64,000 nucleotides of DNA, taken from Vulcanimicrobiales bacterium. Lineage in GTDB: Bacteria > Vulcanimicrobiota > Vulcanimicrobiia > Vulcanimicrobiales > Vulcanimicrobiaceae. This document shows, one piece after another, positions 1 to 64,000 of this stretch. The position numbers were made by a program, and so were the translations under genes. The notes under the pieces were generated by a model, which saw only the letters and a list, made by a program, of their open reading frames with translations, made no database searches and had not been told where the DNA came from. Each line of letters opens with the position of its first letter. Positions within the stretch are counted from its first letter, which is position 1. The stretch covers positions 51,922 to 115,921 of the forward strand of contig JBBRLI010000011.1 of the NCBI GenBank assembly GCA_038231455.1, written 5' to 3'.

Positions 1-65
1 GCTTCGACGAGCAATTCTTGACCGGTCTGATCGCCTTCAAGAACGACGATGGTGGGCTTGGACAC
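1..65 (-). CDS. Isocitrate/isopropylmalate dehydrogenase family protein, N-terminus only (runs off the window)
   Basis: Minus-strand GTG at 65 after an AGGAG SD translates as MSKPTIVVLEGDQTGQELLVEA, which resembles the IVVLxGDGIGPE N-terminal motif of the IDH/IPMDH family. Confidence 0.7.
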   Translation of the reverse strand, partial: MSKPTIVVLEGDQTGQELLVE

Positions 66-177
66 GCGACTCCTAACATGCAGAGAGCAAACAATCTGGA
101 ATTCCGGCCCGCCTAAGGGAATCACTTCTGCCGCTTGGCGACAGGTGTTAATCCATGCGTCTGTAAGGTTTTAGGCC

Positions 178-2514
178 ATGGCACGCGTACGCCGTAAGGC
201 GACTGCGACGATGCGTCTGAATTTCGAGATCGCCGGAATCGCGGCCCTCGGTATCGCGATTCTTCTTGGTGTTGCGCTCGTGCTTCCGCCTGCGCGCTCG
301 GGACTTATCGGCGCGAATACTGCGGCCGGACTGCGTTTCTTGTTCGGTAGCGCCGCCGCATTATTTCCGGTCCTCATCGCAATCATCGGGGCGATCGTCT
401 TCCTCGAAATCAACGTGCCCAAGCTGATGGCCACCTGGGGTCTTGCGGCGCTCGGATATTTCATCGTCGTCGACGCGTTCTTCGGTAGGCACGGTGGATT
501 GCTCGGCTCGAGCGTTTCCGGCGGACTGCATACGCTGCTCGGCGATTTTGGGACGGCACTCTTGCTTGCTCTTCTCGCGCTCGGCATCACCGTGTGGATC
601 ACCAACGTCTCGGTCAAGAAAGTCATCGGCTGGTGCATCGCGCGAATCTCGGCCATGTGGCCGGCGCCGCGCGAGCGCGAAACAAAACCCGCTGCCGCAC
701 TTGCGCCCGGACCGAAAAACCTGCGCGAAGCGTTCAATCTTCCCGCCATACTGCCACGCGCACCGGCGCGCGCCGCAAGTGCGACCACCGCGGCTGCAGC
801 TCCGCTCGCATCGATGACGACCGCGCATGACGAATCGGTCGATGAGATCGAAGATGACGAGGACCTCGAAGATGATGAAGAACTCGATGACGAGGCGTAC
901 GACGATTACGATGAAGAGGATGAGGACGGCGAGATCGACGAGCCGTTCGTCATCCCCGCACCCGTTGTCGCGGTAGCTCCGGTGCGCGTCGCGGCTACCG
1001 CTGCGACGGCTGCGGCCGTCGCGGTGGTCGGCGAATACGAATCCGCTTCGAGCACGCGCGCCGGAGGCGTCGTGTATCGCTTGCCCGATCTTTCGCTCTT
1101 CGATCCGCCACAAGCGCAAAAAGTCGATGAGACCTCGCGCGCGAGCACGCTCGAAGACACGCTCGCCTCGTTCGGCGTCGGCGCCAAAGTACAGCACATC
1201 GAACGCGGTCCCTCGATTACGCGCTACGAACTCAAACCCGATCGCGGCGTAAAAATCTCGCGTATCTCATCGCTTGCCGACGATCTTGCACTTGCACTTG
1301 CGGCTACCTCGGTGCGCATCGAAGCGCCGATTCCCGGCAAGTCCGCCGTCGGCATCGAAGTCCCGAACGCGACCGTCTCGATCGTGGCAATCCGCGAGAT
1401 CTTCGATGCATTTCCGTCGCGCGGCACGATCCCGCCACTCAACATGGCGCTCGGCAAAGACATAACGGGCCGCCCCGTTTACGGCGATCTGGGGAAGATG
1501 CCGCATTTGCTCGTCGCCGGAGCGACCGGCAGCGGCAAGAGCGTTTGCCTCAATTCGATCATCGCATCGATCCTCGTCTCGGCGACACCCGATCAAGTGC
1601 AAATGCTCATGATCGATCCCAAACGCGTCGAGCTCACGGTCTATAACGGAATTCCGCATCTGATCGAACCCGTCATTACGGATGCGAAGATGGCAGCGGG
1701 CGCGCTCTTTCAGATGACCAAGGAAATGGACTCGCGATACGAGCGTTTCGCCAAAGCCGGCGTCCGCAAAATCGAAGAGTACAATGCGAAGTTCCCCGAC
1801 GAGCAGCTGCCATACGTCGTGATCGTGATCGACGAGCTTGCCGATCTGATGCTGATCGCACCGGCGAAAGTCGAGACGACGATCTGCCGTCTCGCGCAGC
1901 TCGCGCGCGCGACGGGTATCCATCTCATCGTTGCAACGCAGCGGCCGTCGGTCGACGTCATTACCGGCATCATTAAAGCGAACATTCCTTCGCGCATCGC
2001 CTTTGCCGTAAGCTCGCAAGTCGATTCGCGTACCATTCTCGACATGGGCGGCGCGGAACGCCTGCTCGGCCGCGGCGACATGCTCTTCTTACCCATCGAT
2101 GCGCCCAAACCCAAGCGCGCACAAGGCGCACTCGTCACGAGCGCAGAGATTTCGCGTTTGGTCGATTTCTGGGCCGCTCAAGCACGTCCGGATAACCTCA
2201 TCGAAGTCGAGATTACCCCGATCTCCGATGACGACGACAAAGGCTCGCGAAACGTCGATCCGCTTTGCTACGATGCAGCCAAGTTCATCATCGAGAGCAA
2301 CTTTGCATCGACGGCGCAATTGCAGTCGCACTTCTCGGTCGGCCACCCGCGGGCAGTTCGGATCATGAAGCAGCTCGAAGACTTCAAAGTGGTCGGGCCG
2401 CACGAAGGCACGAAGCCGCGCACGATCAAGCTGCGTATCGACGAACTCGAAGTGATCGCGTCGCGCTTAGGCAAGGACGACAGCCAACAAGACCTCTTCG
2501 CCGCCGGATCCTAG
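178..2514 (+). CDS. ftsK: DNA translocase FtsK/SpoIIIE
   Basis: N-terminal TM segments, acidic linker, Walker A GATGSGKS, MIDPK, IVIDELADLM, ATQRPSVDVITG, GAERLLGRGDML, C-terminal gamma domain. Confidence 0.97.
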   Translation: MARVRRKATATMRLNFEIAGIAALGIAILLGVALVLPPARSGLIGANTAAGLRFLFGSAAALFPVLIAIIGAIVFLEINVPKLMATWGLAALGYFIVVDAFFGRHGGLLGSSVSGGLHTLLGDFGTALLLALLALGITVWITNVSVKKVIGWCIARISAMWPAPRERETKPAAALAPGPKNLREAFNLPAILPRAPARAASATTAAAAPLASMTTAHDESVDEIEDDEDLEDDEELDDEAYDDYDEEDEDGEIDEPFVIPAPVVAVAPVRVAATAATAAAVAVVGEYESASSTRAGGVVYRLPDLSLFDPPQAQKVDETSRASTLEDTLASFGVGAKVQHIERGPSITRYELKPDRGVKISRISSLADDLALALAATSVRIEAPIPGKSAVGIEVPNATVSIVAIREIFDAFPSRGTIPPLNMALGKDITGRPVYGDLGKMPHLLVAGATGSGKSVCLNSIIASILVSATPDQVQMLMIDPKRVELTVYNGIPHLIEPVITDAKMAAGALFQMTKEMDSRYERFAKAGVRKIEEYNAKFPDEQLPYVVIVIDELADLMLIAPAKVETTICRLAQLARATGIHLIVATQRPSVDVITGIIKANIPSRIAFAVSSQVDSRTILDMGGAERLLGRGDMLFLPIDAPKPKRAQGALVTSAEISRLVDFWAAQARPDNLIEVEITPISDDDDKGSRNVDPLCYDAAKFIIESNFASTAQLQSHFSVGHPRAVRIMKQLEDFKVVGPHEGTKPRTIKLRIDELEVIASRLGKDDSQQDLFAAGS

Positions 2515-2517
2515 CGC

Positions 2518-3126
2518 GTGCGGGCCTCACTAGTCGTCGCGGTCCTCGCACTGCTGGGCTTCTTCATCCTCGGCTCTTCGGTTTCAGGAACGGACCCGTC
2601 GGCATTCGATCTTGCGACCGCGAGTTGGGTCGGCGTCGCGACGCCGCTCGCGTGGATCTTCACTGCATCGTGTCTCTTACCGACACTCAGCGTTATCGCC
2701 GTCCTTCTTATAAGTAGCGCCGTCACGTTTCCGGCTTGGCGCGGGCGCGTGATCTTCGCGCTCGTCGTAACACTTGCGAGCTGGCAGGCAAGCGATGTGT
2801 TCAAAGCACGCTTCGCACGACCGCGACCCGAGCACTGGGTGCGCATTCACGAAACGTCGTTCGCCTATTCGAGCGGACACGCGATGTTTGCCGTACTCGT
2901 TTACGGACTCTGGGCGTATTTTCTTTGGAAGAGCGATTTACCGCGCCCGATTCGCATCGTAGGATCGATCGTTCTGGTCGTGTGGGGATGCGGGGTGCTG
3001 TGGTCGCGCTTAGCCCTTGGCGCACACTATCCAACCGACTTGATCGGCGGCATATTGCTCGCGACGGCGGCGCTTGGCATCGGAAACGCCGTGGCAATCG
3101 CAATCGCGTCGCGGCGCACCGCCTAG
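2518..3126 (+). CDS. PAP2 family membrane phosphatase
   Basis: K-x4-RPRP, SSGH and SRLALGAHYPTD motifs; hydrophobic protein. Confidence 0.9.
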   Translation: MRASLVVAVLALLGFFILGSSVSGTDPSAFDLATASWVGVATPLAWIFTASCLLPTLSVIAVLLISSAVTFPAWRGRVIFALVVTLASWQASDVFKARFARPRPEHWVRIHETSFAYSSGHAMFAVLVYGLWAYFLWKSDLPRPIRIVGSIVLVVWGCGVLWSRLALGAHYPTDLIGGILLATAALGIGNAVAIAIASRRTA

Positions 3127-4529
3127 CTCGGCGTTTGTGTAACGAGCGTCGGCCGCTTCGTGTGGAAGTCGGTCGCCGCTTGGTACCGTTTGGCGATCGC
3201 CGTTAGGCGTGCTTCGCCAAACGCAACGCCGAGCAGCGCCATCCCCGTGGGCAAGCCGTTCTCTCCAAATCCGTTTGGCATCCCGATTGCCGGAAGCCCG
3301 CAGGCGTTGCCAGCGCCGATCAGACTCGGCCCACCTTCGACATTCGGATACGCGTTGTTAAAGGGGATCCCGACCGGCGGGGTTACCGTCGAGAGCGTCG
3401 GTGTGGCGACGCCGTCGAATTTGCCGAAGGCGTCGTTCACTTTTTTGATCATCATCGGGCGCCGGCGCTGCGCGTCGATATAGTCGACGGCAAGTGTCGC
3501 GTACGACGCATACCCGCCGAGATGGTCGCCCGTGTTTTGCAACATACGCGACTTTCCGCTTTCGATCAGATCGCGAAATGCTGCCGCCCCCTCAGCACTT
3601 ACGATCGTACCGACCGTCGCGCCGTACGGCGCATCGGGCAGCTCGACGTCCATCGTGATGTCGCAAAATTGCGCGAGCACTTTGAGCGATGCTTCGAAGT
3701 TGGCTTTCACTTCGGGCATTACGCCATGCGTCGCGTTCTTGAGCACGGCGACACGCGGTTTGCGCGACGGCGCGCGCAGCGGTCGATCGACGGCGGTCGG
3801 ATCGGCGGGATCGGCACCCGCAATCACACGCAGAATCGTCTCCGTATCGCGCGCGCTGCGCGCCATCGGGCCGATTTTATCGAGCGACCAACAGAGGGCC
3901 ATCGCGCCGTGGCGACTCACGCGGCCGTAGGTGGGGCGCAGCCCCGTGATGCCGCACGCCGTTGCCGGATTGAGAATTGATCCCGAGGTTTCCGTGCCGA
4001 TGCCAAAACCGACCAGGCCCGCGGCAACCGAAGCGCCGGTGCCACTCGAAGAACCGCCACTCCAGAATTTCGCATTCCATGGCGTGCGTCCGGGACCGGT
4101 GAATGATGCATCCGCATCGCTGTAGCCAAACCCGCCGGCAAGCTCCACCATCGCGAGTTTGGCAAGCAGAACGCCGCCGGCATCGGTAATCTTTTTCACG
4201 ACCGTCGCATCGAAATCGAAATGCTGATCGCGATACGGCGCCGAGCCCCAGGTCGTCGGCGCATCGGGCGTCGCGAGCAAATCTTTTACGCCGTACGGCA
4301 CGCCGTGCAGCGGCGAGCGAATCTTGCCGGCTTTGCGTTCCCGATCGGCGCGTTTTGCTTCTTTCATCGCGCGCTCGCGCAAGATCGTCACGACGGCGCC
4401 GTAGACGTGACCGTATGTCTCCAGGCGTTCGAGATACAGTTTTGTCAGGTCCACCGACGATACGCTTCCCGCGGTCATCAGTTTCTGTAAGGTGGTCGCG
4501 TCGCTAAAGGCGAGATCGTCGTTCGTCAT
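3123..4529 (-). CDS. Amidase signature family enzyme (GatA/AtzE-like)
   Basis: LHGVPYGVKD, GGSSSG and GTETSGS (Ser-cisSer-Lys triad); no signal peptide. Confidence 0.93.
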   Translation of the reverse strand: MTNDDLAFSDATTLQKLMTAGSVSSVDLTKLYLERLETYGHVYGAVVTILRERAMKEAKRADRERKAGKIRSPLHGVPYGVKDLLATPDAPTTWGSAPYRDQHFDFDATVVKKITDAGGVLLAKLAMVELAGGFGYSDADASFTGPGRTPWNAKFWSGGSSSGTGASVAAGLVGFGIGTETSGSILNPATACGITGLRPTYGRVSRHGAMALCWSLDKIGPMARSARDTETILRVIAGADPADPTAVDRPLRAPSRKPRVAVLKNATHGVMPEVKANFEASLKVLAQFCDITMDVELPDAPYGATVGTIVSAEGAAAFRDLIESGKSRMLQNTGDHLGGYASYATLAVDYIDAQRRRPMMIKKVNDAFGKFDGVATPTLSTVTPPVGIPFNNAYPNVEGGPSLIGAGNACGLPAIGMPNGFGENGLPTGMALLGVAFGEARLTAIAKRYQAATDFHTKRPTLVTQTPS

Positions 4530-4530
4530 C

Positions 4531-4875
4531 CTATTTCACGTCCGTGAAGGGAACGGTAAAACGCGTGATCGGCTCGTCGGCATTCTTGAGCAGCGTGCCT
4601 TTCGGATTGAGAAGGTTCCCAGCGCCACGCTTGCGGTCGATGCTTCGCGCGATCGTCTCGAGGTCGTCATCCGTGAGTGCGGCATCGAATCCACGAAACG
4701 TCAGCGCAACGGCTATGGCTTCCGCGGAGGGTTTCGGGGACGCCGACGAACTTGGGTGCGGAGAAGCAACGGCCGCGCTAGCTGGCACCGATTGCGCATC
4801 CGCAGATTTTCCGAGAACTGCCACACCCACTCCGCTCGCGGCCACCGCGGTCAAAAACGAACGCCGATTTTTCAT
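4531..4875 (-). CDS. Twin-arginine signal small protein, GatC/AtzG-like amidase partner
   Basis: MKNRRSFL Tat motif, AxA cleavage site (SADA), Pro/Ser linker, C-terminal LKNADEPITRF; ends 1 nt before the amidase ATG. Confidence 0.7.
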   Translation of the reverse strand: MKNRRSFLTAVAASGVGVAVLGKSADAQSVPASAAVASPHPSSSASPKPSAEAIAVALTFRGFDAALTDDDLETIARSIDRKRGAGNLLNPKGTLLKNADEPITRFTVPFTDVK

Positions 4876-4932
4876 CCGAGCCGAATGCGGGAGAGGTTCT
4901 CGACGCTCCTTCGTGCTGACGCTGTCGCGAAG

Positions 4933-5463
4933 CTAGCGTTTCGCGCTCGCGAAATAAGCAGCTACGTCGAGCATAAAGTCGGGGAGCGCGACATGAACGA
5001 GCACGTCGCCGATGGACCACGTAACCACCCCATCGAGAGACTCCGCGCGAATCGTTTCAGTCTTGGGATCAACGACGATGACGGCTTCCGCGCCAGCACG
5101 AAGATACGTTTCGACTTTATGCCGGACGTCGCGCGGGCGGTCGTCACGCGAGAGAATGTCGACCGCGATATTTGGCGTCGCAAGCGGTATCTGCGCCGCG
5201 TCCTCCTCGGCGGCGCCTAAACGGTCGTACGAAAGATACGCCACGTCCGGGACCAGCGGGCGGATACTCTCACCGGGAGGCGCAATTCGGAATCGCCACT
5301 CGATGCCCACGCGGCCGCGGTCCTCGGCCCAATCATTCAGCGCCACCCAAAATTGCGACTGGAGACGCGAATGGCGGTACGTCGGGCTCACTTTTTGCAG
5401 TGCCCGTCCGTTGACCCATTCGGTCTCCGGCTTGGTCTCGGGGAGCACGATTTCGGTCTGCAT
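4933..5463 (-). CDS. Uma2 family PD-(D/E)xK putative endonuclease
   Basis: EWVNG..SP...H, LVPDVAY, PNIAVDILS, KVETYLRAG, VVDP motifs. Confidence 0.9.
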   Translation of the reverse strand: MQTEIVLPETKPETEWVNGRALQKVSPTYRHSRLQSQFWVALNDWAEDRGRVGIEWRFRIAPPGESIRPLVPDVAYLSYDRLGAAEEDAAQIPLATPNIAVDILSRDDRPRDVRHKVETYLRAGAEAVIVVDPKTETIRAESLDGVVTWSIGDVLVHVALPDFMLDVAAYFASAKR

Positions 5464-5470
5464 GGAAAGT

Positions 5471-5506
5471 ACCTCACCTGAAGCGTATCACGCGTTCAGG
5501 TGAGGT
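5471..5506 (-). terminator. Strong hairpin between rnj and the Uma2 gene, containing the Uma2 SD
   Basis: ACCTCACCTGAA (5471-5482) / TTCAGGTGAGGT (5495-5506) perfect 12-bp inverted repeat with an inner GCGT/ACGC extension. Confidence 0.65.
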
Positions 5507-5523
5507 GGCTAGAGCGAGGTCGG

Positions 5524-7245
5524 CTAGACTTCCATTACGACAGGGATGACCATCGGCCGGCGGCGCGATTTCTCGAACACGGCCTTGGAGAGTCCGCTGC
5601 GGATGTGTTCTTTGACGGTGCCGACATCGCGGATGCCCTCAACCGAACACTGCGCGAGAATCGAGGTTAGCTTTGCCTTGAATTCTTCTTGCAGTTCGCT
5701 TGAATCCGGTAAGTAGAAAACGCCACGCGAGATGAGGTCGGGACCGGCAACGACGCGTGCTTCTTCCGCATCGACCGTTACGACGACCATCATGATGCCG
5801 TCTGCCGAGAGATGCTTACGATCGCGCAGAACGGCTTCGCCGACATCGCCGACGCCCGATCCATCGACCATCACATTGCCGCCATAGGTGCGCCCGACTT
5901 TGTCGGCCGTCGTCTCGGTGAACTGGATGATGTCGCCGTTTTCGATGACGAACACATTGTCGCCAGGAACGCCTGTCGTCGTTGCGAGCTTCCCGTGCGT
6001 GACGAGCATCCGATACTCGCCGTGAACGGGGATAAAGTATTCGGGCCGCACGAGGTTGAGCATGAGCAAGAGTTCTTCTTGCGATGCGTGGCCCGAAACG
6101 TGCGCGCTGCCGGCGGTTCCGGTGATGACCGTTGCGCCGAGGCGGTAGAGATTATTGATCGTCTTCGAGACGCTCTTTTCATTGCCGGGAATCGGCGTCG
6201 CCGAGATGACGACCGTATCGCCCGCATTAATGCGCAGCTTCTTATGATCGCGCACGGAGAGCCGCGTGAGCGCCGACATCGGCTCGCCTTGCGAGCCGGT
6301 CGTCATCACGACGACTTGTTCGGGCGGATAATCATCGACATCCTCGAGCTTGATCACCAGGCCCGCGGGGATATCGAGATAGCCGAGTTCCGTTGAGAAG
6401 TGCAGCACGTTCGAGAGCGAGCGCCCGAGGAAGGCGACTTTGCGGCCGAAGCGCTGCGCCTGATCCACGACTTGTTGGATGCGCGGCACGTTCGAGGCAA
6501 ACGACGTAACGATGATGCGGCCTTTGGCGCGCGCGAAGATATTCGCAAACGCATCGCCCACGGTGCGCTCCGAGAGCGTGTGGCCGGGACGTTCGGCGTT
6601 CGTCGAATCCGCGAGCATGCAGAGCACGCCTTCTTCACCGACGCGCGCGATCGCCGCGAAATCGGCGGGTTTACCGTCGATCGGCGTTTGATCGAATTTG
6701 AAATCGCCCGTATGGAAGACGACGCCCGATGGCGTGCGGATCGCAAGCGCGCACGCGCCCGCAAGCGAGTGATTGATGTGAATGAATTCGGTCTCGATCG
6801 CGCCGTACTTCACGCGGTCGCCCGGGTTGACCGTGACGAGATTCAACTCGCTCGGTTTGTGTTCGCGCATCTTTGCGCGAATGAGCGCAAGCGAGAGCGG
6901 CGTGCCGACGATCGGGACTTGAAACTCGCGTAGGAGGTACGGAATCCCGCCGATATGGTCTTCGTGGCCGTGCGTGACGAGCAGCGCGCGAAACTTGTCT
7001 TTACGTTCGCGCAGATACGAGAAGTCGTTAATAACGATGTCGACGCCGAACATCTCGTCATCGGGGAACATGAGGCCGCAGTCGACCACGACGATGTCGT
7101 CGTTCGTTTCGATGACCGTCATGTTGCGGCCGATTTCGCCACAGCCGCCGAGGGGGATGATTCGGAGGTACGGTTCTGCCGGGGGTTTGGGCACCACTAA
7201 GGTGTCCGCGTACGGTTGGCCGTTCTGGCCGCTACTGGATTGCAA
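5524..7245 (-). CDS. rnj: Ribonuclease J
   Basis: IIPLGGCGEIGRNM, THGHEDHIG, TGDFKFDQTP, TGSQGEP, HVSGHA, RRPMVIPVVMEV; TTG start. Confidence 0.96.
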   Translation of the reverse strand: MQSSSGQNGQPYADTLVVPKPPAEPYLRIIPLGGCGEIGRNMTVIETNDDIVVVDCGLMFPDDEMFGVDIVINDFSYLRERKDKFRALLVTHGHEDHIGGIPYLLREFQVPIVGTPLSLALIRAKMREHKPSELNLVTVNPGDRVKYGAIETEFIHINHSLAGACALAIRTPSGVVFHTGDFKFDQTPIDGKPADFAAIARVGEEGVLCMLADSTNAERPGHTLSERTVGDAFANIFARAKGRIIVTSFASNVPRIQQVVDQAQRFGRKVAFLGRSLSNVLHFSTELGYLDIPAGLVIKLEDVDDYPPEQVVVMTTGSQGEPMSALTRLSVRDHKKLRINAGDTVVISATPIPGNEKSVSKTINNLYRLGATVITGTAGSAHVSGHASQEELLLMLNLVRPEYFIPVHGEYRMLVTHGKLATTTGVPGDNVFVIENGDIIQFTETTADKVGRTYGGNVMVDGSGVGDVGEAVLRDRKHLSADGIMMVVVTVDAEEARVVAGPDLISRGVFYLPDSSELQEEFKAKLTSILAQCSVEGIRDVGTVKEHIRSGLSKAVFEKSRRRPMVIPVVMEV

Positions 7246-7292
7246 TGCTCGTCCCGTCTAGTCGTTCGCCTCGGCCGGCGTGATCGTTCAGC

Positions 7293-7601
7293 ATGCTGAC
7301 GATTGCCGCTCGTGCGACCCTGTGGTTGCTATTTTTGACGTTCTTCACGCCTGGAGCTGTCATTGCAGCTCAAAAATCTTTTGTGGCCTCGGACCGCCGG
7401 ATCGATAATCTCTACTCGGCACGGGCCAAACGCCGCCTTGCGACCTACCTGCGGTTGAAGTTCCTGGAGATGCGCAAAGTCGACCTCGACCGTGCGGCGC
7501 TGGTCGTCCAGCACCGGCTCGGAATCGAAAGCCTCTTCGTACCCGCGAACCCGGTCCCCCCGCGGAAGGATGCAAGGCCGGCCAAGCTGCCCGGCCAATG
7601 A
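7293..7601 (+). CDS. Hypothetical small protein with an N-terminal hydrophobic segment
   Basis: 102-aa ORF filling the gap, GC-rich third positions; its stop abuts the SD of the next gene. Confidence 0.55.
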   Translation: MLTIAARATLWLLFLTFFTPGAVIAAQKSFVASDRRIDNLYSARAKRRLATYLRLKFLEMRKVDLDRAALVVQHRLGIESLFVPANPVPPRKDARPAKLPGQ

Positions 7602-7608
7602 GGGGGCC

Positions 7609-8274
7609 GTGGCCTCCGCTCGATTCTCGCCCCAGATTCTCCTGAAGCTCATCGTCCAGCCGGTCGCGGCCCTCGATGAAATTCGCGAAAGTGCCCGCTG
7701 GGTTGAAGCCTACATCTTCACCGCCGCGTGCTCGTTCGCGGCATTCGTGCTCACGATCCCCGCCTCGAAGTATTATATGGCGACCATGCCAACAGGCGAT
7801 CTGAAAAATTCCACAGTCGGGTCGGCCAATATCGCCTTTGCTGCCGTCACGATCCTCTCGTTCGTCGGGCCGCCGATCCTCTGGGTCGTGCAGGCCGCCG
7901 TTCTCCAGATCGCGGTTCGGCTCGGACGAGGCGAAACGAGCCTCCGCCGCCTCTACGCGCTCGTTGCGAATGCCGGCGTTCCGGCGAGCATCGGAGCCTT
8001 GATCGTGGGCATCGGCGTTCACGCGCAGGATCCCGCAAAATTTCACTCGGCGCTCGACCTCACACTTTCGCTGCCGATTACGCTTGCCGCGCTCTTGCAC
8101 CGCACGCCGCAGGAGGCGCTATTTTTTAGCTCCTACGGCATTTTCAACATCTGGTCGTACGTGCTCGTCGCGATCGGCCTCGTACGCGGTGCGAAGCTCT
8201 CTCCGCTGGTCGCCGCACTTACGATGCTGGCAATTAGCTTAGGCGTCGCACTTGCGCGATCGCAGTTCAGTTAG
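7609..8274 (+). CDS. Yip1 domain membrane protein
   Basis: Multi-TM pattern with P...L..IR near the N-terminus and IFNIWS near the C-terminus; GTG start after AGGGGG. Confidence 0.75.
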   Translation: MASARFSPQILLKLIVQPVAALDEIRESARWVEAYIFTAACSFAAFVLTIPASKYYMATMPTGDLKNSTVGSANIAFAAVTILSFVGPPILWVVQAAVLQIAVRLGRGETSLRRLYALVANAGVPASIGALIVGIGVHAQDPAKFHSALDLTLSLPITLAALLHRTPQEALFFSSYGIFNIWSYVLVAIGLVRGAKLSPLVAALTMLAISLGVALARSQFS

Positions 8275-8295
8275 AAGAACGCGTATCGCATGAAG

Positions 8296-8321
8296 TGAAA
8301 CATTCCGTACCTCGCTCTGTA
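8296..8321 (+). promoter_or_regulatory. Putative ECF sigma promoter (SigW-like)
   Basis: TGAAAC-N16-TGTA upstream of the second Yip1 gene. Confidence 0.55.
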
Positions 8322-8359
8322 CCAACACGGCGAGCCTGCTTGGTTTAAGGAGTTACGGG

Positions 8360-9109
8360 ATGGTCTCGGAACCAATGACTGCACCTAAGGGCAATGGTCT
8401 TACGACGGCCCTCGATATTGTTGTATCACCGGCGGATGCGTTTGCCCGCCTGCGCGTCGTCCCCACGTGGGGTTATGCGTTTCTGATCGCTGCTGTGCTC
8501 GGCATGGTTGGCGGATTTCTTGGGTCCGCCGCAAGTGAACACGCGACGATTGCGAGCATACCGGCCGCGATGGCGAAAAATCCGGCGGCCGCGCAAATGA
8601 CCCCGGAAAAACGTCAAGCCTCGATCGACGCTCAGGTCGGAATCACGAAAGCCGTTTCGAAATTCAACTTCGCGTTCGTTCCGCTGATTCTGCTTGTGAG
8701 CGCACTCCTACAGAGTGTCTATCTCTTGATCTTCAATGCGATCGTGCGCGGAGAGGGCAACTTTAAAAAGTACTGGGCGCTTGCGATCAACATTTCGATT
8801 GTCGGGATTGGCCTGGGGACGCTCGTCTTGGGCGTCATCGAATTGATCCGCGGACCGGAAGCGTTCAACTCGCAAAGCGACTTGTTCAACGCGCTTCCAA
8901 GCCTTGCGTGGATCGTTCCCGGATCGACGGGCTTTCTTCACGGGTTTCTCGCCTCGTGCTCGGTCTTCGCATTGTGGGCAACCGGACTTTTCGCGATGGG
9001 CCTCATCGGAATGGCAAGAATTAAACCCGCCCAAGCCTATGTCGGAGCCGGACTTATGCTCGTGTTCGGCGCGGTCATCGGCGGCGTTTTTGCCAGTTTT
9101 CAAGGGTAA
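8360..9109 (+). CDS. Yip1 domain membrane protein (YknW-like)
   Basis: IVVSPADAFARLR..PTW motif, 5 TM segments, AAGGAG SD. Confidence 0.82.
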   Translation: MVSEPMTAPKGNGLTTALDIVVSPADAFARLRVVPTWGYAFLIAAVLGMVGGFLGSAASEHATIASIPAAMAKNPAAAQMTPEKRQASIDAQVGITKAVSKFNFAFVPLILLVSALLQSVYLLIFNAIVRGEGNFKKYWALAINISIVGIGLGTLVLGVIELIRGPEAFNSQSDLFNALPSLAWIVPGSTGFLHGFLASCSVFALWATGLFAMGLIGMARIKPAQAYVGAGLMLVFGAVIGGVFASFQG

Positions 9110-9125
9110 GCGAAAGGCACCAGCG

Positions 9126-10538
9126 TTGCGTACCACTTCAATCATCGGCGGGCTCATCGCCGCCGTATTTCTCGGCGCGCCGGCGTTCGCGGCGGACCCC
9201 GGTCCGCTCGATCTGCAAGGCGCGCTGAAGTTCGCACTCAACCATAGCCAAACGATTCTTGCGAAACGCTCGACCCTCGCGAGTCTCGAATCAAACTATG
9301 CGCGTCTGCATGCCGCGGAGTTTCCAACCATCGTTGGATCGTTGCAAAATACGCTTCAGAAGAGCGCGAACACCGCCGGTGCGTTCCAGCAGTTTAACCT
9401 CTCGCAGCAAAGCGTCTTTTCGCAGAACACCGCGCAGATCGGTTCGAATTGGACGATCAATACCGGATCGTCGCAGCAAATCAGCGCGCAGCAAGCAAAA
9501 CGCCAGCAAGACGCGGCACAAGCCGACTTACATCGTTCGGAGCAGCAGCTCGCGGTCGACGTGAGCAACGGATTTTACGCGCTCGTCGCCAAGCGTGAAG
9601 CAACGCGACTCGCGCGTGCGGACCGCGCCTATCAACAAGCTTTACTCGACGTTGCACGGCAGAGTGAAAAAGTCGGCCGTGTCGCCGGTGTCGACGTCTT
9701 GCGCGCACAGGCCAACGAGCTGCGAAGCGAGTCGACGCTCGTCTCAACGACGAGCGATGAGGCGACGGCCGCCGAGACGCTCGCACAGACGATCGGCGCG
9801 CCTGCGGAGACCGCTTTTGCAATCCCGACCATCGTTCCTGAACCCGCACTCGTACAGACACCGGTCGCCCAACTCATCACGATCGCACAGAATACGCGCC
9901 TCGATATTCTCGGCGCACGTGCGACACTCGATGCCGACCGGCTCGCCGACGGTTTGATCGAGACCGATCGCCGTCCGATCGTTCAACTCGGCGGTTCGTT
10001 CGGCAATCAAACCTCGCCGACGACCTTCGTCTCTCAGCAGCGCAGCATCGATGCGCAGAACGCGATCAATCGTCAACTCGGTCAACCGCTACTACCGAAC
10101 GTCGTGCGCGGCGGCCCGGGATTCTGGCAGCTCAACGCAACATCGTCGTTTTCGCTTCCGCTCATCGAATACGGTTCGCGCCGCGCCCAACACAACGCGG
10201 CACGTGCCGCGATCGACGCTGCGCAGTCACAGCTCGACGCAACTAAACGCAGCGTCGAGATCGACGTCCGCCAAGCGCTTCGCGCCGCGCAAACGGCATC
10301 GGCCACACTCGCGTTCGCCAAGCAGTCAGCGCAGTTCGGCGCCGAATCCGCTCGCGTCGCGCAGTTGCAATATAAAAACGGACTGATTTCCCTCACTGAT
10401 GCGACAGCCGCCGAGCAGACGTCGCTCAGTTCGCAGAACGATCTCATCAATGCCCGGATCGCGTATGTCGAGGCCGCGATTCGTCTTCGCGTGGCCCTCG
10501 GCACGTATGACCCGCTCGTCGCCGTGGATGTGAAATAA
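9126..10538 (+). CDS. TolC family outer membrane efflux protein
   Basis: Signal peptide (..APAFA), LDLQGALKFAL, two OEP repeats, QYKNGLISLTD; probable TTG start at 9126. Confidence 0.88.
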   Translation: MRTTSIIGGLIAAVFLGAPAFAADPGPLDLQGALKFALNHSQTILAKRSTLASLESNYARLHAAEFPTIVGSLQNTLQKSANTAGAFQQFNLSQQSVFSQNTAQIGSNWTINTGSSQQISAQQAKRQQDAAQADLHRSEQQLAVDVSNGFYALVAKREATRLARADRAYQQALLDVARQSEKVGRVAGVDVLRAQANELRSESTLVSTTSDEATAAETLAQTIGAPAETAFAIPTIVPEPALVQTPVAQLITIAQNTRLDILGARATLDADRLADGLIETDRRPIVQLGGSFGNQTSPTTFVSQQRSIDAQNAINRQLGQPLLPNVVRGGPGFWQLNATSSFSLPLIEYGSRRAQHNAARAAIDAAQSQLDATKRSVEIDVRQALRAAQTASATLAFAKQSAQFGAESARVAQLQYKNGLISLTDATAAEQTSLSSQNDLINARIAYVEAAIRLRVALGTYDPLVAVDVK

Positions 10539-10539
10539 C

Positions 10540-12102
10540 ATGAATCGCCGCCGGAATATCATCATACTCGTAGGCGCGCTCGCCGCGATCATTATCATCG
10601 CGATCGTCGCGAACGCCTCCAAACCCAAGGGCAGCGGGCTGACCGTCTCAACGCAAACCATCGTCTACACGCGCTTCACGACCCGGCTGCCGGAGACCGG
10701 AACGCTCCAGCGTCCGCAAACGCAAACGCTCGCAGCGCTCGTCGGCGGCAATCTCGGCGCACTCTACGTCCACCCGGGCGATCACGTTACGCAAGGGCAA
10801 CTCGTCGCGACGGTCGAGAACCCGCAGCTCGCCTCGTCACTATCGACAGCCCGTGACACGCTGCTCTCCGCACAAGCTCGAGTCAAGACGGTCGCCGAAA
10901 CCAATGCCGCACTTCCGGCGCAGAATCGTTCCTCGATCGTGCAAGCACAAGCCGCTGTCGAGCAAGCAAAGTTCGCACTCAATCAAGCTCGGCAGGACGC
11001 ACTAAACGGATCGCAATCCGGCCTCGGCTACGGCGGCTCGTCGGCCGAAGAACAGCGCCTCTCCGCGAATGCAAGTGTCGCGAACGCCGATAGCAACTTG
11101 AGCGAAGCGCAGCGAATCTATAATGCCAATAAAGACTTGTTCGCGAATAAAGCGATTTCGAAAGACCAGCTTGATTCCTCACAAGCAAGATTCGTGCAAG
11201 CGCAAGTCGCCGACAATCAAGCGCGTCGCCAGCGTGACTTTACAATCCAAAATCTCGGCCGCCAAAAACCCGTTTTGCAAGATCGCGCTCGCGCGTCCGA
11301 AGACAGCCTTCGACAAGCGCAAGCCCAACTTGCTGCGGCCCAAGCAAACGCCGCACAATCGAAATCCGGCGATCTCGACTCGGCGCGGGCCGATGCGGCA
11401 AAGGCGCAGAGCGACTATCAGTATGCCGCAGACCAAGTGGCGCGCCTGCAAATCCACGCGCCCATCAGTGGGACGGTGCAAACGATCGCATCCCAAACCA
11501 CGGATACTCTGCGGCAACTCCAACCCGGCGACTCCGTTACGGTAGGACAAGCGCTCGTGACCGTTGCGGGCGATAATGGCCTCGTGGTACGCACGAAAGT
11601 AGACGAACAGGACGTTGCCTCCATTCGCGTCGGTCAGCGCGCGAATGTAAGCGGCGAAGACCTCGGCGGCAAAACGCTACCCGGACATATCTCGTTCATC
11701 TCCGCTGTCGCTCAAAAGAGCGACGATCCATCCAATACCGCTCGTCAAGTCATCACGACCGTGGCCCTCGACAAGACGCTCCCCTTCTTGCGCGATGGCA
11801 TGACGGTCGATGTCGATATCCTCACGCGCGACATGCCGCACACGATCGCCGTTCCGAATGACGCGATTCGCAAAGAGACGAACGGCAACGCTTCCTACGT
11901 TTTCGTTCTCTCGGGCGGTAAGGCCAAGAAAACGTCGATCAAAACCGGGCTCGCGAATGATTCGCAAACGATCGTATCGAGCGGCGTCAAGCCCGGCGAT
12001 GTGATCGTCACCGAGAATAATCCGCTCGTCACCGACGGTGCGGCCGTGGCTCCCAAGCCGAAACCATCGGCCTTGCCGAAGTCTGTCGCCAGCGGTTCGT
12101 GA
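10540..12102 (+). CDS. Efflux periplasmic adaptor (HlyD/MacA/YknX-like)
   Basis: N-terminal TM, V.PGD.V..GQ lipoyl half, long coiled coil, IHAPISGTV, VDEQDV. Confidence 0.9.
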   Translation: MNRRRNIIILVGALAAIIIIAIVANASKPKGSGLTVSTQTIVYTRFTTRLPETGTLQRPQTQTLAALVGGNLGALYVHPGDHVTQGQLVATVENPQLASSLSTARDTLLSAQARVKTVAETNAALPAQNRSSIVQAQAAVEQAKFALNQARQDALNGSQSGLGYGGSSAEEQRLSANASVANADSNLSEAQRIYNANKDLFANKAISKDQLDSSQARFVQAQVADNQARRQRDFTIQNLGRQKPVLQDRARASEDSLRQAQAQLAAAQANAAQSKSGDLDSARADAAKAQSDYQYAADQVARLQIHAPISGTVQTIASQTTDTLRQLQPGDSVTVGQALVTVAGDNGLVVRTKVDEQDVASIRVGQRANVSGEDLGGKTLPGHISFISAVAQKSDDPSNTARQVITTVALDKTLPFLRDGMTVDVDILTRDMPHTIAVPNDAIRKETNGNASYVFVLSGGKAKKTSIKTGLANDSQTIVSSGVKPGDVIVTENNPLVTDGAAVAPKPKPSALPKSVASGS

Positions 12103-13292
12103 ACCGGTTTCTCGCCTACATCCGCGAGGCGTTCGAAGCGATCTGGCGCAACCGCGTCAGGTCGGGGCTCACCATGCTCGGCATGATCATCGGAACGTCC
12201 TCGATCATCGGCGTCCTTGGCGTGAGTAAAGCAATGTCGGGCGGAATTACCGGCACGCTCAATGGCTTTGGTGATGCCGGCATCGCGATTCAAGTCGACA
12301 ACAACCAGGACGATCCACAGTCAGCCAGCATTCAGTATCGCGATATCGCGCTCATTCGAAGTACCGTGGGGACGAAACTCAAGCACATTGAGCCGGCCTA
12401 TCAGCGACAGTACACGATCCGATTTGGTAAGCAGTCGATCGTTCCATTCACCACTTCCGGGAGCGACTATCACCCCGATTCGCTCACCTTGCGCGAAGGC
12501 CGCCGTATTGATATCGGCGATGTGACGAGCGGTGCGCACGTTTGCCTGGTGTCCACGACCATCGCAGATAAATTTTTCCCTGCGCAATCGGCTCTAGGGC
12601 AAGTCGTGCGCGTGGGCGGGTCTCGCTTTCGCATCATTGGCGTGTATGATGCAATCAAAGGTGGGCTCTTCGCCTCGCTCGGCGGCGGCGACTTTCTTGA
12701 AATTCCTTATCCCGCGTTTCATGAAATCAGTCCCGGACCGATCGACGTGATCAATCTTTATGCCGCTGATGGTGTGAGCGTCGCGGATGTCGGCGATGCC
12801 GTAACGCGAGAACTCCAGCGCTTGCACGGGCCCAAGGCAAAATACAATACACAAGACAACAACGGGCAGATCCAAGCCTTCAATTCGGTCCTCGGCGCGA
12901 TCTCGATCGGTCTCACCGCAATCGGTGGCGTGGCGCTTGTCGTCGCCGGCATTGGAATTATGAATATCATGCTCGTGTCGGTCACGGAGCGGACTCGAGA
13001 GATCGGCATCCGGAAGTCGATCGGAGCGAACCGGGGGGACATCGCCCTTCAATTCTTGCTCGAGGCTATTTTGCTCTCGCTGATCGGCGGCGGAATCGGG
13101 ATGGTCATCGGGCTCGGGGTGACGTTGCTTGCATACAATGCGATCGAGAAACTGGTCGGACCGGCACCAGTGCCATATCTTTTAATCGTTACGATCGCTG
13201 TTGGATTCTCAACGCTGATCGGCACGATCTTCGGAACGTATCCGGCACTACGCGCCAGCCGGCTCGATCCGATCGTCGCATTGCGAAGCTGA
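12099..13292 (+). CDS. MacB/FtsX-like ABC permease
   Basis: RNRVRSGLTMLGMIIG; GIGIMNIMLVSVTERTREIGIRKSIGA; LDPIVALR. Confidence 0.94.
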   Translation: MNRFLAYIREAFEAIWRNRVRSGLTMLGMIIGTSSIIGVLGVSKAMSGGITGTLNGFGDAGIAIQVDNNQDDPQSASIQYRDIALIRSTVGTKLKHIEPAYQRQYTIRFGKQSIVPFTTSGSDYHPDSLTLREGRRIDIGDVTSGAHVCLVSTTIADKFFPAQSALGQVVRVGGSRFRIIGVYDAIKGGLFASLGGGDFLEIPYPAFHEISPGPIDVINLYAADGVSVADVGDAVTRELQRLHGPKAKYNTQDNNGQIQAFNSVLGAISIGLTAIGGVALVVAGIGIMNIMLVSVTERTREIGIRKSIGANRGDIALQFLLEAILLSLIGGGIGMVIGLGVTLLAYNAIEKLVGPAPVPYLLIVTIAVGFSTLIGTIFGTYPALRASRLDPIVALRS

Positions 13293-13295
13293 GCG

Positions 13296-14489
13296 ATGTT
13301 TCAATATATTACCGAGGCCCTCGCCGTTCTTCTTGCGAATCGAACGCGCTCGTTTCTCACCGCACTCGGTCTCATTATCGGTGTCATGGCCGTTATCTCG
13401 ATTCAAGTTTTGGGTGCGGGCATGTCGGGTGCCGTCAGTGGCGTCCTCGGACAATTTAACGACCACAGCTTCATTCTCAGCGTCGCGCGGCAGCCAAATT
13501 TCATTCGCGCAACGATGAGCGTGCGCGATATCGAACGCGTGAAGGCGAACGTACCGAACGTCGTCGACGGGATGCCGGTGGGTGGTGTTCCGCGTGTCGT
13601 AACGATCGGGAAAAAATACGCCCGCTTGATTGTCGGTGGAGCCTCTGACGAGCGATTCGCTACGACCCCAATCCAGTACGGCCGAAATTTCACGATAGAC
13701 GAAATCGCGACCGGCGCAAACGTCGCAATACTCAATGACCGCGCGGAAACAAAACTCAACCCGGACGGGGCAAACCCAGTTGGACAGTCCGTGCGGATCG
13801 GGGATCGCCGGCTGGTTATCGTCGGCGTATACCAAAAACCAAAAACGGGCATCGTCCCATCGTTTGCATTTGGGGACGTGTTAATTCCGTATACGACCTA
13901 CGAGCGTCAGATAGCACGCGGATTTAAATATGGTCAGGCTCAGTTTTTCATCGCCGACGCAACTCGCACCCAGGAAACCGAAGACGCAGCCACGGCGTAT
14001 TTGAAGTCGCTAAAAGTTAAAGGTGTGCTCTACAGAACGACGGACCGCAAGACGCTGAGCGGAAGCATCGATAGTATTTTTGCGGTCTTGACATTGGTTG
14101 TCGCACTCATCGGTGCCGTATCGCTCGTCGTGGCCGGTATCGGCATCCTCAACATCATGCTCGTCTCGGTGGCCGAGCGGACTCGCGAAATCGGGCTCCG
14201 CAAAGCGATCGGCGCGACGCGTTTTCAAATACTCGCGCAGTTTTTCATCGAGGCGCTGCTGCTCTCGGCAATCGGTTGCGCGATTGGCCTCGTGCTTGGT
14301 TTGGGCATTGGAGGGCTCGTAAATGCCCTTCTGCTCGTGCAGATATCCGGAGTCGTCGCACCGATCCCGTGGGTACGCTCGGTTCTCATCGCTACGGGCT
14401 TTGCAACCCTCGTCACCCTTGCGTTCGGAACATATCCCGCGTATCGCGCGGCCAGCTTAGATCCCATCGAGGCACTTCGGTATGAATAG
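13296..14489 (+). CDS. MacB/FtsX-like ABC permease (second paralog)
   Basis: [47 protein letters not shown]. Confidence 0.94.
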   Translation: MFQYITEALAVLLANRTRSFLTALGLIIGVMAVISIQVLGAGMSGAVSGVLGQFNDHSFILSVARQPNFIRATMSVRDIERVKANVPNVVDGMPVGGVPRVVTIGKKYARLIVGGASDERFATTPIQYGRNFTIDEIATGANVAILNDRAETKLNPDGANPVGQSVRIGDRRLVIVGVYQKPKTGIVPSFAFGDVLIPYTTYERQIARGFKYGQAQFFIADATRTQETEDAATAYLKSLKVKGVLYRTTDRKTLSGSIDSIFAVLTLVVALIGAVSLVVAGIGILNIMLVSVAERTREIGLRKAIGATRFQILAQFFIEALLLSAIGCAIGLVLGLGIGGLVNALLLVQISGVVAPIPWVRSVLIATGFATLVTLAFGTYPAYRAASLDPIEALRYE

Positions 14490-15198
14490 CATCTCGGCAC
14501 ACGCCGTTATCGATCTGAACAACGTCACGAAAACATACGCAAGCGGAGAATTGAGCGTGCAGGCACTGCGTGGCGTCACGTTCTCAATTCAGCCGGGCGA
14601 GTATGTCGCGATCATGGGGCCGTCAGGTTCGGGTAAATCGACACTTATGAACCTGCTCGGCGCACTGGATCGTCCGACGACGGGAACCTATAAACTCGAC
14701 GGGACCGACGTTGCATCTCTGAACGACAACGAACTCGCCGGCATCCGATTGAAAAAACTCGGATTCATTTTCCAAGGCTTCAACTTGCTCGCGCGCACGT
14801 CGGCGACAAAAAACGTCGCCCTTCCGCTTTTTTACGCTGGCTTGAGTCCGAAATTGCGCAATGACGCTGCGATTGCGCGTCTTAAAGAGGTCGGCCTCGG
14901 CGATCGTCTCACGCACAAGCCAAACGAGCTCTCCGGCGGCCAGCAACAGCGCGTCGCGATAGCACGTGCGTTAGTAAACGATCCTGCGGTGCTACTCGCA
15001 GACGAACCAACCGGTAACCTCGATACGCAAACGAGCGAAGAAATCATGGCGCTCTTCGAAAAGCTCAACGCAGCCGGGCGCACGATCATCATGGTCACAC
15101 ACGATGAAGACGTCGCGCACCACGCCAAACGCATCGTCCGCGTCCGCGACGGCTTAGTCGTCGCCGACGAGCTGACGAACAAGCGCGCCGTCTCCTAA
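14482..15198 (+). CDS. ABC ATP-binding protein (LolD/MacB type)
   Basis: [28 protein letters not shown]. Confidence 0.96.
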
Positions 15199-15282
15199 AC
15201 GGGTTTTCACGATCCAGGACGTCCCCAGCCGATTCGAGCGTATTATAGAATGATGAAGATTGGGGCAGAAGGATCACTGGGG

Positions 15283-15308
15283 TGACACTTTCGAACCGGG
15301 CTGGCGTA
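15283..15308 (+). promoter_or_regulatory. Putative ECF sigma promoter of htrA
   Basis: TGACAC-N16-CGTA. Confidence 0.5.
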
Positions 15309-15350
15309 TTAAGCCCGTACAGCCCATTCGATTAGGAGCTTTTTCATATC

Positions 15351-16559
15351 ATGAAGTCACGCGTCTTTGGAACGGCCGTCGTCGGTCTTACGGGAGCAAT
15401 CGTCGGGAGCTTCTCGATGATGCTCTATGCGAGCACCCACTTCGCCGGCGTCGCCGGTCCGGGAAACAACCCGCCGAGCGTCAGCGCGGCCCCGCTGGCC
15501 GCTGGGTCGAGCGACCAGGAACGCATCATCAACGCCGTCAAGCGCGTCGAGCCCTCGGTTGTCGCACTCAATGTCGTGCTCAACGGAACGCGCATCGTTC
15601 CGGCGGACCCGTTCTCGGCGATGTTTGGCGGCCCGAGCGCTGGCGTCCGCCAGCGCTATCAATCCAAGGCCTCCGGGTCGGGATTCATCTATTCGAAATC
15701 CGGCCTCATCGTCACGAACGCTCACGTCGTTCCGAAAGGCACGACGAGCGTCGAAGTGGTCCTTGCAAACGGCGAGAAGCGCACGGCTCACGTTTACTCC
15801 TCGGATCCTTCCGTCGACCTCGCGCTCGTCAAGGTCGACAACATCGCGAACCTCCCGCCGCCGGTCGAACTCGGCAACTCGAGCTCGCTCCAAGCGGGCC
15901 AGTGGGCAATTGCGATCGGCGAACCCTTCGAACTCAAGCAAACGGTCACGGTCGGCGTCGTTTCGGGCTTCAATCGCGACGAACAGATCGGCGATGACCA
16001 GGGCAACCCGCGCGAATTCAAAGGCCTGCTGCAAACCAGTGCCCCGATCAACCCCGGCAATTCGGGTGGTCCCTTGATCGACATCGAAGGCCGCCTGATC
16101 GGCGTGAATCAGTCGACCGCAAATCCGCAGGCCGGCGCCCAAGGCATTGGCTTTGCGATCCCGGTCAACGCCGCGCGCAGCTCGCTTGCCGCGCTCGAAA
16201 AAACGCCCGGCGTGACCGGCATTAAAAATGTCAGCTATATCGGCTTCGTGCCCGCGCCGCTCAATACTGACGCGCGCACGCAACTCGGTTATAGCGGCAC
16301 CGGGAAAGTCGTTATCGCAACGGTCCAAGGCGGTAGCCCGGCCGACGCCGCGGGCATCCAGCCCGGCGACATCGTCCTAAAATACAATAATAAAGATGTG
16401 ACCAGCGTCGAACAGCTACGCGCGATGATCAAAGCCGAAAAGCCCGGCACGAACATTGGCCTGCAAATCTTCCGCCAAGGCGCGAAGACCCTCGTTAACG
16501 TGAAGATCGGATCCGCCGACCCGCAAGATTTGCTACAAGTACAACCCCAACAGCCCTAA
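15351..16559 (+). CDS. htrA: HtrA/DegP family serine protease with one PDZ domain
   Basis: GSGF, TNAHVV, DLAL, INPGNSGGPL, C-terminal PDZ (GSPADAAGIQPGD); AGGAG SD. Confidence 0.93.
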   Translation: MKSRVFGTAVVGLTGAIVGSFSMMLYASTHFAGVAGPGNNPPSVSAAPLAAGSSDQERIINAVKRVEPSVVALNVVLNGTRIVPADPFSAMFGGPSAGVRQRYQSKASGSGFIYSKSGLIVTNAHVVPKGTTSVEVVLANGEKRTAHVYSSDPSVDLALVKVDNIANLPPPVELGNSSSLQAGQWAIAIGEPFELKQTVTVGVVSGFNRDEQIGDDQGNPREFKGLLQTSAPINPGNSGGPLIDIEGRLIGVNQSTANPQAGAQGIGFAIPVNAARSSLAALEKTPGVTGIKNVSYIGFVPAPLNTDARTQLGYSGTGKVVIATVQGGSPADAAGIQPGDIVLKYNNKDVTSVEQLRAMIKAEKPGTNIGLQIFRQGAKTLVNVKIGSADPQDLLQVQPQQP

Positions 16560-16590
16560 GGCAATTAGGCCCGACACACGAAAGCGAGCG

Positions 16591-17535
16591 TTACCGCCGA
16601 GAGGCGTGACGCTCGTTTTTTTCTGTCGAACGCAGAGCGCGTTCAACCGCCGCGCGATATGATAACGGTACGCGCGGCAGAATCATCCGAAGCGGCGTGG
16701 GATCGCCGATGCTGTCGGTCAACACGGTGTCGGCAAGACCGCGAAGCGCACCGCGGGGCAATTTTGCCGCACGTTCGATGAAGGGTGCAAGCGATCCGAG
16801 GAGTCCACGCGGAAGATCGATCTTGATCGGAGGGCGGCGACCCATAACAGCCGCTGCCACATCAATCATTTCGTTGTTGGTCAGGACGTCGTCATTGCCG
16901 ACATCGTAACACTGACCATACGTGCGCGAATCCTCGAGAGCGCCGGCGAGATAGTAGACCAAATCCCCAACGTCGATGTTGCGAAATTTTTGCCGTCCCG
17001 CACCAAAGAGATTCACGCTCACCGGTCGTTTCGCGTGGCTCACCATCGTATTGAAGCCGAATCCGCCCACGCCAACGATTTGACCCGGTCGAATCACCGT
17101 CACGTCGAGGCCGCTTGCAAGCAAGAACTGCTCCGCCTTCCAGCGTCCGCGGATCCAGGCGCTCGGTGCATCAGGTGCGATCCCAAGAAACGTCACGTAT
17201 AGCAAGCGGCTCACGTCTTTTGACTTGCATCCTTGAACGATATTTTCTAAACCGTTCATCTCCACGTCCATGAAATCCGCACGCGCCGGACTTGCGGGTT
17301 GCGGCGAGAGCGTGTGAACCGAGATATAGGCGGCGTCGACCCCATCGAGGGCGCGCTCCATCGACGCAAAATCGGAGATGTCGCCTTGGACGATCTCGCA
17401 GCCCTTCGCCGCTAGGTCCGTAAGTCGCGATGTATCGCGTGCCAGAGCGCGCACGAAATACCCGTTGCCGAGCAGTTCCCGGGCGAGATACCCCCCAAGA
17501 AACCCGGACGCACCAATGACAAGAATCTTCTTCAT
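16591..17535 (-). CDS. NAD(P)-binding atypical SDR (NmrA/epimerase-like)
   Basis: KILVIGASGFLG Rossmann motif; exact start uncertain (17535 or 17547). Confidence 0.85.
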   Translation of the reverse strand: MKKILVIGASGFLGGYLARELLGNGYFVRALARDTSRLTDLAAKGCEIVQGDISDFASMERALDGVDAAYISVHTLSPQPASPARADFMDVEMNGLENIVQGCKSKDVSRLLYVTFLGIAPDAPSAWIRGRWKAEQFLLASGLDVTVIRPGQIVGVGGFGFNTMVSHAKRPVSVNLFGAGRQKFRNIDVGDLVYYLAGALEDSRTYGQCYDVGNDDVLTNNEMIDVAAAVMGRRPPIKIDLPRGLLGSLAPFIERAAKLPRGALRGLADTVLTDSIGDPTPLRMILPRVPLSYRAAVERALRSTEKNERHASRR

Positions 17536-17575
17536 TCTGCGCAACATACACGGCAACGCTGGAGCAATCTATAAG

Positions 17576-17682
17576 CGATCGTCTGAAAAATCTTCGCGAT
17601 CGTTTCGAACTCGCTCCGCAACCAAAAGTGCCGAAACGTCCTCGGACGATCGAGCAAAAAACACAGACGCCGACGCATAGAT
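17576..17682. promoter_or_regulatory. Paired direct-repeat boxes (GACGATCG-like) in a divergent promoter, putative AraC sites
   Basis: Minus-strand copies at 17576 and 17597; plus-strand copies at 17643 and 17664; each pair is 21 bp apart. Confidence 0.6.
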
Positions 17683-17751
17683 CGCTTGCCGAATATCTTT
17701 TATCCTCGTGAAAGTTCGTCGCAGATGCGGCAGAGAGCATGAGGGGAATCG

Positions 17752-18741
17752 ATGCGCGTTTTTGTTACCGGAGCGACGGGATTCATCGGTCGGGCCGTTG
17801 TCCGAGCGTTGATCGAAGCAGGGCACGACGTTAGCGGCCTTGCGCGTTCGGATGCATCGGCACAAGCACTCACAACAGCCGGTGTCCGCGTCCATCGCGG
17901 GTCACTCGAGGATCTCGAGAGCTTGCGGCGCGGCGCGGCAGCTGCCGAAGGTGCGATTCACACCGCCTATTTTCATGAATTCACGCATGCGGATGTTGCA
18001 ACGCGACTGCGCGTCATGCTCGGTGGAAGTCCGAGCGGAATCATCGGCCGCTTCATGGCGGCGAGCATCGAGACCGACCGGCGTGCAATCGAAACTATCG
18101 GACGTTCGCTCGGCGGACCAGATCCTGCTCTCGTTGTCGCCTCCGGAACGCTCTCGATGCAGGCGGGCAAGCTCGCGACGGAAGACGAGTTTCCCGATCC
18201 GAGCGCCGTTGGTGGACGCCGCGCATCGTCGGAACGGACGGCCATCGGACTCGTAACCTCCGGCGTGCGCGCGTCTGTTATCCGGCTTCCTCCGCTCGTT
18301 CATGGCGAAGACGATCGCACGGGTTTTGCTCCGCGCCTCGTTGGAACCGCTCGTAAGAAAGCCTTCGCGGCGTTCGTCGGTGATGGCCGCAACCATTGGC
18401 CCGCCGTGCATCGGAGCGATGTCGCGCAACTCTTCCGCTTAGCGCTGGAAACGGGAACGGCCGGAGCGCGGTATCACGGAGTTGCAGAAGAGGGCATTCC
18501 GTTTCGCACGATTGCGGATGCGATCGGCCGACGCCTGAGCCTGCCCGTGCTTAGCAAAACGCCGGAAGAGGCAGCCAAGCTTTTTAGCTGGCTTGCACCG
18601 TTCATTGCCGCCGATAATCTTGCGTCGAGCGCCTTGACGCAAGACCGTCTCGGATGGAGCCCAACTGGACCGGGATTGATCGCGGATCTGGAGGGCAGTT
18701 GGTATTTCAAATCGGATCCGGATCGCAAATACGGAACCTAA
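17752..18741 (+). CDS. NAD-dependent epimerase/dehydratase family SDR
   Basis: MRVFVTGATGFIG; WPAVHRSD; LGWSPTGP. Confidence 0.9.
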   Translation: MRVFVTGATGFIGRAVVRALIEAGHDVSGLARSDASAQALTTAGVRVHRGSLEDLESLRRGAAAAEGAIHTAYFHEFTHADVATRLRVMLGGSPSGIIGRFMAASIETDRRAIETIGRSLGGPDPALVVASGTLSMQAGKLATEDEFPDPSAVGGRRASSERTAIGLVTSGVRASVIRLPPLVHGEDDRTGFAPRLVGTARKKAFAAFVGDGRNHWPAVHRSDVAQLFRLALETGTAGARYHGVAEEGIPFRTIADAIGRRLSLPVLSKTPEEAAKLFSWLAPFIAADNLASSALTQDRLGWSPTGPGLIADLEGSWYFKSDPDRKYGT

Positions 18742-18754
18742 GGATCGGCGCCGC

Positions 18755-19684
18755 TCAAACGGCGATGCCGAGGCCGTCTGCTGCTGCAAGAACGTAACGC
18801 CGCGGCGGGCAGCCCATCACTCGTTTGAAAGCGGTGCTGAATGCGCTCTCGGATTCGTAACCGATTGAGAGCGCAATGTCGGCGACGGAGTCGCGCGAGT
18901 TTCGAAGCCGCTCGCCAGCTAGCAGCATCCGCCAGCGCGTCAGATAATCCATCGGTGCGGTCCCAACCAGCGCTTTAAATTTCACCGCAAACGTCGAACG
19001 CGACATATTCGCGAGTTCGGCTAGCTCCGCAAGCGTCCAGCGGTGCGCCGGCTCGCCGTGAATTGCATAGAGCGCCGTACTCATCTGAGCGTCTGCAAGC
19101 GCGAAGAGCCAACCGACGCGATTACCCGCGCCACTGGCAAGATGAAGTCGCAGCACCTGGAGCAAGATCATTTGCAGCAGATGCTCTGCCACGAGCACGC
19201 CGCCGGGCTGCGGTTCGCGGAGTTCACGCATCAATTCTTGCATCGCCCAGCGCATCGGCGTTCGGTCGGACTGCTTTTGGATATGCACGACGGGCGGCAA
19301 CGAACCGAGCAGAATGTCGGAATGATTTCCTGCCAGTTCGAAGTAGCCGCCAACGCCCAGGAGATCCCCGCCGCCGTTGACGGTGAGGATTTGGCCGCGT
19401 AGAGGCCGCGGGTAGGCCGTTTCAAAGTCGACGGGCGGCATCGACTGGTCGGTTGTGATTCGGAAAGGCCGTCCTCGTGCTAAGAGAACGCAGTCACCCT
19501 CTTCGAGGCGAATCGATGCGGGCTCACCGTCCATTTCGAGCCAGCACGACCCGGAGAGGATGGCATAGCACTTGATGCCGACGTCTTCGGCAAAGTCGAT
19601 CGACCAGGGACCGCCGACATCAAATCCGCCAAACATGTATTTGCCGGGTTTGAGCATGGAGACAATCTCAGATAACGGATCCAC
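18755..19684 (-). CDS. AraC family regulator with cupin_6 N-domain (RclR-like)
   Basis: MDPLSEIV start, cupin domain, WTLAELA..MSRSTFA, GYESESAFSTAFKR HTH. Confidence 0.93.
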   Translation of the reverse strand: MDPLSEIVSMLKPGKYMFGGFDVGGPWSIDFAEDVGIKCYAILSGSCWLEMDGEPASIRLEEGDCVLLARGRPFRITTDQSMPPVDFETAYPRPLRGQILTVNGGGDLLGVGGYFELAGNHSDILLGSLPPVVHIQKQSDRTPMRWAMQELMRELREPQPGGVLVAEHLLQMILLQVLRLHLASGAGNRVGWLFALADAQMSTALYAIHGEPAHRWTLAELAELANMSRSTFAVKFKALVGTAPMDYLTRWRMLLAGERLRNSRDSVADIALSIGYESESAFSTAFKRVMGCPPRRYVLAAADGLGIAV

Positions 19685-19795
19685 TACACCAGTCCGGACG
19701 ATCGCGAAGAAATGGCCGCTTTTCCGTCATCCTCGTATTTCTTCTTCTGCAGCCCATGAACGAAACCAAAGTGCCAAAAAAGCTGTCATAGGCTT

Positions 19796-19825
19796 TGGAA
19801 CAAACCGGGCCGGGTAGCGTATAAT
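19796..19825 (+). promoter_or_regulatory. dnaK promoter: ECF-like element overlapping a TATAAT
   Basis: TGGAAC-N16-CGTA (19796-19821); TATAAT at 19820-19825. Confidence 0.5.
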
Positions 19826-19959
19826 AACCCGTACGCAGCCCAGGCGGCGGCGAGTCACACAACCCTCCTTGAGTTTCGATAAGCGGCAAGGCCAGCGTGT
19901 CACCCCTAGCGGGGACGATGCAACGGATGGTCCACGATGCTCGGAAAGCAGAACAACAC

Positions 19960-21822
19960 ATGGCAAAAGTGGTCGGAATCGACCTCGGTACCACCAATTC
20001 CGTCGTCGCAGTCATGGAGGGGCAGTCGCCCACCGTCATCGCGAACGCGGAAGGCAACCGCACGACCCCCTCGGTCGTCGCGTTTACGAAGACGAACGAA
20101 CGTCTCGTCGGCCAACTCGCGAAGCGCCAAGCCGTCACGAATCCGGATCGTACGATCAGTTCGATCAAGCGCCACATGGGCACGGACTTCAAAGTCAAAA
20201 TCGACGGTAAGGACTACACGCCGCAAGAAATCTCGGCGATGGTACTTCAGAAGCTTGTCAACGATGCGTCGACGTATCTTGGCGAACGCGTGACCAAAGC
20301 CGTCATCACGGTTCCCGCGTACTTCAATGACGCACAGCGCCAAGCAACCAAAGACGCCGGACGCATCGCGGGTCTGGAAGTCCTGCGCATCATCAACGAG
20401 CCGACCGCAGCTGCGCTTGCGTACGGTCTCGATAAGAAAACCTCAGAGACGATTCTCGTCTGGGATCTCGGCGGCGGTACGTTCGACGTGTCGGTGCTCG
20501 AAGTCGGCGACGGCGTCTTTGAAGTGAAGTCGACCAACGGCGACACGCGTCTTGGCGGCGACGACTATGACGAACGCGTCGTAACGTTCCTCGTTAGCGA
20601 ATTCCGTAAAGAACAGGGCATCGATCTCTCAAGCGATCGTCAAGCGATGCAGCGTCTTACCGAAGCTGCAGAAAAAGCGAAGATCGAGCTGAGTTCGGTC
20701 GTGCAGACCAACATCAATCTGCCGTTCATCACGGCCGATCAAAACGGTCCCAAGCACATGGACCTCACCTTCACGCGTGCGAAGTTCGAAGAGCTCACGG
20801 CCGATCTCACCGATCGCTGCGTTGCGCCGTTCAAGAACGCGCTCTCGGATGCGAAGATCGATATCTCGCAGCTCGACGAAGTCGTGATGGTCGGCGGTTC
20901 GACCCGTATGCCCGTCATTCAAGAACTCGTCAAGAAGCTCACCGGCAAAGATCTCAACCAATCGGTCAATCCCGACGAAGTCGTTGCAATCGGCGCGGCC
21001 ATTCAAGCCGGCGTTCTCGCCGGTGAAGTGCGCGACGTCGTTCTGCTCGATGTCACCCCGCTCTCGCTCGGACTCGAGACGCTCGGCGGCGTGAATACGA
21101 AGTTGATCGAACGCAACACCACGATCCCGACGCGCAAGACGCAAGTCTTCACGACGGCCGAAGATGGCCAGACTTCGGTTGACATCCACGTGCTGCAAGG
21201 CGAGCGCGAGATGGCGCCCGACAACAAGACGCTCGCGCGATTCCGCCTCGAAGGCATCCCCGCCGCACCGCGTGGCGTACCGCAAGTCGAAGTGACCTTC
21301 AACATCGATGCCAACGGCATCGTTGCGGTTGGCGCAAAAGACCTCGGTACGGGCAAAGAGCAGCAGATCACGATCACCGCATCGACCAATCTCAACAAAG
21401 AAGAAGTCGAACGCATGGTCCGTGATGCCGAAGTTGCCGCCGGTGAAGATCGGACGAAGAAAGAGGAAGCCGAGGTCCGCAACGCTGCGAACTCGCTCAT
21501 CTACTCGACCGAAAAATCGCTCAAAGAAGTCGGCGACAAGGCCGAAGGTGCGGTTCGCGCGGACGTTGAGGCGGCACTCACCGAACTCAAGCGCGTCAGC
21601 GAAAACGGCACGACGGCGGAAGTCAAAGCGGCCACCGAAACGCTGCAGCAGGCATCGTACAAACTCGCTGAGGTTCTCTATCAGAAAACCGGCGCGTCGA
21701 CCGACGGCGCTGCGAACGGCGCAACCAACGGCGCAGGCGCGAACGGCGCGACGCACGACGGCGCTCACGAAGCACCGCACGGCGACGACGTCATCGACGC
21801 CGAGTTCAAAGAAGCCAAATGA
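19960..21822 (+). CDS. dnaK: Chaperone DnaK (Hsp70)
   Basis: [32 protein letters not shown]; start MAKVVG at 19960. Confidence 0.99.
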
Positions 21823-21901
21823 GTTTTGCCATATGCTCGACATTCGTCGAGCATGTGGTAGCAAAACTCCGACCACGTTCAGCTTTTGCTGAACGTGGTC
21901 G
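21821..21901 (+). other. Two tandem intergenic RNA hairpins (dnaK-grpE)
   Basis: 21821-21869 interrupted stem; 21870-21901 perfect 14-bp stem CGACCACGTTCAGC-TTTT-GCTGAACGTGGTCG. Confidence 0.75.
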
Positions 21902-21935
21902 ATCACGCACTCTACACATCCTTTAAGGTGTTTTC

Positions 21936-22445
21936 ATGGAGAATGAGACGGGCGCTGCGGATTCCGCGACCGTGACTGCTGAGGGCGTCGATCTCGCAAG
22001 CGAGCTCGCCCTTGCGAAAGCCAAAGCTGAGGAGAACTACAATAAATTTCTCTATGCGATGGCGGATTTCGAAAATTATAAAAAGCGCATCGAGCGTCAG
22101 CTCGGTGAGATCGCGCTCTCCGGTAAGAAATCGGTGCTCGTGAAGTTTTTGCCCGTGCTCGATAATCTCGAGCGCGCGCTGACCTTCGATCCGGGTTCCG
22201 AGGGACTACGCGGCGGATTGCAGGCGACGCTACGCGGATTCGAATCGGCGTTCGCAAGTGAGAACGTCAAGGCGCTCTCGCTCAAAGGCCAGCCGTTCGA
22301 TCCGAAAGTCGCCGAAGCCATCGGCACGCAAGCGGCCGACGGCGTCGAGGACGACATCGTCCTCGAAGAAGCGCAGCGCGCGTACATGTATGGCGAAGAT
22401 CTGCTTCGACCGGCTTCGGTGATCGTAGCAAAAGCTGCGGACTAA
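21936..22445 (+). CDS. grpE: Nucleotide exchange factor GrpE
   Basis: ADFENYKKR, LPVLDNLERAL, FDP, LLRPASV. Confidence 0.96.
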   Translation: MENETGAADSATVTAEGVDLASELALAKAKAEENYNKFLYAMADFENYKKRIERQLGEIALSGKKSVLVKFLPVLDNLERALTFDPGSEGLRGGLQATLRGFESAFASENVKALSLKGQPFDPKVAEAIGTQAADGVEDDIVLEEAQRAYMYGEDLLRPASVIVAKAAD

Positions 22446-22449
22446 CCGT

Positions 22450-22490
22450 TGCGGTGCTCGGATGAATCGTCGTTCGAGCATCGCATTTTC
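22450..22490 (+). terminator. Hairpin with short U tail between grpE and dnaJ
   Basis: 16-bp stem with three G-U pairs, 4-nt loop, followed by TTTTC. Confidence 0.55.
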
Positions 22491-22515
22491 AAATTTTTGC
22501 TAAGGCTCGATGTGT

Positions 22516-23532
22516 ATGGCGCTCAACTATAAGAATTATTACGAAGTTCTCGGCGTCCCCAAAGACGCCGCCGAAAAAGATATCAAATCGGCCTACCGTC
22601 GCCTTGCGCGCAAGTGGCACCCCGATGCCAATCCGAACGACCAAAAGGCTGCCGAGGAAAAATTCAAAGAAATTGCCGAGGCCTACGAAGTGCTCGGCGA
22701 CTCTGAAAAGCGCAAGAAGTACGACGTCCTCGGGAACGATTGGCAGCGCGCGGCGCGCGAAGCCGAACAGCAGCGCACGTATCGCAGCGCGCAGCAAGAA
22801 TACGGCAATTTCAACGGTGCCCCCGGCGGCCCGGGCGCGGGGCCGAGCGGCTTTTCGGACTTCTTCGACATGTTTTTCTCGGGGATCGGCAAGCGTGGCG
22901 CGCCTGGACCCTCGTCGTTCTCGCAGCGCGGCCAGGATCTCGAAACAACGATCGAGCTCACGCTCACCGAGTCGTACAACGGCGGAAAAAAATCGGTTTC
23001 GCTCCAACTCGAAGACGTCTGCACGCGCTGCGGCGGCACGGGGACGGATCGCAATCGCATCTGCGCGCTGTGCCACGGAACCGGACGGACCCTCGAGACG
23101 AAGAAATTCGATGTAACGATCCCGCGCGGCGTGCGCGAGGGTCAGCGGATTCGCCTTGCCGGTCAGGGTGGGAGCGGCGTCGGCGGCGGCCAAGGCGGCG
23201 ACCTGTTCTTGGTCGTCCAGCTGCGCTCGGATGAAAAATACGAACGTAAGGGCGACGATCTTTACGTCGACCTGCCCGTGAGCATTTACGATCTCGTTCT
23301 CGGCGGAGACGTCCGCGTCCCCACGATGACGGGCGACGTCACGATGACGATCCCGGCGGGTACCCAGAGCAACAAGCTGCTGCGCCTCGGCGGCAAAGGC
23401 ATGCCCAAGCTCAAAGATAGCGGTTTCGGCGATGAATACGTCAAGCTGGTGGCTCAGCTTCCGGCAAATCTCACGGACAAAGAGACCAAGCTCTTCAAAG
23501 AACTCGCAACGCTCCGCAACGGAAAGATATAG
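22516..23532 (+). CDS. dnaJ: DnaJ/CbpA family co-chaperone with a half zinc finger
   Basis: J domain with HPD, G/F region FSDFF, only two CxxCxGxG motifs, DnaJ C-terminal domain. Confidence 0.9.
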
Positions 23533-23655
23533 CGCGTAAAACCATCGTTACACGCGATCTATCTGCTACAAAACCACTACAACGAGTGATTCTTTCGGCG
23601 TATCATTGATGTGCGCATATATAGCGCAACACTGATTACAGAAGGATCACTCCCC

Positions 23656-23823
23656 GTGAAAACCGCCCCGGTTGTAAAAACCGACGTGAAGACCGAGTCC
23701 GAAGCCGAACCCACGCTGAACTTCTCCCGGATCATCAAACTCTCGCCCAGTGCCGGCACGTTCGCCGGATGGGGACCCAAGATGGCCGGATACGCGTTCG
23801 ATGCGCTTCGCCGTCTGAACTGA
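23656..23823 (+). CDS. Hypothetical 55-aa protein
   Basis: GTG after GAAGGA; GC-rich third positions; followed directly by an intrinsic terminator. Confidence 0.55.
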   Translation: MKTAPVVKTDVKTESEAEPTLNFSRIIKLSPSAGTFAGWGPKMAGYAFDALRRLN

Positions 23824-23827
23824 GAAC

Positions 23828-23856
23828 AAAAACCTCGGCTCGCGCCGAGGTTTTTT
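23828..23856 (+). terminator. Intrinsic terminator
   Basis: AAAAACCTCGGC-TCGC-GCCGAGGTTTTTT. Confidence 0.85.
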
Positions 23857-23925
23857 ATTATCCGAGGCGGCACCAAGGCCGGGCCCGAGTAACCGCGCGT
23901 GCTTCGGTGGAGTTAAGGAAGTCGT

Positions 23926-25746
23926 ATGTTAGGTGGCCCGCCGACCCACATGATGTGGTCGAATATGTTCAGTCCCGATAAGCCGACGATCAAGCGCAAA
24001 GCGGATTGGAAGCGAATCGGCGCATTTTTCAAGCCCTATTGGCGCGAGCAAATCATGGTGCTCGTCTGCATCCTGGTCGGCTCGCTCCTCGGGCTGCTAC
24101 CGCCGCTGCTCACGAAGTGGCTCATCGATGACGCGATTCCGAACAAGTCGATGTCCGGCGTCTTCGGCAACGTCGGCGCGATGATCGCTGCGGCTGCGGT
24201 CGCGGCGATCATCGGCGTCTACCAAGGCTACCTGAACTCGCTCGTCGGCGAGGGTATCATGCGCGATATCCGCACGAGCCTCGTCGGCCATCTGCACAAC
24301 ATGCCGCTCACGTTCTTCACCAATACGAAGACCGGCGAGATCATGAATCGTGTCTCAAGCGACGTAGACAACGTCGACAACGTGGTCACCGGGACGCTCG
24401 TCTCGATCGTCACGAACGTCTTCACGATGTTCACGACCGTCGTGACGATCTTCATCCTCGATTGGCGACTTGCGATTCTCGCGCTCGTGATCGTGCCGCT
24501 CATGCTCTTGCCGCTCTCGCCGGTCGGCCGACGGATGTACGACATCCGCAAGCAGACGCGCGTGAAGCGCGACGAGATTGAATCGATCACGCAAGAAACG
24601 CTTTCGATCTCCGGCATCGTTCTTATCAAATCGTTCGTGCGCGAAGCCTTCGAACGTAGCCGGTTCTACGCCGTCGGCACGGATCTCATGAATTTAGAGA
24701 TCCGCCTTGCGATGGTCGGCCGCTGGTTCATTGCCGCGATTACCGCGATGGTGATCGTCGGTCCCGCGCTCGTGTGGCTCGGCGGCGCCTATCTTGCCGT
24801 TCAAGGCATTATCACGATCGGCACGATCGTCGCCTTCGTCGCGTATCTCTCGCGTCTGTATAGCCCCGCAGCGGCGCTCGCGGGCGTCCAGGTGCAGATC
24901 GTCAGCGCCCTTGCCGTCTTCGAACGTATCTTCGAATACCTCGATATGGATGTCGAAGGTCACGAAATCGCAAACCCGATCGTGCTCACGGAGTCGCGCG
25001 GCGAGGTTGCCTTCGAGAACGTGCAGTTCTCCTATTCTTCCGAACGCACGGCACTTGACGGCGTGAGTTTTCACATCGCACCGGGTCAGATGGCCGCGTT
25101 CGTCGGCCCCTCGGGCGCCGGCAAGACAACGATCACGCAACTCGTGCCGCGGTTCTACGATCCGCAGTCGGGCTCGGTCCGCATCGACGGGTACGACGTA
25201 CGCGATCTCAAGCTTGCAAGTCTGCGCGAACAGATCGGCATCGTCACGCAGGAGACCTATCTCTTCCACGACACGATCGAGGCAAACTTACGCTACGCAC
25301 GCGAAAACGCAAGCGAAGCTGAGGTCATCGCCGCGGCGAAAGCAGCAAACATCCACGACTTCATCGCCCGGCTACCCGAGGGCTATAAGACGATCGTCGG
25401 CGAGCGCGGACACAAACTCTCCGGCGGCGAGCGCCAGCGTCTCGCGATTGCGCGCGTCTTGCTCAAAAATCCGAAGATCCTCATCCTCGATGAGGCAACG
25501 AGCGCGCTCGATTCGAACAACGAATCGCTCATCCAAGCCGCTCTCGTACCTCTGATGGAAGGGCGCACGAGTATGGTGATCGCGCACCGTCTCTCGACGA
25601 TCCTCGCCGCCGACATCATCTTCGTCGTCGACGGCGGCAAAATCGCCGAGAGCGGCAGCCACGAGGCGCTTCTCGCGCGGAACGGCATCTACGCGAGTCT
25701 CTACTGGAAGCAATTCCGAGACGATCCGGCGCCGCAGGCGGTGTAA
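23926..25746 (+). CDS. ABC exporter, fused permease/ATPase (MsbA/MdlB-like)
   Basis: 6-TM domain plus GPSGAGKT, LSGGERQR, LILDEATS. Confidence 0.95.
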   Translation: MLGGPPTHMMWSNMFSPDKPTIKRKADWKRIGAFFKPYWREQIMVLVCILVGSLLGLLPPLLTKWLIDDAIPNKSMSGVFGNVGAMIAAAAVAAIIGVYQGYLNSLVGEGIMRDIRTSLVGHLHNMPLTFFTNTKTGEIMNRVSSDVDNVDNVVTGTLVSIVTNVFTMFTTVVTIFILDWRLAILALVIVPLMLLPLSPVGRRMYDIRKQTRVKRDEIESITQETLSISGIVLIKSFVREAFERSRFYAVGTDLMNLEIRLAMVGRWFIAAITAMVIVGPALVWLGGAYLAVQGIITIGTIVAFVAYLSRLYSPAAALAGVQVQIVSALAVFERIFEYLDMDVEGHEIANPIVLTESRGEVAFENVQFSYSSERTALDGVSFHIAPGQMAAFVGPSGAGKTTITQLVPRFYDPQSGSVRIDGYDVRDLKLASLREQIGIVTQETYLFHDTIEANLRYARENASEAEVIAAAKAANIHDFIARLPEGYKTIVGERGHKLSGGERQRLAIARVLLKNPKILILDEATSALDSNNESLIQAALVPLMEGRTSMVIAHRLSTILAADIIFVVDGGKIAESGSHEALLARNGIYASLYWKQFRDDPAPQAV

Positions 25747-26456
25747 TGTCCCTGGGCGTCGAGCACCTCACGAAGCGATTCGGTAAGAAACTCGCGGTTA
25801 GCGATCTATCCTTTCGCGTGAATGCGGGTGAACTCGTCGGCTTCATCGGCCCAAACGGCGCTGGAAAGACGACGAGTTTGCAGTGCATCGCGGGCTTCTT
25901 ACGGCCCGACGCCGGACGCATCAGCATCGACGGGCAGGTCATCGAACGCGAGCGCGGCCGTTTCGTTTCACTCATCGCAGAAACGCCGGACGTTTATCCG
26001 ATGCTCACCCTGTGGGAGCACCTCGCGTTTGTCGCTCGCGGCTCGCGCCTCGCGGCGGGATGGGAAGCCGATGCCGAGGCGCTTTTACGTCGCTTCGGCT
26101 TGCTCGACGAACGCGACACGCTCGGCGGCGCCGCGTCCAAAGGCATGCGCCAAAAAACGCTGATTGCTGCGACGCTACTCGCGCGAACGCGCGTCGTGCT
26201 CTTAGACGAACCGATGATCGGCCTCGACCCGCAGGGACAGCGCGAACTCAAAACACTCGTCGAAGAGTTGTGCGAACAAGGCATGGCGGTCGTCATGAGT
26301 ACGCACCAAATCGACACCGCGCAAGAAATGTGCGACCGCGTTGTGATCCTCAACCGCGGGACGGTCGTCGCCGATGGAACCTTCGACGAGCTTCAAGCGC
26401 AGCGCGCGACTGCCGCGTCGCTCGAATCGATTTACTTCGACCTCACGGCTCACTGA
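25746..26456 (+). CDS. ABC ATP-binding protein
   Basis: GPNGAGKTT, SKGMRQK, LLDEPMIGLDP. Confidence 0.93.
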   Translation: MSLGVEHLTKRFGKKLAVSDLSFRVNAGELVGFIGPNGAGKTTSLQCIAGFLRPDAGRISIDGQVIERERGRFVSLIAETPDVYPMLTLWEHLAFVARGSRLAAGWEADAEALLRRFGLLDERDTLGGAASKGMRQKTLIAATLLARTRVVLLDEPMIGLDPQGQRELKTLVEELCEQGMAVVMSTHQIDTAQEMCDRVVILNRGTVVADGTFDELQAQRATAASLESIYFDLTAH

Positions 26457-28034
26457 ATGTTCGGCGCTCTCCCGTATCTCGAATGGCGGATCGCACGCAA
26501 CCAATTCCGCGCCTTGCTGCGCAGTCCGTGGCGTCTCCTGGCCTGGGTTCTCTACGCGGCCTACCTCGGCGGGATGATCTATCTGCGCGCTCACCCACGT
26601 TCGCACGCCAGTCCCGCGCCATCGATGCTCTCACGGGAACTCGCGACAACGATCGCCGGCGTCGCACTTCTCATGACCGGCGCGACGATCTTGACCTCCA
26701 CCGGGAACGGCGTTCGCATTTTTCGGTCGAAAGCGGACGCGCTACTGTTGCCGCGTGCGGGCGTGGGCGGACGCGATCTCGTGCTTTGGCTGCAGTTGCG
26801 TACGATCGTCGGACGCGCGTGGTACTTTGTTGGATTCGTTCTTTTCTATGTTGTTGGGATCGCGCCGAACGGTGCCTCGCAGCTCGGATGGACGACGCTG
26901 CTGACGGTTCTCGTATCGCTCTCGACGGCAACGCTCGGGCTCCCGATCTATCTTGCGTCCATCACCGGGTTGCGGACCGCGATACGCACCTTCGGCGGAT
27001 GCACGCTAGCTGCGGGGTTCGTCTTCGCGATCGCCGTCGGCGCGCAGTGGCTTGCGCATCAGCACGCTCTCCCAGCGGCGGTGACGGCGACTGCAAACGC
27101 CTATCTTGCGCATGTCACGCTCGCACCGGGCGACGTGATTCGCGGCGCGCTCGGCGGTTCGCCGGCCTTGTATCTTGCGCTCGTCGCGGTCATCATCATC
27201 GCGACGCTCGCGGCCTATGCACTCGCGGCGGACGTCTATCCCGAATTGACCGAAGCTTCGTTTCGGTTGTTCGATGTGGTCGAGCGTGCGAGGCGCGGCG
27301 AGGCCAAAGTCGCGCGCGCGACGACCTCGACGCGCGTTCCCGCTGGCGCCGCCATTCTGCTGTGGAAAAGCGCACTGGTTTTTTCGCGTTCACCGAGCGC
27401 CAAAATTCTGTTCGCGGTCAGCGTGCTCGTCGCGCTGATCCTGGGTACGCTGCTGGGTTTTGTGCTCCAGGATCCCGATCCGCAAGGCTTGATCGTCACG
27501 GCGGGAATGCCGCTGCTTCTCTTGGCCGTCGTTGGATTTGCATCCACGTTCAGCCTCGCCGCCGACGTGAGCAAACCGTACTGGTGGCTCACCGGAGGCT
27601 CGCTCTTCGAGCGCCTGGTCTATTGGACGATCGGCGAGACGCGTTACGCCGCTGCTGCCTTTGGGATCGGTGTCTTGATCGAGACGATCGTGGGAGGTCT
27701 TGGTATCGTTGCGGCGCTCGCGACGATTTCTGCGTGTGCGCTGTGGTGGTCGACGTACGCCGTTGGAACGCTCGTCTTTATCGTCCTGCCCGGGCAGATC
27801 GATCGACGCGGACCGGGTATGATGCTCCGCTTCATCACCGGGTGGATACCGCTCTTAATCTTGGTCGGATTCTACGGCGCCGCGTTCGCTCTCGGCCATA
27901 ACGTCGCCATCGCCTTCGTGGTTATGACGTCTGCGGCGATCGCCATGGGGCTCGGGGCGCTGGCCCTTGCTGCAGAACGACTCGCGTACGGCGGCGGCGC
28001 GACGTTCGCGCGTGCGGCTGCAGAACAGAGCTAG
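26457..28034 (+). CDS. Putative ABC exporter permease (about 12 TM)
   Basis: Very hydrophobic, F..AD..LL motif, coupled to the ATPase gene. Confidence 0.75.
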   Translation: MFGALPYLEWRIARNQFRALLRSPWRLLAWVLYAAYLGGMIYLRAHPRSHASPAPSMLSRELATTIAGVALLMTGATILTSTGNGVRIFRSKADALLLPRAGVGGRDLVLWLQLRTIVGRAWYFVGFVLFYVVGIAPNGASQLGWTTLLTVLVSLSTATLGLPIYLASITGLRTAIRTFGGCTLAAGFVFAIAVGAQWLAHQHALPAAVTATANAYLAHVTLAPGDVIRGALGGSPALYLALVAVIIIATLAAYALAADVYPELTEASFRLFDVVERARRGEAKVARATTSTRVPAGAAILLWKSALVFSRSPSAKILFAVSVLVALILGTLLGFVLQDPDPQGLIVTAGMPLLLLAVVGFASTFSLAADVSKPYWWLTGGSLFERLVYWTIGETRYAAAAFGIGVLIETIVGGLGIVAALATISACALWWSTYAVGTLVFIVLPGQIDRRGPGMMLRFITGWIPLLILVGFYGAAFALGHNVAIAFVVMTSAAIAMGLGALALAAERLAYGGGATFARAAAEQS

Positions 28035-29992
28035 CGGCGCTCGTCGATCGCGACGAGCGACTTCGGATTTTCGAGCGCGCTCAAATCACCAAGATCGGCG
28101 ATTGCAAGATATCGGCCGCGCGCGACACGACGCATTACTTTGAGATTGCGTGTCTTCGGCAAATCGTCGACGAAGTAAATCGCTTTTGGCCGCAGCGACT
28201 TCCCCATCATACGGTCGACGATCGCAAAGAGTTCCTTGCGTAGCTCGTCGCCTTCGCTCGCGCGATCTTTCGCAACAGCAAGCACGACGACAACGTCGCC
28301 TTTCACATCATCGGGGACGGCGATCGCCGCGGCTTCCTTGATTGAGACGTGCGAGACGACCGCACTCTCGAACTCGGCCGGACCGACGCGTTTTCCCGCG
28401 ACGTTAATCGTATCGTCGCTGCGGCCGCGGATGAACCAGTAGTCGTGTGCGGGCGCCGACTCGATGATGCACCAGTCGCCATGCACCCACAGATTCGGAA
28501 AGCGTTCCCAATACGTTGCAAGATAGCGCGCGTCATCGCCGCCCCAGAAACTCTGCGTCATACCCGGCCACGGCTCGCGGATCACGAGTTCGCCGACTTC
28601 GCCGCGAACCGGTTTGCCCTGGGCATCGACGACATCGGCAACCATGCCGGGGATCGGCCCGTGAAACGAGTTCGGCACGAGGGGCATCGTGGGGAAGCAG
28701 CCGATGATACCGCCGCCGATCTCCGTACCGCCGGAATAATTGATGATCGGCGCGACGTCGCGGCCGACATGATGCGCGAACCACTTCCACGGTTCGGTAT
28801 TCCACGGCTCGCCCGAGCTTGCGAGAATCCGCAGCGCCGAGAGATCGTGCGCGTGCGGGTGCTCGTCACCGTGCGTCATGAGCGAGCGGATTGCCGTCGG
28901 CGCGATGCCCAGGTGCGTCACGCGATGCTCCGCGCAAATCTTCCAAAGACGATCGGGGCCCGGATAGTCTGGAGTGCCTTCATACAGCACGATCGTTCCG
29001 CCGAGTCCGAGCGCACCGAGCACAAGAAACGGTCCCATCATCCAACCCATATCGGTGAACCACAGCATCCGATCGCCGGGCTTCATGTCCATACACAGAT
29101 GTTGGTCGATCATCGTCTTGATCGGAAAACCGGCGTGCGCGTGAACGGCGCCTTTGGGTTTGCCGGTCGAACCGGATGTATAGAGGAGCAGATACGGATC
29201 GGTCGCTGCCGTGCGTTCGTAGGTTGCCAGCGGCGTTGCCGCTGCGACCGTGCTCTCCCAATCGAGATCGCGTCCGGATTGCATCGGAACGTCGAGCCCC
29301 GCGCGCTTGAAGACGAGCACGTGCTCGATGCTCGGCACGCTTGCGAGTGCTTCATCGGCAATGGACTTCGAGATCACGGGCTTGCCCCGGCGCAGCACAC
29401 CGTCGACCGTTAAGAGTATCTTTGCGCGCGCATCGGCAAGCCGCGCCGAGAGTGCATCGGGACCATAGCCGGAGAATGCGGGAACGGCGATTGCACCGCA
29501 GTATCCGATTGCGAGTAGTCCGATTGCGGTTTCCGGAATCAGCGGCATAAAGATGCCAACCGTGTCACCTTTGCGCACGCCGAGGCCGCGCAATGCTCCG
29601 GCAAGACGGGCGACGGCATCGCGCAGTTCATCGAAGGTGTAGCGGCGGACGGCGCCGTCTTCGCCTTCCCAGACAAGCGCTTCGGCCGATCCGCGTCCCG
29701 CGGCGATATGGCGTTCGAGACAATTCGCCGGCGCATTAAACCCGGCGCCTGGAAACCAGCGGGCGAACGGCTTATCGCGCGAGAGGTCGACGACACTCGA
29801 CCACGGCGAATCCCAGTGCAGACCCAGCGTCCGCACGATCTTCTCGTTGAAGCCGGTAAGATCGGAGGCGACGTACGCGAGCAGCGCGGCATAGTCGGGG
29901 ACGCCGACGGACTTCATAAACGCCGTTAAATTCGCGCTTGCGATCTGGTCGCTTGTGGGATGCCAGGCGTAGTCGGATGCGGTCGTCGTCAT
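28031..29992 (-). CDS. Acetyl-/acyl-CoA synthetase (AMP-forming)
   Basis: YTSGSTGKPKG, SGGTE, GRSDDTINVAGKR, LPKTRNLKVMRR. Confidence 0.92.
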   Translation of the reverse strand: MTTTASDYAWHPTSDQIASANLTAFMKSVGVPDYAALLAYVASDLTGFNEKIVRTLGLHWDSPWSSVVDLSRDKPFARWFPGAGFNAPANCLERHIAAGRGSAEALVWEGEDGAVRRYTFDELRDAVARLAGALRGLGVRKGDTVGIFMPLIPETAIGLLAIGYCGAIAVPAFSGYGPDALSARLADARAKILLTVDGVLRRGKPVISKSIADEALASVPSIEHVLVFKRAGLDVPMQSGRDLDWESTVAAATPLATYERTAATDPYLLLYTSGSTGKPKGAVHAHAGFPIKTMIDQHLCMDMKPGDRMLWFTDMGWMMGPFLVLGALGLGGTIVLYEGTPDYPGPDRLWKICAEHRVTHLGIAPTAIRSLMTHGDEHPHAHDLSALRILASSGEPWNTEPWKWFAHHVGRDVAPIINYSGGTEIGGGIIGCFPTMPLVPNSFHGPIPGMVADVVDAQGKPVRGEVGELVIREPWPGMTQSFWGGDDARYLATYWERFPNLWVHGDWCIIESAPAHDYWFIRGRSDDTINVAGKRVGPAEFESAVVSHVSIKEAAAIAVPDDVKGDVVVVLAVAKDRASEGDELRKELFAIVDRMMGKSLRPKAIYFVDDLPKTRNLKVMRRVARGRYLAIADLGDLSALENPKSLVAIDERR

Positions 29993-30076
29993 AGCTCCAG
30001 GGGTTCATTCCCGGCGGTCGTGACCCTTGAGGGCAAACGACTCGGCGGAGCCTTGTGCGGGTATGGCTAATTGTAG

Positions 30077-31894
30077 ATGGACGTGATCGCAGCGAGTGAC
30101 GAGAGCCTCCCCAAAGTCTCGCTCAGCCGCTCCCAACGGGTGCGGCTCATCCTCGTCGGGCTTTTCGTCGCCATTGTCGCTGCGCGCGTCACGCCGGACA
30201 TCGTACGTATCTTTATTCCACTGGGTGTCTTCGGCTATGCGACCGACGCGAACGCGATCGTCGTCAAAGTTCCCGACCCCAAAACGCTCGTTGTAAAAAT
30301 CCCCTACGTTCCGGCAAAACCCGCGGATCGGCTGCAGATCGGCGACCGCGTGCGGATCGACCGCATTACCCCGTTCGACCGCAAACCGGGTATCGCGGGG
30401 ACGGGGTACACACGCCAAAATTTCGATCGCAAACTGCCGATCGAACGCAAAGGCAAAGAGCGCTTCATCACGATGACGGCGTCACCCGAGCCCATCGCAA
30501 GCCGCCTCTTCACGCTCGCCCGCATTTTCATCTTTGTCGCATCGATCAGCCTCGGCGCGATCCTCTTCCTCATCAAACCGGGCTACGCAACCGGCGGTTT
30601 CTTCGCATTTTGCATCGGCGGCGAAGCGCCCACCACGTACTTCGATCAAATCTTCGATCCGTGGTACACCGAAGTACCGCAATGGATCGGTCATACGATT
30701 CAAGGCGGAGCGGGGGCCGCGCTGCTGCTCTTTGCCCTTGGACTCATCGATCACGACAACGTCCGCGAGCGGAGCTATGCAATCGCTGCAGCGAATGTCG
30801 GCCTCATCATGGGAACGCTCAACGCATACGTCTTTTGGGCGCTGCACTACGGGGCGCACCCAGCAGAAGTGTTCCAAAACATTTTTACGAGCGCATCGAC
30901 GCTCCTCACAATCGCAACGGCAGGCGTCTTACTCCTCGCGTATCTCCGAGCGAAAGGACGCCTGAAACGTGCCCGGTCCGCGTGGATCGGCGGCGCGTTT
31001 GCGGTCGCAGGCGCCGGGCATTTGATCTCGGTGCAGTTTTATCCGACGTATTTACCGTTCTGGGTCAACGGCGCGCTGGTGTCGCTAACGATCGTGCCGA
31101 TCGTCGTCGTCTGGATCGCGGTCGTGCGCAGCCGCTTCTTCAACGTCGATTTCGTCGTCAGCAAAGCGATCGTGTACGTTGCAATCACCGCGGCCGTCAT
31201 CGGCATCATCACGGTTTGCGAGGAAGTCCTCACCTATCTCTTTTACAACAACACCGACATCGCATACGGCTTCATCATCGTCATCTCGCTTGCAATCGGA
31301 TCGTTTACCGGCAAGATCCGCATGATCGTCGACTCGTTCGTCGATAAGTTCATCTTTCGTGACCGGCACGCCCAACAGAAGGCGCTCGAGCTAATCGCCG
31401 GCTACATCCTCGATGCCGAAACCGTCGAAGACGTCTATCGCGCGCTTTTACAAGACGCTGCTCACGCACTCAAACTCACCTTCGGCGGCATTCTGGCGCG
31501 CCAGAGCGACGGCAGCTACCGGCTCAGCCAAAGTCACGCCTGGCCCGACGATTGCGAAGTCATGCTCGGAGCGGGCGACGCGCTGACCCTGGCAATCGCG
31601 CGCACGCGCGGCGTTTTGAGTTTCAGCGGCAAGGAAACCTCGCTCATTCGCGATGCCTTTCCGAACGAACGGCTCACGTTCGCTGCGCCCATCTTCTTCG
31701 ATCGCTCGGTCGCCGCGATCGTGGTTTACGGACACAACATCAGCGGCTTAGATCTCGATCCGCAAGAGCGTGCGCTACTCGTGCGCGTCGTCGCGCATGC
31801 CTCAATCGCGCTCAACTCGATCGAACTCGCACGTTATCGCAAGCTCCATTCCGATACGGCCGAGCCGCTCGAACTACCGATGGTCTCCGGCTAG
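30077..31894 (+). CDS. Multi-TM membrane protein with a PDZ-like extracytoplasmic segment and C-terminal GAF-like domain
   Basis: TM, PADRLQIGDRVRI segment, about 8 further TM helices, C-terminal FAAPIF..IVVYGH..LDPQE..LL..VAHASIAL. Confidence 0.7.
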   Translation: MDVIAASDESLPKVSLSRSQRVRLILVGLFVAIVAARVTPDIVRIFIPLGVFGYATDANAIVVKVPDPKTLVVKIPYVPAKPADRLQIGDRVRIDRITPFDRKPGIAGTGYTRQNFDRKLPIERKGKERFITMTASPEPIASRLFTLARIFIFVASISLGAILFLIKPGYATGGFFAFCIGGEAPTTYFDQIFDPWYTEVPQWIGHTIQGGAGAALLLFALGLIDHDNVRERSYAIAAANVGLIMGTLNAYVFWALHYGAHPAEVFQNIFTSASTLLTIATAGVLLLAYLRAKGRLKRARSAWIGGAFAVAGAGHLISVQFYPTYLPFWVNGALVSLTIVPIVVVWIAVVRSRFFNVDFVVSKAIVYVAITAAVIGIITVCEEVLTYLFYNNTDIAYGFIIVISLAIGSFTGKIRMIVDSFVDKFIFRDRHAQQKALELIAGYILDAETVEDVYRALLQDAAHALKLTFGGILARQSDGSYRLSQSHAWPDDCEVMLGAGDALTLAIARTRGVLSFSGKETSLIRDAFPNERLTFAAPIFFDRSVAAIVVYGHNISGLDLDPQERALLVRVVAHASIALNSIELARYRKLHSDTAEPLELPMVSG

Positions 31895-32694
31895 TGCCCG
31901 ACGCCCTGGTAGCGGTTAAGACCGAAACGCCAGAACGTGTACGCGGCCACCACGAAGGCAATTCCGATCAGCGGCGTCAGTAGGCCGACGGCGGGCGGCA
32001 AAAAGAGCCCGGCTTCCGTCTTTTGCAAAAAGAACGTGGCCGGGAAATAATTCATGAACGCAAACGGAAACACGAACGAGAGGATCAGGCGCACGCCGCG
32101 CGAGTAGATACTGATCGGATAGCGCGTGAACTCTTGTTCGAGTTCGAGGACGATCCAGCGCAACGTATCGACGCGAATGAACCAAAATGCCGCCGTCGAG
32201 ATGATGAGGCTAATCGCAAGATCGATCAGCGCGCCGCCGAGCATGATCAGCGGCACCATCACGATGAACAGCCAGCCGACGTGCACGCCAGCAAGCCACG
32301 TCGCGCCGATGAAATATGAGATCGCTAGCAAGAGTTCGTCGGGGAAAATCTGCCCGGGCATCGTGATCGCCTGGAAGAGCGCATCGAGCGGACGCACGAG
32401 AAGCCGGTCGAATTCACCGTCGCGGATGTGCTCTGGGATGTCGCCGATCGCCGAGAAAAACGTGTTATTGATCGCATGGCTTACCATCCACAGGCCGTAG
32501 AGGAACGCCATGTCTTTGAAGTTCCAGCCGTTCATCGAAGGAAAGCTGTGCAGCACGACCCACAGCGCGAAGATCGCCGAACCGTGATAGATAAACGTGA
32601 AGGCGAACCACATGATAAAATTCGCCCGATATTCGAGCGTCGTTAAGATGTTGATCCGCCAGTAGACGCGGTAGACTTCGAGCATCGCCGCCAC
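31891..32694 (-). CDS. ABC-2 family permease (DUF990-like)
   Basis: EYRANF, GEFDRLLVRP, YPISIY, PFAFMNYFP. Confidence 0.88.
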   Translation of the reverse strand: MAAMLEVYRVYWRINILTTLEYRANFIMWFAFTFIYHGSAIFALWVVLHSFPSMNGWNFKDMAFLYGLWMVSHAINNTFFSAIGDIPEHIRDGEFDRLLVRPLDALFQAITMPGQIFPDELLLAISYFIGATWLAGVHVGWLFIVMVPLIMLGGALIDLAISLIISTAAFWFIRVDTLRWIVLELEQEFTRYPISIYSRGVRLILSFVFPFAFMNYFPATFFLQKTEAGLFLPPAVGLLTPLIGIAFVVAAYTFWRFGLNRYQGVGH

Positions 32695-32697
32695 GTG

Positions 32698-33510
32698 CTA
32701 CCCGCCCTGGACGATCACGCGCTTCGAGCCCGCGCGCCAGACGAACGTTGCGATGACCGCCAGAATCGCAAGCCACATCACCTGGAGACCCATCACTTCG
32801 AGGTAGCGGTCCGGTTTGATGATTCCGACGTAGATCAGCAGCGGCGTCGAGAACATTGCCGCAAAGGGCAGGGCGAAAATAAACTTTTGAAATGCCAGCG
32901 GGAAGAGCACCAGCGGTACGATTTGGCCGCCTAAGAGATCGGTGACCCACGTGAGGATCAGTTGTGCGGCGTGAATTTCAAGCGTCCAAAATGCAATGCA
33001 GTTGAGAATGAAGTTGATGAAAAACCCGACCATGTAGCCGAGGAAAAAACTTACGAAGAATGCGAGCAGCACCCCGGCTGATGGCACGTCGACATGGACG
33101 AACAAGAGCGCGAGGATCAGTGAGGGTACGATCAATGCGGCATGAAAGAGAACTTCGCCCGTCCCGTCGCTGAAGAGGTACAGCGGTACGCTGATCGGTT
33201 TCATGAAGTCCGTGGCGATGCTGCCGTCATGCAGTTTATCGTGCAGGATGCGCGTCTGGTCGATATCGAGCACGAGACCCATCAAGAGCGCGACGGTCGA
33301 ATACGTGATGATCGCATGCAGCGGAAGTTCGCTCGGCGCGGCGTTGCGCGAGTAGAGCGCGACCCACACCATGCGTAAGAGGTAGACGCGTACGACGAAC
33401 GAGCCGATCGCGGTGAAGACTTCGAAGCGGTAGGTCGATTCGCGAGCAATCGCTTTTTTCGCGAACTCGACGTACGGTTCGATGCGGAACGCGCGTGCGG
33501 CGAGACTCAC
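32698..33510 (-). CDS. ABC-2 family permease (DUF990-like)
   Basis: YRFE, DGSIATDFMKP, GQIVPL..FP, C-terminal IVQGG. Confidence 0.88.
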   Translation of the reverse strand: MSLAARAFRIEPYVEFAKKAIARESTYRFEVFTAIGSFVVRVYLLRMVWVALYSRNAAPSELPLHAIITYSTVALLMGLVLDIDQTRILHDKLHDGSIATDFMKPISVPLYLFSDGTGEVLFHAALIVPSLILALLFVHVDVPSAGVLLAFFVSFFLGYMVGFFINFILNCIAFWTLEIHAAQLILTWVTDLLGGQIVPLVLFPLAFQKFIFALPFAAMFSTPLLIYVGIIKPDRYLEVMGLQVMWLAILAVIATFVWRAGSKRVIVQGG

Positions 33511-34520
33511 GTAAGCGAGGGCGCTGCGCTAGCCGGCTGGGTGTATCCCTCAAGGTAGATGCGCCGCACGATCGATTCGATATCCGGTTCGATGATCGCG
33601 ACGTCCGTGATCGAGTAACGCTCGGTCACGCGGCGGATGAGGGCCTCGGCGCTCATCTTCGAGCGATCGAAACGCAGCTTAACGTTATTATGATCGCGGC
33701 TTTCAAGTTCCGCGCCTTCGATCGAGAAATCGGGATATGTTTCGGAGAGATTGACGACGAGCGTGCGGTGCGTGCCATATTCGGTGCGGAGGCGTTCGAG
33801 CGAACCGTTGTAAATCACGGTGCCTTTATCGATCAGTACGATACGGCGGGAGAGCCGCTCGACGTCGGCAAGATCGTGCGTCGTGAGGATAACGGTCGTA
33901 CCGCGGTCGCGATTGACCTCGGCGATGAATTCGCGAATCGCTTCTTTGGCGACGACGTCCAGGCCGATCGTCGGTTCATCTAAGTACACGATCTTGGGAT
34001 CGTGCAGCATCGCTGCGGCAAAGTCGCCGCGCATGCGTTCGCCTAGCGAAAGCTGACGCACGGGTGTATCCATGAATCGCTCGAGATCCAAGATATCGGA
34101 AAAGTGCTTGAGGTTCTGCTTGTAGCGGTCGCGCGGTACGCCGTAAATCGCGCGCAGCAGCTCGAATGATTCGCGCAGTGGCAGATCCCAGTACAGCTGA
34201 CTGCGTTGTCCGAAGACGACGCCGATATTGTGCGCGTTTTCGCGCCGATGCGCGTGCGGCGTTATGCCGTTCACGGTGATCGAGCCCGAACTCGGCACGA
34301 GGATGCCCGTGAGCATTTTGATCGTCGTCGACTTACCCGCGCCGTTGGGACCGATGTAGCCGATCACCTCACCCGCATCGAGCGAGAGATTGACGTTCTC
34401 GACGGCGATCTTCTCCTCGTACGTGCGGGAAAAGAGCGTCGAGAGCGCTCCCGCGATCCCGGGCTCTCGTTTGATCGAACGAAAGACCTTCTTCAGATCG
34501 CGTGTTTCAATGATGGGCAT
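33507..34520 (-). CDS. ABC ATP-binding protein
   Basis: GPNGAGKSTT, VFGQRSQLYWDLP, LSLGERMR, LDEPTIGLD; start MPIIE at 34520. Confidence 0.94.
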   Translation of the reverse strand: MPIIETRDLKKVFRSIKREPGIAGALSTLFSRTYEEKIAVENVNLSLDAGEVIGYIGPNGAGKSTTIKMLTGILVPSSGSITVNGITPHAHRRENAHNIGVVFGQRSQLYWDLPLRESFELLRAIYGVPRDRYKQNLKHFSDILDLERFMDTPVRQLSLGERMRGDFAAAMLHDPKIVYLDEPTIGLDVVAKEAIREFIAEVNRDRGTTVILTTHDLADVERLSRRIVLIDKGTVIYNGSLERLRTEYGTHRTLVVNLSETYPDFSIEGAELESRDHNNVKLRFDRSKMSAEALIRRVTERYSITDVAIIEPDIESIVRRIYLEGYTQPASAAPSLT

Positions 34521-34640
34521 CCTCGTATCGTTTCCACGAAATGCCGGACGAAGCATCCAGCGGCCAGGAGAGCCCTTACCGGCGGAGCACGGGCCGGACG
34601 TTTTCTTAACGGAACATTAGAGGACTGAAAGCCAAATCGC

Positions 34641-34667
34641 GGAACTCGCCGGATACCAACACTCGTT
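34641..34667 (+). promoter_or_regulatory. Possible ECF-type promoter of the Lys-rich micro-gene
   Basis: GGAAC-N18-CGTT. Confidence 0.35.
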
Positions 34668-34731
34668 GTCGGTATGGATGAGCGGTTCTTATGGACCGGT
34701 TGTATCTACAAAAATTAGGGGGTGATTTCAC

Positions 34732-34788
34732 ATGGCCGCCAAGAAAAAAGCAATGAAGAAGAAAGCAGCAAAGAAAGGAAAGAAGTAA
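34732..34788 (+). CDS. 18-aa Lys/Ala-rich micropeptide MAAKKKAMKKKAAKKGKK
   Basis: ATG preceded by AGGGGGTGA SD, TAA stop, downstream terminator; below the ORF-track length cutoff. Confidence 0.75.
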   Translation: MAAKKKAMKKKAAKKGKK

Positions 34789-34831
34789 CTTTCTTTCTTT
34801 CTATTCGATCAAGCAATAATTCGTAATTATT

Positions 34832-34860
34832 ACGCGGTCCCTCCGGGGGCCGCGTTTTTT
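34832..34860 (+). terminator. Intrinsic terminator after the micro-gene
   Basis: ACGCGGTCCC-TCCG-GGGGCCGCGT followed by a T run. Confidence 0.8.
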
Positions 34861-35266
34861 ATGCCCGCGCGGCCAGTTTGGCGAGGGACTCCGGCGCCGT
34901 CGAGGCGAGGCGCTCGGCCCGCTTCTGCACGAGCCACCCGGCCGCAAAACCGGACGTTTCGATCGTCTCTTGGATCCGCGTCCCCGTTCCCTCGGGGGCG
35001 AGCGTCCAGATTCGCCGCAGTTGCGCCGCCGGACCGAATTGCAGCCGGATGGCAAACCGCCGCTGCGACACCACGTCTTCGATCACGTAGGCGGTCTGCC
35101 GCCCGCGCGCCGGCTTGATCGTCAGGTACGCGCCGGGCGTCAGCGCCTCATCGACCCACATCCAAGCGACGTCGGCATTCCATTCACCCCAGCGCGGGCC
35201 GTCGATGAGCACGGTCCAGACCGCTAGCGGATCGGCAGAAGCCAGGGTCTCGTGGGTCCAGATCAT
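34859..35266 (-). CDS. SRPBCC/polyketide cyclase family protein
   Basis: ADPLAVWTVLID..RWGEWN; LAPEGTGTRI. Confidence 0.8.
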   Translation of the reverse strand: MIWTHETLASADPLAVWTVLIDGPRWGEWNADVAWMWVDEALTPGAYLTIKPARGRQTAYVIEDVVSQRRFAIRLQFGPAAQLRRIWTLAPEGTGTRIQETIETSGFAAGWLVQKRAERLASTAPESLAKLAARA

Positions 35267-36072
35267 CCCGCGGAGACGGGCGCGTGGCCGAAGAGCGCCG
35301 GGATGAAATGCCCCGCGACGTACGAGATTCCAAAGACGACCGCGCCGAAGGCGACGAGTTCCGCACCTTTACTCCACGGATTGCGGCCGGCAAGTCGGCC
35401 GGCGAAGATCCCGATCCCAAAGAGCGCGATGCCGCCGAGCACGACGCTCGCCGCAAGGGCCATGTCGTAGGCGATACCCGGGAAAAGATACGGCAACAAC
35501 GGCACGACCGCTCCGGCGGCAAACGAGCCCGCCATGCCGAGCGCCGGACGAACGCCGCCGCCTTCGGCTTGGCGCGGATCGATGCCGAATTCATCGCGCA
35601 TCATTTCGTGCAGCCAGATATCCGGATTGGTCGCCAGGCGCCGCACGATCATCTGCGATTCTTCGACCGTAAAGCCTTTGAGGCGATAGTAAGCGACCTG
35701 CTCGGCAAATTCTTCGTCGGGATTGGCGAGCATCTCGGCGCGTTCCATGGCAATTGCCGCGCTGACGACCTCGCGTTCGGATTTCGACCCCAAATATTCG
35801 CCGACGCCCATCGAGACAGCACCGACGACGAGCGAGACGAGGCCCGTGAGCAGAATCGTCGAGCGATCCGGCTGCGCCGCCCCAACGCCCGTGACAATCC
35901 CAAGGGCCGTGAGCAGCCCGTCCTGCATTCCGAACACGATCTCGCGAATCGAGCGCGCTTTCTCCAAACGCCCGCGTTCGGGCGTATCGGGGACGCGCGG
36001 AACCCGGGCCGGCGCCGACTTTCCGTCGATGCCCAGAACCAGTCCGGTTTCTTGCGCGTGTTCGTCCATCAT
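35263..36072 (-). CDS. VIT1/CCC1 Fe/Mn transporter family protein
   Basis: IREIVFGMQDGL, GAVSMGVGEYLG, SFAAGAVVPLLPY; ATGA overlap with the upstream gene. Confidence 0.92.
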   Translation of the reverse strand: MMDEHAQETGLVLGIDGKSAPARVPRVPDTPERGRLEKARSIREIVFGMQDGLLTALGIVTGVGAAQPDRSTILLTGLVSLVVGAVSMGVGEYLGSKSEREVVSAAIAMERAEMLANPDEEFAEQVAYYRLKGFTVEESQMIVRRLATNPDIWLHEMMRDEFGIDPRQAEGGGVRPALGMAGSFAAGAVVPLLPYLFPGIAYDMALAASVVLGGIALFGIGIFAGRLAGRNPWSKGAELVAFGAVVFGISYVAGHFIPALFGHAPVSAG

Positions 36073-38198
36073 AAATTTTGTATCCAAAAATCCATCTGTC
36101 GCGTGAGGAGGTGGCGGCGTTCGGGAATCCCCGTCACGCCGTGGCGCTTGCGGGGATACACGTCGAGATCCACTTGAATCCCGGCTTTGATGAACGCTTG
36201 CACGAGGCTGATGGTATTTGCCATGTGGACGTTGTCATCGCTCGTTCCGTGCTGCATTAGCAGCTTGCCTTTGAGGTTGGACGCCTTCTCAAGCACGGAA
36301 CTCTCACGATAGATCGCCGCATTTTTCTGCGGTGTCCCCATGTAGCGCTCGGTGTAGATCGTATCGTACAGCGACCAATCGGCCACCGTCCCGCCCGCTT
36401 CCCCCGCTTTAAAGACGCCCGGTGCGTGCGTCATGACGTAGGTCGTCTCGTATCCGCCGAAGCTCCAGCCCGTGATCCCTAAACGTGCGGCATCGACGAA
36501 GGGCTGTGCCGCAAGATATTTTGCGCCCGCGAGTTGACCGGCAAGCGAGCGCGGACCGAGTGCGTGATACATCGAGCGTACCGCGGCTGACTTGTCGATC
36601 TGCGAACCGGGACCGTCGATGCTAAAGACGATGAAGCCGCGCTGGGCGAGGGCGCGATTAAAGAGTGCGCCCGAGCCGCCCCAGACGTTGCGCGTCGTCG
36701 GCGACGCCGGGCCGCCGTAGATCGAGACGATCACCGGGTACTTCTTCTGCGCATCGAAGTCCGGCGGCTTGATCATCCACGCATCGAGCGCACCGTCGGG
36801 TGAATCAACCGAGAGTGCGACTTGTTCTGGGAGTGCGAGCGGTGCGATCGATTTGCTCTGCATGAAGACGGCACCCGTGTTCGTTTGGTGGAGGTCGCCG
36901 ATCGAAACGATTGCTGGCGCGTTCATCGTGGAAAACGTATCCAGGTAGGCGGAACCCGACGCCGGCACCGACGTCGCGTGCGTTCCGGCAGAGCTTGCAA
37001 CGATACGCATCTTCCCGCTCGGAAGAGCGATCGCGAGCAGCGAGGTGTCGCGCCGGGTCGGATACGCCGCGCTGACGTACGCGACGTCGGCGTCGATGCG
37101 CTCGATCGCGTTCACGCGGTAGCCGTGGGTAAGTGTCGTATTCGTACCGTTGCGGACGTCCGTGCGCGTGAGGGCCTGCTCTCCCGTGTCTTCGCTCACG
37201 CGGTACATGGATTTGCCATCGTGCGAGAATTGCGGCCGTTCGCGCGCTTCGACCCAGGTCTTCGAATCTTCGTGCGCGATCGTCCGCTGCGTGCCGCCTT
37301 CGAACGCAACGAAACGCATGTGTTGTTGGGGACGATCGAGGATCTCTGCCACGAGCGTACCGCTGGGCAGAAAGGCGATCGTCGGAACATAGTCGTCGTT
37401 CTTCTTCGTCGTATAATACGTGCGCGGCGCTCCACCGGAAGCGGAGATTTCGCGCAGGGTGACGACCGGATTCTTTTCGCCCGCCAGCGGATACCGTTCG
37501 AGTTCGACTTTTTGGTCGGCGTTCAAGAAATCGACGATCGGATACGCCGTCACCGGCGCATCATCAAAATGCAAGTACGCGATCCGATCGCCGGCGGGCG
37601 ACCAGCGATACGCGTGATCCATGCCGAGCTCTTCGGAATACACCCAATCCGGATCGCCGTCGACATCGGTCGGTCGACCGGTGCGGGTCAGTTGCGTTTG
37701 CACGCCGCTCTTGAGATTCACGACCCCAAGTCCCCCGTCATGAACGTAGGCGATCCGGTCGCCGCTTGGCGACCACTGCGGATCGTCAACGCTTTTGGCT
37801 ACTCGCTTTTTCGCCGTACCATCGGCCGAAATGACGTAGAGATCGCCGCCGTCGAGATACGCGAGCATGCGGCTATCGGGGGACCAGACGATCTCGGCAA
37901 CCGGCCGCGCGCCTTTACCGAGCGCATTTGCTTTGAAGAAAATGCGATCGGTTTTGGTTCGCACGTCGTAGACGTGGGTGTCGAGCGGCTCCAGTTTGCC
38001 GCCGGGGAGCGTGTAGAGAAAGCGCGTCCCATCGGGCGACCAGGTCGGTCGCGCCGGGAGCCGTCCCGTGAGTGGTTCGGCCGCCACGATATCGGTAATT
38101 TGCAGCGGCTTTGCGACGGCAGTGTCGGCAGAGACCGCCGCGAGCGGAAATGCGAAAAATGCCGCCGTGGATACCATCGCGAAACGCAGTAGACGCAA
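36069..38198 (-). CDS. Secreted S9 peptidase (dipeptidyl peptidase IV-like)
   Basis: DWVYSEE, GWSFGG nucleophile, HGTSDDNVH, YP..RH; signal peptide; probable TTG start at 38198. Confidence 0.92.
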   Translation of the reverse strand: MRLLRFAMVSTAAFFAFPLAAVSADTAVAKPLQITDIVAAEPLTGRLPARPTWSPDGTRFLYTLPGGKLEPLDTHVYDVRTKTDRIFFKANALGKGARPVAEIVWSPDSRMLAYLDGGDLYVISADGTAKKRVAKSVDDPQWSPSGDRIAYVHDGGLGVVNLKSGVQTQLTRTGRPTDVDGDPDWVYSEELGMDHAYRWSPAGDRIAYLHFDDAPVTAYPIVDFLNADQKVELERYPLAGEKNPVVTLREISASGGAPRTYYTTKKNDDYVPTIAFLPSGTLVAEILDRPQQHMRFVAFEGGTQRTIAHEDSKTWVEARERPQFSHDGKSMYRVSEDTGEQALTRTDVRNGTNTTLTHGYRVNAIERIDADVAYVSAAYPTRRDTSLLAIALPSGKMRIVASSAGTHATSVPASGSAYLDTFSTMNAPAIVSIGDLHQTNTGAVFMQSKSIAPLALPEQVALSVDSPDGALDAWMIKPPDFDAQKKYPVIVSIYGGPASPTTRNVWGGSGALFNRALAQRGFIVFSIDGPGSQIDKSAAVRSMYHALGPRSLAGQLAGAKYLAAQPFVDAARLGITGWSFGGYETTYVMTHAPGVFKAGEAGGTVADWSLYDTIYTERYMGTPQKNAAIYRESSVLEKASNLKGKLLMQHGTSDDNVHMANTISLVQAFIKAGIQVDLDVYPRKRHGVTGIPERRHLLTRQMDFWIQNL

Positions 38199-38220
38199 AA
38201 GAACTTCCCCCAAACGAGTG

Positions 38221-38718
38221 ATGATGAACGACAAAGAACAGAATCCGATCGTCGCGATGGCGATGAAAATCCGCGCCAGTCGCGACCTTGCCGCCGCGGT
38301 CGATTCCGCGACGTCCATAACGAGCACCGCGGGGACCGACGCCGAGCAATCGTTCGCCGCCTTAGGCGAGGTTCTCGCTATCGGCTCGAAACGCCTCAAT
38401 TCGATCCTCGGCAAAGGGGGCATTACCTTCGTGCGCTTGGAGAAGCCCGTGCGCTTCCGCCTGCGTTTTGGTGAGAAGCGTATCAGCCTGGATCTCGACC
38501 GCGTCCAGCAGCTCGTCGTTATCAAAGGCGAGGGCTTCGAGGGCGAATATCAATTCGATGTCGGCGCGAACGTGCCGTCGCTGATCAACCTCTCGAAACT
38601 CTCGAACGATCCGGGCTACGGCGAGGCGATCACCGGCACGTCGCTACTTAAAGCGATCGCCGCGGACGCGGAATTGCCGCGGCCCGCACACCTCGACGTC
38701 CCGCCGCTGCAACTGTAA
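38221..38718 (+). CDS. Hypothetical protein
   Basis: 165-aa ORF with typical codon bias, divergent from the S9 peptidase; 3' end overlaps nth. Confidence 0.7.
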   Translation: MMNDKEQNPIVAMAMKIRASRDLAAAVDSATSITSTAGTDAEQSFAALGEVLAIGSKRLNSILGKGGITFVRLEKPVRFRLRFGEKRISLDLDRVQQLVVIKGEGFEGEYQFDVGANVPSLINLSKLSNDPGYGEAITGTSLLKAIAADAELPRPAHLDVPPLQL

Positions 38719-39394
38719 CCTTCGCCGCACGCGTGCGCGCAACGATCGGCGCGGACGGGCAAATCGTTTGCAACGGGCAGCGTTCGCACTGCGGCGTGGG
38801 CGCTTTACAGATCGCACGGCCGTGTAAGATCAGCCAATGGTGCGCGTGCCGCCATTTCTCGCTTGGCACGAGTTTCGTTACGTCTTCTTCCACGGCGCGC
38901 GGGGTCGTGCCGAGCGTCAGTCCGAGGCGATGCGACACGCGAAAAACGTGCGTGTCGACCGCGAACGCCGCTTCCTCGAAGGCAACCGACATCACGACGT
39001 TGGCCGTTTTGCGGCCGACGCCGGGAAGCGCTTCGAGCGACTCACGATCCGCGGGGACGACACCCCCGTGGTCGCTCATCAGGCCGCGTGCTGCATTGAC
39101 GATGTTCTTCGCTTTCATGCGATAGAAGCCGCACGATTTGACGATCGGCTCGACATCGAGGGGGTCCGCTGCGGCAAGTTGAGCGGGACCCGGGTACGCT
39201 GCAAACAGCTGTGGAGTCGTAAGATTGACACGCACATCCGTGCACTGCGCCGAGAGGATGACGGCGATGAGCAATTCGAAGGGGTTCCGATAGTCGAGCG
39301 CCGTGACGGCGGTGGGATACGTTGCCTCCAAGATTGCCAGCTCGTCGTGGGCGCGTGCTCGCGTGACCTTGCGTTTTGGAAATGGGATACTCAC
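38648..39394 (-). CDS. nth: Endonuclease III
   Basis: LIAVILSAQCTD, LPGVGRKTANV HhH, VDTHV, CKAPTPQCERCPLQTIC FeS motif. Confidence 0.96.
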   Translation of the reverse strand: MSIPFPKRKVTRARAHDELAILEATYPTAVTALDYRNPFELLIAVILSAQCTDVRVNLTTPQLFAAYPGPAQLAAADPLDVEPIVKSCGFYRMKAKNIVNAARGLMSDHGGVVPADRESLEALPGVGRKTANVVMSVAFEEAAFAVDTHVFRVSHRLGLTLGTTPRAVEEDVTKLVPSEKWRHAHHWLILHGRAICKAPTPQCERCPLQTICPSAPIVARTRAAKVTVAAAGRRGVRAAAIPRPRRSL

Positions 39395-39472
39395 GACCGA
39401 AGCTTGGCGGGGGACGATTTGACGCCTTCACCCAAGGTGGACGTCTCCATTTGCTTGCGAGGGTGTTCGACT

Positions 39473-40324
39473 ATGGACGTACGGATGGTAGCCGCTTTAA
39501 TCGCCACGATGGCGCCGGGCATCGCGACAGCGCAAGAAAATCCGGACGTTGCGCCCCAACCAGGCCCAATTGCAATTTATACGCGTATGACGCTAGCCAT
39601 GCGCGCAGAAGCGATCCCTCCGCCGCTCTCGTATCGAGAAGTTTTCGAGCCAAGCGGGTTGACACTCACGGTTACCAAGCAGTCGCGCGCGGCCCGTCGA
39701 ATCGCGTTGCTCTTTTCCCCGCAGGCACGCTCCACGGCGCTTGCAATTACCGAGGCGAACGGCACCGAGGGCATAACGATTCGGGATGAAACGACGAACG
39801 AATCCTACACCGGAAACTCCCTCTTCACGTCGGTCACCTGGGCGGGCATTCGTCAAGCTCCGGGCGTCACGACGGCAGGCAAGGTACCCGTCCCCCAAGC
39901 CACGGGCGATGCGGGCGGATCGGCTGGACTCTTCGATCGAGCAGGCAGCACCCTGCGCTCCGATGTTATTGCGATCAGCGATAAATCGTATCGAATCGCG
40001 TTCGTAGCAAGTGAAGCGATCGATGATGCACCCGTGTATCATCTGCGCCTTACGCCGCGTTCCGATCCGGCAAGACATACGATCCGAGACTTGTATGTCG
40101 ATACGACAACGTATTTGGTACGCCGGGTCACAACCGAATTCAAAGACGAAGCGTATGTCAGCGGCTATTCGGGCCGACTCGCACTCGATTTCAGCCGAAT
40201 CTCCGGATACTGGCTCGTCTCGGGCGGCACGCTTGCGAGTAAGGCGCACATCTTCTTACAACAGTTTCACGGCGAGGCGAGATTCTCGGTCCGCGACGTT
40301 GCGCTTGTCTCCGGAGAACGCTAA
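39473..40324 (+). CDS. Hypothetical exported protein (possible LolA/RseB-like beta fold)
   Basis: Signal-like N-terminus; YHLRLTP..DLYVDTTTYLVRRV pattern. Confidence 0.6.
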   Translation: MDVRMVAALIATMAPGIATAQENPDVAPQPGPIAIYTRMTLAMRAEAIPPPLSYREVFEPSGLTLTVTKQSRAARRIALLFSPQARSTALAITEANGTEGITIRDETTNESYTGNSLFTSVTWAGIRQAPGVTTAGKVPVPQATGDAGGSAGLFDRAGSTLRSDVIAISDKSYRIAFVASEAIDDAPVYHLRLTPRSDPARHTIRDLYVDTTTYLVRRVTTEFKDEAYVSGYSGRLALDFSRISGYWLVSGGTLASKAHIFLQQFHGEARFSVRDVALVSGER

Positions 40325-40371
40325 GGGTCGGTCGCGAAACCTTTTGCGTATCGCGCGGAATCTGAGCCAGC

Positions 40372-40968
40372 ATGCCGTTCTTCAAGCAAAAAGATGCCTC
40401 GATTCCGCCCGGGCAATCGCTGACCACCGGCTTTCCGGTACTCCACGTCGGCGACGTTCCGGCGTTCGATCCGGGGGCCTGGCGATTGAAATTTTCCGGC
40501 ATGGTCGCAAGTCCGTTCGAGCTGAGTTTCGATGAACTACGCGCGTTGCCCTCAACCGAGTGGCGCGGCGACATTCACTGCGTGACGCGCTGGTCCAAGA
40601 AAGACACGATCTGGCGCGGCGTCTCGTTTAAGTCGCTTGTCGAACGCGCGCAGCCGCATCCGGGCGTGACGCACGTGATCCAACACGCGGAGAATGCATA
40701 CACGACGAATCTTCCGATTACGGACATGCTCGGGGACGACGTTCTCGTCGCGTATGAATTCGACGGAGCCGCGCTCGAACCGATCCACGGCGGGCCGGTG
40801 CGCATGCTCGTTCCGAAGAAATACTTTTGGAAGAGCGCAAAGTGGGTGCACGGTTTTGAATTCCTCGATCACGACGTCAAGGGCTTCTGGGAAGTCCGCG
40901 GTTACAACAACGAAGCCGATCCTTGGAAAGAACAACGCTACAGCGATTTGCCGAGCTGGTTCGGATAA
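40372..40968 (+). CDS. Sulfite oxidase-like molybdopterin oxidoreductase
   Basis: PPGQ, DIHCVTRWS, HGGPVR, YFWKSAKW, GFWE..GY. Confidence 0.93.
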   Translation: MPFFKQKDASIPPGQSLTTGFPVLHVGDVPAFDPGAWRLKFSGMVASPFELSFDELRALPSTEWRGDIHCVTRWSKKDTIWRGVSFKSLVERAQPHPGVTHVIQHAENAYTTNLPITDMLGDDVLVAYEFDGAALEPIHGGPVRMLVPKKYFWKSAKWVHGFEFLDHDVKGFWEVRGYNNEADPWKEQRYSDLPSWFG

Positions 40969-40969
40969 C

Positions 40970-41005
40970 AAAAAAAATGGAGCGACGAATCGCTCCATTT
41001 TTTTT
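40970..41005. terminator. Bidirectional intrinsic terminator
   Basis: A8-TGGAGCGA-CGAA-TCGCTCCA-T8 between convergent genes. Confidence 0.9.
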
Positions 41006-41024
41006 CAGTTACCGACGGGGGACG

Positions 41025-41870
41025 TTAGTCGAAGGCGCCCACGAGTTGGACGAGCTTGCCGTTCTGACCGTCAATCGCGTAGACGTCGAAGTTGATTAAC
41101 GATTGATACGGGAGAAAGTTACTCGTATCGGCTGCGCCGCTCGTGCCGGCGTTCCCAGCTTGCCCTTGCGAGGGTAAGACCGTTGCGGACGAGGTCGTCG
41201 GCGGCGTGTTCGGCGGGGCGACATAAAAACCAACGCCGGTTCCGGACGTTTGCGCCGGAATGATGACGTTCACAGCCGTCCCCTGACCCGTCGCACCACC
41301 GGTTGCCGGCGCAAATGTCGCCGTACCGGCTGAGGTATAATTCGAGCCCGGCGGCGTGAACGTGCCGAACGTCACCGTTGCCGCGCCTGCGGCAGCAGCG
41401 GCCGGAGATGCGTGATGGGCCGTTACGCTGGCTTGGCCAGCGGGCGTCGTGAACGGGATTTCTTGGAAGAACTGGCACTGCGAGCCCGTGGGCGTGCCGC
41501 CACCATTTGCGACCTTACCGGCGATCACGACCGTGTAGCGCTGATTGTTGCGAAGTTGCGGCAAATTACACGAGACAACGGTGTTCGTCGCGCCGGCACC
41601 CGTCGCGACGATCGAAAGCGAAACGGTCGGTTCGTTCTGGAAGGTCGTAAACTGACCGTACGCCAGGCCCGTACCCGTTGCAAACGTGCCGCCGGTGTTG
41701 GTTCCAAGATGGATGTCGAGCGAACCGGCATCGGGCGAACCGTTGAGAAAACGCAGCTGCGCGGTTTCGCTAAGCGCGGTCGACGTACCGGAACTTCCGC
41801 CGCCGCAAGCGGCGAGGGAGGCGAGTGATGCGAGCGACAATATCGCAATCGCGGTGCGAGTATTCTTCAT
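41025..41870 (-). CDS. DUF4397-like lipoprotein
   Basis: Lipobox LAAC; LRFLNGSPDAGSLD and HHASP repeats. Confidence 0.8.
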   Translation of the reverse strand: MKNTRTAIAILSLASLASLAACGGGSSGTSTALSETAQLRFLNGSPDAGSLDIHLGTNTGGTFATGTGLAYGQFTTFQNEPTVSLSIVATGAGATNTVVSCNLPQLRNNQRYTVVIAGKVANGGGTPTGSQCQFFQEIPFTTPAGQASVTAHHASPAAAAAGAATVTFGTFTPPGSNYTSAGTATFAPATGGATGQGTAVNVIIPAQTSGTGVGFYVAPPNTPPTTSSATVLPSQGQAGNAGTSGAADTSNFLPYQSLINFDVYAIDGQNGKLVQLVGAFD

Positions 41871-41926
41871 GTGCGTGTCCTTTTGCTGGTATCAGAGTCG
41901 AAGAGATGACCGCACGAAGAATACCC

Positions 41927-41958
41927 AACGGCCGCCGGTTATCACACCGGCGGCCGTT
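41927..41958. other. Perfect 13-bp hairpin between the tandem lipoprotein genes
   Basis: AACGGCCGCCGGT-TATCAC-ACCGGCGGCCGTT. Confidence 0.7.
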
Positions 41959-42032
41959 CTTTAACAATCGAATCATCGTAAGCTCGCTTGCTCACAATTG
42001 CATTGCGTGCGCGCGCACGCTCGGCTTTCCGA

Positions 42033-42872
42033 TCAGTCGAAACGAGCGACGAGTTGCAATGCTGAGGTCGCGCTCTTCGAGTCGATCGCGAAGATCGAGA
42101 GATGGTAATCACCGGGGAACGGAAAGAGACTTCCCGTATTCGCCGGGTCGATCGCCGAGGGTTCCAATTTAAATGCCGGTGCCACGGTGCTCGAAGCCGT
42201 CTGACCGTTTGCGACCACGTAGAATCCAATGCCGGGCGCCGTCGCAGCAGCTGCCGGGACGAGCGACGGAGCGGGTTGCGGTACCGGCGCCGTGCCGCCG
42301 GCAAACGTAACGGTTGAACTTACGGAATAGTTCGTCGCAGCGGGGCTGTAGGTTCCCCAATCGATCTTCGATGCGAAGCTCGGAGCGCTGTGATGGAAAT
42401 TCACGACGCCCTGCAGCGTCGTATTCGTGTAGGTCGGCTCGGAGAAGAGCTGCATCTGCAGGTTACTCTTTGCGGCAGTACCGGCGAGGACGACCGTGAT
42501 CTGTTTATTCGCGCCCGATAGAACGGGGGTCGTCACCGCAGGGACGATCGGCGTCGACGTGCCGGTGGTGTCGAATTCAATCTTGTGCGGGACGCCGCCC
42601 GAAATCAAATAGTACGGCGTCACCGCACTAAAAGGGAGCTGCGAGATGAGCAGAACGCCGTCCACATAGACGTCGAAGGTGCCCGGGGAAGTCGTGCTTC
42701 CAACGACGTCAGGTGAGCCGGCGACGAATCGCACGACCGCGGTTCCCGTCGCGTTCGGATTCGGCGTTGAGGGCGCCGTTGCGCCGGGCGTGATCGTTGA
42801 TCCGCCGCATGCCGCGAGTGAAACGGCGACGACGCCGATAAAGCCGAGTAACGTTGTACGAATGACCTGCAT
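42033..42872 (-). CDS. DUF4397-like lipoprotein (paralog)
   Basis: Lipobox LAAC; VRFVAGSPD..DVYVDG; FHHSAP; C-terminus LQLVARFD resembles VQLVGAFD of the neighbour. Confidence 0.8.
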   Translation of the reverse strand: MQVIRTTLLGFIGVVAVSLAACGGSTITPGATAPSTPNPNATGTAVVRFVAGSPDVVGSTTSPGTFDVYVDGVLLISQLPFSAVTPYYLISGGVPHKIEFDTTGTSTPIVPAVTTPVLSGANKQITVVLAGTAAKSNLQMQLFSEPTYTNTTLQGVVNFHHSAPSFASKIDWGTYSPAATNYSVSSTVTFAGGTAPVPQPAPSLVPAAAATAPGIGFYVVANGQTASSTVAPAFKLEPSAIDPANTGSLFPFPGDYHLSIFAIDSKSATSALQLVARFD

Positions 42873-42889
42873 GGAGAATTCCCTTCGAA

Positions 42890-43804
42890 CTATCGGAGGC
42901 GGATGCCGCTTTCTTCGCGGGCAATGATGCGTTCGCGCTCGAGCGCGGCGACGGTTGGTTCGAGTTCAACAAGCCGGTCGGCAGGGACGACGGCGGCGAG
43001 ATCCGCGATGAGCGCGGAGACGCTGAGCACGTCGTTCCCCGGTAGATCGCGCAGCCGGTCGATGATACGTCCGCGCAAAAAGCGCGTCGTACGCTCGAAT
43101 GGCAGCGACTCCTGCGGCGACCGGCGCGGGGCATATGCCCGCGCTCGCTCGCCTAAGGTAGCAGCATCGACCGGCGCCGCGGCACACCAGGGCGTCAGCG
43201 GACAAATCAAACACTTGGGTGCGCGCGCGGTACAGATGGTTGCGCCCAAGTCCATCATTGCCGAGTTCCAATCATGGGCAAGTCCGCTTGGAAGCTCCTG
43301 GGCAGCAAGCCCGTCCAGTTCCGCTGGCGTCGCAAGCGGTGGATATTCGAGGCCGAGGTGCGTGCGATGAATGACGCGCCGCAAATTGGTATCCATTGCA
43401 ACATCATCGCTTTCGAAAACGAACGCCCGCACGGCGGCTGCCGTATAGGGGCCAACGCCGGGTAAGGCTCGTAGCGCTTCGCGATCGCTTGGGAGAGCAC
43501 CGCGTTCACCAACGGCGACGGCGAGTGCATGGAGGCGCAGCGCGCGCGAGTTGTAGCCGAGCCCGCGCCACATGCGAACGACATCGCCGCTGGCACTTGC
43601 CGCGAGCGCTTCAAAGGTCGGGAAGCGCTCGAGAAATGCCTCGTAGAGCGGGATGACACGATCGACTTGTGTCTGCTGCAACATGAACTCGCTCACGATG
43701 ACGCGATACGGGTCGCGCGTGGAGCGCCATGGTAACTTCGCGCGCCCGAACGCCGCGTACCACGCGAGGAGCGCCGCTGTGCGCGGCGCGAGGAGCGGTG
43801 CTAT
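42890..43804 (-). CDS. mutY: A/G-specific adenine glycosylase (short MutY)
   Basis: LLAWY..LPWR..DPY..VSEFMLQQTQV, WRGLGYNSRA, LPGVGPYTA, CTARAPKCLICPLTPWC; the N-terminus requires a start upstream of 43696 (ATA at 43804). Confidence 0.9.
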   Translation of the reverse strand: MAPLLAPRTAALLAWYAAFGRAKLPWRSTRDPYRVIVSEFMLQQTQVDRVIPLYEAFLERFPTFEALAASASGDVVRMWRGLGYNSRALRLHALAVAVGERGALPSDREALRALPGVGPYTAAAVRAFVFESDDVAMDTNLRRVIHRTHLGLEYPPLATPAELDGLAAQELPSGLAHDWNSAMMDLGATICTARAPKCLICPLTPWCAAAPVDAATLGERARAYAPRRSPQESLPFERTTRFLRGRIIDRLRDLPGNDVLSVSALIADLAAVVPADRLVELEPTVAALERERIIAREESGIRLR

Positions 43805-45249
43805 GAGAGCGCCGCTCCGATGCGTTTGATGCCCTCGGCGATCAGCGATTTATCAACCGGCGTGAGCGCAAGACGAAAGTTGTGATCGCCGCCCGACGAG
43901 GCGAAGAATGCCTCACCGAAAAGAAACGACGCGCCGTTGCGTTCGCTTGCATCGAGCAATGCGCGCGCGCGAATGTCGCGCGATGCCGTTGCCCAGAGAT
44001 AGTAACCGCCGCCCGCTCGAGCCAGGCGCATGGTACTCGGCCAGTACTGATCGATCGCCGCGAACGCGATCGATCGGCGCTCCGCAAGTTCTGCGCGCAG
44101 TAACTCCACGTGCGCGTCATAGGCCGTGGTCATGTAGTCGCAGACGCTTGCCTGCACGTACATACTGGTCGCCATATCGTAGGACTGTTTGCGAAGGAGG
44201 AGGCGATCGTAAATCGTCCGCGGCGCGACGAGCCAACCGAGGCGCAGCGAGGGCGCAATCGTTTTGCTGAAGCTGCTCAAGTAGATCACGTCCTCGCCGG
44301 AACGTGCGAGGAGCGGCGGCGTCACGACCGGCGCGAGTTCGCCGTACGGATCGTCTTCGACGATCGGCACCCCTGCGCGCCGCGCGAGCGTTACCAACCG
44401 CTCGCGACGGTCGGCGTTCATCGTGACGCCGGTCGGATTGTGCAACGACGGCATCGTGTAGATGAAGCGCGGGCGGCGCGTGCGCAAGATCGCCTCGACG
44501 TGATCGACACGCAGACCGTCGTCGTCGACCGGAACGGGGATCGCGCGCAGGCCATGGATTTGAAAAATCTGCAGCGCTCCCGGATACGTCGGCGCTTCGA
44601 CGATTATTTCATCACCCGGCTCCGCCAGCGACTGCGCGACAAGCGTGATCCCTTGCGTGGAGCCGGTGAGCATCAGGACGTCGCGCGCATCCACCGCGCA
44701 GCCGCGCAGGCGCATCCGCTCCGCGATCGCTTGGCGTAATGGGGCGAATCCCTCACTGTCACCATAGGTGAGGACGAAGTTCACGTTGTTGCCAACCCGC
44801 GCGAACGATGCGGAGAGGTCGGCGAGCGGCGAGGGATCGGCCGGCGGCACGCCTTGCACGAAGGCGATCCGGTCGCCATGGCCGACCGCGGCGAGTTCGC
44901 CGAGAACCGAGGGATATTGCCCGACGCGCCAAGGTGGGAGCGTTACCCACCACGGAACGCCGGCACTGCGCTCGGGCTGACCGACGCGCAGCGGAGCGAC
45001 GCGCGAACCCGAACCGACGCGCTGTTCGATCAGGCCATCGGCGACCAGCTCGCGGTACGCATGGACCACGGTGCTCCGGTTGACATCAAGCCGGACCGCA
45101 AGGCTCCGTTCGGGCGCCAGGCGCGTGCCTTCGGGAAGGGCCCCCGTGAGGATCTGCTCGCGCAGGCGCTCGTAAATTTGCCGGTAGATCGGCACGATAC
45201 TCGCCCGGTCGATTTCGACCGTAGACTCGGCCCATCCATTTCGCGCCAT
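43801..45249 (-). CDS. MocR/GabR family regulator (GntR wHTH + PLP aminotransferase-like domain)
   Basis: PIYRQI..L..R.LA..L.VNRSTV..AY..L; HNPTG, EDDPY, SFSKTIAPSLRLGW. Confidence 0.95.
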   Translation of the reverse strand: MARNGWAESTVEIDRASIVPIYRQIYERLREQILTGALPEGTRLAPERSLAVRLDVNRSTVVHAYRELVADGLIEQRVGSGSRVAPLRVGQPERSAGVPWWVTLPPWRVGQYPSVLGELAAVGHGDRIAFVQGVPPADPSPLADLSASFARVGNNVNFVLTYGDSEGFAPLRQAIAERMRLRGCAVDARDVLMLTGSTQGITLVAQSLAEPGDEIIVEAPTYPGALQIFQIHGLRAIPVPVDDDGLRVDHVEAILRTRRPRFIYTMPSLHNPTGVTMNADRRERLVTLARRAGVPIVEDDPYGELAPVVTPPLLARSGEDVIYLSSFSKTIAPSLRLGWLVAPRTIYDRLLLRKQSYDMATSMYVQASVCDYMTTAYDAHVELLRAELAERRSIAFAAIDQYWPSTMRLARAGGGYYLWATASRDIRARALLDASERNGASFLFGEAFFASSGGDHNFRLALTPVDKSLIAEGIKRIGAALS

Positions 45250-45340
45250 CGCTCACCCATTTCCGATTAGGAGCCACCCATTCCCGCGCTCCCGCGCGAG
45301 TATCTGCAGAATTGGATGGGCGAGAGTTCCAGTTGGACGG
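45232..45340. promoter_or_regulatory. Five 9-bp repeats phased at 21 bp, putative MocR operator
   Basis: CCATCCATT 45232, TCACCCATT 45253, CCACCCATT 45274; inverted ATTGGATGG 45311 and GTTGGACGG 45332. Confidence 0.65.
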
Positions 45341-45431
45341 CGGAGTGCTAACCGGGCACTGCTACACTACTTCGACCCCTCGCGTTTGCCTCCGCAAGGC
45401 ACTACGCAGATCTCGGGAGTTGTTTTCGCAT

Positions 45432-48122
45432 ATGATCGATACGCCGAACCTCGTCGCAAGCGTCCCCGCCGCCGCGCCGCAAGCCGATCCGCAAGAGACG
45501 CAAGAATGGATCGAGGCGCTCGACGGCATTATCGCCGCCGAAGGCAAGGATCGGGCGCGCGACATCATCGCTGCGCTCGCCCAGCGCGCCCGCACGCGCG
45601 GCGTCGAGATTCCGATCGCGCTGACGACTCCGTACGTGAACACGATTCCCGTGCGCGATCAAGCAGCGTTTCCCGGCGATGCGGCAATCGAAGAACGTCT
45701 TCGCCACTACCTTCGCTGGAACGCGATGGCGATGGTCGTTCGCGCGAATAAAGAGTCCAGCGAACTCGGCGGACACGTTGCGACGTTCAGCTCGGCGGCC
45801 ACGCTCGTTGACGTCGGCTTCAATCATTTTTGGCACGCCCCGTCGGCGACGCACGGCGGCGATCTCGTCTACTTCCAAGGCCACTCGGCTCCCGGCGTGT
45901 ACTCGCGTGCGTTCATGGAAGGCCGCATCAGCGAAGAGCAGCTCAATCATTTTCGCCGCGAAGTCGACGGCAAAGGCATCTCGTCCTATCCGCACTCGTG
46001 GCTGATGCCCGAGTTCTGGCAGTTCGCGACGGTCTCGATGGGCCTCGGCCCGCTTCAAGCCGTGTATCAAGCGCGCTACATGAAGTATCTGCACGATCGC
46101 GGGATCGCCGATACGAGCGGCCGCAAAGTCTGGTGTTTCCTCGGCGACGGTGAAGTCGATGAGCCCGAGTCGCTGGCGGGTCTCGCGCTTGCCGCGCGTG
46201 AGAAACTCGATAACTTGATCTTCATCGTCAACTGCAACTTGCAACGCCTCGACGGTCCGGTTCGTGGCAACGGCAAGATCATCCAAGAACTCGAAGGCGA
46301 GTTCCGCGGCGCGGGTTGGAACGTGCTCAAGGTCATCTGGGGCCGGCGCTGGGATGCGCTGCTCGAGAAAGATACGAGCGGCATGCTGGCACGTGTCATG
46401 GGTGAGGCGCTCGACGGCGACTATCAAACGTTCAAATCGCGCGACGGCGCGTACGTGCGCGAACATTTCTTTGGCCGCTATCCCGAGACGCGCAAACTCG
46501 TCGAGGATATGACGGACGAAGACATTTGGGGCCTCAATCGCGGCGGGCACGATCCGTACAAAGTCTACGCAGCATATAAAGCAGCGGCGACGCATGTCGG
46601 CCAGCCGACGGTGATCCTTGCGAAAACGATCAAAGGCTACGGCATGGGTTCGGCCGGCGAAGGCATGAACGTCGCGCACCAGCAGAAGAAAATGATCGTC
46701 GAACAACTGCGTTCGTTCCGCGATCGATTCTCGATCCCGGTCTCCGACACGGATTTGGAATCGGTGCCGTTCATCAAACCGCAAGCCGGTAGCGCGGAGG
46801 AGAAGTATCTGAAAGAACGCGTCGCCGAACTCGGCAGCGTTCCCTCACGCAGGCGTAACGTCGAAGCCCCGCTTGCGATCCCGCAAGTCTCGGCCTTTGG
46901 CGCCCTGCTCGAAGATTCGGGCGAGCGCGAAAACTCGACCACGATGGCGTTCGTACGCGCACTCGGCGTGCTCGTCAAAGATAAGACGCTCGGGCCGCGC
47001 ATCGTTCCGATCGTTGCCGATGAGTCGCGCACGTTCGGCATGGAAGGCATGTTCCGTCAGCTCGGCATCTACTCTCCGGCCGGACAACTCTACCGTCCGC
47101 AAGATGCCGATCAGCTGATGTGGTACCGCGAAGATACGAGCGGCCAGATTCTGCAAGAAGGCATCAACGAGGCAGGCGCCATGTCGTCGTGGATTTCGGC
47201 GGCAACGTCGTACTCGACGCACGGCGTGCAGACGATCCCCTTCTTCATCTTCTACTCGATGTTCGGGTTCCAGCGCATCGGCGATCTCGCATGGGCAGCA
47301 GGCGACATGCGCTCGCGCGGCTTCTTGCTCGGCGCGACCGCGGGACGCACGACGCTCAATGGCGAGGGTCTGCAGCACGAAGACGGCCACAGCCATCTCT
47401 TTGCCGCGAACATCCCAAATTGCGTGCCGTACGATCCAACCTTCGCCTACGAAGTCGCCGTCATCACGCAAGACGGCTTGCGGCGCATGGTCGCCGAGCA
47501 AGAAGATGTGTACTTTTACATCACGCTCATGAACGAGAATTATCATCATCCCGCAATGCCCAAAGGCGCGGAAAAAGATATTCTCAAGGGGCTCTATCTC
47601 TTACGCGACGGCGGCAAAGCCAAAGGCCCGCGCGTGCAGTTGATGGGCTCGGGCACGATTCTGCGCGAAGTAATGGCGGCCGCAGACTTGTTGCGCGAGG
47701 ACTTCGGCGTTACCGCTGATATCTGGAGCGCGACGAGTTTCACGCTTCTGCTTCGCGACGGAAACGATACCGCGCGCTACAACATGTTGCACCCAACCGA
47801 CAAACCGCGAAAGTCATTTGTGGCGCAGTCTCTTGCCGGACACGACGGTCCCGTGATCGCGGCAAGCGATTATGTCAAAGCATTTGCCAACGGCATTCAG
47901 CCCTTCGTCCACCGCCGCTTCCACGCGCTGGGGACCGACGGCTACGGTCGCAGCGACACGCGCGCGCAATTGCGCTCGCACTTTGAGGTCGATCGCCACT
48001 GGGTCGCGTTGAGTGCCCTGCACGCGCTCGTCGAAGAAGGCACGCTCAAACCGAGCGTTGTCGCCGAGGCGATTGCGAAATACGGCATCGATGCAAACAA
48101 ACCGAATCCCGTGACGGCGTAA
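45432..48122 (+). CDS. aceE: Pyruvate dehydrogenase E1, homodimeric type
   Basis: DPQETQEW, RWNAMAMV, TVSMGLGP, GDGEVDEPE TPP motif, NCNLQRLDGPV, EGLQHEDGHS. Confidence 0.97.
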   Translation: MIDTPNLVASVPAAAPQADPQETQEWIEALDGIIAAEGKDRARDIIAALAQRARTRGVEIPIALTTPYVNTIPVRDQAAFPGDAAIEERLRHYLRWNAMAMVVRANKESSELGGHVATFSSAATLVDVGFNHFWHAPSATHGGDLVYFQGHSAPGVYSRAFMEGRISEEQLNHFRREVDGKGISSYPHSWLMPEFWQFATVSMGLGPLQAVYQARYMKYLHDRGIADTSGRKVWCFLGDGEVDEPESLAGLALAAREKLDNLIFIVNCNLQRLDGPVRGNGKIIQELEGEFRGAGWNVLKVIWGRRWDALLEKDTSGMLARVMGEALDGDYQTFKSRDGAYVREHFFGRYPETRKLVEDMTDEDIWGLNRGGHDPYKVYAAYKAAATHVGQPTVILAKTIKGYGMGSAGEGMNVAHQQKKMIVEQLRSFRDRFSIPVSDTDLESVPFIKPQAGSAEEKYLKERVAELGSVPSRRRNVEAPLAIPQVSAFGALLEDSGERENSTTMAFVRALGVLVKDKTLGPRIVPIVADESRTFGMEGMFRQLGIYSPAGQLYRPQDADQLMWYREDTSGQILQEGINEAGAMSSWISAATSYSTHGVQTIPFFIFYSMFGFQRIGDLAWAAGDMRSRGFLLGATAGRTTLNGEGLQHEDGHSHLFAANIPNCVPYDPTFAYEVAVITQDGLRRMVAEQEDVYFYITLMNENYHHPAMPKGAEKDILKGLYLLRDGGKAKGPRVQLMGSGTILREVMAAADLLREDFGVTADIWSATSFTLLLRDGNDTARYNMLHPTDKPRKSFVAQSLAGHDGPVIAASDYVKAFANGIQPFVHRRFHALGTDGYGRSDTRAQLRSHFEVDRHWVALSALHALVEEGTLKPSVVAEAIAKYGIDANKPNPVTA

Positions 48123-48124
48123 TA

Positions 48125-49762
48125 ATGGCACACACGATCGATATCTCCGTCCCGGATCTGGGTGAGTATCACGACATCCCCGTCATCTCGATCCTCGTGA
48201 AACCCGGCGACACGATCAAAAAAGACGCACCGCTCGTCGAACTCGAATCCGAAAAAGCGACGATGGAAGTGCCCTCGTCTGCTGCTGGTGTCATCCGTTC
48301 GATCAATGTGAAGCTCGGCGATAAAGTCTCAAAAGGCTCGGTGCTCGCAAGCCTCGAGATCGAAGACGCCGCCGTCCCGGTGGCAACCGTTGTAGCACCG
48401 GCACCAGCCCCCGCTCCGGCAGCAGCGGCCAGCGCGGCCGCACCGGCACCGGCCGCTCCGCAAGCGAGCGCCGTCATCGAAATCGCCGTCCCCGACATCG
48501 GTGAATATCACGACATCCCCGTGATCTCCGTGCTCGTCGCGTCGGGCGATACCATCGCGAAAGACGCGCCGCTCGTCGAACTCGAATCGGAAAAAGCGAC
48601 GATGGAAGTCCCCTCGTCCTCAGCCGGAGTCGTGCGCGACGTCAAAGTGAAAATTGGCGATAAAGTATCGCGCGGTTCGGTGATCGTCACACTCGAAACG
48701 AGCGCGCCCGCCGTGCAAGCGTCGGCGGCGCCGGCAACACCGACCGCTCCCGCGCAACCCGCGCACGAGACCACCGTCCTTGCCAACGTCGCGAATGTTT
48801 CGCCATCATCGTACGGCGCATCCGGAACGAACGGATCGAGCAACGGCATTGCACCTCTGCCCACCCATGCGAGCCCGGCAATTCGTCGCTTCGCACGCGA
48901 ACTCGGCGTTGAACTCGCACACCTGCGCGGCACCGGACCAAACGGTCGCATCACGCGCGATGACGTGCAGAATTTCGTCAAGAACGCACTCGCGAATCCG
49001 ACCGTGGCTCCGGCCGTTGCTTCCAACGCTTCCGGACTGAACCTCCTCCCCTGGCCGAATGTCGACTTTGCAAAATTCGGACCGATCGAACGCAAGCCGC
49101 TTACGCGCATCCAAAAGATCTCCGGGCCGAATCTCGCGCGCAATTGGGTGATGATCCCACACGTCACCCAGCATGAAGATGCCGACGTCACCGAACTCGA
49201 AGAATTCCGTAAGTCGATCAACGCGGAGCAAAAAGATGTTAAGGTCACGATGCTCGCGCTCATGATCAAAGCATCCGTTTCGGCGCTGAAGAAATTCCCG
49301 CTGTTCAATACCTCGCTCGACGGCGCGGAACTCGTGTTCAAGCAATATTACAATATCGGCTTCGCCGCAGACACGCCGAACGGTCTCCTCGTTCCCGTGA
49401 TTAAAGGCGCCGACAAGAAAGGCGTTCTTGAGATCGCACGCGAGACGGGCGAACTTGCCGGCAAAGCGCGCGACGGAAAGCTGGGGCCAGCCGACATGAG
49501 CGGTGCGACATTTACCATTTCGTCACTCGGCGGAATCGGCGGGACGTATTTCACGCCGATCATCAACGCGCCGGAAGTAGCGATCCTCGGCGCTTGCCGC
49601 ACCGCCGTTAAACCGGTGTGGGACGGCAAAGCGTTCGCGCCGCGAACGATCCTACCGCTCTCGCTCTCTTACGATCACCGGGTCATTGACGGGGCAAGCG
49701 CCGCGCGCTTCGCGGCGTATCTTGCGGGCGTGCTTGCCGACATGCGCCGGACGATGCTCTAA
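48125..49762 (+). CDS. aceF: Dihydrolipoamide acetyltransferase E2 with two lipoyl domains
   Basis: Two ESEKATMEVP lipoyl domains (near-duplicate DNA), HASPAIRRFAREL, SYDHRVIDG. Confidence 0.96.
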   Translation: MAHTIDISVPDLGEYHDIPVISILVKPGDTIKKDAPLVELESEKATMEVPSSAAGVIRSINVKLGDKVSKGSVLASLEIEDAAVPVATVVAPAPAPAPAAAASAAAPAPAAPQASAVIEIAVPDIGEYHDIPVISVLVASGDTIAKDAPLVELESEKATMEVPSSSAGVVRDVKVKIGDKVSRGSVIVTLETSAPAVQASAAPATPTAPAQPAHETTVLANVANVSPSSYGASGTNGSSNGIAPLPTHASPAIRRFARELGVELAHLRGTGPNGRITRDDVQNFVKNALANPTVAPAVASNASGLNLLPWPNVDFAKFGPIERKPLTRIQKISGPNLARNWVMIPHVTQHEDADVTELEEFRKSINAEQKDVKVTMLALMIKASVSALKKFPLFNTSLDGAELVFKQYYNIGFAADTPNGLLVPVIKGADKKGVLEIARETGELAGKARDGKLGPADMSGATFTISSLGGIGGTYFTPIINAPEVAILGACRTAVKPVWDGKAFAPRTILPLSLSYDHRVIDGASAARFAAYLAGVLADMRRTML

Positions 49763-49766
49763 AGCG

Positions 49767-50687
49767 GTGCGCGTGCGAGAGACCTTCGCCGCGTTGCTCG
49801 TCTTGGCGATAGTCGCACTGGCGCCCGTCGCCGCCGGCGCAAAAACGACAATCCTCTTCGTCGGCAACAGCTTTACCCACGGCGAGTATCTCCCGGTGCG
49901 CGAGTATAACCGCGCGCACGTGACGGACGAAAACGCACGCGTCCCGCTCGGCGAAGCGCGCCACGAGCCCGTCGCGGGACCATGGAGCGGTATCCCGGGC
50001 ATTTTTGCCCGCTTCGCTGCGGAAATGGGCTTGTCGTACGATGTCCACTCGGAAACGATCAGCGGACAGACGCTCGACTTCCAGATCGACGTCGCGCTGC
50101 CCGTGATCGCTCAAGCAAAATGGGACATCGTTGTCTTACAAGAGTACAGCACGTTTCCCGTAGCGGATGCGCACGGCGGACATCGTACGGATTTTCAGCG
50201 AGCTGCCGATAAGCTTGAAGAGTCGATTCACGCAAAAAATCCCGCCGCGAACATCTTCCTTTACGAAACGTTTCCACGCGCCGACCTAACGTATCTTCCG
50301 CAGCGTTCGTTTTCTGACGAACCGATCGATACGATGGCAGACGAACTGCGCGCCGGCTATCGGATGGTATTCCAACACAACGGCCATTTCGCGGGCCTAG
50401 CGCCGGTCGGCGATGCGTGGATGCGTGCGATTCACAGCGGAGTCGCCGAAGCGAACCCCTATGTGCCGGAATTCGGCAAGCTCGATCTCTGGAACGTCGA
50501 TGCCTATCATCCAAGTAACGCGGGAGCGTACCTCACCGCCTGCGTCCTCTTCGAACGCATTACCGGTGTCGACGCACGACGGCTCGGACCGAGCGAACGC
50601 GCCGCTTCCGACCTAGGGATCGCGGCGAGCGCCGCCGCGCTGCAGCGGATCGCTCACGAACAGATCGTCGATTCCGACGCACGCTGA
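49767..50687 (+). CDS. Secreted SGNH-like hydrolase (DUF4886-like)
   Basis: Signal peptide; ILFVGNSFT, WDIVVLQE, APVGDAW, DAYHPS..G.YL. Confidence 0.75.
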   Translation: MRVRETFAALLVLAIVALAPVAAGAKTTILFVGNSFTHGEYLPVREYNRAHVTDENARVPLGEARHEPVAGPWSGIPGIFARFAAEMGLSYDVHSETISGQTLDFQIDVALPVIAQAKWDIVVLQEYSTFPVADAHGGHRTDFQRAADKLEESIHAKNPAANIFLYETFPRADLTYLPQRSFSDEPIDTMADELRAGYRMVFQHNGHFAGLAPVGDAWMRAIHSGVAEANPYVPEFGKLDLWNVDAYHPSNAGAYLTACVLFERITGVDARRLGPSERAASDLGIAASAAALQRIAHEQIVDSDAR

Positions 50688-50808
50688 CTTCCAGCGCGTT
50701 CCTGGCAACATCCTTAGGGCCGATTCGATGCAGAGCCGATTAGCGGGAAACGGCCGCATTGCAAGACGAAAACCGAATCTCTTGACTTCGTCTTAAGAAA
50801 GCTCGTGC

Positions 50809-53800
50809 ATGCGTCGCTTGTTCTTTGCGCTCTCTCTCGCTGCGCTCTTTGCCGTTCCGTTTGCGAACGCAGGCGCCCAGGAGGCTGAAGAATCGACCGC
50901 CGCGTCCCCCGCGCCGACTGCGACGCCCACGCCTCCTTTCAATCGCCTGGGTTGGCGCGAGGTCGGACCGGCCGTGGCCGGCGGCAGGCTCACCTCAGTC
51001 GTCGGTTCGGCAACGGATCCATTGCTGTATTTTATCGGCGCGGCCGGCGCCGGTGTTTGGAAAACAAGCAACGGCGGCGCGACGTGGACGCCAATGTTCG
51101 ATAAGCAGAGCGTGAGCTCGATCGGCGCCGTCGCACTCGATCCGAAAAACAACGATGTCGTGTGGGCCGGGACGGGCGAGACCAACCCGCGCAACGACGT
51201 GACGTACGGCGACGGTATCTACAAGTCGGTCGACGGCGGCAAAACGTGGAAGCATATGGGCCTGCGCGAGACGATGCAGATCAGCTCGATTGCGATCGAC
51301 CCGCGCAACACCGATACCGTGATCGTCGGCGCGATGGGCGATTTTTTCGGCGATAGCGAGTCGCGCGGCATCTACCGCACGACCGACGGCGGAAAGACGT
51401 GGGCGAAGACGCTCTACGTCGGACCGCAGAGCGGCGTGAGCGACCTTGCCGTCAATCCCGCGAACCCCGATGAGATGTACGCGGGCATCTGGCAGTTCCA
51501 GCGCGTGCCGTGGACGTTCAAGAGCGGCGGTCCCGACGACGGACTCTATAAGTCGATCGACGGCGGACTCACGTGGAAGAAGCTCACCGGCAACGGACTG
51601 CCCGCGGGTATCACCGGTCGAATCGGCCTTGCCATCGCGCCGAGCAATCCCAAACGCGTGTACGCGACGATCGAATCCAAAGACGGTATTCTTTGGCGCA
51701 GTGACGATGCGGGCGCTACGTGGACGATGATCTCGGATGATACGCTGATCAACCAGCGCCCGTTTTACTTCAGTCATCTTGCCGTCGACACGAAAAATCC
51801 CGATCACGTCTTCGGCGTCTCAAACGAGCTTGCCGAATCAAAAGACGGCGGCAAGCATTTCAAGATTACGGCCGATAGCGTGCACGTCGATTATCACAGC
51901 ATGTGGATCGCACCGAACGATCCCAAGCGGATGATTACGGGCGAAGACGGCGGGTATGGGCTTACGGTCGATGGCGGAAAAAACTGGACATTCTCGCGCA
52001 ACCTTGCGATCGGCCAGGTCTATCACGTCGGCTATAGCGATGAGACGCCGTATCGCGTCTGCGCGCCGCTGCAAGATAACAACGGCTTCTGCGGTCCCTC
52101 GGACTCGCTCAATCCGCAAGGCATCTCCGATGATACGTGGGATCGCGTCGTCGGCGGTGATGGAATGTGGGCCGTTCCCGACCCCCGCGATGCCAATTTG
52201 GTTTGGACGGATCTGCAAGACGGACGGCTCTCGATCTTCGATCGCAAAACCCGCCGCAATACCTCGATCCAGCCGTTCTACGGCAATGCCGCGGACGAAT
52301 TCAACTTTGACACGGCAAAATATCGCTTCAATTGGGATTCGCCGATTGCATTTGCGCCGTGGGACACGCACATCGGCTGGTTCGGCGGCAACGTCGTCTT
52401 CCAAACGATCGACAAAGGCGCGCACTGGACGGTGATCTCGCCGGACCTGACGCGCAACAATAAGGAACACCAAAAACCCTCGGGCGGACCGCTTGCTCTC
52501 GACGTTTCGGGCGCCGAATTCTCCGATACGATTCTCGACATCGAAGGCTCGACCAAACACGTGGGAGAGATTTGGGTCGGAACGGACGACGGCGTCATAC
52601 AAGTGACGCTCGACGGCGGCAAACACTGGAAAAATGTGACGCCTCCCGGCGTTCCCGAATACGGACGCGTCGAAATCGTGGCGCCATCACCGCTCGTCGA
52701 CGGAACGGCGTACGCCGTGATCGACCGCCACATGTCAGGCGATCGCACGACCTATGCCTTCGTCACGCACGATCACGGCGCAACCTGGACGTCGATCTCG
52801 GCCGGCCTTCCGGTCGGTCAAGAGGCGCGTTCGATCCGGCCCGATACGAAGAACCCGCACATGGTGTATCTGGGGCTCGAAAATTCACTCTGGGCTTCGT
52901 ACGACGACGGCGCGCACTGGCAGTCGTTTAACTTCAACCTGCCGCAGGTCGCCGTGTACGACATTCGCGTCCAACCTCGCTTCAACGACCTCTTGATCGC
53001 TACGCACGGCCGCGCGCTGTGGATCTTCGACGATCTCACACCCGTGCAGATGCTTCCGCAGGCCAAAGCTGCGGGCACAATGCTCTTTCCAATCCGCGAT
53101 TCGTATCAATATGGACTACACGCCGATGACGAAGGTCTCTATACGCGCTTTGCCGGCAAAAATCCGCAGCGCGGAAGCGTCATTGCGTTCTATCAAATGA
53201 CGCCGGGCGCGCAAGCTCCCGAGATCGAGATTCTCGATGCACAGCGCAACCACGTGCGCTGGATTCGCGGAACCAATCGCGTCAACGAAAAAGAAGTGCC
53301 GGTCGTGACCAACCTTGCGGGCGTCAACCGCATCGCGTGGGATTACCGTGAAGACGGTCCCGTCCGTTGGGAAGGCGCACCCAAAGACGAATACAAGGGC
53401 CCGCGCACCGGCGTCGGCCGCAACCCCGGTTCGTATGTCGCGCGCATCACGCTCGCTGGAAAATCGTTCGAGCAACCCTTCACGGTGAAAGCCGACCCGC
53501 GCGTTTCGACGACGGCAGCGGAATACGCCGCAAGCTACGCCTTTGCAAAGAAACACATGGATGAGTTCTCCGCAATCGACGTCGCACTCAATCGCATCGA
53601 CGCCGTCATCAAGTCGTCGAAGACGCCCGATACCCTCACGCAAGCGCACGCGTTGCGCGATCGGCTCACGGCGGACTTCCACAATGGGGAAGACTCGCTC
53701 CAACGCCCGGGTCGTCTGCGCGAAGACATGCAGGGTCTCATCGGCGGGCGCGGAGGCAGTTCGGCTCCGAACGCCGCGCAGCGCGAGGCCGCCGCGCGTA

Positions 53801-53877
53801 TCGATTCGGAATACGCCTCGGTCATGCGCGACGTCACGGCGTTTCTCGCCGGCAACCTCGCGATGGAACCCAAGTAA
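50809..53877 (+). CDS. Secreted VPS10/BNR-repeat beta-propeller protein (glycosyl hydrolase-like)
   Basis: Signal peptide; WREVGP..GGR; many SxDGGxTW Asp-boxes; ATHGR. Confidence 0.87.
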   Translation: MRRLFFALSLAALFAVPFANAGAQEAEESTAASPAPTATPTPPFNRLGWREVGPAVAGGRLTSVVGSATDPLLYFIGAAGAGVWKTSNGGATWTPMFDKQSVSSIGAVALDPKNNDVVWAGTGETNPRNDVTYGDGIYKSVDGGKTWKHMGLRETMQISSIAIDPRNTDTVIVGAMGDFFGDSESRGIYRTTDGGKTWAKTLYVGPQSGVSDLAVNPANPDEMYAGIWQFQRVPWTFKSGGPDDGLYKSIDGGLTWKKLTGNGLPAGITGRIGLAIAPSNPKRVYATIESKDGILWRSDDAGATWTMISDDTLINQRPFYFSHLAVDTKNPDHVFGVSNELAESKDGGKHFKITADSVHVDYHSMWIAPNDPKRMITGEDGGYGLTVDGGKNWTFSRNLAIGQVYHVGYSDETPYRVCAPLQDNNGFCGPSDSLNPQGISDDTWDRVVGGDGMWAVPDPRDANLVWTDLQDGRLSIFDRKTRRNTSIQPFYGNAADEFNFDTAKYRFNWDSPIAFAPWDTHIGWFGGNVVFQTIDKGAHWTVISPDLTRNNKEHQKPSGGPLALDVSGAEFSDTILDIEGSTKHVGEIWVGTDDGVIQVTLDGGKHWKNVTPPGVPEYGRVEIVAPSPLVDGTAYAVIDRHMSGDRTTYAFVTHDHGATWTSISAGLPVGQEARSIRPDTKNPHMVYLGLENSLWASYDDGAHWQSFNFNLPQVAVYDIRVQPRFNDLLIATHGRALWIFDDLTPVQMLPQAKAAGTMLFPIRDSYQYGLHADDEGLYTRFAGKNPQRGSVIAFYQMTPGAQAPEIEILDAQRNHVRWIRGTNRVNEKEVPVVTNLAGVNRIAWDYREDGPVRWEGAPKDEYKGPRTGVGRNPGSYVARITLAGKSFEQPFTVKADPRVSTTAAEYAASYAFAKKHMDEFSAIDVALNRIDAVIKSSKTPDTLTQAHALRDRLTADFHNGEDSLQRPGRLREDMQGLIGGRGGSSAPNAAQREAAARIDSEYASVMRDVTAFLAGNLAMEPK

Positions 53878-53878
53878 C

Positions 53879-56122
53879 ATGCCGCTGCCGCTCGCCGCAG
53901 CGGTCGCGTGCTGCGCTCTCGTCGGTCACGTGCACGATGGCGACGGTCGTGCGCTCGGTGGCGCGCACGTGCACGCGGCCGCAAGCGTTGCGACCGACGC
54001 GACGACCGATGCGAGAGGCGAGTTTCGCATGACGCTTACCGGCGGGCGCTACCGGGTGACGATCGACGCGCCGGGATTTCAATCGCTCACCCTCGACTCG
54101 CTCGAAGTGCACGGTACCGATACGATCGATGCGGCACTCGAATCGCTTGCGAGCAATCGCGTGCGAACGATCGGACGCATCACGGTCGACGGTCGTCTCG
54201 CCGTACCGCGTGCCACGATTCCCTCGCGTGAAATTACGCGGTCTGATTTGGATTCGCTTGGATTCGATCGCGCGATCGACGCACTAGGCGCGGTGTCTTC
54301 ACTAACGGCGGCGCATCCGAATGGCGGCGGACGCGGCGGACCCGCGGTCGTGGCCTTACGTGGTCCGGATCCCTCGGAGACACGCATCACGCTCGACGGC
54401 CAGACGATCAATAATGCGAATACGGGAGATCTCGATATCGGTCAGTTACCGACGAGCGTCCTATCCGGAATCGATATCAGTGAGGGCCTCGGACCAAGCG
54501 ACAAAGGCGGCGCAAATACCATCGGCGGCGAGATCAATTTTCTGACGCTGCGGCCGACGGCAACGCCGCGGCGTCTCGCGCGCTTCTCCATTGGATCGTT
54601 CGGATCGACGGCAAGCGAACTCGAGGCGACCGGCCGTTACGAGAAACTCGGGTATGCCCTTGAAATCGGACGTTCGGGACAAACGGGCTTCGTGCACAAC
54701 TTTCCCGCCACAATCAACGGCACGCCCGTGAAGCTCGGCTCGGCGATCACCGCGTCGTCGGCGCTTGCGAACCTCACCTACGATCTCTCGCTCGCCACGA
54801 GCGTGCGCGTTCGCGCGATCACGCTCGATGACGTGCGCGATACGAGCGCCGCGCTTACCGCCCCGATCGATCCGAGCAACGACCGGCCCGGCGGGGCCTT
54901 CAGCGGCACCGGGACGCAGATACGTTCGCAGAGCCTGCGCGCGCTACTCTCCGGCATATCGACCCGTGTTGGCAGCGGAACGCTGAACGCAACGTATGCG
55001 ACGTCCTCGGTGAGCGTTGCTCTCGATGCGATCGGCACCGGACCGTACGACGTTTCCAACGTCGATCGCATCGGCACCGCCTCGCTGGATTGGACCCACT
55101 CGTCCGGCGGATTCGATCTCTCGCTTGGTGGTTACGTGCGGGGCGAGAGTCTGGATTCGCCCGATCAATTCACTTCGCGTTTGAGCGAACGCAGCTACGC
55201 CTACACGCTGCGCGCGTCGAGCGACATCTCAACCCGTTTGCGTTTGAGCGCAAGCGTCATCGACTCGCGATATTCGACATTCGGCTCGAGCCTCGATGGT
55301 CGAATCGGAGCGCGCTACGCCACGGGCGGTGGCGGTGCACTGCGCGCGTCCATTGGTACCGGTTTCCGCGCGCCGCTCCTCGCGGAGCGGTTCACCTTAC
55401 CGCTCGACCAACTGCCGCCCGACGCGAACTGCGTGGGCGTCAACGGCAATCCCGGCTTGCACCCGGAGCACGCAACAGAATACGAGGTCGGCTACGGTCG
55501 GCCGTTTGGATCGAACACAACCGTCGATGCGACCTACTACCGGACGACGCTGCGCGATCCGATCGAAATCTTCTATCCGCTCGGCACGACCTGTACGAGC
55601 GGACCGGCCACGACGGTCGCGCAGAGTTTTCCGGTCAATGTCGGCAATGTGATCTACCGCGGCGGCGCGATTTCGCTAGCGCACCGCTTCGGCGCGCTTT
55701 TCGCACGGGCCGAGTACGGTGTGAACAACGCCTTTCCGACGCAACTGCCCGGGTATGTGAACAATCCAACCTCGGGGACGAATCTCATCGTGGGTCAACA
55801 GTTCGCCGGCATTCCGTTGCAGACGGTCTCGCTCAATCTTCGGTACGCTAAGGCCGCTACACACGCCGCAGCCGATGTGAGCCTCAAGAGTACCAACAAC
55901 GAACTCAATCAAGGACGCTATGCAATCGTGAACGCCGCGGTCGGCAAAACGTTTGGCGCGTTTGACTTCACGCTCTCCGGCCGCAATCTCACGAACGCCG
56001 CGAGCGGACGATTCACGCGCCTGGGACTTGGCGCTCCGTATCCAACGCCTGGCGGCAACGTCGCAACCGACGCGTTCGTCATCGAACCCGCCTCGATTCG
56101 TTTCACCATCTCGATTCGTTAG
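53879..56122 (+). CDS. TonB-dependent receptor with N-terminal carboxypeptidase-regulatory-like domain
   Basis: TDARGEF domain, plug LRG..LDGQ..GGEINF, GFRAP, NPGLHPE, NLTN. Confidence 0.85.
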   Translation: MPLPLAAAVACCALVGHVHDGDGRALGGAHVHAAASVATDATTDARGEFRMTLTGGRYRVTIDAPGFQSLTLDSLEVHGTDTIDAALESLASNRVRTIGRITVDGRLAVPRATIPSREITRSDLDSLGFDRAIDALGAVSSLTAAHPNGGGRGGPAVVALRGPDPSETRITLDGQTINNANTGDLDIGQLPTSVLSGIDISEGLGPSDKGGANTIGGEINFLTLRPTATPRRLARFSIGSFGSTASELEATGRYEKLGYALEIGRSGQTGFVHNFPATINGTPVKLGSAITASSALANLTYDLSLATSVRVRAITLDDVRDTSAALTAPIDPSNDRPGGAFSGTGTQIRSQSLRALLSGISTRVGSGTLNATYATSSVSVALDAIGTGPYDVSNVDRIGTASLDWTHSSGGFDLSLGGYVRGESLDSPDQFTSRLSERSYAYTLRASSDISTRLRLSASVIDSRYSTFGSSLDGRIGARYATGGGGALRASIGTGFRAPLLAERFTLPLDQLPPDANCVGVNGNPGLHPEHATEYEVGYGRPFGSNTTVDATYYRTTLRDPIEIFYPLGTTCTSGPATTVAQSFPVNVGNVIYRGGAISLAHRFGALFARAEYGVNNAFPTQLPGYVNNPTSGTNLIVGQQFAGIPLQTVSLNLRYAKAATHAAADVSLKSTNNELNQGRYAIVNAAVGKTFGAFDFTLSGRNLTNAASGRFTRLGLGAPYPTPGGNVATDAFVIEPASIRFTISIR

Positions 56123-56129
56123 GAGACCT

Positions 56130-59057
56130 ATGGTCCGTCGCCTCATTGCGCTTGCGTGCGCATTCGTACTGCTGGCACCACCGGCGTTCGCGCAAACGCC
56201 GGAGCGCGGCGTTGACTCCGCAACCTTCTCGGATATGCATTGGCGCATGATCGGTCCGACGCGCGGTGGGCGCGTCCTTGCAGTGAGCGGCGTTCCGGCC
56301 AATCCCAATCGCTTCTACTTTGGTGCTGTTGGTGGCGGCGTCTGGCGCACCGATAATGCCGGCCGTTCCTGGAATTCCATCTTCGACGATCAACCCGTCG
56401 CATCGATCGGTGCGATCGCCGTTGCACCAAGCGATCCGAATACGCTCTATGTAGGTTCGGGTGAGGCCGACATGCGCTCCGATATCATTCAAGGCAATGG
56501 AATGTATCGTTCGAGCGATGCGGGCAAAACCTGGACGCGGATCGGTCTGACCGATTCGCGCGCGATCGGTCGAATCGCGGTCGACCCGCGCGACGCGCGC
56601 ACGTTGCTCGTCGCCGCACTCGGTCATCCGTACGGTCCCAGCCGCGAACGCGGCATCTTTCGTTCGACCGACGGCGGTGCGACCTGGAAGAACACGCTCT
56701 TCATCGATGAGAACACCGGCGCGATCGACGTCACGCTCGATCCAAACGACCCGAGCGTCGCGTACGCGACCATGTGGCAGACGCGCCGTCCGCCGTGGAG
56801 CGTCTACCCGCCCTCGAACGGACCCGGAAGCGGGCTCTATAAATCAACCGACGGCGGAGTAACCTGGACGGCGCTTCGCGGCAACGGATTTGCAACGCAG
56901 AATCTGGGACGCATCGGTGTTGCCGTCGCGCCGAGTGATTCGAAGCGCGTCTACGCCGTCGTCGATGCAAAGGACGGCGGACTCTACCGGTCCGATGATG
57001 CCGGCGCATCGTGGAAAAAAATCGACGACGAAGCGCGCATCTGGGGCCGCGGCTGGTATTTCAGCGAAGTCGCCGTCGATCCGCGCGAGCGCGACATCGT
57101 CTACGTTTCGAACACGTCGGTCTACCGTTCGAACAACGGCGGCACGTCCTTCACCGCGATCAAAGGTGCACCGGGTGGCGATGATTATCACATGCTGTGG
57201 ATCGATCCGACGCAGGCGACGCGGATGATCCTTGCAAGCGACCAAGGTGCGATCGTTACGACCGATGGTGCCCAAACCTGGAGTTCGTGGTACAACCAGC
57301 CGACCGCGCAGATGTATCACGTTGCAACCGACAGCCGCTTTCCGTTTACGGTTTACGGGGCACAGCAAGACTCGGGCGCGATGGCCGTCCCCTCACGCAG
57401 CGGACGTCTGGGAATCAGCGCGCTCGACTGGCGTCCGCAGCAGGCCGGCGGCGAGAGCGATTACGTCGCTGTCGATCCGCGCGATCCGGATCTCGTGTAC
57501 GGCGGCCGCGTACAGCGCCAGAATATGCGCACGCGCGAAGTTCGCGACTTGACGCCGACGCTCGTCCATCCGGGAACATGGCGCGACGAGTGGACGCTAC
57601 CGCTCGTCTTCTCGACGATCGATCCGCGCGTGCTCTACTACGCAAACCAGCAACTCTTCCGCACCGCCGACGGCGGCTCGTCGTGGCAGATCATCAGCCC
57701 CGATCTCACCCGACTCGATCCCGGCGTGCCGCCAAACCTCGATGCGCCGAGCGCCGCCGATAACGCTTCGCCCGAGAAACGGCGCGGAATCATCTACACG
57801 ATCGCGCCCTCGCCGATCAAGCGCGGCACAATCTGGATTGGAACGGACGACGGTGTGGCCGCGCTGACGCGCGATGAAGGCAAACACTGGAATATCGTCA
57901 CGCCCAGCGGCCTTGCACCGTGGAGCAAATTCGGAATCATCGAGGCGTCGCACGTCAACGCAAACGAAGCGTACGCTGCCGTTGACCGGCACCGCGTCGA
58001 CGACGTCAACCCCTATCTCTACCGCACGCGAGACGGCGGAAAGTCGTGGACGAACGTCGTGGCGGGCATTCCGAGCGGAAACTTTATCAACGCTGTGCGT
58101 GAAGATCCGCTCAAAGCCGGGTTGCTCTACGCGGGAACGGAGAACGGCGTGTATGTATCGTTCGATGACGGCGATGCCTGGCAGCCGTTGCAACTCAATC
58201 TCCCGAGCGCCTCGATTCGCGATCTCACCGTGCGCGACGATGCACTCGTCGTCGCGACACATGGCCGCTCGTTTTGGATCCTCGACGACGTAACGCCGCT
58301 GCGCCAGACGAGCGCCGCACTCGCACGCGAGAGCGCACATCTCTACGCCCCGCAAACGGCAACGCGCGTTCAACCCAAAGACGACGAAGGCACGCCGCTT
58401 CCGCCGGAGGTGAGCGTCGGCGAAAATCCGCCCGACGGGGCGATCCTCGACTACTATCTTGGGACACCGGCGCGTACCGTCGTCCTCGACATCCTCGATC
58501 GCGCTGGCGCCTCGATCCGGCGCTACGCAAGCGATGACAAAATCGATCCGATCGACGCCAGCAAGCTCGACATCCCCGCCTTCTATGTGAAGCCGCAAGC
58601 GGTACCGGCCACGAGCCCCGGCATGCACCGATTCGTGTGGGACCTCCACTACCAGTCGCTCGGGGCCGGTCGGCGTCGCCGTCGTGGCGCGGGTGGTCCC
58701 TGGGCGGTACCGGGCGCATACCGCGTTCGCCTCACCACCGACGGCAAGGTAAGCGAGCAGCCCTTGAACGTGCGCCTCGATCCCCGCGACCGCGTCCCAC
58801 TACGCGACCTCCAGGCCCAATTCGCGATGTCGCTTGCCATCGAAACCCTCAAAGGGCGAATCGCCGAGGCACGGGGCGCAAAGCCGGATCCAAAAGATGC
58901 GCGCGACTTGCGCCTGCTTGGCGCGTTTCAGTCACTCGATGAGCTTGAATCCTCGGTTGAAAGCGCTCCGGGAGCGCCGAGCGCCGATCAGCGTGCGGCG
59001 TTTGCGCTCCGGCGTGACACAGCCGAGGCCGCCTTGCGCGTAAACGCGAAACCATAG
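56130..59057 (+). CDS. Secreted VPS10/BNR-repeat beta-propeller protein (paralog)
   Basis: AGGAG SD, signal peptide, WRMIGPTRGGR, Asp-boxes, ATHGRSFWILDD. Confidence 0.87.
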   Translation: MVRRLIALACAFVLLAPPAFAQTPERGVDSATFSDMHWRMIGPTRGGRVLAVSGVPANPNRFYFGAVGGGVWRTDNAGRSWNSIFDDQPVASIGAIAVAPSDPNTLYVGSGEADMRSDIIQGNGMYRSSDAGKTWTRIGLTDSRAIGRIAVDPRDARTLLVAALGHPYGPSRERGIFRSTDGGATWKNTLFIDENTGAIDVTLDPNDPSVAYATMWQTRRPPWSVYPPSNGPGSGLYKSTDGGVTWTALRGNGFATQNLGRIGVAVAPSDSKRVYAVVDAKDGGLYRSDDAGASWKKIDDEARIWGRGWYFSEVAVDPRERDIVYVSNTSVYRSNNGGTSFTAIKGAPGGDDYHMLWIDPTQATRMILASDQGAIVTTDGAQTWSSWYNQPTAQMYHVATDSRFPFTVYGAQQDSGAMAVPSRSGRLGISALDWRPQQAGGESDYVAVDPRDPDLVYGGRVQRQNMRTREVRDLTPTLVHPGTWRDEWTLPLVFSTIDPRVLYYANQQLFRTADGGSSWQIISPDLTRLDPGVPPNLDAPSAADNASPEKRRGIIYTIAPSPIKRGTIWIGTDDGVAALTRDEGKHWNIVTPSGLAPWSKFGIIEASHVNANEAYAAVDRHRVDDVNPYLYRTRDGGKSWTNVVAGIPSGNFINAVREDPLKAGLLYAGTENGVYVSFDDGDAWQPLQLNLPSASIRDLTVRDDALVVATHGRSFWILDDVTPLRQTSAALARESAHLYAPQTATRVQPKDDEGTPLPPEVSVGENPPDGAILDYYLGTPARTVVLDILDRAGASIRRYASDDKIDPIDASKLDIPAFYVKPQAVPATSPGMHRFVWDLHYQSLGAGRRRRRGAGGPWAVPGAYRVRLTTDGKVSEQPLNVRLDPRDRVPLRDLQAQFAMSLAIETLKGRIAEARGAKPDPKDARDLRLLGAFQSLDELESSVESAPGAPSADQRAAFALRRDTAEAALRVNAKP

Positions 59058-59127
59058 CGGCTCTTTCTCTACTCGTAGGAACGGACGGTCGCGCCGCATT
59101 GGAGCGCGACGAAAGGAAGTCTATCTA

Positions 59128-60579
59128 GTGGCAAATCATAGCGTCGACGCGGTCGTCATCGGCGCGGGTCCCGGCGGATATCACGCTGCGATCCGCCTCG
59201 GGCAGCTCGGCAAAACCGTCGTCTGCTTCGACCGCGACGAGGTCGGGGGCGTCTGCCTCAACTGGGGCTGTATCCCGACCAAAGCGCTCTTGCACGTTGG
59301 TGAGGTCACCCGGCACATCAACCACGCCGAAGAAATCGGGATCACCGTCCCGCAGGCGATCATCAATCGCGAAGGCGTGGTCGCCTTCAAAGACAAGGTT
59401 GTCAAAGCCAACGTCGGCGGTGTCTCGCAGCTCTTCAAAGCAAACAACGTGCAGTTCGCCTACGGCGATGCGTCGTTTACGGGCAAGAATACGGTCACGC
59501 TCAAGAAGCGCGAAGGCGGCGAAGATACCTACGAATTCAAAGACGCCGTGATCGCGACGGGCTCCGCGCCGATCGATGTGAAAGCCTGGCCGCGCGACAG
59601 CGATACGATCATCAATTCCGATGATGCCGTACAGATGAAACGCATCCCGAAGAATTTGCTCGTCGTCGGCGGCGGCGTGATCGGTCTTGAGTTTGCGACC
59701 GTGTTCGGCCGCATGGGCGCAAAAGTGCTCGTCGTCGAGGCCCTCGGTCAGCTCCTTACCGGCACCGATGCTGAGATTTCGAAGACGTTGCAGCGTATCC
59801 TCAAGAAACAAGGCGTTGAGTTCGCGCTGAACACCAAAGTGGAAACGGTCGAGAAGACCGGACCGCAGACGGTTAAAGTCACGATCAACGGCGAGTATAC
59901 GAATAACAAACCGGAAACGCGTGAGTACGATACCGTGCTCGTTTCAGTCGGTCGGAAACCCATCACCGATACGCTCAATCTCGCTGCGGTCGGTCTGGCA
60001 ACGAACGACAAAGGCTTCATCGACGTCGATGCGCAGCGCCGCACGAACGTCGCCGGAATCTGGGCGATCGGCGATGTGACGGGCGCGCCGATGCTCGCAC
60101 ATAAAGCAATGAAAGAAGGCGTCGTCGCCGCTGAAGCGATCTCGGGCGATAAGTCCGCGGCCTTCGATCCGGTTGCGATCCCGAACTGCGTCTACACCGA
60201 TCCCGAAGTCGCGACGATCGGTCTCTCGGAAGAAGAGGCCAAAGCCGCCGGTTACGAGATCAAAGTCGGCAAGTTCCCGCTAATCGCATCGGGTCGCGCA
60301 CGCACGATGAACGAGACCGACGGTCTCATCAAACTCGTCGGCGACGCCAAGACCGATTTATTGCTCGGGATGCATATCATCGCACCGCAAGCCGAATCGC
60401 TCATCGGCGAAGGCGTGATCGCACTCGAAATGGGCGCGACGATCGAAGACATCGGTCTCTCGATCCATCCGCATCCAACGCTCACGGAATCCATCGGCGA
60501 CGCGGCGGAATTCATGCACGACAAAGCCATCCACATCATCAACGCTAAGAAAGTGGCGAAGCAGCCCGCGGCTGTCTAA
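59128..60579 (+). CDS. lpdA: Dihydrolipoyl dehydrogenase E3
   Basis: GAGPGG, GGVCLNWGCIPTK, GGGVIGLE, HPHPTLTE. Confidence 0.97.
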   Translation: MANHSVDAVVIGAGPGGYHAAIRLGQLGKTVVCFDRDEVGGVCLNWGCIPTKALLHVGEVTRHINHAEEIGITVPQAIINREGVVAFKDKVVKANVGGVSQLFKANNVQFAYGDASFTGKNTVTLKKREGGEDTYEFKDAVIATGSAPIDVKAWPRDSDTIINSDDAVQMKRIPKNLLVVGGGVIGLEFATVFGRMGAKVLVVEALGQLLTGTDAEISKTLQRILKKQGVEFALNTKVETVEKTGPQTVKVTINGEYTNNKPETREYDTVLVSVGRKPITDTLNLAAVGLATNDKGFIDVDAQRRTNVAGIWAIGDVTGAPMLAHKAMKEGVVAAEAISGDKSAAFDPVAIPNCVYTDPEVATIGLSEEEAKAAGYEIKVGKFPLIASGRARTMNETDGLIKLVGDAKTDLLLGMHIIAPQAESLIGEGVIALEMGATIEDIGLSIHPHPTLTESIGDAAEFMHDKAIHIINAKKVAKQPAAV

Positions 60580-60585
60580 CCCACG

Positions 60586-61293
60586 ATGGACGACGGTCGC
60601 GAGGTCCGGCTGCTCGATCTCGGGCGCCGCGGCTATCGCGACGTCTGGGCGCTGCAGCGCGAATTACACGCGGCAGTTGCGGAAGACCGCGAACGTGAGA
60701 CGTGGATCGTTGTCGAACACGATCCCGTCATCACGCTCGGGCGCAAAGCAAACGAGAGCAACCTGTTGCTCTCGCGCGCGATGCTCGAAGCGCGCGGCGT
60801 TGATGTCCTCGCGGTCGAACGTGGCGGCGATGTTACCTACCACGGACCGGGACAAGTCGTCGTCTATCCGATTCGTAAACTCGAGCGCTTTCGCGAAGTC
60901 GTACCGCTCGTCTCGCAGTTAGAACGTGCCGTCATCGCGGCACTCGCGGAGTTCGGCATCGAGGCACGCGGCCGCAAAGAGCACCGCGGGGTCTACATCG
61001 GCGAGAACGCGATTTGCGCCGTGGGCCTCGCGATCCAGCGGATGACATCCCTTCACGGCATCGCGCTTAACGTCGCAACGGCGCTCGACTACGATCGCCT
61101 TATCACGCCGTGCGGGACGCCGGAATTTGGAATCACCTCGGTCTCCCACGAACTCGGCCGCGCCGTGGACTTTGGCCAGGGACGCGACGTGCTCTTAGGC
61201 GCAATCGAACGCGATTTCGGAATCCACTTCATCCGCGTCGAAAAGGACGCAACCCCGGCGCCTTCTTCGGCGTCGCTACGAGTAGGATCATGA
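60586..61293 (+). CDS. lipB: Lipoyl(octanoyl) transferase
   Basis: EHDPVITLG, RGGDVTYHGPGQ, HGIALNV, ITPCG. Confidence 0.93.
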   Translation: MDDGREVRLLDLGRRGYRDVWALQRELHAAVAEDRERETWIVVEHDPVITLGRKANESNLLLSRAMLEARGVDVLAVERGGDVTYHGPGQVVVYPIRKLERFREVVPLVSQLERAVIAALAEFGIEARGRKEHRGVYIGENAICAVGLAIQRMTSLHGIALNVATALDYDRLITPCGTPEFGITSVSHELGRAVDFGQGRDVLLGAIERDFGIHFIRVEKDATPAPSSASLRVGS

Positions 61294-62162
61294 TCGAACA
61301 AACAAAGCCCCATACGCCGAAGCCCCCGTGGCTCAAGGTGCAATTACCGCATGGCGAGAGCTATGAGGGCGTGCGCGCGGAGGTCAAACGCCTCCAGCTC
61401 AACACCGTCTGCCAAGAAGCGATGTGCCCGAACATCGCCGAGTGCTGGGGTGCGGGCACGGCAACGATCATGATCTTGGGCGACACGTGCACGCGCGGTT
61501 GCCACTTTTGTGCGGTCAAGACGGGCAGCCCCAAAGGCGAAGTCGACTGGCTCGAACCCAAGCGCGTCTCCGAAGCCGTAGCCGAGATGGGCTGGAAATA
61601 TCTGGTCCTCACGGCGGTCGATCGTGACGATCTGCCCGACGGCGGCGCGACGATTTTTGCCAACACCGTGCGCATGATTCACAAAAAAGTGCCGGATGCA
61701 AAAGTGGAATGTCTCACGGGCGATTTCGCGGGCGACCTCAAGGCGCTCGAAATCGTGCTCGAAGCGCAGCCCGAAGTGCTCGCGCATAATCTTGAGACCG
61801 TACGCCGTTTGCAGCGCTCGGTCCGCGATTTGCGCGCGAACTTCGATCAGTCGCTCTCCATTCTCGCGCACGCGAAGAAGAGCGGCCTGGTGAAGTTCAC
61901 CAAAACCTCACTGATGCTCGGCCTCGGCGAAACCGACGACGAGATCGAAGCGACCATGGATGAGGCGCGCTCGGTCGGCGTCGACATCTTCACGATGGGC
62001 CAATATCTCCAACCCTCGAAAAAGCATCTCGACGTCGTCGAATTCGTAACGCCCGAGAAGTTCGAAGCGCTGCGGAAACTCGGAATGAGTAAAGGCTTCC
62101 GCCAGGTCGTTTCGAGCCCGCTCTCGCGCAGCTCGTACCACGCCGAACAAGTCTTCCACTAG
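61290..62162 (+). CDS. lipA: Lipoyl synthase
   Basis: CQEAMCPNIAEC, CTRGCHFC, RSSYHA; ATGA overlap with lipB. Confidence 0.97.
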   Translation: MIEQTKPHTPKPPWLKVQLPHGESYEGVRAEVKRLQLNTVCQEAMCPNIAECWGAGTATIMILGDTCTRGCHFCAVKTGSPKGEVDWLEPKRVSEAVAEMGWKYLVLTAVDRDDLPDGGATIFANTVRMIHKKVPDAKVECLTGDFAGDLKALEIVLEAQPEVLAHNLETVRRLQRSVRDLRANFDQSLSILAHAKKSGLVKFTKTSLMLGLGETDDEIEATMDEARSVGVDIFTMGQYLQPSKKHLDVVEFVTPEKFEALRKLGMSKGFRQVVSSPLSRSSYHAEQVFH

Positions 62163-62177
62163 CAGTACGCGAAGCAA

Positions 62178-63587
62178 CTGGAACATCTAGACGGACTGCC
62201 GCCGGACAAACGCCGGCTCGCCGTCATCACCGTCGCCGTCGGCACGTTCATGGCGATTCTCGACGGCTCGATTGCAAATACCGCGCTGCCGACGATCGCA
62301 AGCGAACTGCACACCTCAGCCGCCGCTTCGATTTGGGTCGTCAACGCGTTCAACCTTGCTGTGACGATGTCGCTCTTGACGTTCGCCTCGCTCGGCGATT
62401 CCGTCGGCTACAGCCGCATGTATACGATCGGACTTGCCATCTTCACCGCCGGGTCGCTTGCGTGCGCGCTCTCGCACACGCTGCCGATCCTCATCGCATC
62501 GCGCGCACTGCAAGGCCTCGGCGCCGCAGCCGTGATGGCAAACGGTCCAGCGATTTACCGCCAGATTTTCCCCCACGATCAACTCGGCCGCGCGCTCGGC
62601 CTCTCGGGTGTGATCGTCGCAACGAGTTCCGCTGCAGGGCCAACCATCGGCGGCACGATCCTGGCCGTCGCGGCGTGGCCGTGGATCTTTGCGATCAACG
62701 TGCCGCTCGGAATTTTTGCCGTTCTCTTCTCGCGCCGCGCGCTTCCGCGCGAGCCCGGCAGCGGTGGTCGACTCGATCCGGCAAGCGTCGCACTCAGCGC
62801 ACTTGCACTCGGATCGCTCATCTTCGCATTCGACGGGTTCGCTCGCCGAACGTCGCTTGTGTCGATCGCGCTGGAAGCAGCGCTCGGCGTCCTCTGCGCG
62901 ACCTTCTTCATTCGACGGTCGCTCGCGCTCCCGCGCCCGCTCATCGCAATCGATCTCTTCACCAAAGGGACATTCACGCTCGCGACACTCACCGCACTCT
63001 GCACCTACATCGCACAAGGCCTCGCTTACGTCTCACTTCCGTTCTTCTTCCAAAGCGCGCTCGGGCGCACGCCCTTTGAGTCCGGCTTACTGCTTACGTC
63101 GTGGCCGCTGGCCGTCGCGTGCATCGCGCCGATCGCCGGGCGTCTGTCGGATCGCTATCCGGCGGGGATTCTCTCGACAATCGGACTCTCGATTCTCTCT
63201 CTTGGGCTCGGACTGTATGCGGTCATGCCTGCACAGCCCAGCGTTCTATCGATCGTCGTCCACGGTGCGATCTGCGGAATCGGCTTTGGCTTCTTTCAAT
63301 CTCCGAACAATCGGTCGCTCATCGGCAGCGCTCCGCGTGCGAAGAGCGGTAGCGCGTCGGGCGTGCTTGCGACCGTTCGTCTTAGCGGACAAACCATCGG
63401 CGCCGCCGTCGTCGGGATCGTTTTCGCAACGCTCGGCGCCGACGCCGCGCACGGCTCGGCGCTCGAACACACCGTGCGCACCGCTACGCCGATCGGTCTT
63501 TGGATCGCCTGTGGGTCGGCTGCAACCGGCGCGGTGCTCAGCGGTCTGCGACTCGGCGCGCGCCAGGTAGCAGCGCCGCAAGGGTGA
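62178..63587 (+). CDS. DHA2-type MFS transporter (YebQ-like)
   Basis: DGLPP..R, LDGSIANTALPTIA, RALQGLG, GFFQSPNN; first ATG is 62250, but a conserved-looking N-terminus extends to CTG 62178. Confidence 0.9.
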   Translation: MEHLDGLPPDKRRLAVITVAVGTFMAILDGSIANTALPTIASELHTSAAASIWVVNAFNLAVTMSLLTFASLGDSVGYSRMYTIGLAIFTAGSLACALSHTLPILIASRALQGLGAAAVMANGPAIYRQIFPHDQLGRALGLSGVIVATSSAAGPTIGGTILAVAAWPWIFAINVPLGIFAVLFSRRALPREPGSGGRLDPASVALSALALGSLIFAFDGFARRTSLVSIALEAALGVLCATFFIRRSLALPRPLIAIDLFTKGTFTLATLTALCTYIAQGLAYVSLPFFFQSALGRTPFESGLLLTSWPLAVACIAPIAGRLSDRYPAGILSTIGLSILSLGLGLYAVMPAQPSVLSIVVHGAICGIGFGFFQSPNNRSLIGSAPRAKSGSASGVLATVRLSGQTIGAAVVGIVFATLGADAAHGSALEHTVRTATPIGLWIACGSAATGAVLSGLRLGARQVAAPQG

Positions 63588-63620
63588 AGCGCTAGTCACT
63601 GCCGTCACTGGAGAATTCGC

Positions 63621-64000
63621 ATGGTTGAATCACGCGCATCGCTCGTCCCGCACGACAAACTGATCCCCTTCGCACCGGGCATTTCGTGGGCCGTCCTACC
63701 GGGTGACGGAATGACGCTCGTCTACTGGGTGTTCGAACCGCCGACGTGCGGCGATGTCCCCGTTCACCAGCACGCCGTCGGTCAAGGCGGAATCGTGCTC
63801 GAAGGCTCGATCCAGTTACACGACGAGCACGGCACGAAAACCACGCTTCGACCGGGTGATATGTATACGCTCAAGAGCAACGCGCCGCATGGCGCCGTCT
63901 TCACCGAACGCTGCGTCATCGTCGACGTCTTTTCACCGAACCGCGTGGAATACGAAGAACGCTACGCTGCGCGTACGCAAGCCGAAACGTTCGTCGTCGT
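63621..64000 (+). CDS. Cupin domain protein (runs off the window)
   Basis: GGAG SD; VPVHQH..Q..IVLEG, LRPGD..NAPH, DVFSP.R cupin motifs. Confidence 0.85.
   Translation, partial: MVESRASLVPHDKLIPFAPGISWAVLPGDGMTLVYWVFEPPTCGDVPVHQHAVGQGGIVLEGSIQLHDEHGTKTTLRPGDMYTLKSNAPHGAVFTERCVIVDVFSPNRVEYEERYAARTQAETFVV

What the first reader, a model, noticed from the sequence alone, without database searches (positions are those of the whole stretch)
34641..34860. Stand-alone micro-gene for an 18-aa Lys/Ala peptide (MAAKKKAMKKKAAKKGKK)
Seen: an AT-rich gap between two minus-strand operons holds what looks like a complete plus-strand unit. It has an extended SD (AGGGGGTGA), ATG 34732 to TAA 34788, and a GC hairpin with T tail at 34832-34860. 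A possible GGAAC-N18-CGTT promoter lies upstream. Ten of 18 residues are Lys and five are Ala. The stop region pairs with a downstream CTTT repeat, and an AATAAT/ATTATT palindrome follows. Known: Lys/Ala-rich tracts occur in histone H1-like bacterial DNA-condensing proteins (chlamydial Hc1/Hc2, mycobacterial HupB tail), but as parts of much longer proteins. Inference: a minimal protamine-like nucleoid condenser, polyanion binder or ribosome-associated peptide that gene callers would miss.
Basis: partly seen in the sequence, partly recalled or inferred. Interest (0 to 1): 0.8.

Follow-up and report, generated by a model that had tools for sequence, protein, structure and literature searches.

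The report
Conserved unannotated lysine-rich micro-gene
A real, self-contained 18-codon gene for an almost pure lysine/alanine peptide sits here, is conserved under protein-level selection in related bacteria, has look-alikes in many other phyla, is missed by gene finders, and most likely makes a small polycation that coats nucleic acids, though its target is untested.

Summary
ATG 34732 to TAA 34788 (+) encodes MAAKKKAMKKKAAKKGKK. It follows an extended Shine-Dalgarno site and precedes an intrinsic terminator, in the only AT-rich dip of the region. It is the only long Lys-rich small ORF in this 3.7-Mb genome.

- **Conservation.** A start-region pattern hits 47 of 201 genomes of the same class and 0 of 201 with the reversed control. 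The peptides are 13-25 aa.
- **Coding.** Beyond the pattern block, 216 purine-only codons carry G at position 3 in 149 cases, and at positions 1 and 2 in 2 each. No acidic codon occurs in 355 codons.
- **Transcription.** Four short contigs of an ice metatranscriptome cover only the micro-gene, not its flanks.
- **Context.** Neighbours differ between lineages and no co-oriented downstream gene exists, so it is not a leader peptide.
- **Breadth.** A collection scan found 26 similar stand-alone micro-ORFs from many phyla.
- **Family tests.** No bS22, Pfam, NCBIfam, Rfam or PDB match.
- **Annotation.** 0 of 6 orthologous peptides are in a 15-billion-protein collection.

Length and charge vary widely, which points to selection on composition. 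I favour a non-specific polyanion binder resembling a histone H1 tail over a fixed ribosomal protein. The function remains untested.

The parts
34641..34667 (+). Promoter-like motif GGAAC-N18-CGTT (resembles an ECF-type promoter; the consensus is recalled, not tested)
   Evidence: Present in the sequence. GGAAC-N17/18-CGTT stands 38-74 bases before the ATG in 5 of 9 same-family loci aligned (G000, G001, G023, G296, G304). One further locus has GGAAA, and 3 (the G014 group) lack it. An RNA contig of a G001-like relative begins 9 bases after the CGTT. That is a weak hint only, because contigs do not define ends. No sigma-factor gene of G000 has the motif upstream (0 of 22).
34675..34731 (+). Inferred 5' untranslated leader (start approximate)
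   Evidence: Metatranscriptome contigs reach 34693 and 34710 and continue upstream into relative-specific sequence. In the other family (f3) the leader is strongly conserved. It holds a 5-pair CUCCG/UGGAG stem over the SD, kept in 19 of 19 sequences, with 0 compensatory changes.
34717..34725 (+). Extended Shine-Dalgarno site AGGGGGTGA, 6 bases before the ATG
   Evidence: GGGGGTG or GGAGGTG is found before every orthologous ORF. GG[AG]GGTGA followed by a start codon occurs at only 13 places in the genome.
34732..34788 (+). Coding sequence for MAAKKKAMKKKAAKKGKK (18 aa) plus the TAA stop
   Evidence: Orthologues of 13-25 aa occur in the same genus, family and class. A period-3 constraint and a synonymous excess support coding.
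34789..34802 (+). CU-rich tract that pairs with the last Lys codons and the stop
   Evidence: Minimum-energy folds. The same kind of pairing appears in 5 of 8 same-family loci folded. In family f3 a small hairpin at the stop takes its place.
34815..34831 (+). Palindrome AATAATT-CGT-AATTATT, a small A/U hairpin before the terminator
   Evidence: It is only partly kept in G001. Its role is unknown.
34832..34860 (+). Intrinsic terminator: 10-pair G+C-rich hairpin and a T run
   Evidence: A terminator-like hairpin with a T run follows the ORF in the relatives. It abuts the stop codon of the convergent minus-strand gene (34859-34861), so it may terminate both.

Best explanation
This is a genuine, independently transcribed and translated micro-gene. 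Its product is a peptide of about +10 charge made of lysine and alanine. The invariant Met-Ala start suggests that the Met is removed, leaving a stable Ala end (inferred from general knowledge).

Selection acts on composition: many Lys, only small neutral spacers and no acidic residue. It does not act on a fixed sequence or length. The most likely action is therefore non-specific electrostatic binding to cellular polyanions, chiefly DNA and RNA and possibly polyphosphate. In effect it would be a free-standing minimal version of the Lys/Ala tails of histone H1-like bacterial proteins.

The cassette looks built for high output. It has a conserved promoter-like motif, a structured leader, an extended SD, a hairpin at the stop and a strong terminator.

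Shown: the gene is real, conserved, under coding constraint and stand-alone, and its RNA is present in an RNA library. Inferred: translation, Met removal, abundance and the binding target.

My odds are about 0.9 that it is a real coding gene and about 0.45 that the non-specific polyanion-binder mechanism is right.
For: **Conservation.**
- G001 (same genus) matches at 88% over 269 bases with the frame kept.
- The pattern GGTG-N5-10-ATGGCN-N0-3-AARAARAAR hits 47 of 201 class genomes and 0 of 201 with the reversed control.
- 28 of the 30 loci fetched there hold a micro-ORF of 13-25 aa with an SD. A terminator-like hairpin follows in the downstream sequences printed.

**Coding constraint outside the pattern block.**
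- In 29 unique coding sequences there are 355 such codons, of which 214 are AAR.
- Of 216 purine-only codons, G stands at position 1 in 2, at position 2 in 2 and at position 3 in 149.
- There is no Glu, Asp or AGR codon at all.
- In nearest-neighbour pairs differing by 6 bases or fewer, 17 codon differences are synonymous and 5 are not.

**Composition, not position.**
- Lengths run from 13 to 25 aa. By my count, charge runs from +8 to +14.
- Only M1, A2 and K4-K6 are invariant, and those columns were fixed by the search pattern.
- In contrast, the 37 actinobacterial bS22 tails caught by the same collection scan are nearly identical in sequence and all 21 aa long.

**Stand-alone unit.**
- Neighbours differ between lineages: an ABC ATPase here and in G001 and G023, XdhC and SpoIIE in family f3, and an NMT1-like gene in G014.
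- No neighbour family is shared across 28 loci from many phyla.

**RNA.** Run X20, an ice metatranscriptome, has 4 contigs of 101-152 bases lying on 34693-34841 only. It has none on the flanks. The DNA-like runs X18 and X19 do cover the left flank, at about 87% identity.

**Breadth.** 26 of 120 stretches from a collection scan are similar stand-alone micro-ORFs: 18 with an SD-like site and 18 with a terminator-like site. Several have near-consensus TTGACA-N16/17-TATATT-type promoters.

**A possible length continuum.** The same scan caught stand-alone Lys/Ala ORFs of at least 82 and 129 aa with the same start (L103, L133). G000 itself encodes long AKKT-type repeat proteins.
Against: - No binding or localisation data exist.
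- Translation itself is not shown, since there is no Ribo-seq or proteomics.
- The RNA evidence comes from assembled contigs of one small run and from relatives, not from this organism. Contigs cannot give levels, ends or strand.
- The distribution is patchy. The pattern is found in 0 of 59 genomes of the largest genus. A looser Lys pattern found no micro-gene in the 5 of those genomes that I searched. The function is therefore dispensable or replaceable.
- HMM tests against H1-like families are negative. They are also negative for the 82-aa and 129-aa Lys/Ala proteins, so they say little either way.
- A ribosome-bound role is not excluded. No canonical bS22 was detected in this class (0 of 41 genomes over the cut-off), so that pocket could be free for another peptide.
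Confidence: 0.45

Rival explanations
1. It is a dedicated tiny ribosomal protein, a functional analogue of bS22, eL41 or bL37, that fills an rRNA pocket.
For: Tiny polybasic ribosomal proteins exist and escape annotation. Borrelia bS22 spans 93 nt, is 61% Lys/Arg and was unannotated, and its discoverers expect more such cases (PMC10618245, passages read). This class shows no canonical bS22: 0 of 41 genomes over the cut-off with PF08213 and with NF047430, while Corynebacterium rings as the control. The cassette is strong, and other phyla have near-consensus sigma-70 promoters.
Against: The 23-aa and 25-aa orthologues give 0 families at E up to 10 in both libraries, and the 20-aa orthologue likewise. 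The Streptomyces bS22 control scores 63.4 and 38.4 bits. A profile search of PDB chains found 0 hits. Length varies almost two-fold (13-25 aa) within one class. It was not found in the largest genus, and it is never next to ribosomal genes. bS22 tails, by contrast, are positionally conserved across a phylum.
Confidence: 0.2
2. It binds polyphosphate and organises granules, as proposed for the H1-like protein AlgP.
For: An H1-like Lys/Ala protein is reported to space polyphosphate granules in Pseudomonas (PMC9239181, abstract only). The ECF-like motif would fit stress induction, but that consensus is recalled, not tested.
Against: Nothing in the sequence favours polyphosphate over nucleic acids. 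I made no link to ppk genes. The promoters in other phyla look constitutive.
Confidence: 0.1
3. The function lies in the RNA or in the act of translation: a small RNA, a leader-peptide attenuator or a Lys-tRNA sensor. The peptide would be a by-product.
For: The leader and 3' region are structured. There is an anti-SD stem in family f3, a hairpin over the stop and a fold z-score of -2.58. Runs of AAR triplets would also fit Hfq-type A-R-N binding (recalled).
Against: No co-oriented downstream gene exists here or in family f3; the next genes are convergent. The unit ends in a strong terminator. The constraint is exactly that of Lys codons, with G varying only at position 3, which is stricter than any purine-rich RNA motif needs. 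No Rfam family reaches its threshold here or in 20 related loci.
Confidence: 0.08
4. It is an exported cationic antimicrobial or signalling peptide handled by the neighbouring ABC-2 transporter.
For: A divergent ABC ATPase with two ABC-2 permeases lies next to it here. The ATPase is also its neighbour in G001 and G023.
Against: The transporter neighbour is confined to this subclade. Family f3 and the G014 group have other neighbours, and no neighbour recurs across phyla. The peptide has no signal sequence and no hydrophobic or aromatic residues.
Confidence: 0.04
5. It is a chance ORF in an AT-rich spacer with no function.
For: The ORF is very short and of low complexity, and most database tools cannot test it.
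Against: It is conserved across a class with a zero-hit control, shows period-3 codon constraint, is unique in the genome and has RNA contigs.
Confidence: 0.03

Closest known systems
Histone H1-like Lys/Ala-rich bacterial nucleoid proteins (chlamydial Hc2/HctB, Pseudomonas AlgP, the H1-like domain of Streptomyces DdbA)
   Same: The composition is the same: short Lys plus Ala/Thr/Pro units. Family f3 peptides read as (XXKK)n. Hc2 is built of lysine-rich pentamers and binds DNA (PMC2848022, abstract). G000 itself has long AKKT-type repeat ORFs. Stand-alone ORFs of at least 82 and 129 aa with the same MAKKK start were caught by the same scan.
   Different: It is 13-25 aa against 100-240 aa and has no folded domain. 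It has no HMM match, although the long forms have none either. DNA binding is untested.
bS22 (NF047430 / PF08213) and its analogues eL41 and mS38: tiny polybasic ribosomal proteins
   Same: It is tiny, very basic, monocistronic and usually unannotated. The actinobacterial bS22 tail even starts MAKKK and ends KK, so my pattern caught 37 of them.
   Different: It gives no model match. It is shorter and variable in length, is Lys/Ala only and lacks the Arg/His/Leu positions. It shows no positional conservation and has a patchy distribution.
Protamines and synthetic oligolysines as DNA condensers
   Same: It has high charge density in a short unstructured chain, which is the physical basis of the proposed action (general knowledge).
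   Different: Protamines are Arg-rich, eukaryotic and germ-line specific. No bacterial genetically encoded oligolysine is described in the papers I could search.
Leader peptides of attenuators
   Same: It is a short ORF with a strong SD followed by a terminator.
   Different: There is no downstream co-oriented gene and no alternative antiterminator. The neighbours vary between lineages.

Membership tests
bS22 (ribo_bS22 NF047430; Pfam COX24_C PF08213) | Sequence match to the family model above its cut-off | tested here: not met
   Orthologues of 23 and 25 aa gave 0 families at E up to 10 in NCBIfam and Pfam, and the 20-aa orthologue likewise. The Streptomyces bS22 control scored 63.4 and 38.4 bits. 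A whole-genome search of G000 gave only weak hits, none at the micro-gene. The window's own 18-aa peptide is below the tools' 20-aa minimum.
bS22 (ribo_bS22 NF047430; Pfam COX24_C PF08213) | About 30-33 residues with positionally conserved basic and hydrophobic residues | tested here: not met
   Lengths are 13-25 aa and variable. Only the pattern-fixed MA(x)KKK columns are invariant. The bS22 tails in 37 actinobacterial loci are nearly identical.
bS22 (ribo_bS22 NF047430; Pfam COX24_C PF08213) | Bound in the 16S h2/h27/h44/h45 pocket, contacting 23S H68 | not testable with these tools
   The feature is taken from PMC10618245. Testing it needs ribosome purification or cryo-EM from a carrier species.
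Histone H1-like / Hc2 (Pfam HC2; NCBIfam hist_H1_lk_Burk NF038053) | Sequence match to a family model | tested here: inconclusive
   No family matched the micro-peptides. The 82-aa and 129-aa Lys/Ala ORFs also score nothing significant; the best H1-like hit has E 0.24. The test is therefore blind to this composition.
Histone H1-like / Hc2 (Pfam HC2; NCBIfam hist_H1_lk_Burk NF038053) | Tandem short Lys plus Ala/Thr/Pro units | tested here: met
   Alignment A1 has the consensus MAxKKKAAKKxKKKKKK, and family f3 peptides read as AAKK/TTKK/AAKK units. There is room for only 2-5 units.
Histone H1-like / Hc2 (Pfam HC2; NCBIfam hist_H1_lk_Burk NF038053) | DNA binding and condensation | not testable with these tools
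   Testing needs synthetic peptide assays or localisation in cells.
eL41 / other solved tiny ribosomal chains | Sequence similarity to a chain in a solved ribosome | tested here: not met
   A profile built from 22 peptides gave 0 hits at E up to 10 against 177,635 distinct PDB sequences. The sensitivity for a 17-position low-complexity profile is poor.
Leader-peptide attenuator | A co-oriented regulated gene directly downstream | tested here: not met
   The next gene is convergent here (34859-35266, minus strand) and in family f3 (SpoIIE-domain gene, minus strand).
Known RNA families (Rfam 15) | Covariance-model match at the gathering score | tested here: not met
   In the window the best match is sbrA at 28.4 bits against a threshold of 45, and it only reflects the terminator. 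20 related loci gave no match at the micro-genes.

The most novel reading that the evidence does not exclude
The locus belongs to a very widespread, never-annotated class of genetically encoded oligolysine peptides of about 12-25 aa. Members have their own promoter, strong SD and terminator. They are selected for charge and composition, not for sequence. Together they would form a new category of bacterial (and perhaps archaeal) polycation that tunes nucleoid, ribosome or polyphosphate electrostatics, acting as a protein counterpart of polyamines.
Probability: 0.4. Interest if true: 0.85.

Novelty: new variant of a known kind. Interest (0 to 1): 0.68.

Why it matters
If the peptide is made at the level its expression signals suggest, then many uncultured and some cultured lineages carry an abundant nucleic-acid-binding factor that no annotation, proteomics database or model of the bacterial nucleoid or ribosome includes.

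Tryptic proteomics cannot see it, because it would be cut into 1-4 residue pieces. Prodigal-type gene callers cannot call it either (a general point, recalled).

It gives a concrete, cheap test: synthesise the peptide and look in ribosome maps and nucleoid preparations. That bears on how bacteria without classical histones neutralise and compact their polyanions. It also bears on whether the bS22/eL41 pocket is filled in phyla where no bS22 gene is known.

Tried and rejected
- **Known RNA.** Rfam gave nothing above threshold.
- **Known protein families.** 0 families for orthologues of 20, 23 and 25 aa and for the 51-aa paralogue.
- **PDB profile search.** 0 hits.
- **bS22 complementarity.** The class has no canonical bS22 at all, 0 of 41 genomes over the cut-off with two models. 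No presence/absence contrast could therefore be drawn.
- **Polyamine substitution.** Spermidine synthase (PF01564) is present in 192 of 201 class genomes. That includes the genus without the micro-gene (50 of 51) and a genus with it (15 of 15), so there is no complementarity.
- **ECF autoregulation.** 0 of 22 sigma-factor genes of G000 have a GGAA[CT]-N16-19-CGT[TCA] variant within 500 bases upstream. The strict motif GGAAC-N17/18-CGTT occurs 96 times genome-wide against 62 for a reversed control. The putative regulon list was not followed up.
- **Conserved partner gene.** None was found across 28 loci.
- **Paralogues in G000.** None.
- **Outside the class, same phylum.** 0 of 12 loci read hold a micro-gene. 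They are L33, IF-1 and other ordinary N-termini.
- **Direct look-ups with the 18-aa peptide.** These were impossible. The tools' minimum lengths are 20-40 aa (searches returned length errors).
- **Naming the organism.** The Atlas gave only mixed phyla for a neighbouring peptidase. The collection scan leaves out the window's own records. I did not pursue this further.
- **Habitat.** DNA runs with a small share of words come from glacier and sediment metagenomes. Only one of them (X2) was laid, so this is no evidence of habitat.
- **Parts without cover.** Parts of the stretch without cover in run X20 prove nothing about their expression.

Full report
**What is there.** The region between the divergent ABC-transporter ATPase gene and the convergent Polyketide_cyc2/SRPBCC gene is a 336-base spacer. 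The ATPase is on the minus strand with its real start near 34522. The SRPBCC gene is on the minus strand at 34859-35266. GC drops to 0.36-0.40 in the spacer, against 0.61 genome-wide. The spacer holds, on the plus strand, the following elements:
- GGAAC-N18-CGTT at 34641-34667;
- the extended Shine-Dalgarno site AGGGGGTGA at 34717-34725;
- ATG 34732 to TAA 34788, encoding MAAKKKAMKKKAAKKGKK;
- a CU tract (34789-34802) that pairs with the last Lys codons;
- an A/T palindrome (34815-34831);
- a 10-pair terminator hairpin with a T run (34832-34860).

**It is not chance.** Among 41,715 small ORFs of 8-50 aa in the 3.71-Mb assembly, three are at least 35% Lys, and the other two are 8 and 11 aa. The gene is single-copy. 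A six-frame scan for Lys-dense windows ranks it first, with 10 Lys in 15 residues. The next hits are tails of longer proteins.

**Conservation.**
- A DNA search of 40 relatives found the whole unit in the same-genus genome G001. It matches at 88% over 269 bases and encodes MAGKKKAMKKKAAKKGKK. Two of the three changed codons are synonymous AAA to AAG changes.
- The same search found shorter matches over the SD and ORF in other genera and in a second family of the class.
- The pattern GGTG-N5-10-ATGGCN-N0-3-AARAARAAR hits 47 of 201 genomes sampled from the class, against 0 of 201 for the reversed pattern.
- 28 of the 30 loci fetched there hold a micro-ORF of 13-25 aa behind GGGGGTG or GGAGGTG, with a terminator-like hairpin after it in the downstream sequences printed. 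Of the other two loci, one holds a 51-aa paralogue and one is not a micro-gene.
- Examples are MAMKKKVAKKKAAPKKK (G023), MAAKKKAKKKATKKKKK (G014), MAKKKKAAKKSKKKKH (G032), MAKKKKAAKKKKH (G076) and MAAKKKAAKKTTKKAAKKSKKAKKR (G035).
- The distribution is patchy. In the class sample family f1 has 23 of 165 and family f3 has 23 of 32. In the phylum sample one f1 genus has 15 of 19 and the largest has 0 of 59.
- A looser Lys pattern in 5 genomes of that largest genus found no micro-gene.
- In the rest of the phylum, pattern hits occur, but 0 of the 12 loci I read hold a micro-gene. They are L33, IF-1 and other ordinary N-termini.

**It is coding.** The search pattern fixes the first block, so I counted only the codons after it. 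There are 355 such codons in 29 unique coding sequences.
- 214 of them are AAG or AAA.
- The 216 purine-only codons carry G at position 3 in 149 cases, but at position 1 in 2 and at position 2 in 2.
- There is not one Glu, Asp or AGR codon.
- In nearest-neighbour pairs differing by at most 6 bases, I count 17 synonymous and 5 non-synonymous codon differences. Over all 18 pairs the totals are 52 and 54.

A purine-rich RNA element would not confine G to the third position. This is the signature of selection for lysine.

**It is expressed, at least as RNA.** Of the runs offered, I laid one metatranscriptome (X20, ice), two probable DNA runs and one DNA run. X20 is tiny, with 7.8 million letters of contigs. 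It gives four contigs of 101-152 bases that lie only on 34693-34841, at 85% or better likeness. It gives none on the flanks. X18 and X19 do cover the left flank at about 87% identity.

The loose ends of the X20 contigs carry relatives' sequences. These include a GGGGGTGAGTATACA site before the ATG and an AAG-AAG-AAG-TAG end. One contig begins 9 bases after the CGTT of a G001-like promoter motif. The contigs come from relatives. They cannot give ends, strand or level, and DNA carry-over is not excluded. I count this as moderate support for transcription and only a weak hint for the start site.

**Expression signals.** GGAAC-N17/18-CGTT is kept 38-74 bases upstream of the ATG in 5 of the 9 same-family loci aligned. 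One locus has GGAAA, and three (the G014 group) lack it. It resembles ECF-type promoters (a recalled consensus). I could not tie it to a sigma factor, since 0 of 22 sigma genes have it upstream. Genome-wide it occurs 96 times against 62 for the reversed control.

Family f3 has a different, strongly conserved leader. It includes a 5-pair CUCCG/UGGAG stem over the SD, kept in 19 of 19 sequences through wobble changes only, with no compensatory change. It also has a nearly invariant terminator.

Look-alike genes in other phyla sit behind near-consensus sigma-70 promoters of the TTGACA-N16/17-TATATT type. Regulation therefore differs by lineage. The common theme is a strong, self-contained cassette.

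**It is not a leader peptide or part of an operon.** The next gene downstream is convergent both here and in family f3.
- Here, and in G001 and G023, the neighbour is an ABC ATPase.
- In family f3 the neighbours are XdhC and a SpoIIE-domain gene.
- In G014 the neighbour is an NMT1-like gene.

Clustering of all flanking ORFs from 24 cross-phylum loci and 4 class loci found no shared neighbour beyond close relatives.

**Breadth.** I scanned 185,579 species genomes for ATGGCN-N0-3-AARAARAAR-N12-42-AARAAR-TAR. I sorted them by script.
- 37 are the C-terminal half of actinobacterial bS22. Its identity was confirmed with NF047430 at 63.4 bits.
- 57 are other things.
- 26 are Lys-rich ORFs of 12-22 aa. 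Of these, 18 have an SD-like site and 18 have a terminator-like site.

By eye, 24 of the 26 look like stand-alone micro-genes. Their record titles name Acidobacteriota, Gemmatimonadaceae, Anaeromyxobacter, Phycisphaerae, Omnitrophota, Bdellovibrionales, Binatia, Dormiibacterota, Methylomirabilota, Saccharibacteria, Vogelbacteria and a Woesearchaeota archaeon.

This agrees with earlier notes of this scan, which I treated as leads. The scan is a sample, not a census.

**Comparison with known families.** All database comparisons were negative:
- The 20-, 23- and 25-aa orthologues and the 51-aa paralogue match no Pfam or NCBIfam model at E up to 10.
- A profile of 22 peptides finds nothing in PDB sequences.
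- Rfam finds nothing at threshold.
- The exact peptides are not in the 15-billion-protein collection: 0 of 6, and the paralogue also absent.

The window's own 18-aa peptide is below every tool's minimum length.

Canonical bS22 was not detected in this class (0 of 41 genomes over the cut-off with two models). The pocket described for Borrelia, mycobacteria and Flavobacterium (PMC10618245, passages read) could therefore in principle be free.

Three observations argue against a fixed ribosomal role. Length varies almost two-fold and charge from +8 to +14 within one class. Whole genera show no sign of the gene. And there is no positional conservation, in contrast to the near-identical bS22 tails seen in the same scan.

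The composition is that of histone H1-like tails: Lys with Ala, Thr or Pro spacers, and an XXKK periodicity in family f3. The scan also caught stand-alone ORFs of at least 82 and 129 aa with the same start. G000 encodes several long AKKT-repeat proteins. HMMs are blind to these long forms too, so the failed H1 membership test says little.

**Mechanism and odds.** I put about 0.9 on a real translated gene. For function:
- about 0.45 on a compositionally selected, abundant polycation that binds DNA, RNA (and perhaps polyphosphate) non-specifically;
- 0.2 on a dedicated ribosomal micro-protein;
- 0.1 on a polyphosphate-specific role;
- under 0.1 each on an RNA-level or sensor role, on an exported peptide, and on chance.

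A test of the 'encoded polyamine substitute' idea was negative. Spermidine synthase is present in 192 of 201 class genomes regardless of the micro-gene.

**Literature.** Four full-text searches and a term search inside the sORFdb paper ('lysine' occurs 0 times) found no description of Lys/Ala micro-genes. That covers only the held open-access library. Supplements were closed.

**Unpublished genomes.**
- The tallies include genomes flagged unpublished: G009, G020, G022, G036, G074, G144, G172, G189 and G201.
- Locus L039 (G074) contributed rows to alignments A1 and A2 and to the codon counts.
- Locus L047 (G189) contributed rows to A1, and to the alignment and fold.
- The one locus with GGAAA and one of the five CU-tract pairings rest on L047.
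- Their sequences are not printed here. The conclusions stand without them.

Noticed in passing
L029:1512-1664 (+) (G033:C32); a second copy is signalled at G032:C3:631744-631769: A 51-aa Arg/Lys-rich ORF (MAKKKAATKKRKRR...KKKH) with two short Val/Ala stretches shares a similar leader, SD and terminator architecture with the micro-gene of family f3 (leader closely similar, terminator of the same design but different sequence). It looks like an expanded paralogue. It has no family match and is not in the protein collection.
   Followed up: partly
G000:C1:147427 (+), G000:C8:26724 (-), G000:C6:150985 (-); all outside the window: The same genome encodes long Lys/Ala/Thr/Arg repeat ORFs (AKKT and GRKK units in open frames of 127-179 aa). 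These look like histone H1-like proteins.
   Followed up: no
window 34832-34861: The micro-gene's terminator hairpin ends on the stop codon (34859-34861) of the convergent Polyketide_cyc2/SRPBCC gene. One hairpin may therefore terminate both transcripts.
   Followed up: no
L077, L086, L089 and 34 further loci: In actinobacterial bS22 the last 21 residues begin with an internal Met-Ala-Lys-Lys-Lys and end Lys-Lys-stop. Patterns aimed at Lys-rich micro-genes therefore also collect bS22; it made up 37 of 120 stretches.
   Followed up: yes
L103:7280-7525 (+) (Verrucomicrobia MAG) and L133:38-424 (-) (Spirochaetales MAG): These are stand-alone Lys/Ala repeat ORFs with the same MAKKK start, an SD-like site and (in L103) a terminator-like site. 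The frames were read over 82 and 129 aa (L133 may run on beyond the locus end). They suggest a length continuum from micro-peptides to H1-like proteins. They have no significant family match.
   Followed up: partly
G048:C5:163789-165760: Several long runs of A in a relative's contig gave 192 matches to a loose Lys-codon pattern, and nearly as many to its reversed control. This is probably an assembly or read artefact.
   Followed up: no
L051 (G047:C5, around 398300-398600): An 83-aa basic protein (MARRKKKSTSRKK...QAIAIGLSEARRAG...) lies in the genus that shows no micro-gene. It is a different small basic protein family and I did not identify it.
   Followed up: no
L110:4960-5775 (-): A group II intron (RF02005 at 109.8 bits, RF00029 at 53.1 bits) lies about 4 kb from the Phycisphaerae look-alike micro-gene.
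   Followed up: no

Follow-up and report, generated by a model that had tools for sequence, protein, structure and literature searches.

The 64,000-nucleotide stretch of DNA analysed here (the window) comes from an Eremiobacterota (Vulcanimicrobiota) MAG, G000, of 3,710,853 bases (3.7-Mb). It carries a gene for a MocR/GabR-type regulator, transcribed divergently from genes for the first two components of the pyruvate dehydrogenase (PDH) complex, and further along the same strand as aceE the gene of the third component with two lipoylation genes (Table 1). The aceE product scores 1466.7 bits against NCBIfam TIGR00759 (cut-off 859.9) and contains Pfam PDH_E1_M; its score with the 2-oxoglutarate exception model AKGDH_not_PDH (1289.9) is under that model's cut-off of 1408.3, which places it in the homodimeric PDH type. 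Its start is likely the ATG at 45432 rather than a TTG at 45312, with the initial sequence ATGATCGA conserved among relatives, and the mocR/aceE intergenic region is accordingly 45250-45431. AceF (TIGR01348, 681.3 bits, cut-off 552.1) has the Pfam domains 2-oxoacid_dh, Biotin_lipoyl (two copies) and E3_binding. The lpd gene is situated 11 kb downstream in G000, while in most relatives it is directly divergent from mocR; the start of lipA was placed from an ATGA overlap with the lipB stop codon. Terminator-like matches between 43500 and 62600 numbered 21, versus 20.2 in shuffles.

Table 1. Genes, boxes and promoter element of the mocR/aceE locus and the genes downstream, numbered from the first base of the window
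Feature	Position	Strand	Description
mocR	43801..45249	-	MocR/GabR-type regulator, 482 aa; ATG at 45249
box 1	45232..45240	-	AATGGATGG on minus strand; in mocR codons 4-6; matrix score 18.3-18.6
box 2	45253..45261	-	AATGGGTGA on minus strand; directly upstream of mocR ATG; score 11.8-12.4
box 3	45274..45282	-	AATGGGTGG on minus strand; score 12.2-13.4
box 4	45311..45319	+	ATTGGATGG; inverted relative to boxes 1-3; top-scoring box, 19.4-20.3
box 5	45332..45340	+	GTTGGACGG; degenerate; ends 22 bp before the -10 hexamer
inferred aceE -10 hexamer	45363..45368	+	TACACT, preceded by TGC; read by eye
aceE	45432..48122	+	pyruvate dehydrogenase E1, homodimeric type, 896 aa
aceF	48125..49762	+	dihydrolipoyllysine acetyltransferase E2, 545 aa
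lpd	59128..60579	+	dihydrolipoyl dehydrogenase E3; TIGR01350, 536 bits (cut-off 408.8)
lipB	60586..61293	+	octanoyltransferase; Pfam LplA-B_cat, E 7.5e-38; tblastn
lipA	61290..62162	+	lipoyl synthase; Pfam Radical_SAM and LIAS_N; tblastn; start inferred

MocR begins with a GntR winged helix-turn-helix (wHTH) domain (residues 22-84, Pfam PF00392, E 2.5e-16, full profile length), joined by a linker of about residues 85-125 to a fold-type-I aminotransferase-like domain (residues 161-406, Pfam PF00155 Aminotran_1_2, E 1e-28). The PLP lysine is retained as K329 in the motif SFSK, aligned with the TFSK lysine of the aminotransferases 1x0m and 3aov, and PLP binding is predicted. Among 56 MocR orthologues, the motifs FSK (K329), HNPt, EDDPYG and fRLa are kept in at least 80-98%, and the wHTH block LPE.tRL.PER..A..L.vNRST.VhaYR is conserved. 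In the PDB, aminotransferases match at E 1e-61 over residues 126-479, and GabR matches full length at E 2.2e-21 over residues 10-417. MocR reaches no named NCBIfam equivalog cut-off (PdxR, 293.9 bits of 320; YczR, 273.2 of 487.4; MocR, 220.9 of 650; EhuR, 208.5 of 480; PtsJ, 131.8 of 573; GabR, 102.3 of 600), the best model being PdxR. The wHTH domain, the aminotransferase-like domain, the PLP residues and a putative operator of boxes spaced by helical turns nevertheless mark it as a member of the MocR/GabR subfamily, of which G000 also encodes another full-length paralogue.

Five short boxes occupy the region between the divergent genes, with 21 bp from box 1 to box 2, from box 2 to box 3 and from box 4 to box 5. 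The initial annotation had described three direct copies of YCAYCCATT here, and these stand: the motif has exactly three matches on both strands of the 64-kb window (45232, 45253 and 45274), all exact and 21 bp apart, the first overlapping the 5' end of mocR as described (codons N-G-W) and the others intergenic. Two further inverted copies, at 45311 and 45332, have the 21-bp spacing attributed to them but are imperfect, as the reverse complement of box 4 (CCATCCAAT) differs from the motif at one position and that of box 5 (CCGTCCAAC) at three; by weight matrix box 5 is below 8 bits and under the threshold. At least three matches to YCAYCCATT arose in 10 of 100 shuffles, so three scattered copies alone are not unusual, but the phased pair YCAYCCATT-N12-YCAYCCATT, found twice in the window, appeared in none of the 100, and across G000 it is confined to the mocR/aceE locus (reversed-pattern control, 0). 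A repeat search independent of any pattern returned direct pairs at 21 bp (45230-45242/45251-45263, 85%; 45254-45265/45275-45286, 92%) and 13-nt inverted arms (45230-45242/45309-45321, 92% complementary). The array is confirmed as real and its phasing as unusual. With a first matrix, trained partly on aceE-upstream regions, the mocR/aceE intergenic region ranks first of 13 clusters in G000 (four sites, 63.8 bits summed, versus 37.4 for the runner-up); the clusters ranked second and third (C19:24044 and C8:74675) were dropped, the former having no clear genes around it and the latter being inside a coding region. Rfam gave no match in 44900-45700 at E up to 1, which leaves the region unexplained by any known leader RNA.

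Boxes 4 and 5 precede the inferred aceE -10 hexamer by fixed distances, at about -64 to -35. In an alignment of ten aceE-type loci the ATTGGA..G of box 4 is invariant, as are the TGG core of box 5 and all spacings, among them the 21-bp phase between the two boxes and the distance from box 5 to the -10 element (TAnnnT), of which the T, the A and the final T never vary (TACACT, TACAAT, TAGAAT, TATGAT). The aceE promoter has no recognisable -35. A sigma-70 scan called no promoter in 45100-45500 and 0, 0 and 1 promoters at three aceA loci; the promoter elements cited here were read by eye and fail the scan's rule for the last -10 base.

Orthologous mocR genes are found in 61 of 81 family genomes, with 68-96% protein identity in 19 of 24 sampled family relatives. 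Among 41 public orthologue loci, some of them from the same genomes as those sampled separately (three duplicates), the divergent partner is lpd(-lipB-lipA) in 26 and aceE-aceF in eight; an AAA/TPR gene intervenes in four, and in three nothing was seen or the locus was too short. Pfam assignments at three loci agree with the partners named. The ancestral divergent partner of mocR is lpd-lipB-lipA, encoding E3 and the lipoylation enzymes. Adjacency of mocR to aceE is not particular to G000 and recurs at 12 loci (G000, G001, eight of the 41 public loci, G060 and G075); since the partner elsewhere belongs to the same enzyme complex, the original target has not been lost. On a quick MocR tree with SH-aLRT support the aceE adjacency requires at least three changes, so mocR and PDH genes were brought together, or brought together again, more than once. 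Neither lpd nor aceE lies within 4 kb of the more distant full-length homologues, which are 36-40% identical and come from Anaerolineae and Clostridia.

The boxes are conserved along with the gene. Their consensus across relatives is rAAwTGGAysG, mostly with 21-bp phasing, and they are kept across genera (about 70% protein identity) while the spacers differ. By the first matrix, at least two sites precede mocR in 30 of 38 orthologue loci versus 0 of 380 control windows; of 15 pairs of boxes in the same orientation, 11 are spaced by 20-23 bp, seven of these by exactly 21 bp. For aceE and aceA, a second matrix was trained solely on mocR-upstream regions of 18 relatives, leaving out G000 and G001. 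With it, at least one site was found upstream of aceE in 15 of 18 mocR-bearing genomes versus 0 of 6 lacking mocR, and upstream of isocitrate lyase (aceA) in 9 of 12 versus 0 of 9, although the genomes lacking mocR are for the most part small (1.9-2.3 Mb) and possibly form a single clade, so that 0 of 6 and 0 of 9 are not independent losses. With unpublished genomes excluded the counts are 15 of 17 versus 0 of 4 for aceE and 9 of 12 versus 0 of 7 for aceA. Random G000 windows contained one site in 60 of 2000 cases and two or more in none. Of the regions upstream of aceE, an unbiased k-mer test likewise placed ATTGGA in 13 of 16 from mocR-bearing genomes and in 0 of 6 from genomes without mocR (background 0.036), and the boxes upstream of lpd also vanish where mocR is lacking. 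A blind genome-wide pattern search, which gave 10 matches in five genomes versus 0 for the control, arrived at four-box arrays upstream of isocitrate lyase in G010 and G007, the identity of the gene downstream being secured by Pfam (E 2.3e-102); 12 of 20 otherwise unclassified pattern matches in other genera are at mocR, lpd, aceE or aceA. The regulon in relatives thus appears to take in isocitrate lyase as well, which goes beyond what the initial annotation had envisaged.

The pattern has exceptions. No site precedes aceE in three mocR-bearing genomes (G005, G007 and the unpublished G009); locus L076 has the mocR-aceE adjacency with no box at all; and in G006 and G015, where mocR is present, aceE was not found with the aceE query used, so aceE is no universal target. 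In G000 and G001 the boxes of lpd have been lost (in G000, none of at least 10 bits within 200 bp of the start), G000 has no boxes at its other two E2 loci, gcvH, pdxS or nuoA, and tblastn and a genome search found no isocitrate lyase gene in it. Counts of the strict direct-pair pattern separate the genomes weakly (94 matches in 61 mocR-bearing versus 20 in 20 mocR-lacking genomes, six of the latter 20 matches coming from one coding tandem repeat). The inverted-pair pattern WTGGAY-N2-8-RTCCAW was rejected as too noisy, with 51 sites versus 17 in the control in five genomes and, among the matches listed, no known target except the mocR start of G010.

The distribution of the boxes bears on what they are for. 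If they served only the autoregulation of mocR, aceE would be no more than a bystander, an insertion having displaced lpd-lipBA, the true target; the ancestral partner, the position of boxes 1-3 hugging the mocR start, and the presence in G000 of aceE, aceF and four unrelated genes between operator and lpd are all compatible with such a history. It is nonetheless improbable, as it leaves unexplained the boxes upstream of aceE unlinked from mocR in 13 of 16 mocR-bearing genomes (15 of 18 with G000 and G001 counted) versus 0 of 6 without mocR, the invariant distance of boxes 4-5 to the aceE -10 element in ten loci, and the recurrence of the adjacency at 12 loci with at least three changes on the tree. 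These same observations support control of the PDH operon by MocR, the central proposal of the initial annotation; the two checks it named, synteny and motif conservation in relatives, likewise support it.

The occurrence of boxes at genes far from mocR would also suit another transcription factor for which they are true operator sites, mocR being merely adjacent. This too we consider improbable, because the boxes sit at the 5' end of mocR itself in 30 of 38 orthologue loci, are gone from the upstream regions of aceE, aceA and lpd where mocR is lacking, and in their multi-box direct and inverted layout, helical-turn spacing and TGG core carry the published MocR signature (PMC5320631). MocR is very probably the protein that binds the boxes, and it is quite probable that aceEF is controlled through them.

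A further alternative concerns the ligand only: the protein may be a PdxR-type vitamin-B6 regulator whose boxes report PLP supply, the PDH link being secondary. PdxR, the regulator of pyridoxine biosynthesis (7pq9 and DNA complexes), is the closest named MocR model, its score being close to the cut-off; PLP itself is the effector of PdxR, and the PdxR operator combines direct and inverted boxes as the present array does. The proposal is very unlikely all the same, since the cut-off is not reached, pdxS in G000 has no upstream box, mocR is not beside pdxST, all recurrent targets found are PDH, lipoate or glyoxylate-shunt genes, and the other full-length MocR paralogue of G000 could be PdxR. Chance, or a non-functional local duplication, would account for scattered 9-mers such as the shuffles produce, but is scarcely credible for pairs phased as in no shuffle and at no other site of G000, and is contradicted by conservation of the boxes across genera with differing spacers.

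The five boxes are therefore best read, with good probability, as the operator of a divergent, putatively autoregulated MocR-family factor that would control aceE-aceF and, in relatives, the glyoxylate shunt too. By analogy with the family, MocR would be a dimer with two DNA-reading heads that bind box pairs on one face of the helix, 21 bp being two helical turns. Bound to boxes 4-5, it would regulate transcription of aceE and aceF, the E1 and E2 genes of the PDH complex, while the cover that boxes 1-3 give to the mocR start codon and leader suggests autorepression. At aceE the absence of a -35 and the invariant box-to-(-10) geometry tip an otherwise even balance slightly toward activation of the GabR kind; at aceA, where the boxes are downstream of promoter-like elements, repression is favoured with about equal reserve. 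The association of the same protein and box with lpd-lipB-lipA, unlinked aceE and isocitrate lyase points to the pyruvate/acetyl-CoA node, with a predicted regulon of the PDH complex, its lipoylation and the glyoxylate shunt. At K329 MocR would bind its effector, putatively an alpha-amino acid or PLP itself. More speculatively, and on balance unlikely, the MocR orthologue could be the Eremiobacterota master switch of this node, acting oppositely on PDH/lipoylation and the glyoxylate shunt, perhaps also on complex I in some genera, and sensing the balance of amino acids and 2-oxo acids. The sensor domain resembles working aminotransferases (1e-61) far more than it does GabR (2.2e-21) and so could sense by PLP chemistry, and not by ligand docking alone, a balance such as alanine/pyruvate or glycine/glyoxylate. 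A switch of this kind, if real, would be the first transcription factor dependent on PLP to govern central carbon flux.

GabR of Bacillus subtilis (4n0b, 4mgr) resembles MocR in joining a GntR wHTH to a PLP aminotransferase-like domain, in the divergence of its gene from the target operon and in having repeat boxes on one helix face, and its mechanism, in which it represses its own gene and, depending on the effector, activates the neighbouring one, is the one favoured for mocR. It differs in being distant in sequence (E 2.2e-21; 102 bits versus 600 with the NCBIfam GabR model), in having two boxes versus an array of five at 21-bp phase, and in its target, GABA catabolism as against the PDH complex, lipoylation and the glyoxylate shunt. 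The functional analogue is PdhR of Escherichia coli, a FadR-subfamily GntR protein and pyruvate-sensing repressor of pdhR-aceEF-lpd. By Pfam, MocR lacks the FCD effector domain of the PdhR/FadR subfamily and has Aminotran_1_2 instead, and is thus an analogue of PdhR and not a member of its subfamily. Known PDH regulators, PdhR among them, detect pyruvate with a different domain from MocR's; PdhR has an FCD sensor and MocR an aminotransferase-like PLP domain. For MocR, pyruvate cannot be assumed as the ligand. Furthermore, pdhR is co-transcribed with its target, whereas mocR is divergent, and the PdhR operator is a single palindrome, whereas that at mocR/aceE consists of multiple phased boxes. 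PdhR nevertheless offers a precedent: it belongs to the GntR superfamily, its gene neighbours aceE, and it regulates both its own expression and the PDH complex (PMC10572922, PMC3265435).

The commonest MocR motif is two direct boxes plus one inverted, with whole-helix-turn spacings and usually a TGG/TGT core (PMC5320631). The structures '-> -> <-' and '<- <- -> ->' are among those given by Suvorova and Rodionov 2016 (PMC5320631), whose type of inference, from a divergent partner and conserved repeated boxes, is the one used here. The functional classes in that study are metabolism of PLP, GABA, taurine and ectoine, PLP enzymes, redox enzymes and transporters, and its main text, supplementary tables aside, has no mention of pyruvate dehydrogenase, lipoamide, lipoate, aceE or lpd (PMC5320631). 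In the literature searched, no MocR regulon of PDH, lipoylation and the glyoxylate shunt was found. MocR thus appears to be a regulator of a known family with a new regulon, and the phased repeats, as a conserved putative binding array, point to an undescribed control of central carbon metabolism.

The Eremiobacterota are a phylum widespread in soil and peat of which hardly any members have been cultured, and for which this analysis would give the first reconstructed regulon and operator. A PLP-dependent factor acting on aceEF, lpd-lipBA and isocitrate lyase would couple carbon entry into the TCA cycle to amino-acid or vitamin-B6 status.

The array between mocR, a MocR/GabR-type regulator gene, and the divergent aceE-aceF genes (Table) contains the three direct copies exactly 21 bp apart that the initial annotation had described; the two inverted copies are also present, but are looser than had been implied. 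YCAYCCATT has no matches in the window other than boxes 1-3. At least three scattered matches occurred in 10 of 100 shuffles, so the unphased count is unremarkable, whereas a 21-bp-phased pair occurred in none of 100. Within the 3.71-Mb assembly of this genome, G000 (106 contigs, 93.7% complete), the phased pair is unique to the mocR/aceE locus (reversed control, 0). An independent repeat search recovered both 21-bp direct pairs and a pair of inverted arms (45230-45242 and 45309-45321, 13 nt, 92% complementary), and in a scan with a weight matrix for the boxes the mocR/aceE intergenic region was the top cluster of the genome (four sites, 63.8 bits; runner-up, 37.4). A near-perfect palindrome at 40974-41001 of the window (contig C11:92895-92922, AAAATGGAGCGA..TCGCTCCATTTT), scored as a weak box pair, is probably unrelated to the boxes and perhaps represents the site of another factor or a hairpin. 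Elsewhere (C8:73112-75461), a gene whose product, read by translation, begins MGVSKNSTVAVYGKGGAGKSF and is NifH/BchL-type ATPase-like precedes large partner genes, and may mark a (bacterio)chlorophyll or nitrogenase-like reductase cluster.

Features of the mocR/aceE locus and related loci (window positions unless a relative's locus, L, is named)
Feature	Position	Strand or orientation	Description
Box 1	45232 (start)	direct	CCATCCATT
Box 2	45253 (start)	direct	TCACCCATT
Box 3	45274 (start)	direct	CCACCCATT
Box 4	45311	inverted	ATTGGATGG; 1 mismatch to YCAYCCATT
Box 5	45332	inverted	GTTGGACGG; 3 mismatches to YCAYCCATT
TAnnnT hexamer	45363-45368		TACACT; putative aceE -10
mocR	43801-45249	minus	482 aa; GntR wHTH and aminotransferase class I/II domains
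aceE	45432 (ATG)	plus	TIGR00759, far over cut-off
aceF	after aceE	plus	TIGR01348
Four genes, aceF to lpd	49686-59057	plus	no evident PDH link
First of four		plus	GDSL/DUF4886 protein
Second of four		plus	BNR/sortilin protein, 1022 aa
Third of four		plus	TonB-dependent-receptor-like protein, CarboxypepD_reg and Plug domains
Fourth of four		plus	BNR/sortilin protein, about 1034 aa
lpd, lipB, lipA	59128-62162	plus	E3 and lipoylation genes
AAA_16/TPR insertions	L038:9826-11955; L039:7801-12173; also L096, L102, L109, L118		between mocR and lpd
nuoA-side pairs	L234:2026-2060 (genome G050); L235, about 2080-2110 (genome G061)		phased pairs

The predicted mocR product has the MocR/GabR architecture. 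In alignments the sensor domain reaches E 1e-61 with genuine aminotransferases and E 2.2e-21 with GabR, and K329 (SFSK) coincides with the aminotransferase Schiff-base lysine. A set of 56 orthologues shows conservation of K329 and of the HNPt, EDDPYG and fRLa motifs. Retention of the lysine and of the carboxylate-binding arginine suggests an alpha-amino acid or PLP as the effector. None of the named MocR equivalogs was reached at NCBIfam cut-offs (PdxR was best, 293.9 bits versus a cut-off of 320). The MocR classes described in the main text of PMC5320631 comprise PLP, GABA, taurine and ectoine metabolism, PLP enzymes, redox enzymes and transporters; that main text mentions neither pyruvate dehydrogenase (PDH), lipoamide, lipoate, aceE nor lpd. 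Judged by titles and abstracts, none of the papers matching MocR and pyruvate dehydrogenase in full text deals with a MocR regulon of PDH genes; among the matches listed for MocR and isocitrate lyase, most were fungal or incidental, and the papers listed by a broader full-text search included no MocR. Relative to this literature, mocR is therefore placed in a known regulator family, as a new orthologous group whose predicted regulon is also new. The array itself matches the box structure in the main text of PMC5320631, where the commonest MocR operator is '-> -> <-', '<- <- -> ->' also occurs, spacing follows the helix turn and the core is TGG.

Orthologues of mocR (about 69-96% identity) were found in 19 of 24 sampled same-family relatives and in 61 of 81 genomes of the family, and in none of five genomes of the sister family of the same order; the other sampled family of the class yielded matches in 4 of 11 genomes, at ~33% identity and in the aminotransferase domain only. 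The closest public loci are labelled as Candidatus Eremiobacteraeota or Vulcanimicrobiota, among them Vulcanimicrobiaceae, Ca. Baltobacteraceae and Ca. Elarobacter. Among the first 20 orthologue loci, aceE adjoins mocR in G000 and its congener G001 only, and in the rest lpd is the divergent gene, with lipB, lipA and the gene of an AcrB-type pump behind it. The neighbour in 41 further public loci is lpd(-lipB-lipA) in 26, aceE-aceF in eight, AAA/TPR genes in four and not visible in three, and two additional mocR-aceE loci occur in G060 and G075. The adjacency is thus not unique to this genome, and the constant neighbours of mocR are genes of the lipoyl-dependent PDH complex. The mocR-aceE arrangement is derived, and requires at least three changes on a quick MocR tree (SH-aLRT support only). 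In the window lpd is separated from mocR, whereas in most relatives the two are direct divergent neighbours. Predicted terminators here were as numerous as in shuffles and so do not bear on read-through from aceE-aceF to lpd-lipBA. Some genera carry one or two AAA_16/TPR (STAND-like) genes between mocR and lpd, and no box then lies directly upstream of lpd.

The motif is conserved along with the regulator. In other genera, the mocR upstream region typically reads CCATCCAAT, N12, CCGTCCATT, ~N6, ATTGGATGG, with the two direct boxes in 21-bp phase and the third box inverted. At least two matrix sites (core rAAwTGGAysG) were found in 30 of 38 orthologue loci versus 0 of 380 control windows, and among neighbouring sites of like orientation, 11 of 15 pairs are spaced by 20-23 bp (seven by exactly 21 bp). 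The matrix found no sites upstream of lpd in genomes lacking mocR, nor is there a box within the 70-bp gap upstream of lpd in G000. The lpd upstream region of one genome without a mocR orthologue (L159 of G020, flagged unpublished) holds an apparent remnant of the mocR 5' end (CCAATTTTCGCCA) and a conserved CTACTTTGG element with no intact box; it looks as if regulator and operator were both recently lost. At L076:3776-4001, where mocR is divergent from aceE-aceF, there is yet no box of at least 8 bits and GTTCC/GGAAC repeats are found instead; binding specificity may have changed.

Boxes are found upstream of aceE even where it is far from mocR, for example ATTGGATCGGTCCATTAGCAAGGGAATGGATGG in G012 and three boxes in exact 21-bp phase in G014. 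An unbiased k-mer count of aceE upstream regions ranked ATTGGA first (13/16 mocR-bearing genomes, 0/6 without mocR, background 0.036). A matrix retrained, against circularity, on the mocR-upstream regions of 18 relatives, with G000 and G001 left out, found at least one site upstream of aceE in 15 of 18 mocR-bearing genomes versus 0 of 6 without mocR; related genomes lack independence, and those without mocR, most of them small, may trace back to a single loss. Of 2000 random G000 windows, 60 contained one site and none contained more. When phased direct pairs were sought blind across the whole of five nearly complete genomes, 10 matches were obtained versus 0 in the control, including matches at mocR/lpd, at aceE and, as four-box arrays, before aceA, the isocitrate lyase gene (G010 and G007; identity by Pfam, E 2.3e-102). 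Upstream of aceA, the retrained matrix found sites in 9 of 12 mocR-bearing genomes versus 0 of 9 without mocR. Genomes flagged unpublished are among those counted (G009 with mocR; G020, G022 and G036 without), and their removal leaves 15/17 versus 0/4 for aceE and 9/12 versus 0/7 for aceA. In other genera, 12 of 20 further unclassified pattern matches lie at mocR, lpd, aceE or aceA. Genome-wide, the strict pattern differs modestly (94 matches in 61 mocR-bearing genomes versus 20 in 20 without mocR). One match (L188, G010 C1, about 2539700-2540050) was rejected as a long tandem array with a ~20-bp unit, CTCGCTGGATCGCGTCAAT.

By the retrained matrix, mocR-bearing G005, G007 and G009 have no site upstream of aceE. 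In G006 and G015, which possess mocR and lpd, no homodimeric-type aceE was found (E <= 1e-40), and these genomes may use another pyruvate-oxidising enzyme; G006 has boxes at lpd and aceA. In two genera, phased TTGGATGG pairs separate nuoA (Pfam Oxidored_q4) from a divergently oriented gene with a CarboxypepD_reg domain, and nuoA (complex I) may be a further regulon member; the homologous region of G000 (C15, near 58500) has no box. Since the two other E2 loci, gcvH, pdxS, nuoA and lpd of G000 are boxless and isocitrate lyase was not found there, the predicted regulon visible in this genome is limited to mocR and aceE-aceF.

When ten aceE-type loci from several genera are aligned, box 4 (ATTGGA..G), the TGG of box 5 and the TAnnnT hexamer are invariant and all distances between elements are fixed, while the spacers vary. 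If TACACT is the -10 element, box 4 is centred near -60 and box 5 near -39, with no -35 element; promoter elements of aceE and aceA were read by eye, and a promoter scan tool called none of these readings. Activator-dependent promoters have such a geometry, as for GabR at gabT. MocR bound at boxes 4-5 may thus activate the aceE promoter or, just as possibly, occlude it. The position of boxes 1-3, over mocR codons 4-6 and the 30 bp 5' of its ATG, suggests autorepression. In relatives, the aceA arrays follow TTGACA-N17-TATAnn-like elements, a downstream position that suggests repression. Upstream of lpd in relatives (e.g., L009, L011, L013, L014 and L020), a conserved CCTACTTTGG lies ~10 bp past the inverted box; CACTACTTCG of G000 (45366-45375), which overlaps the inferred aceE -10, resembles this element, suggesting that aceE is driven from the former lpd promoter.

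The evidence, all of it comparative, supports the initial interpretation that MocR controls the PDH operon. This MocR would be a functional analogue of PdhR, but lies outside the PdhR subfamily, as it lacks the FCD domain.
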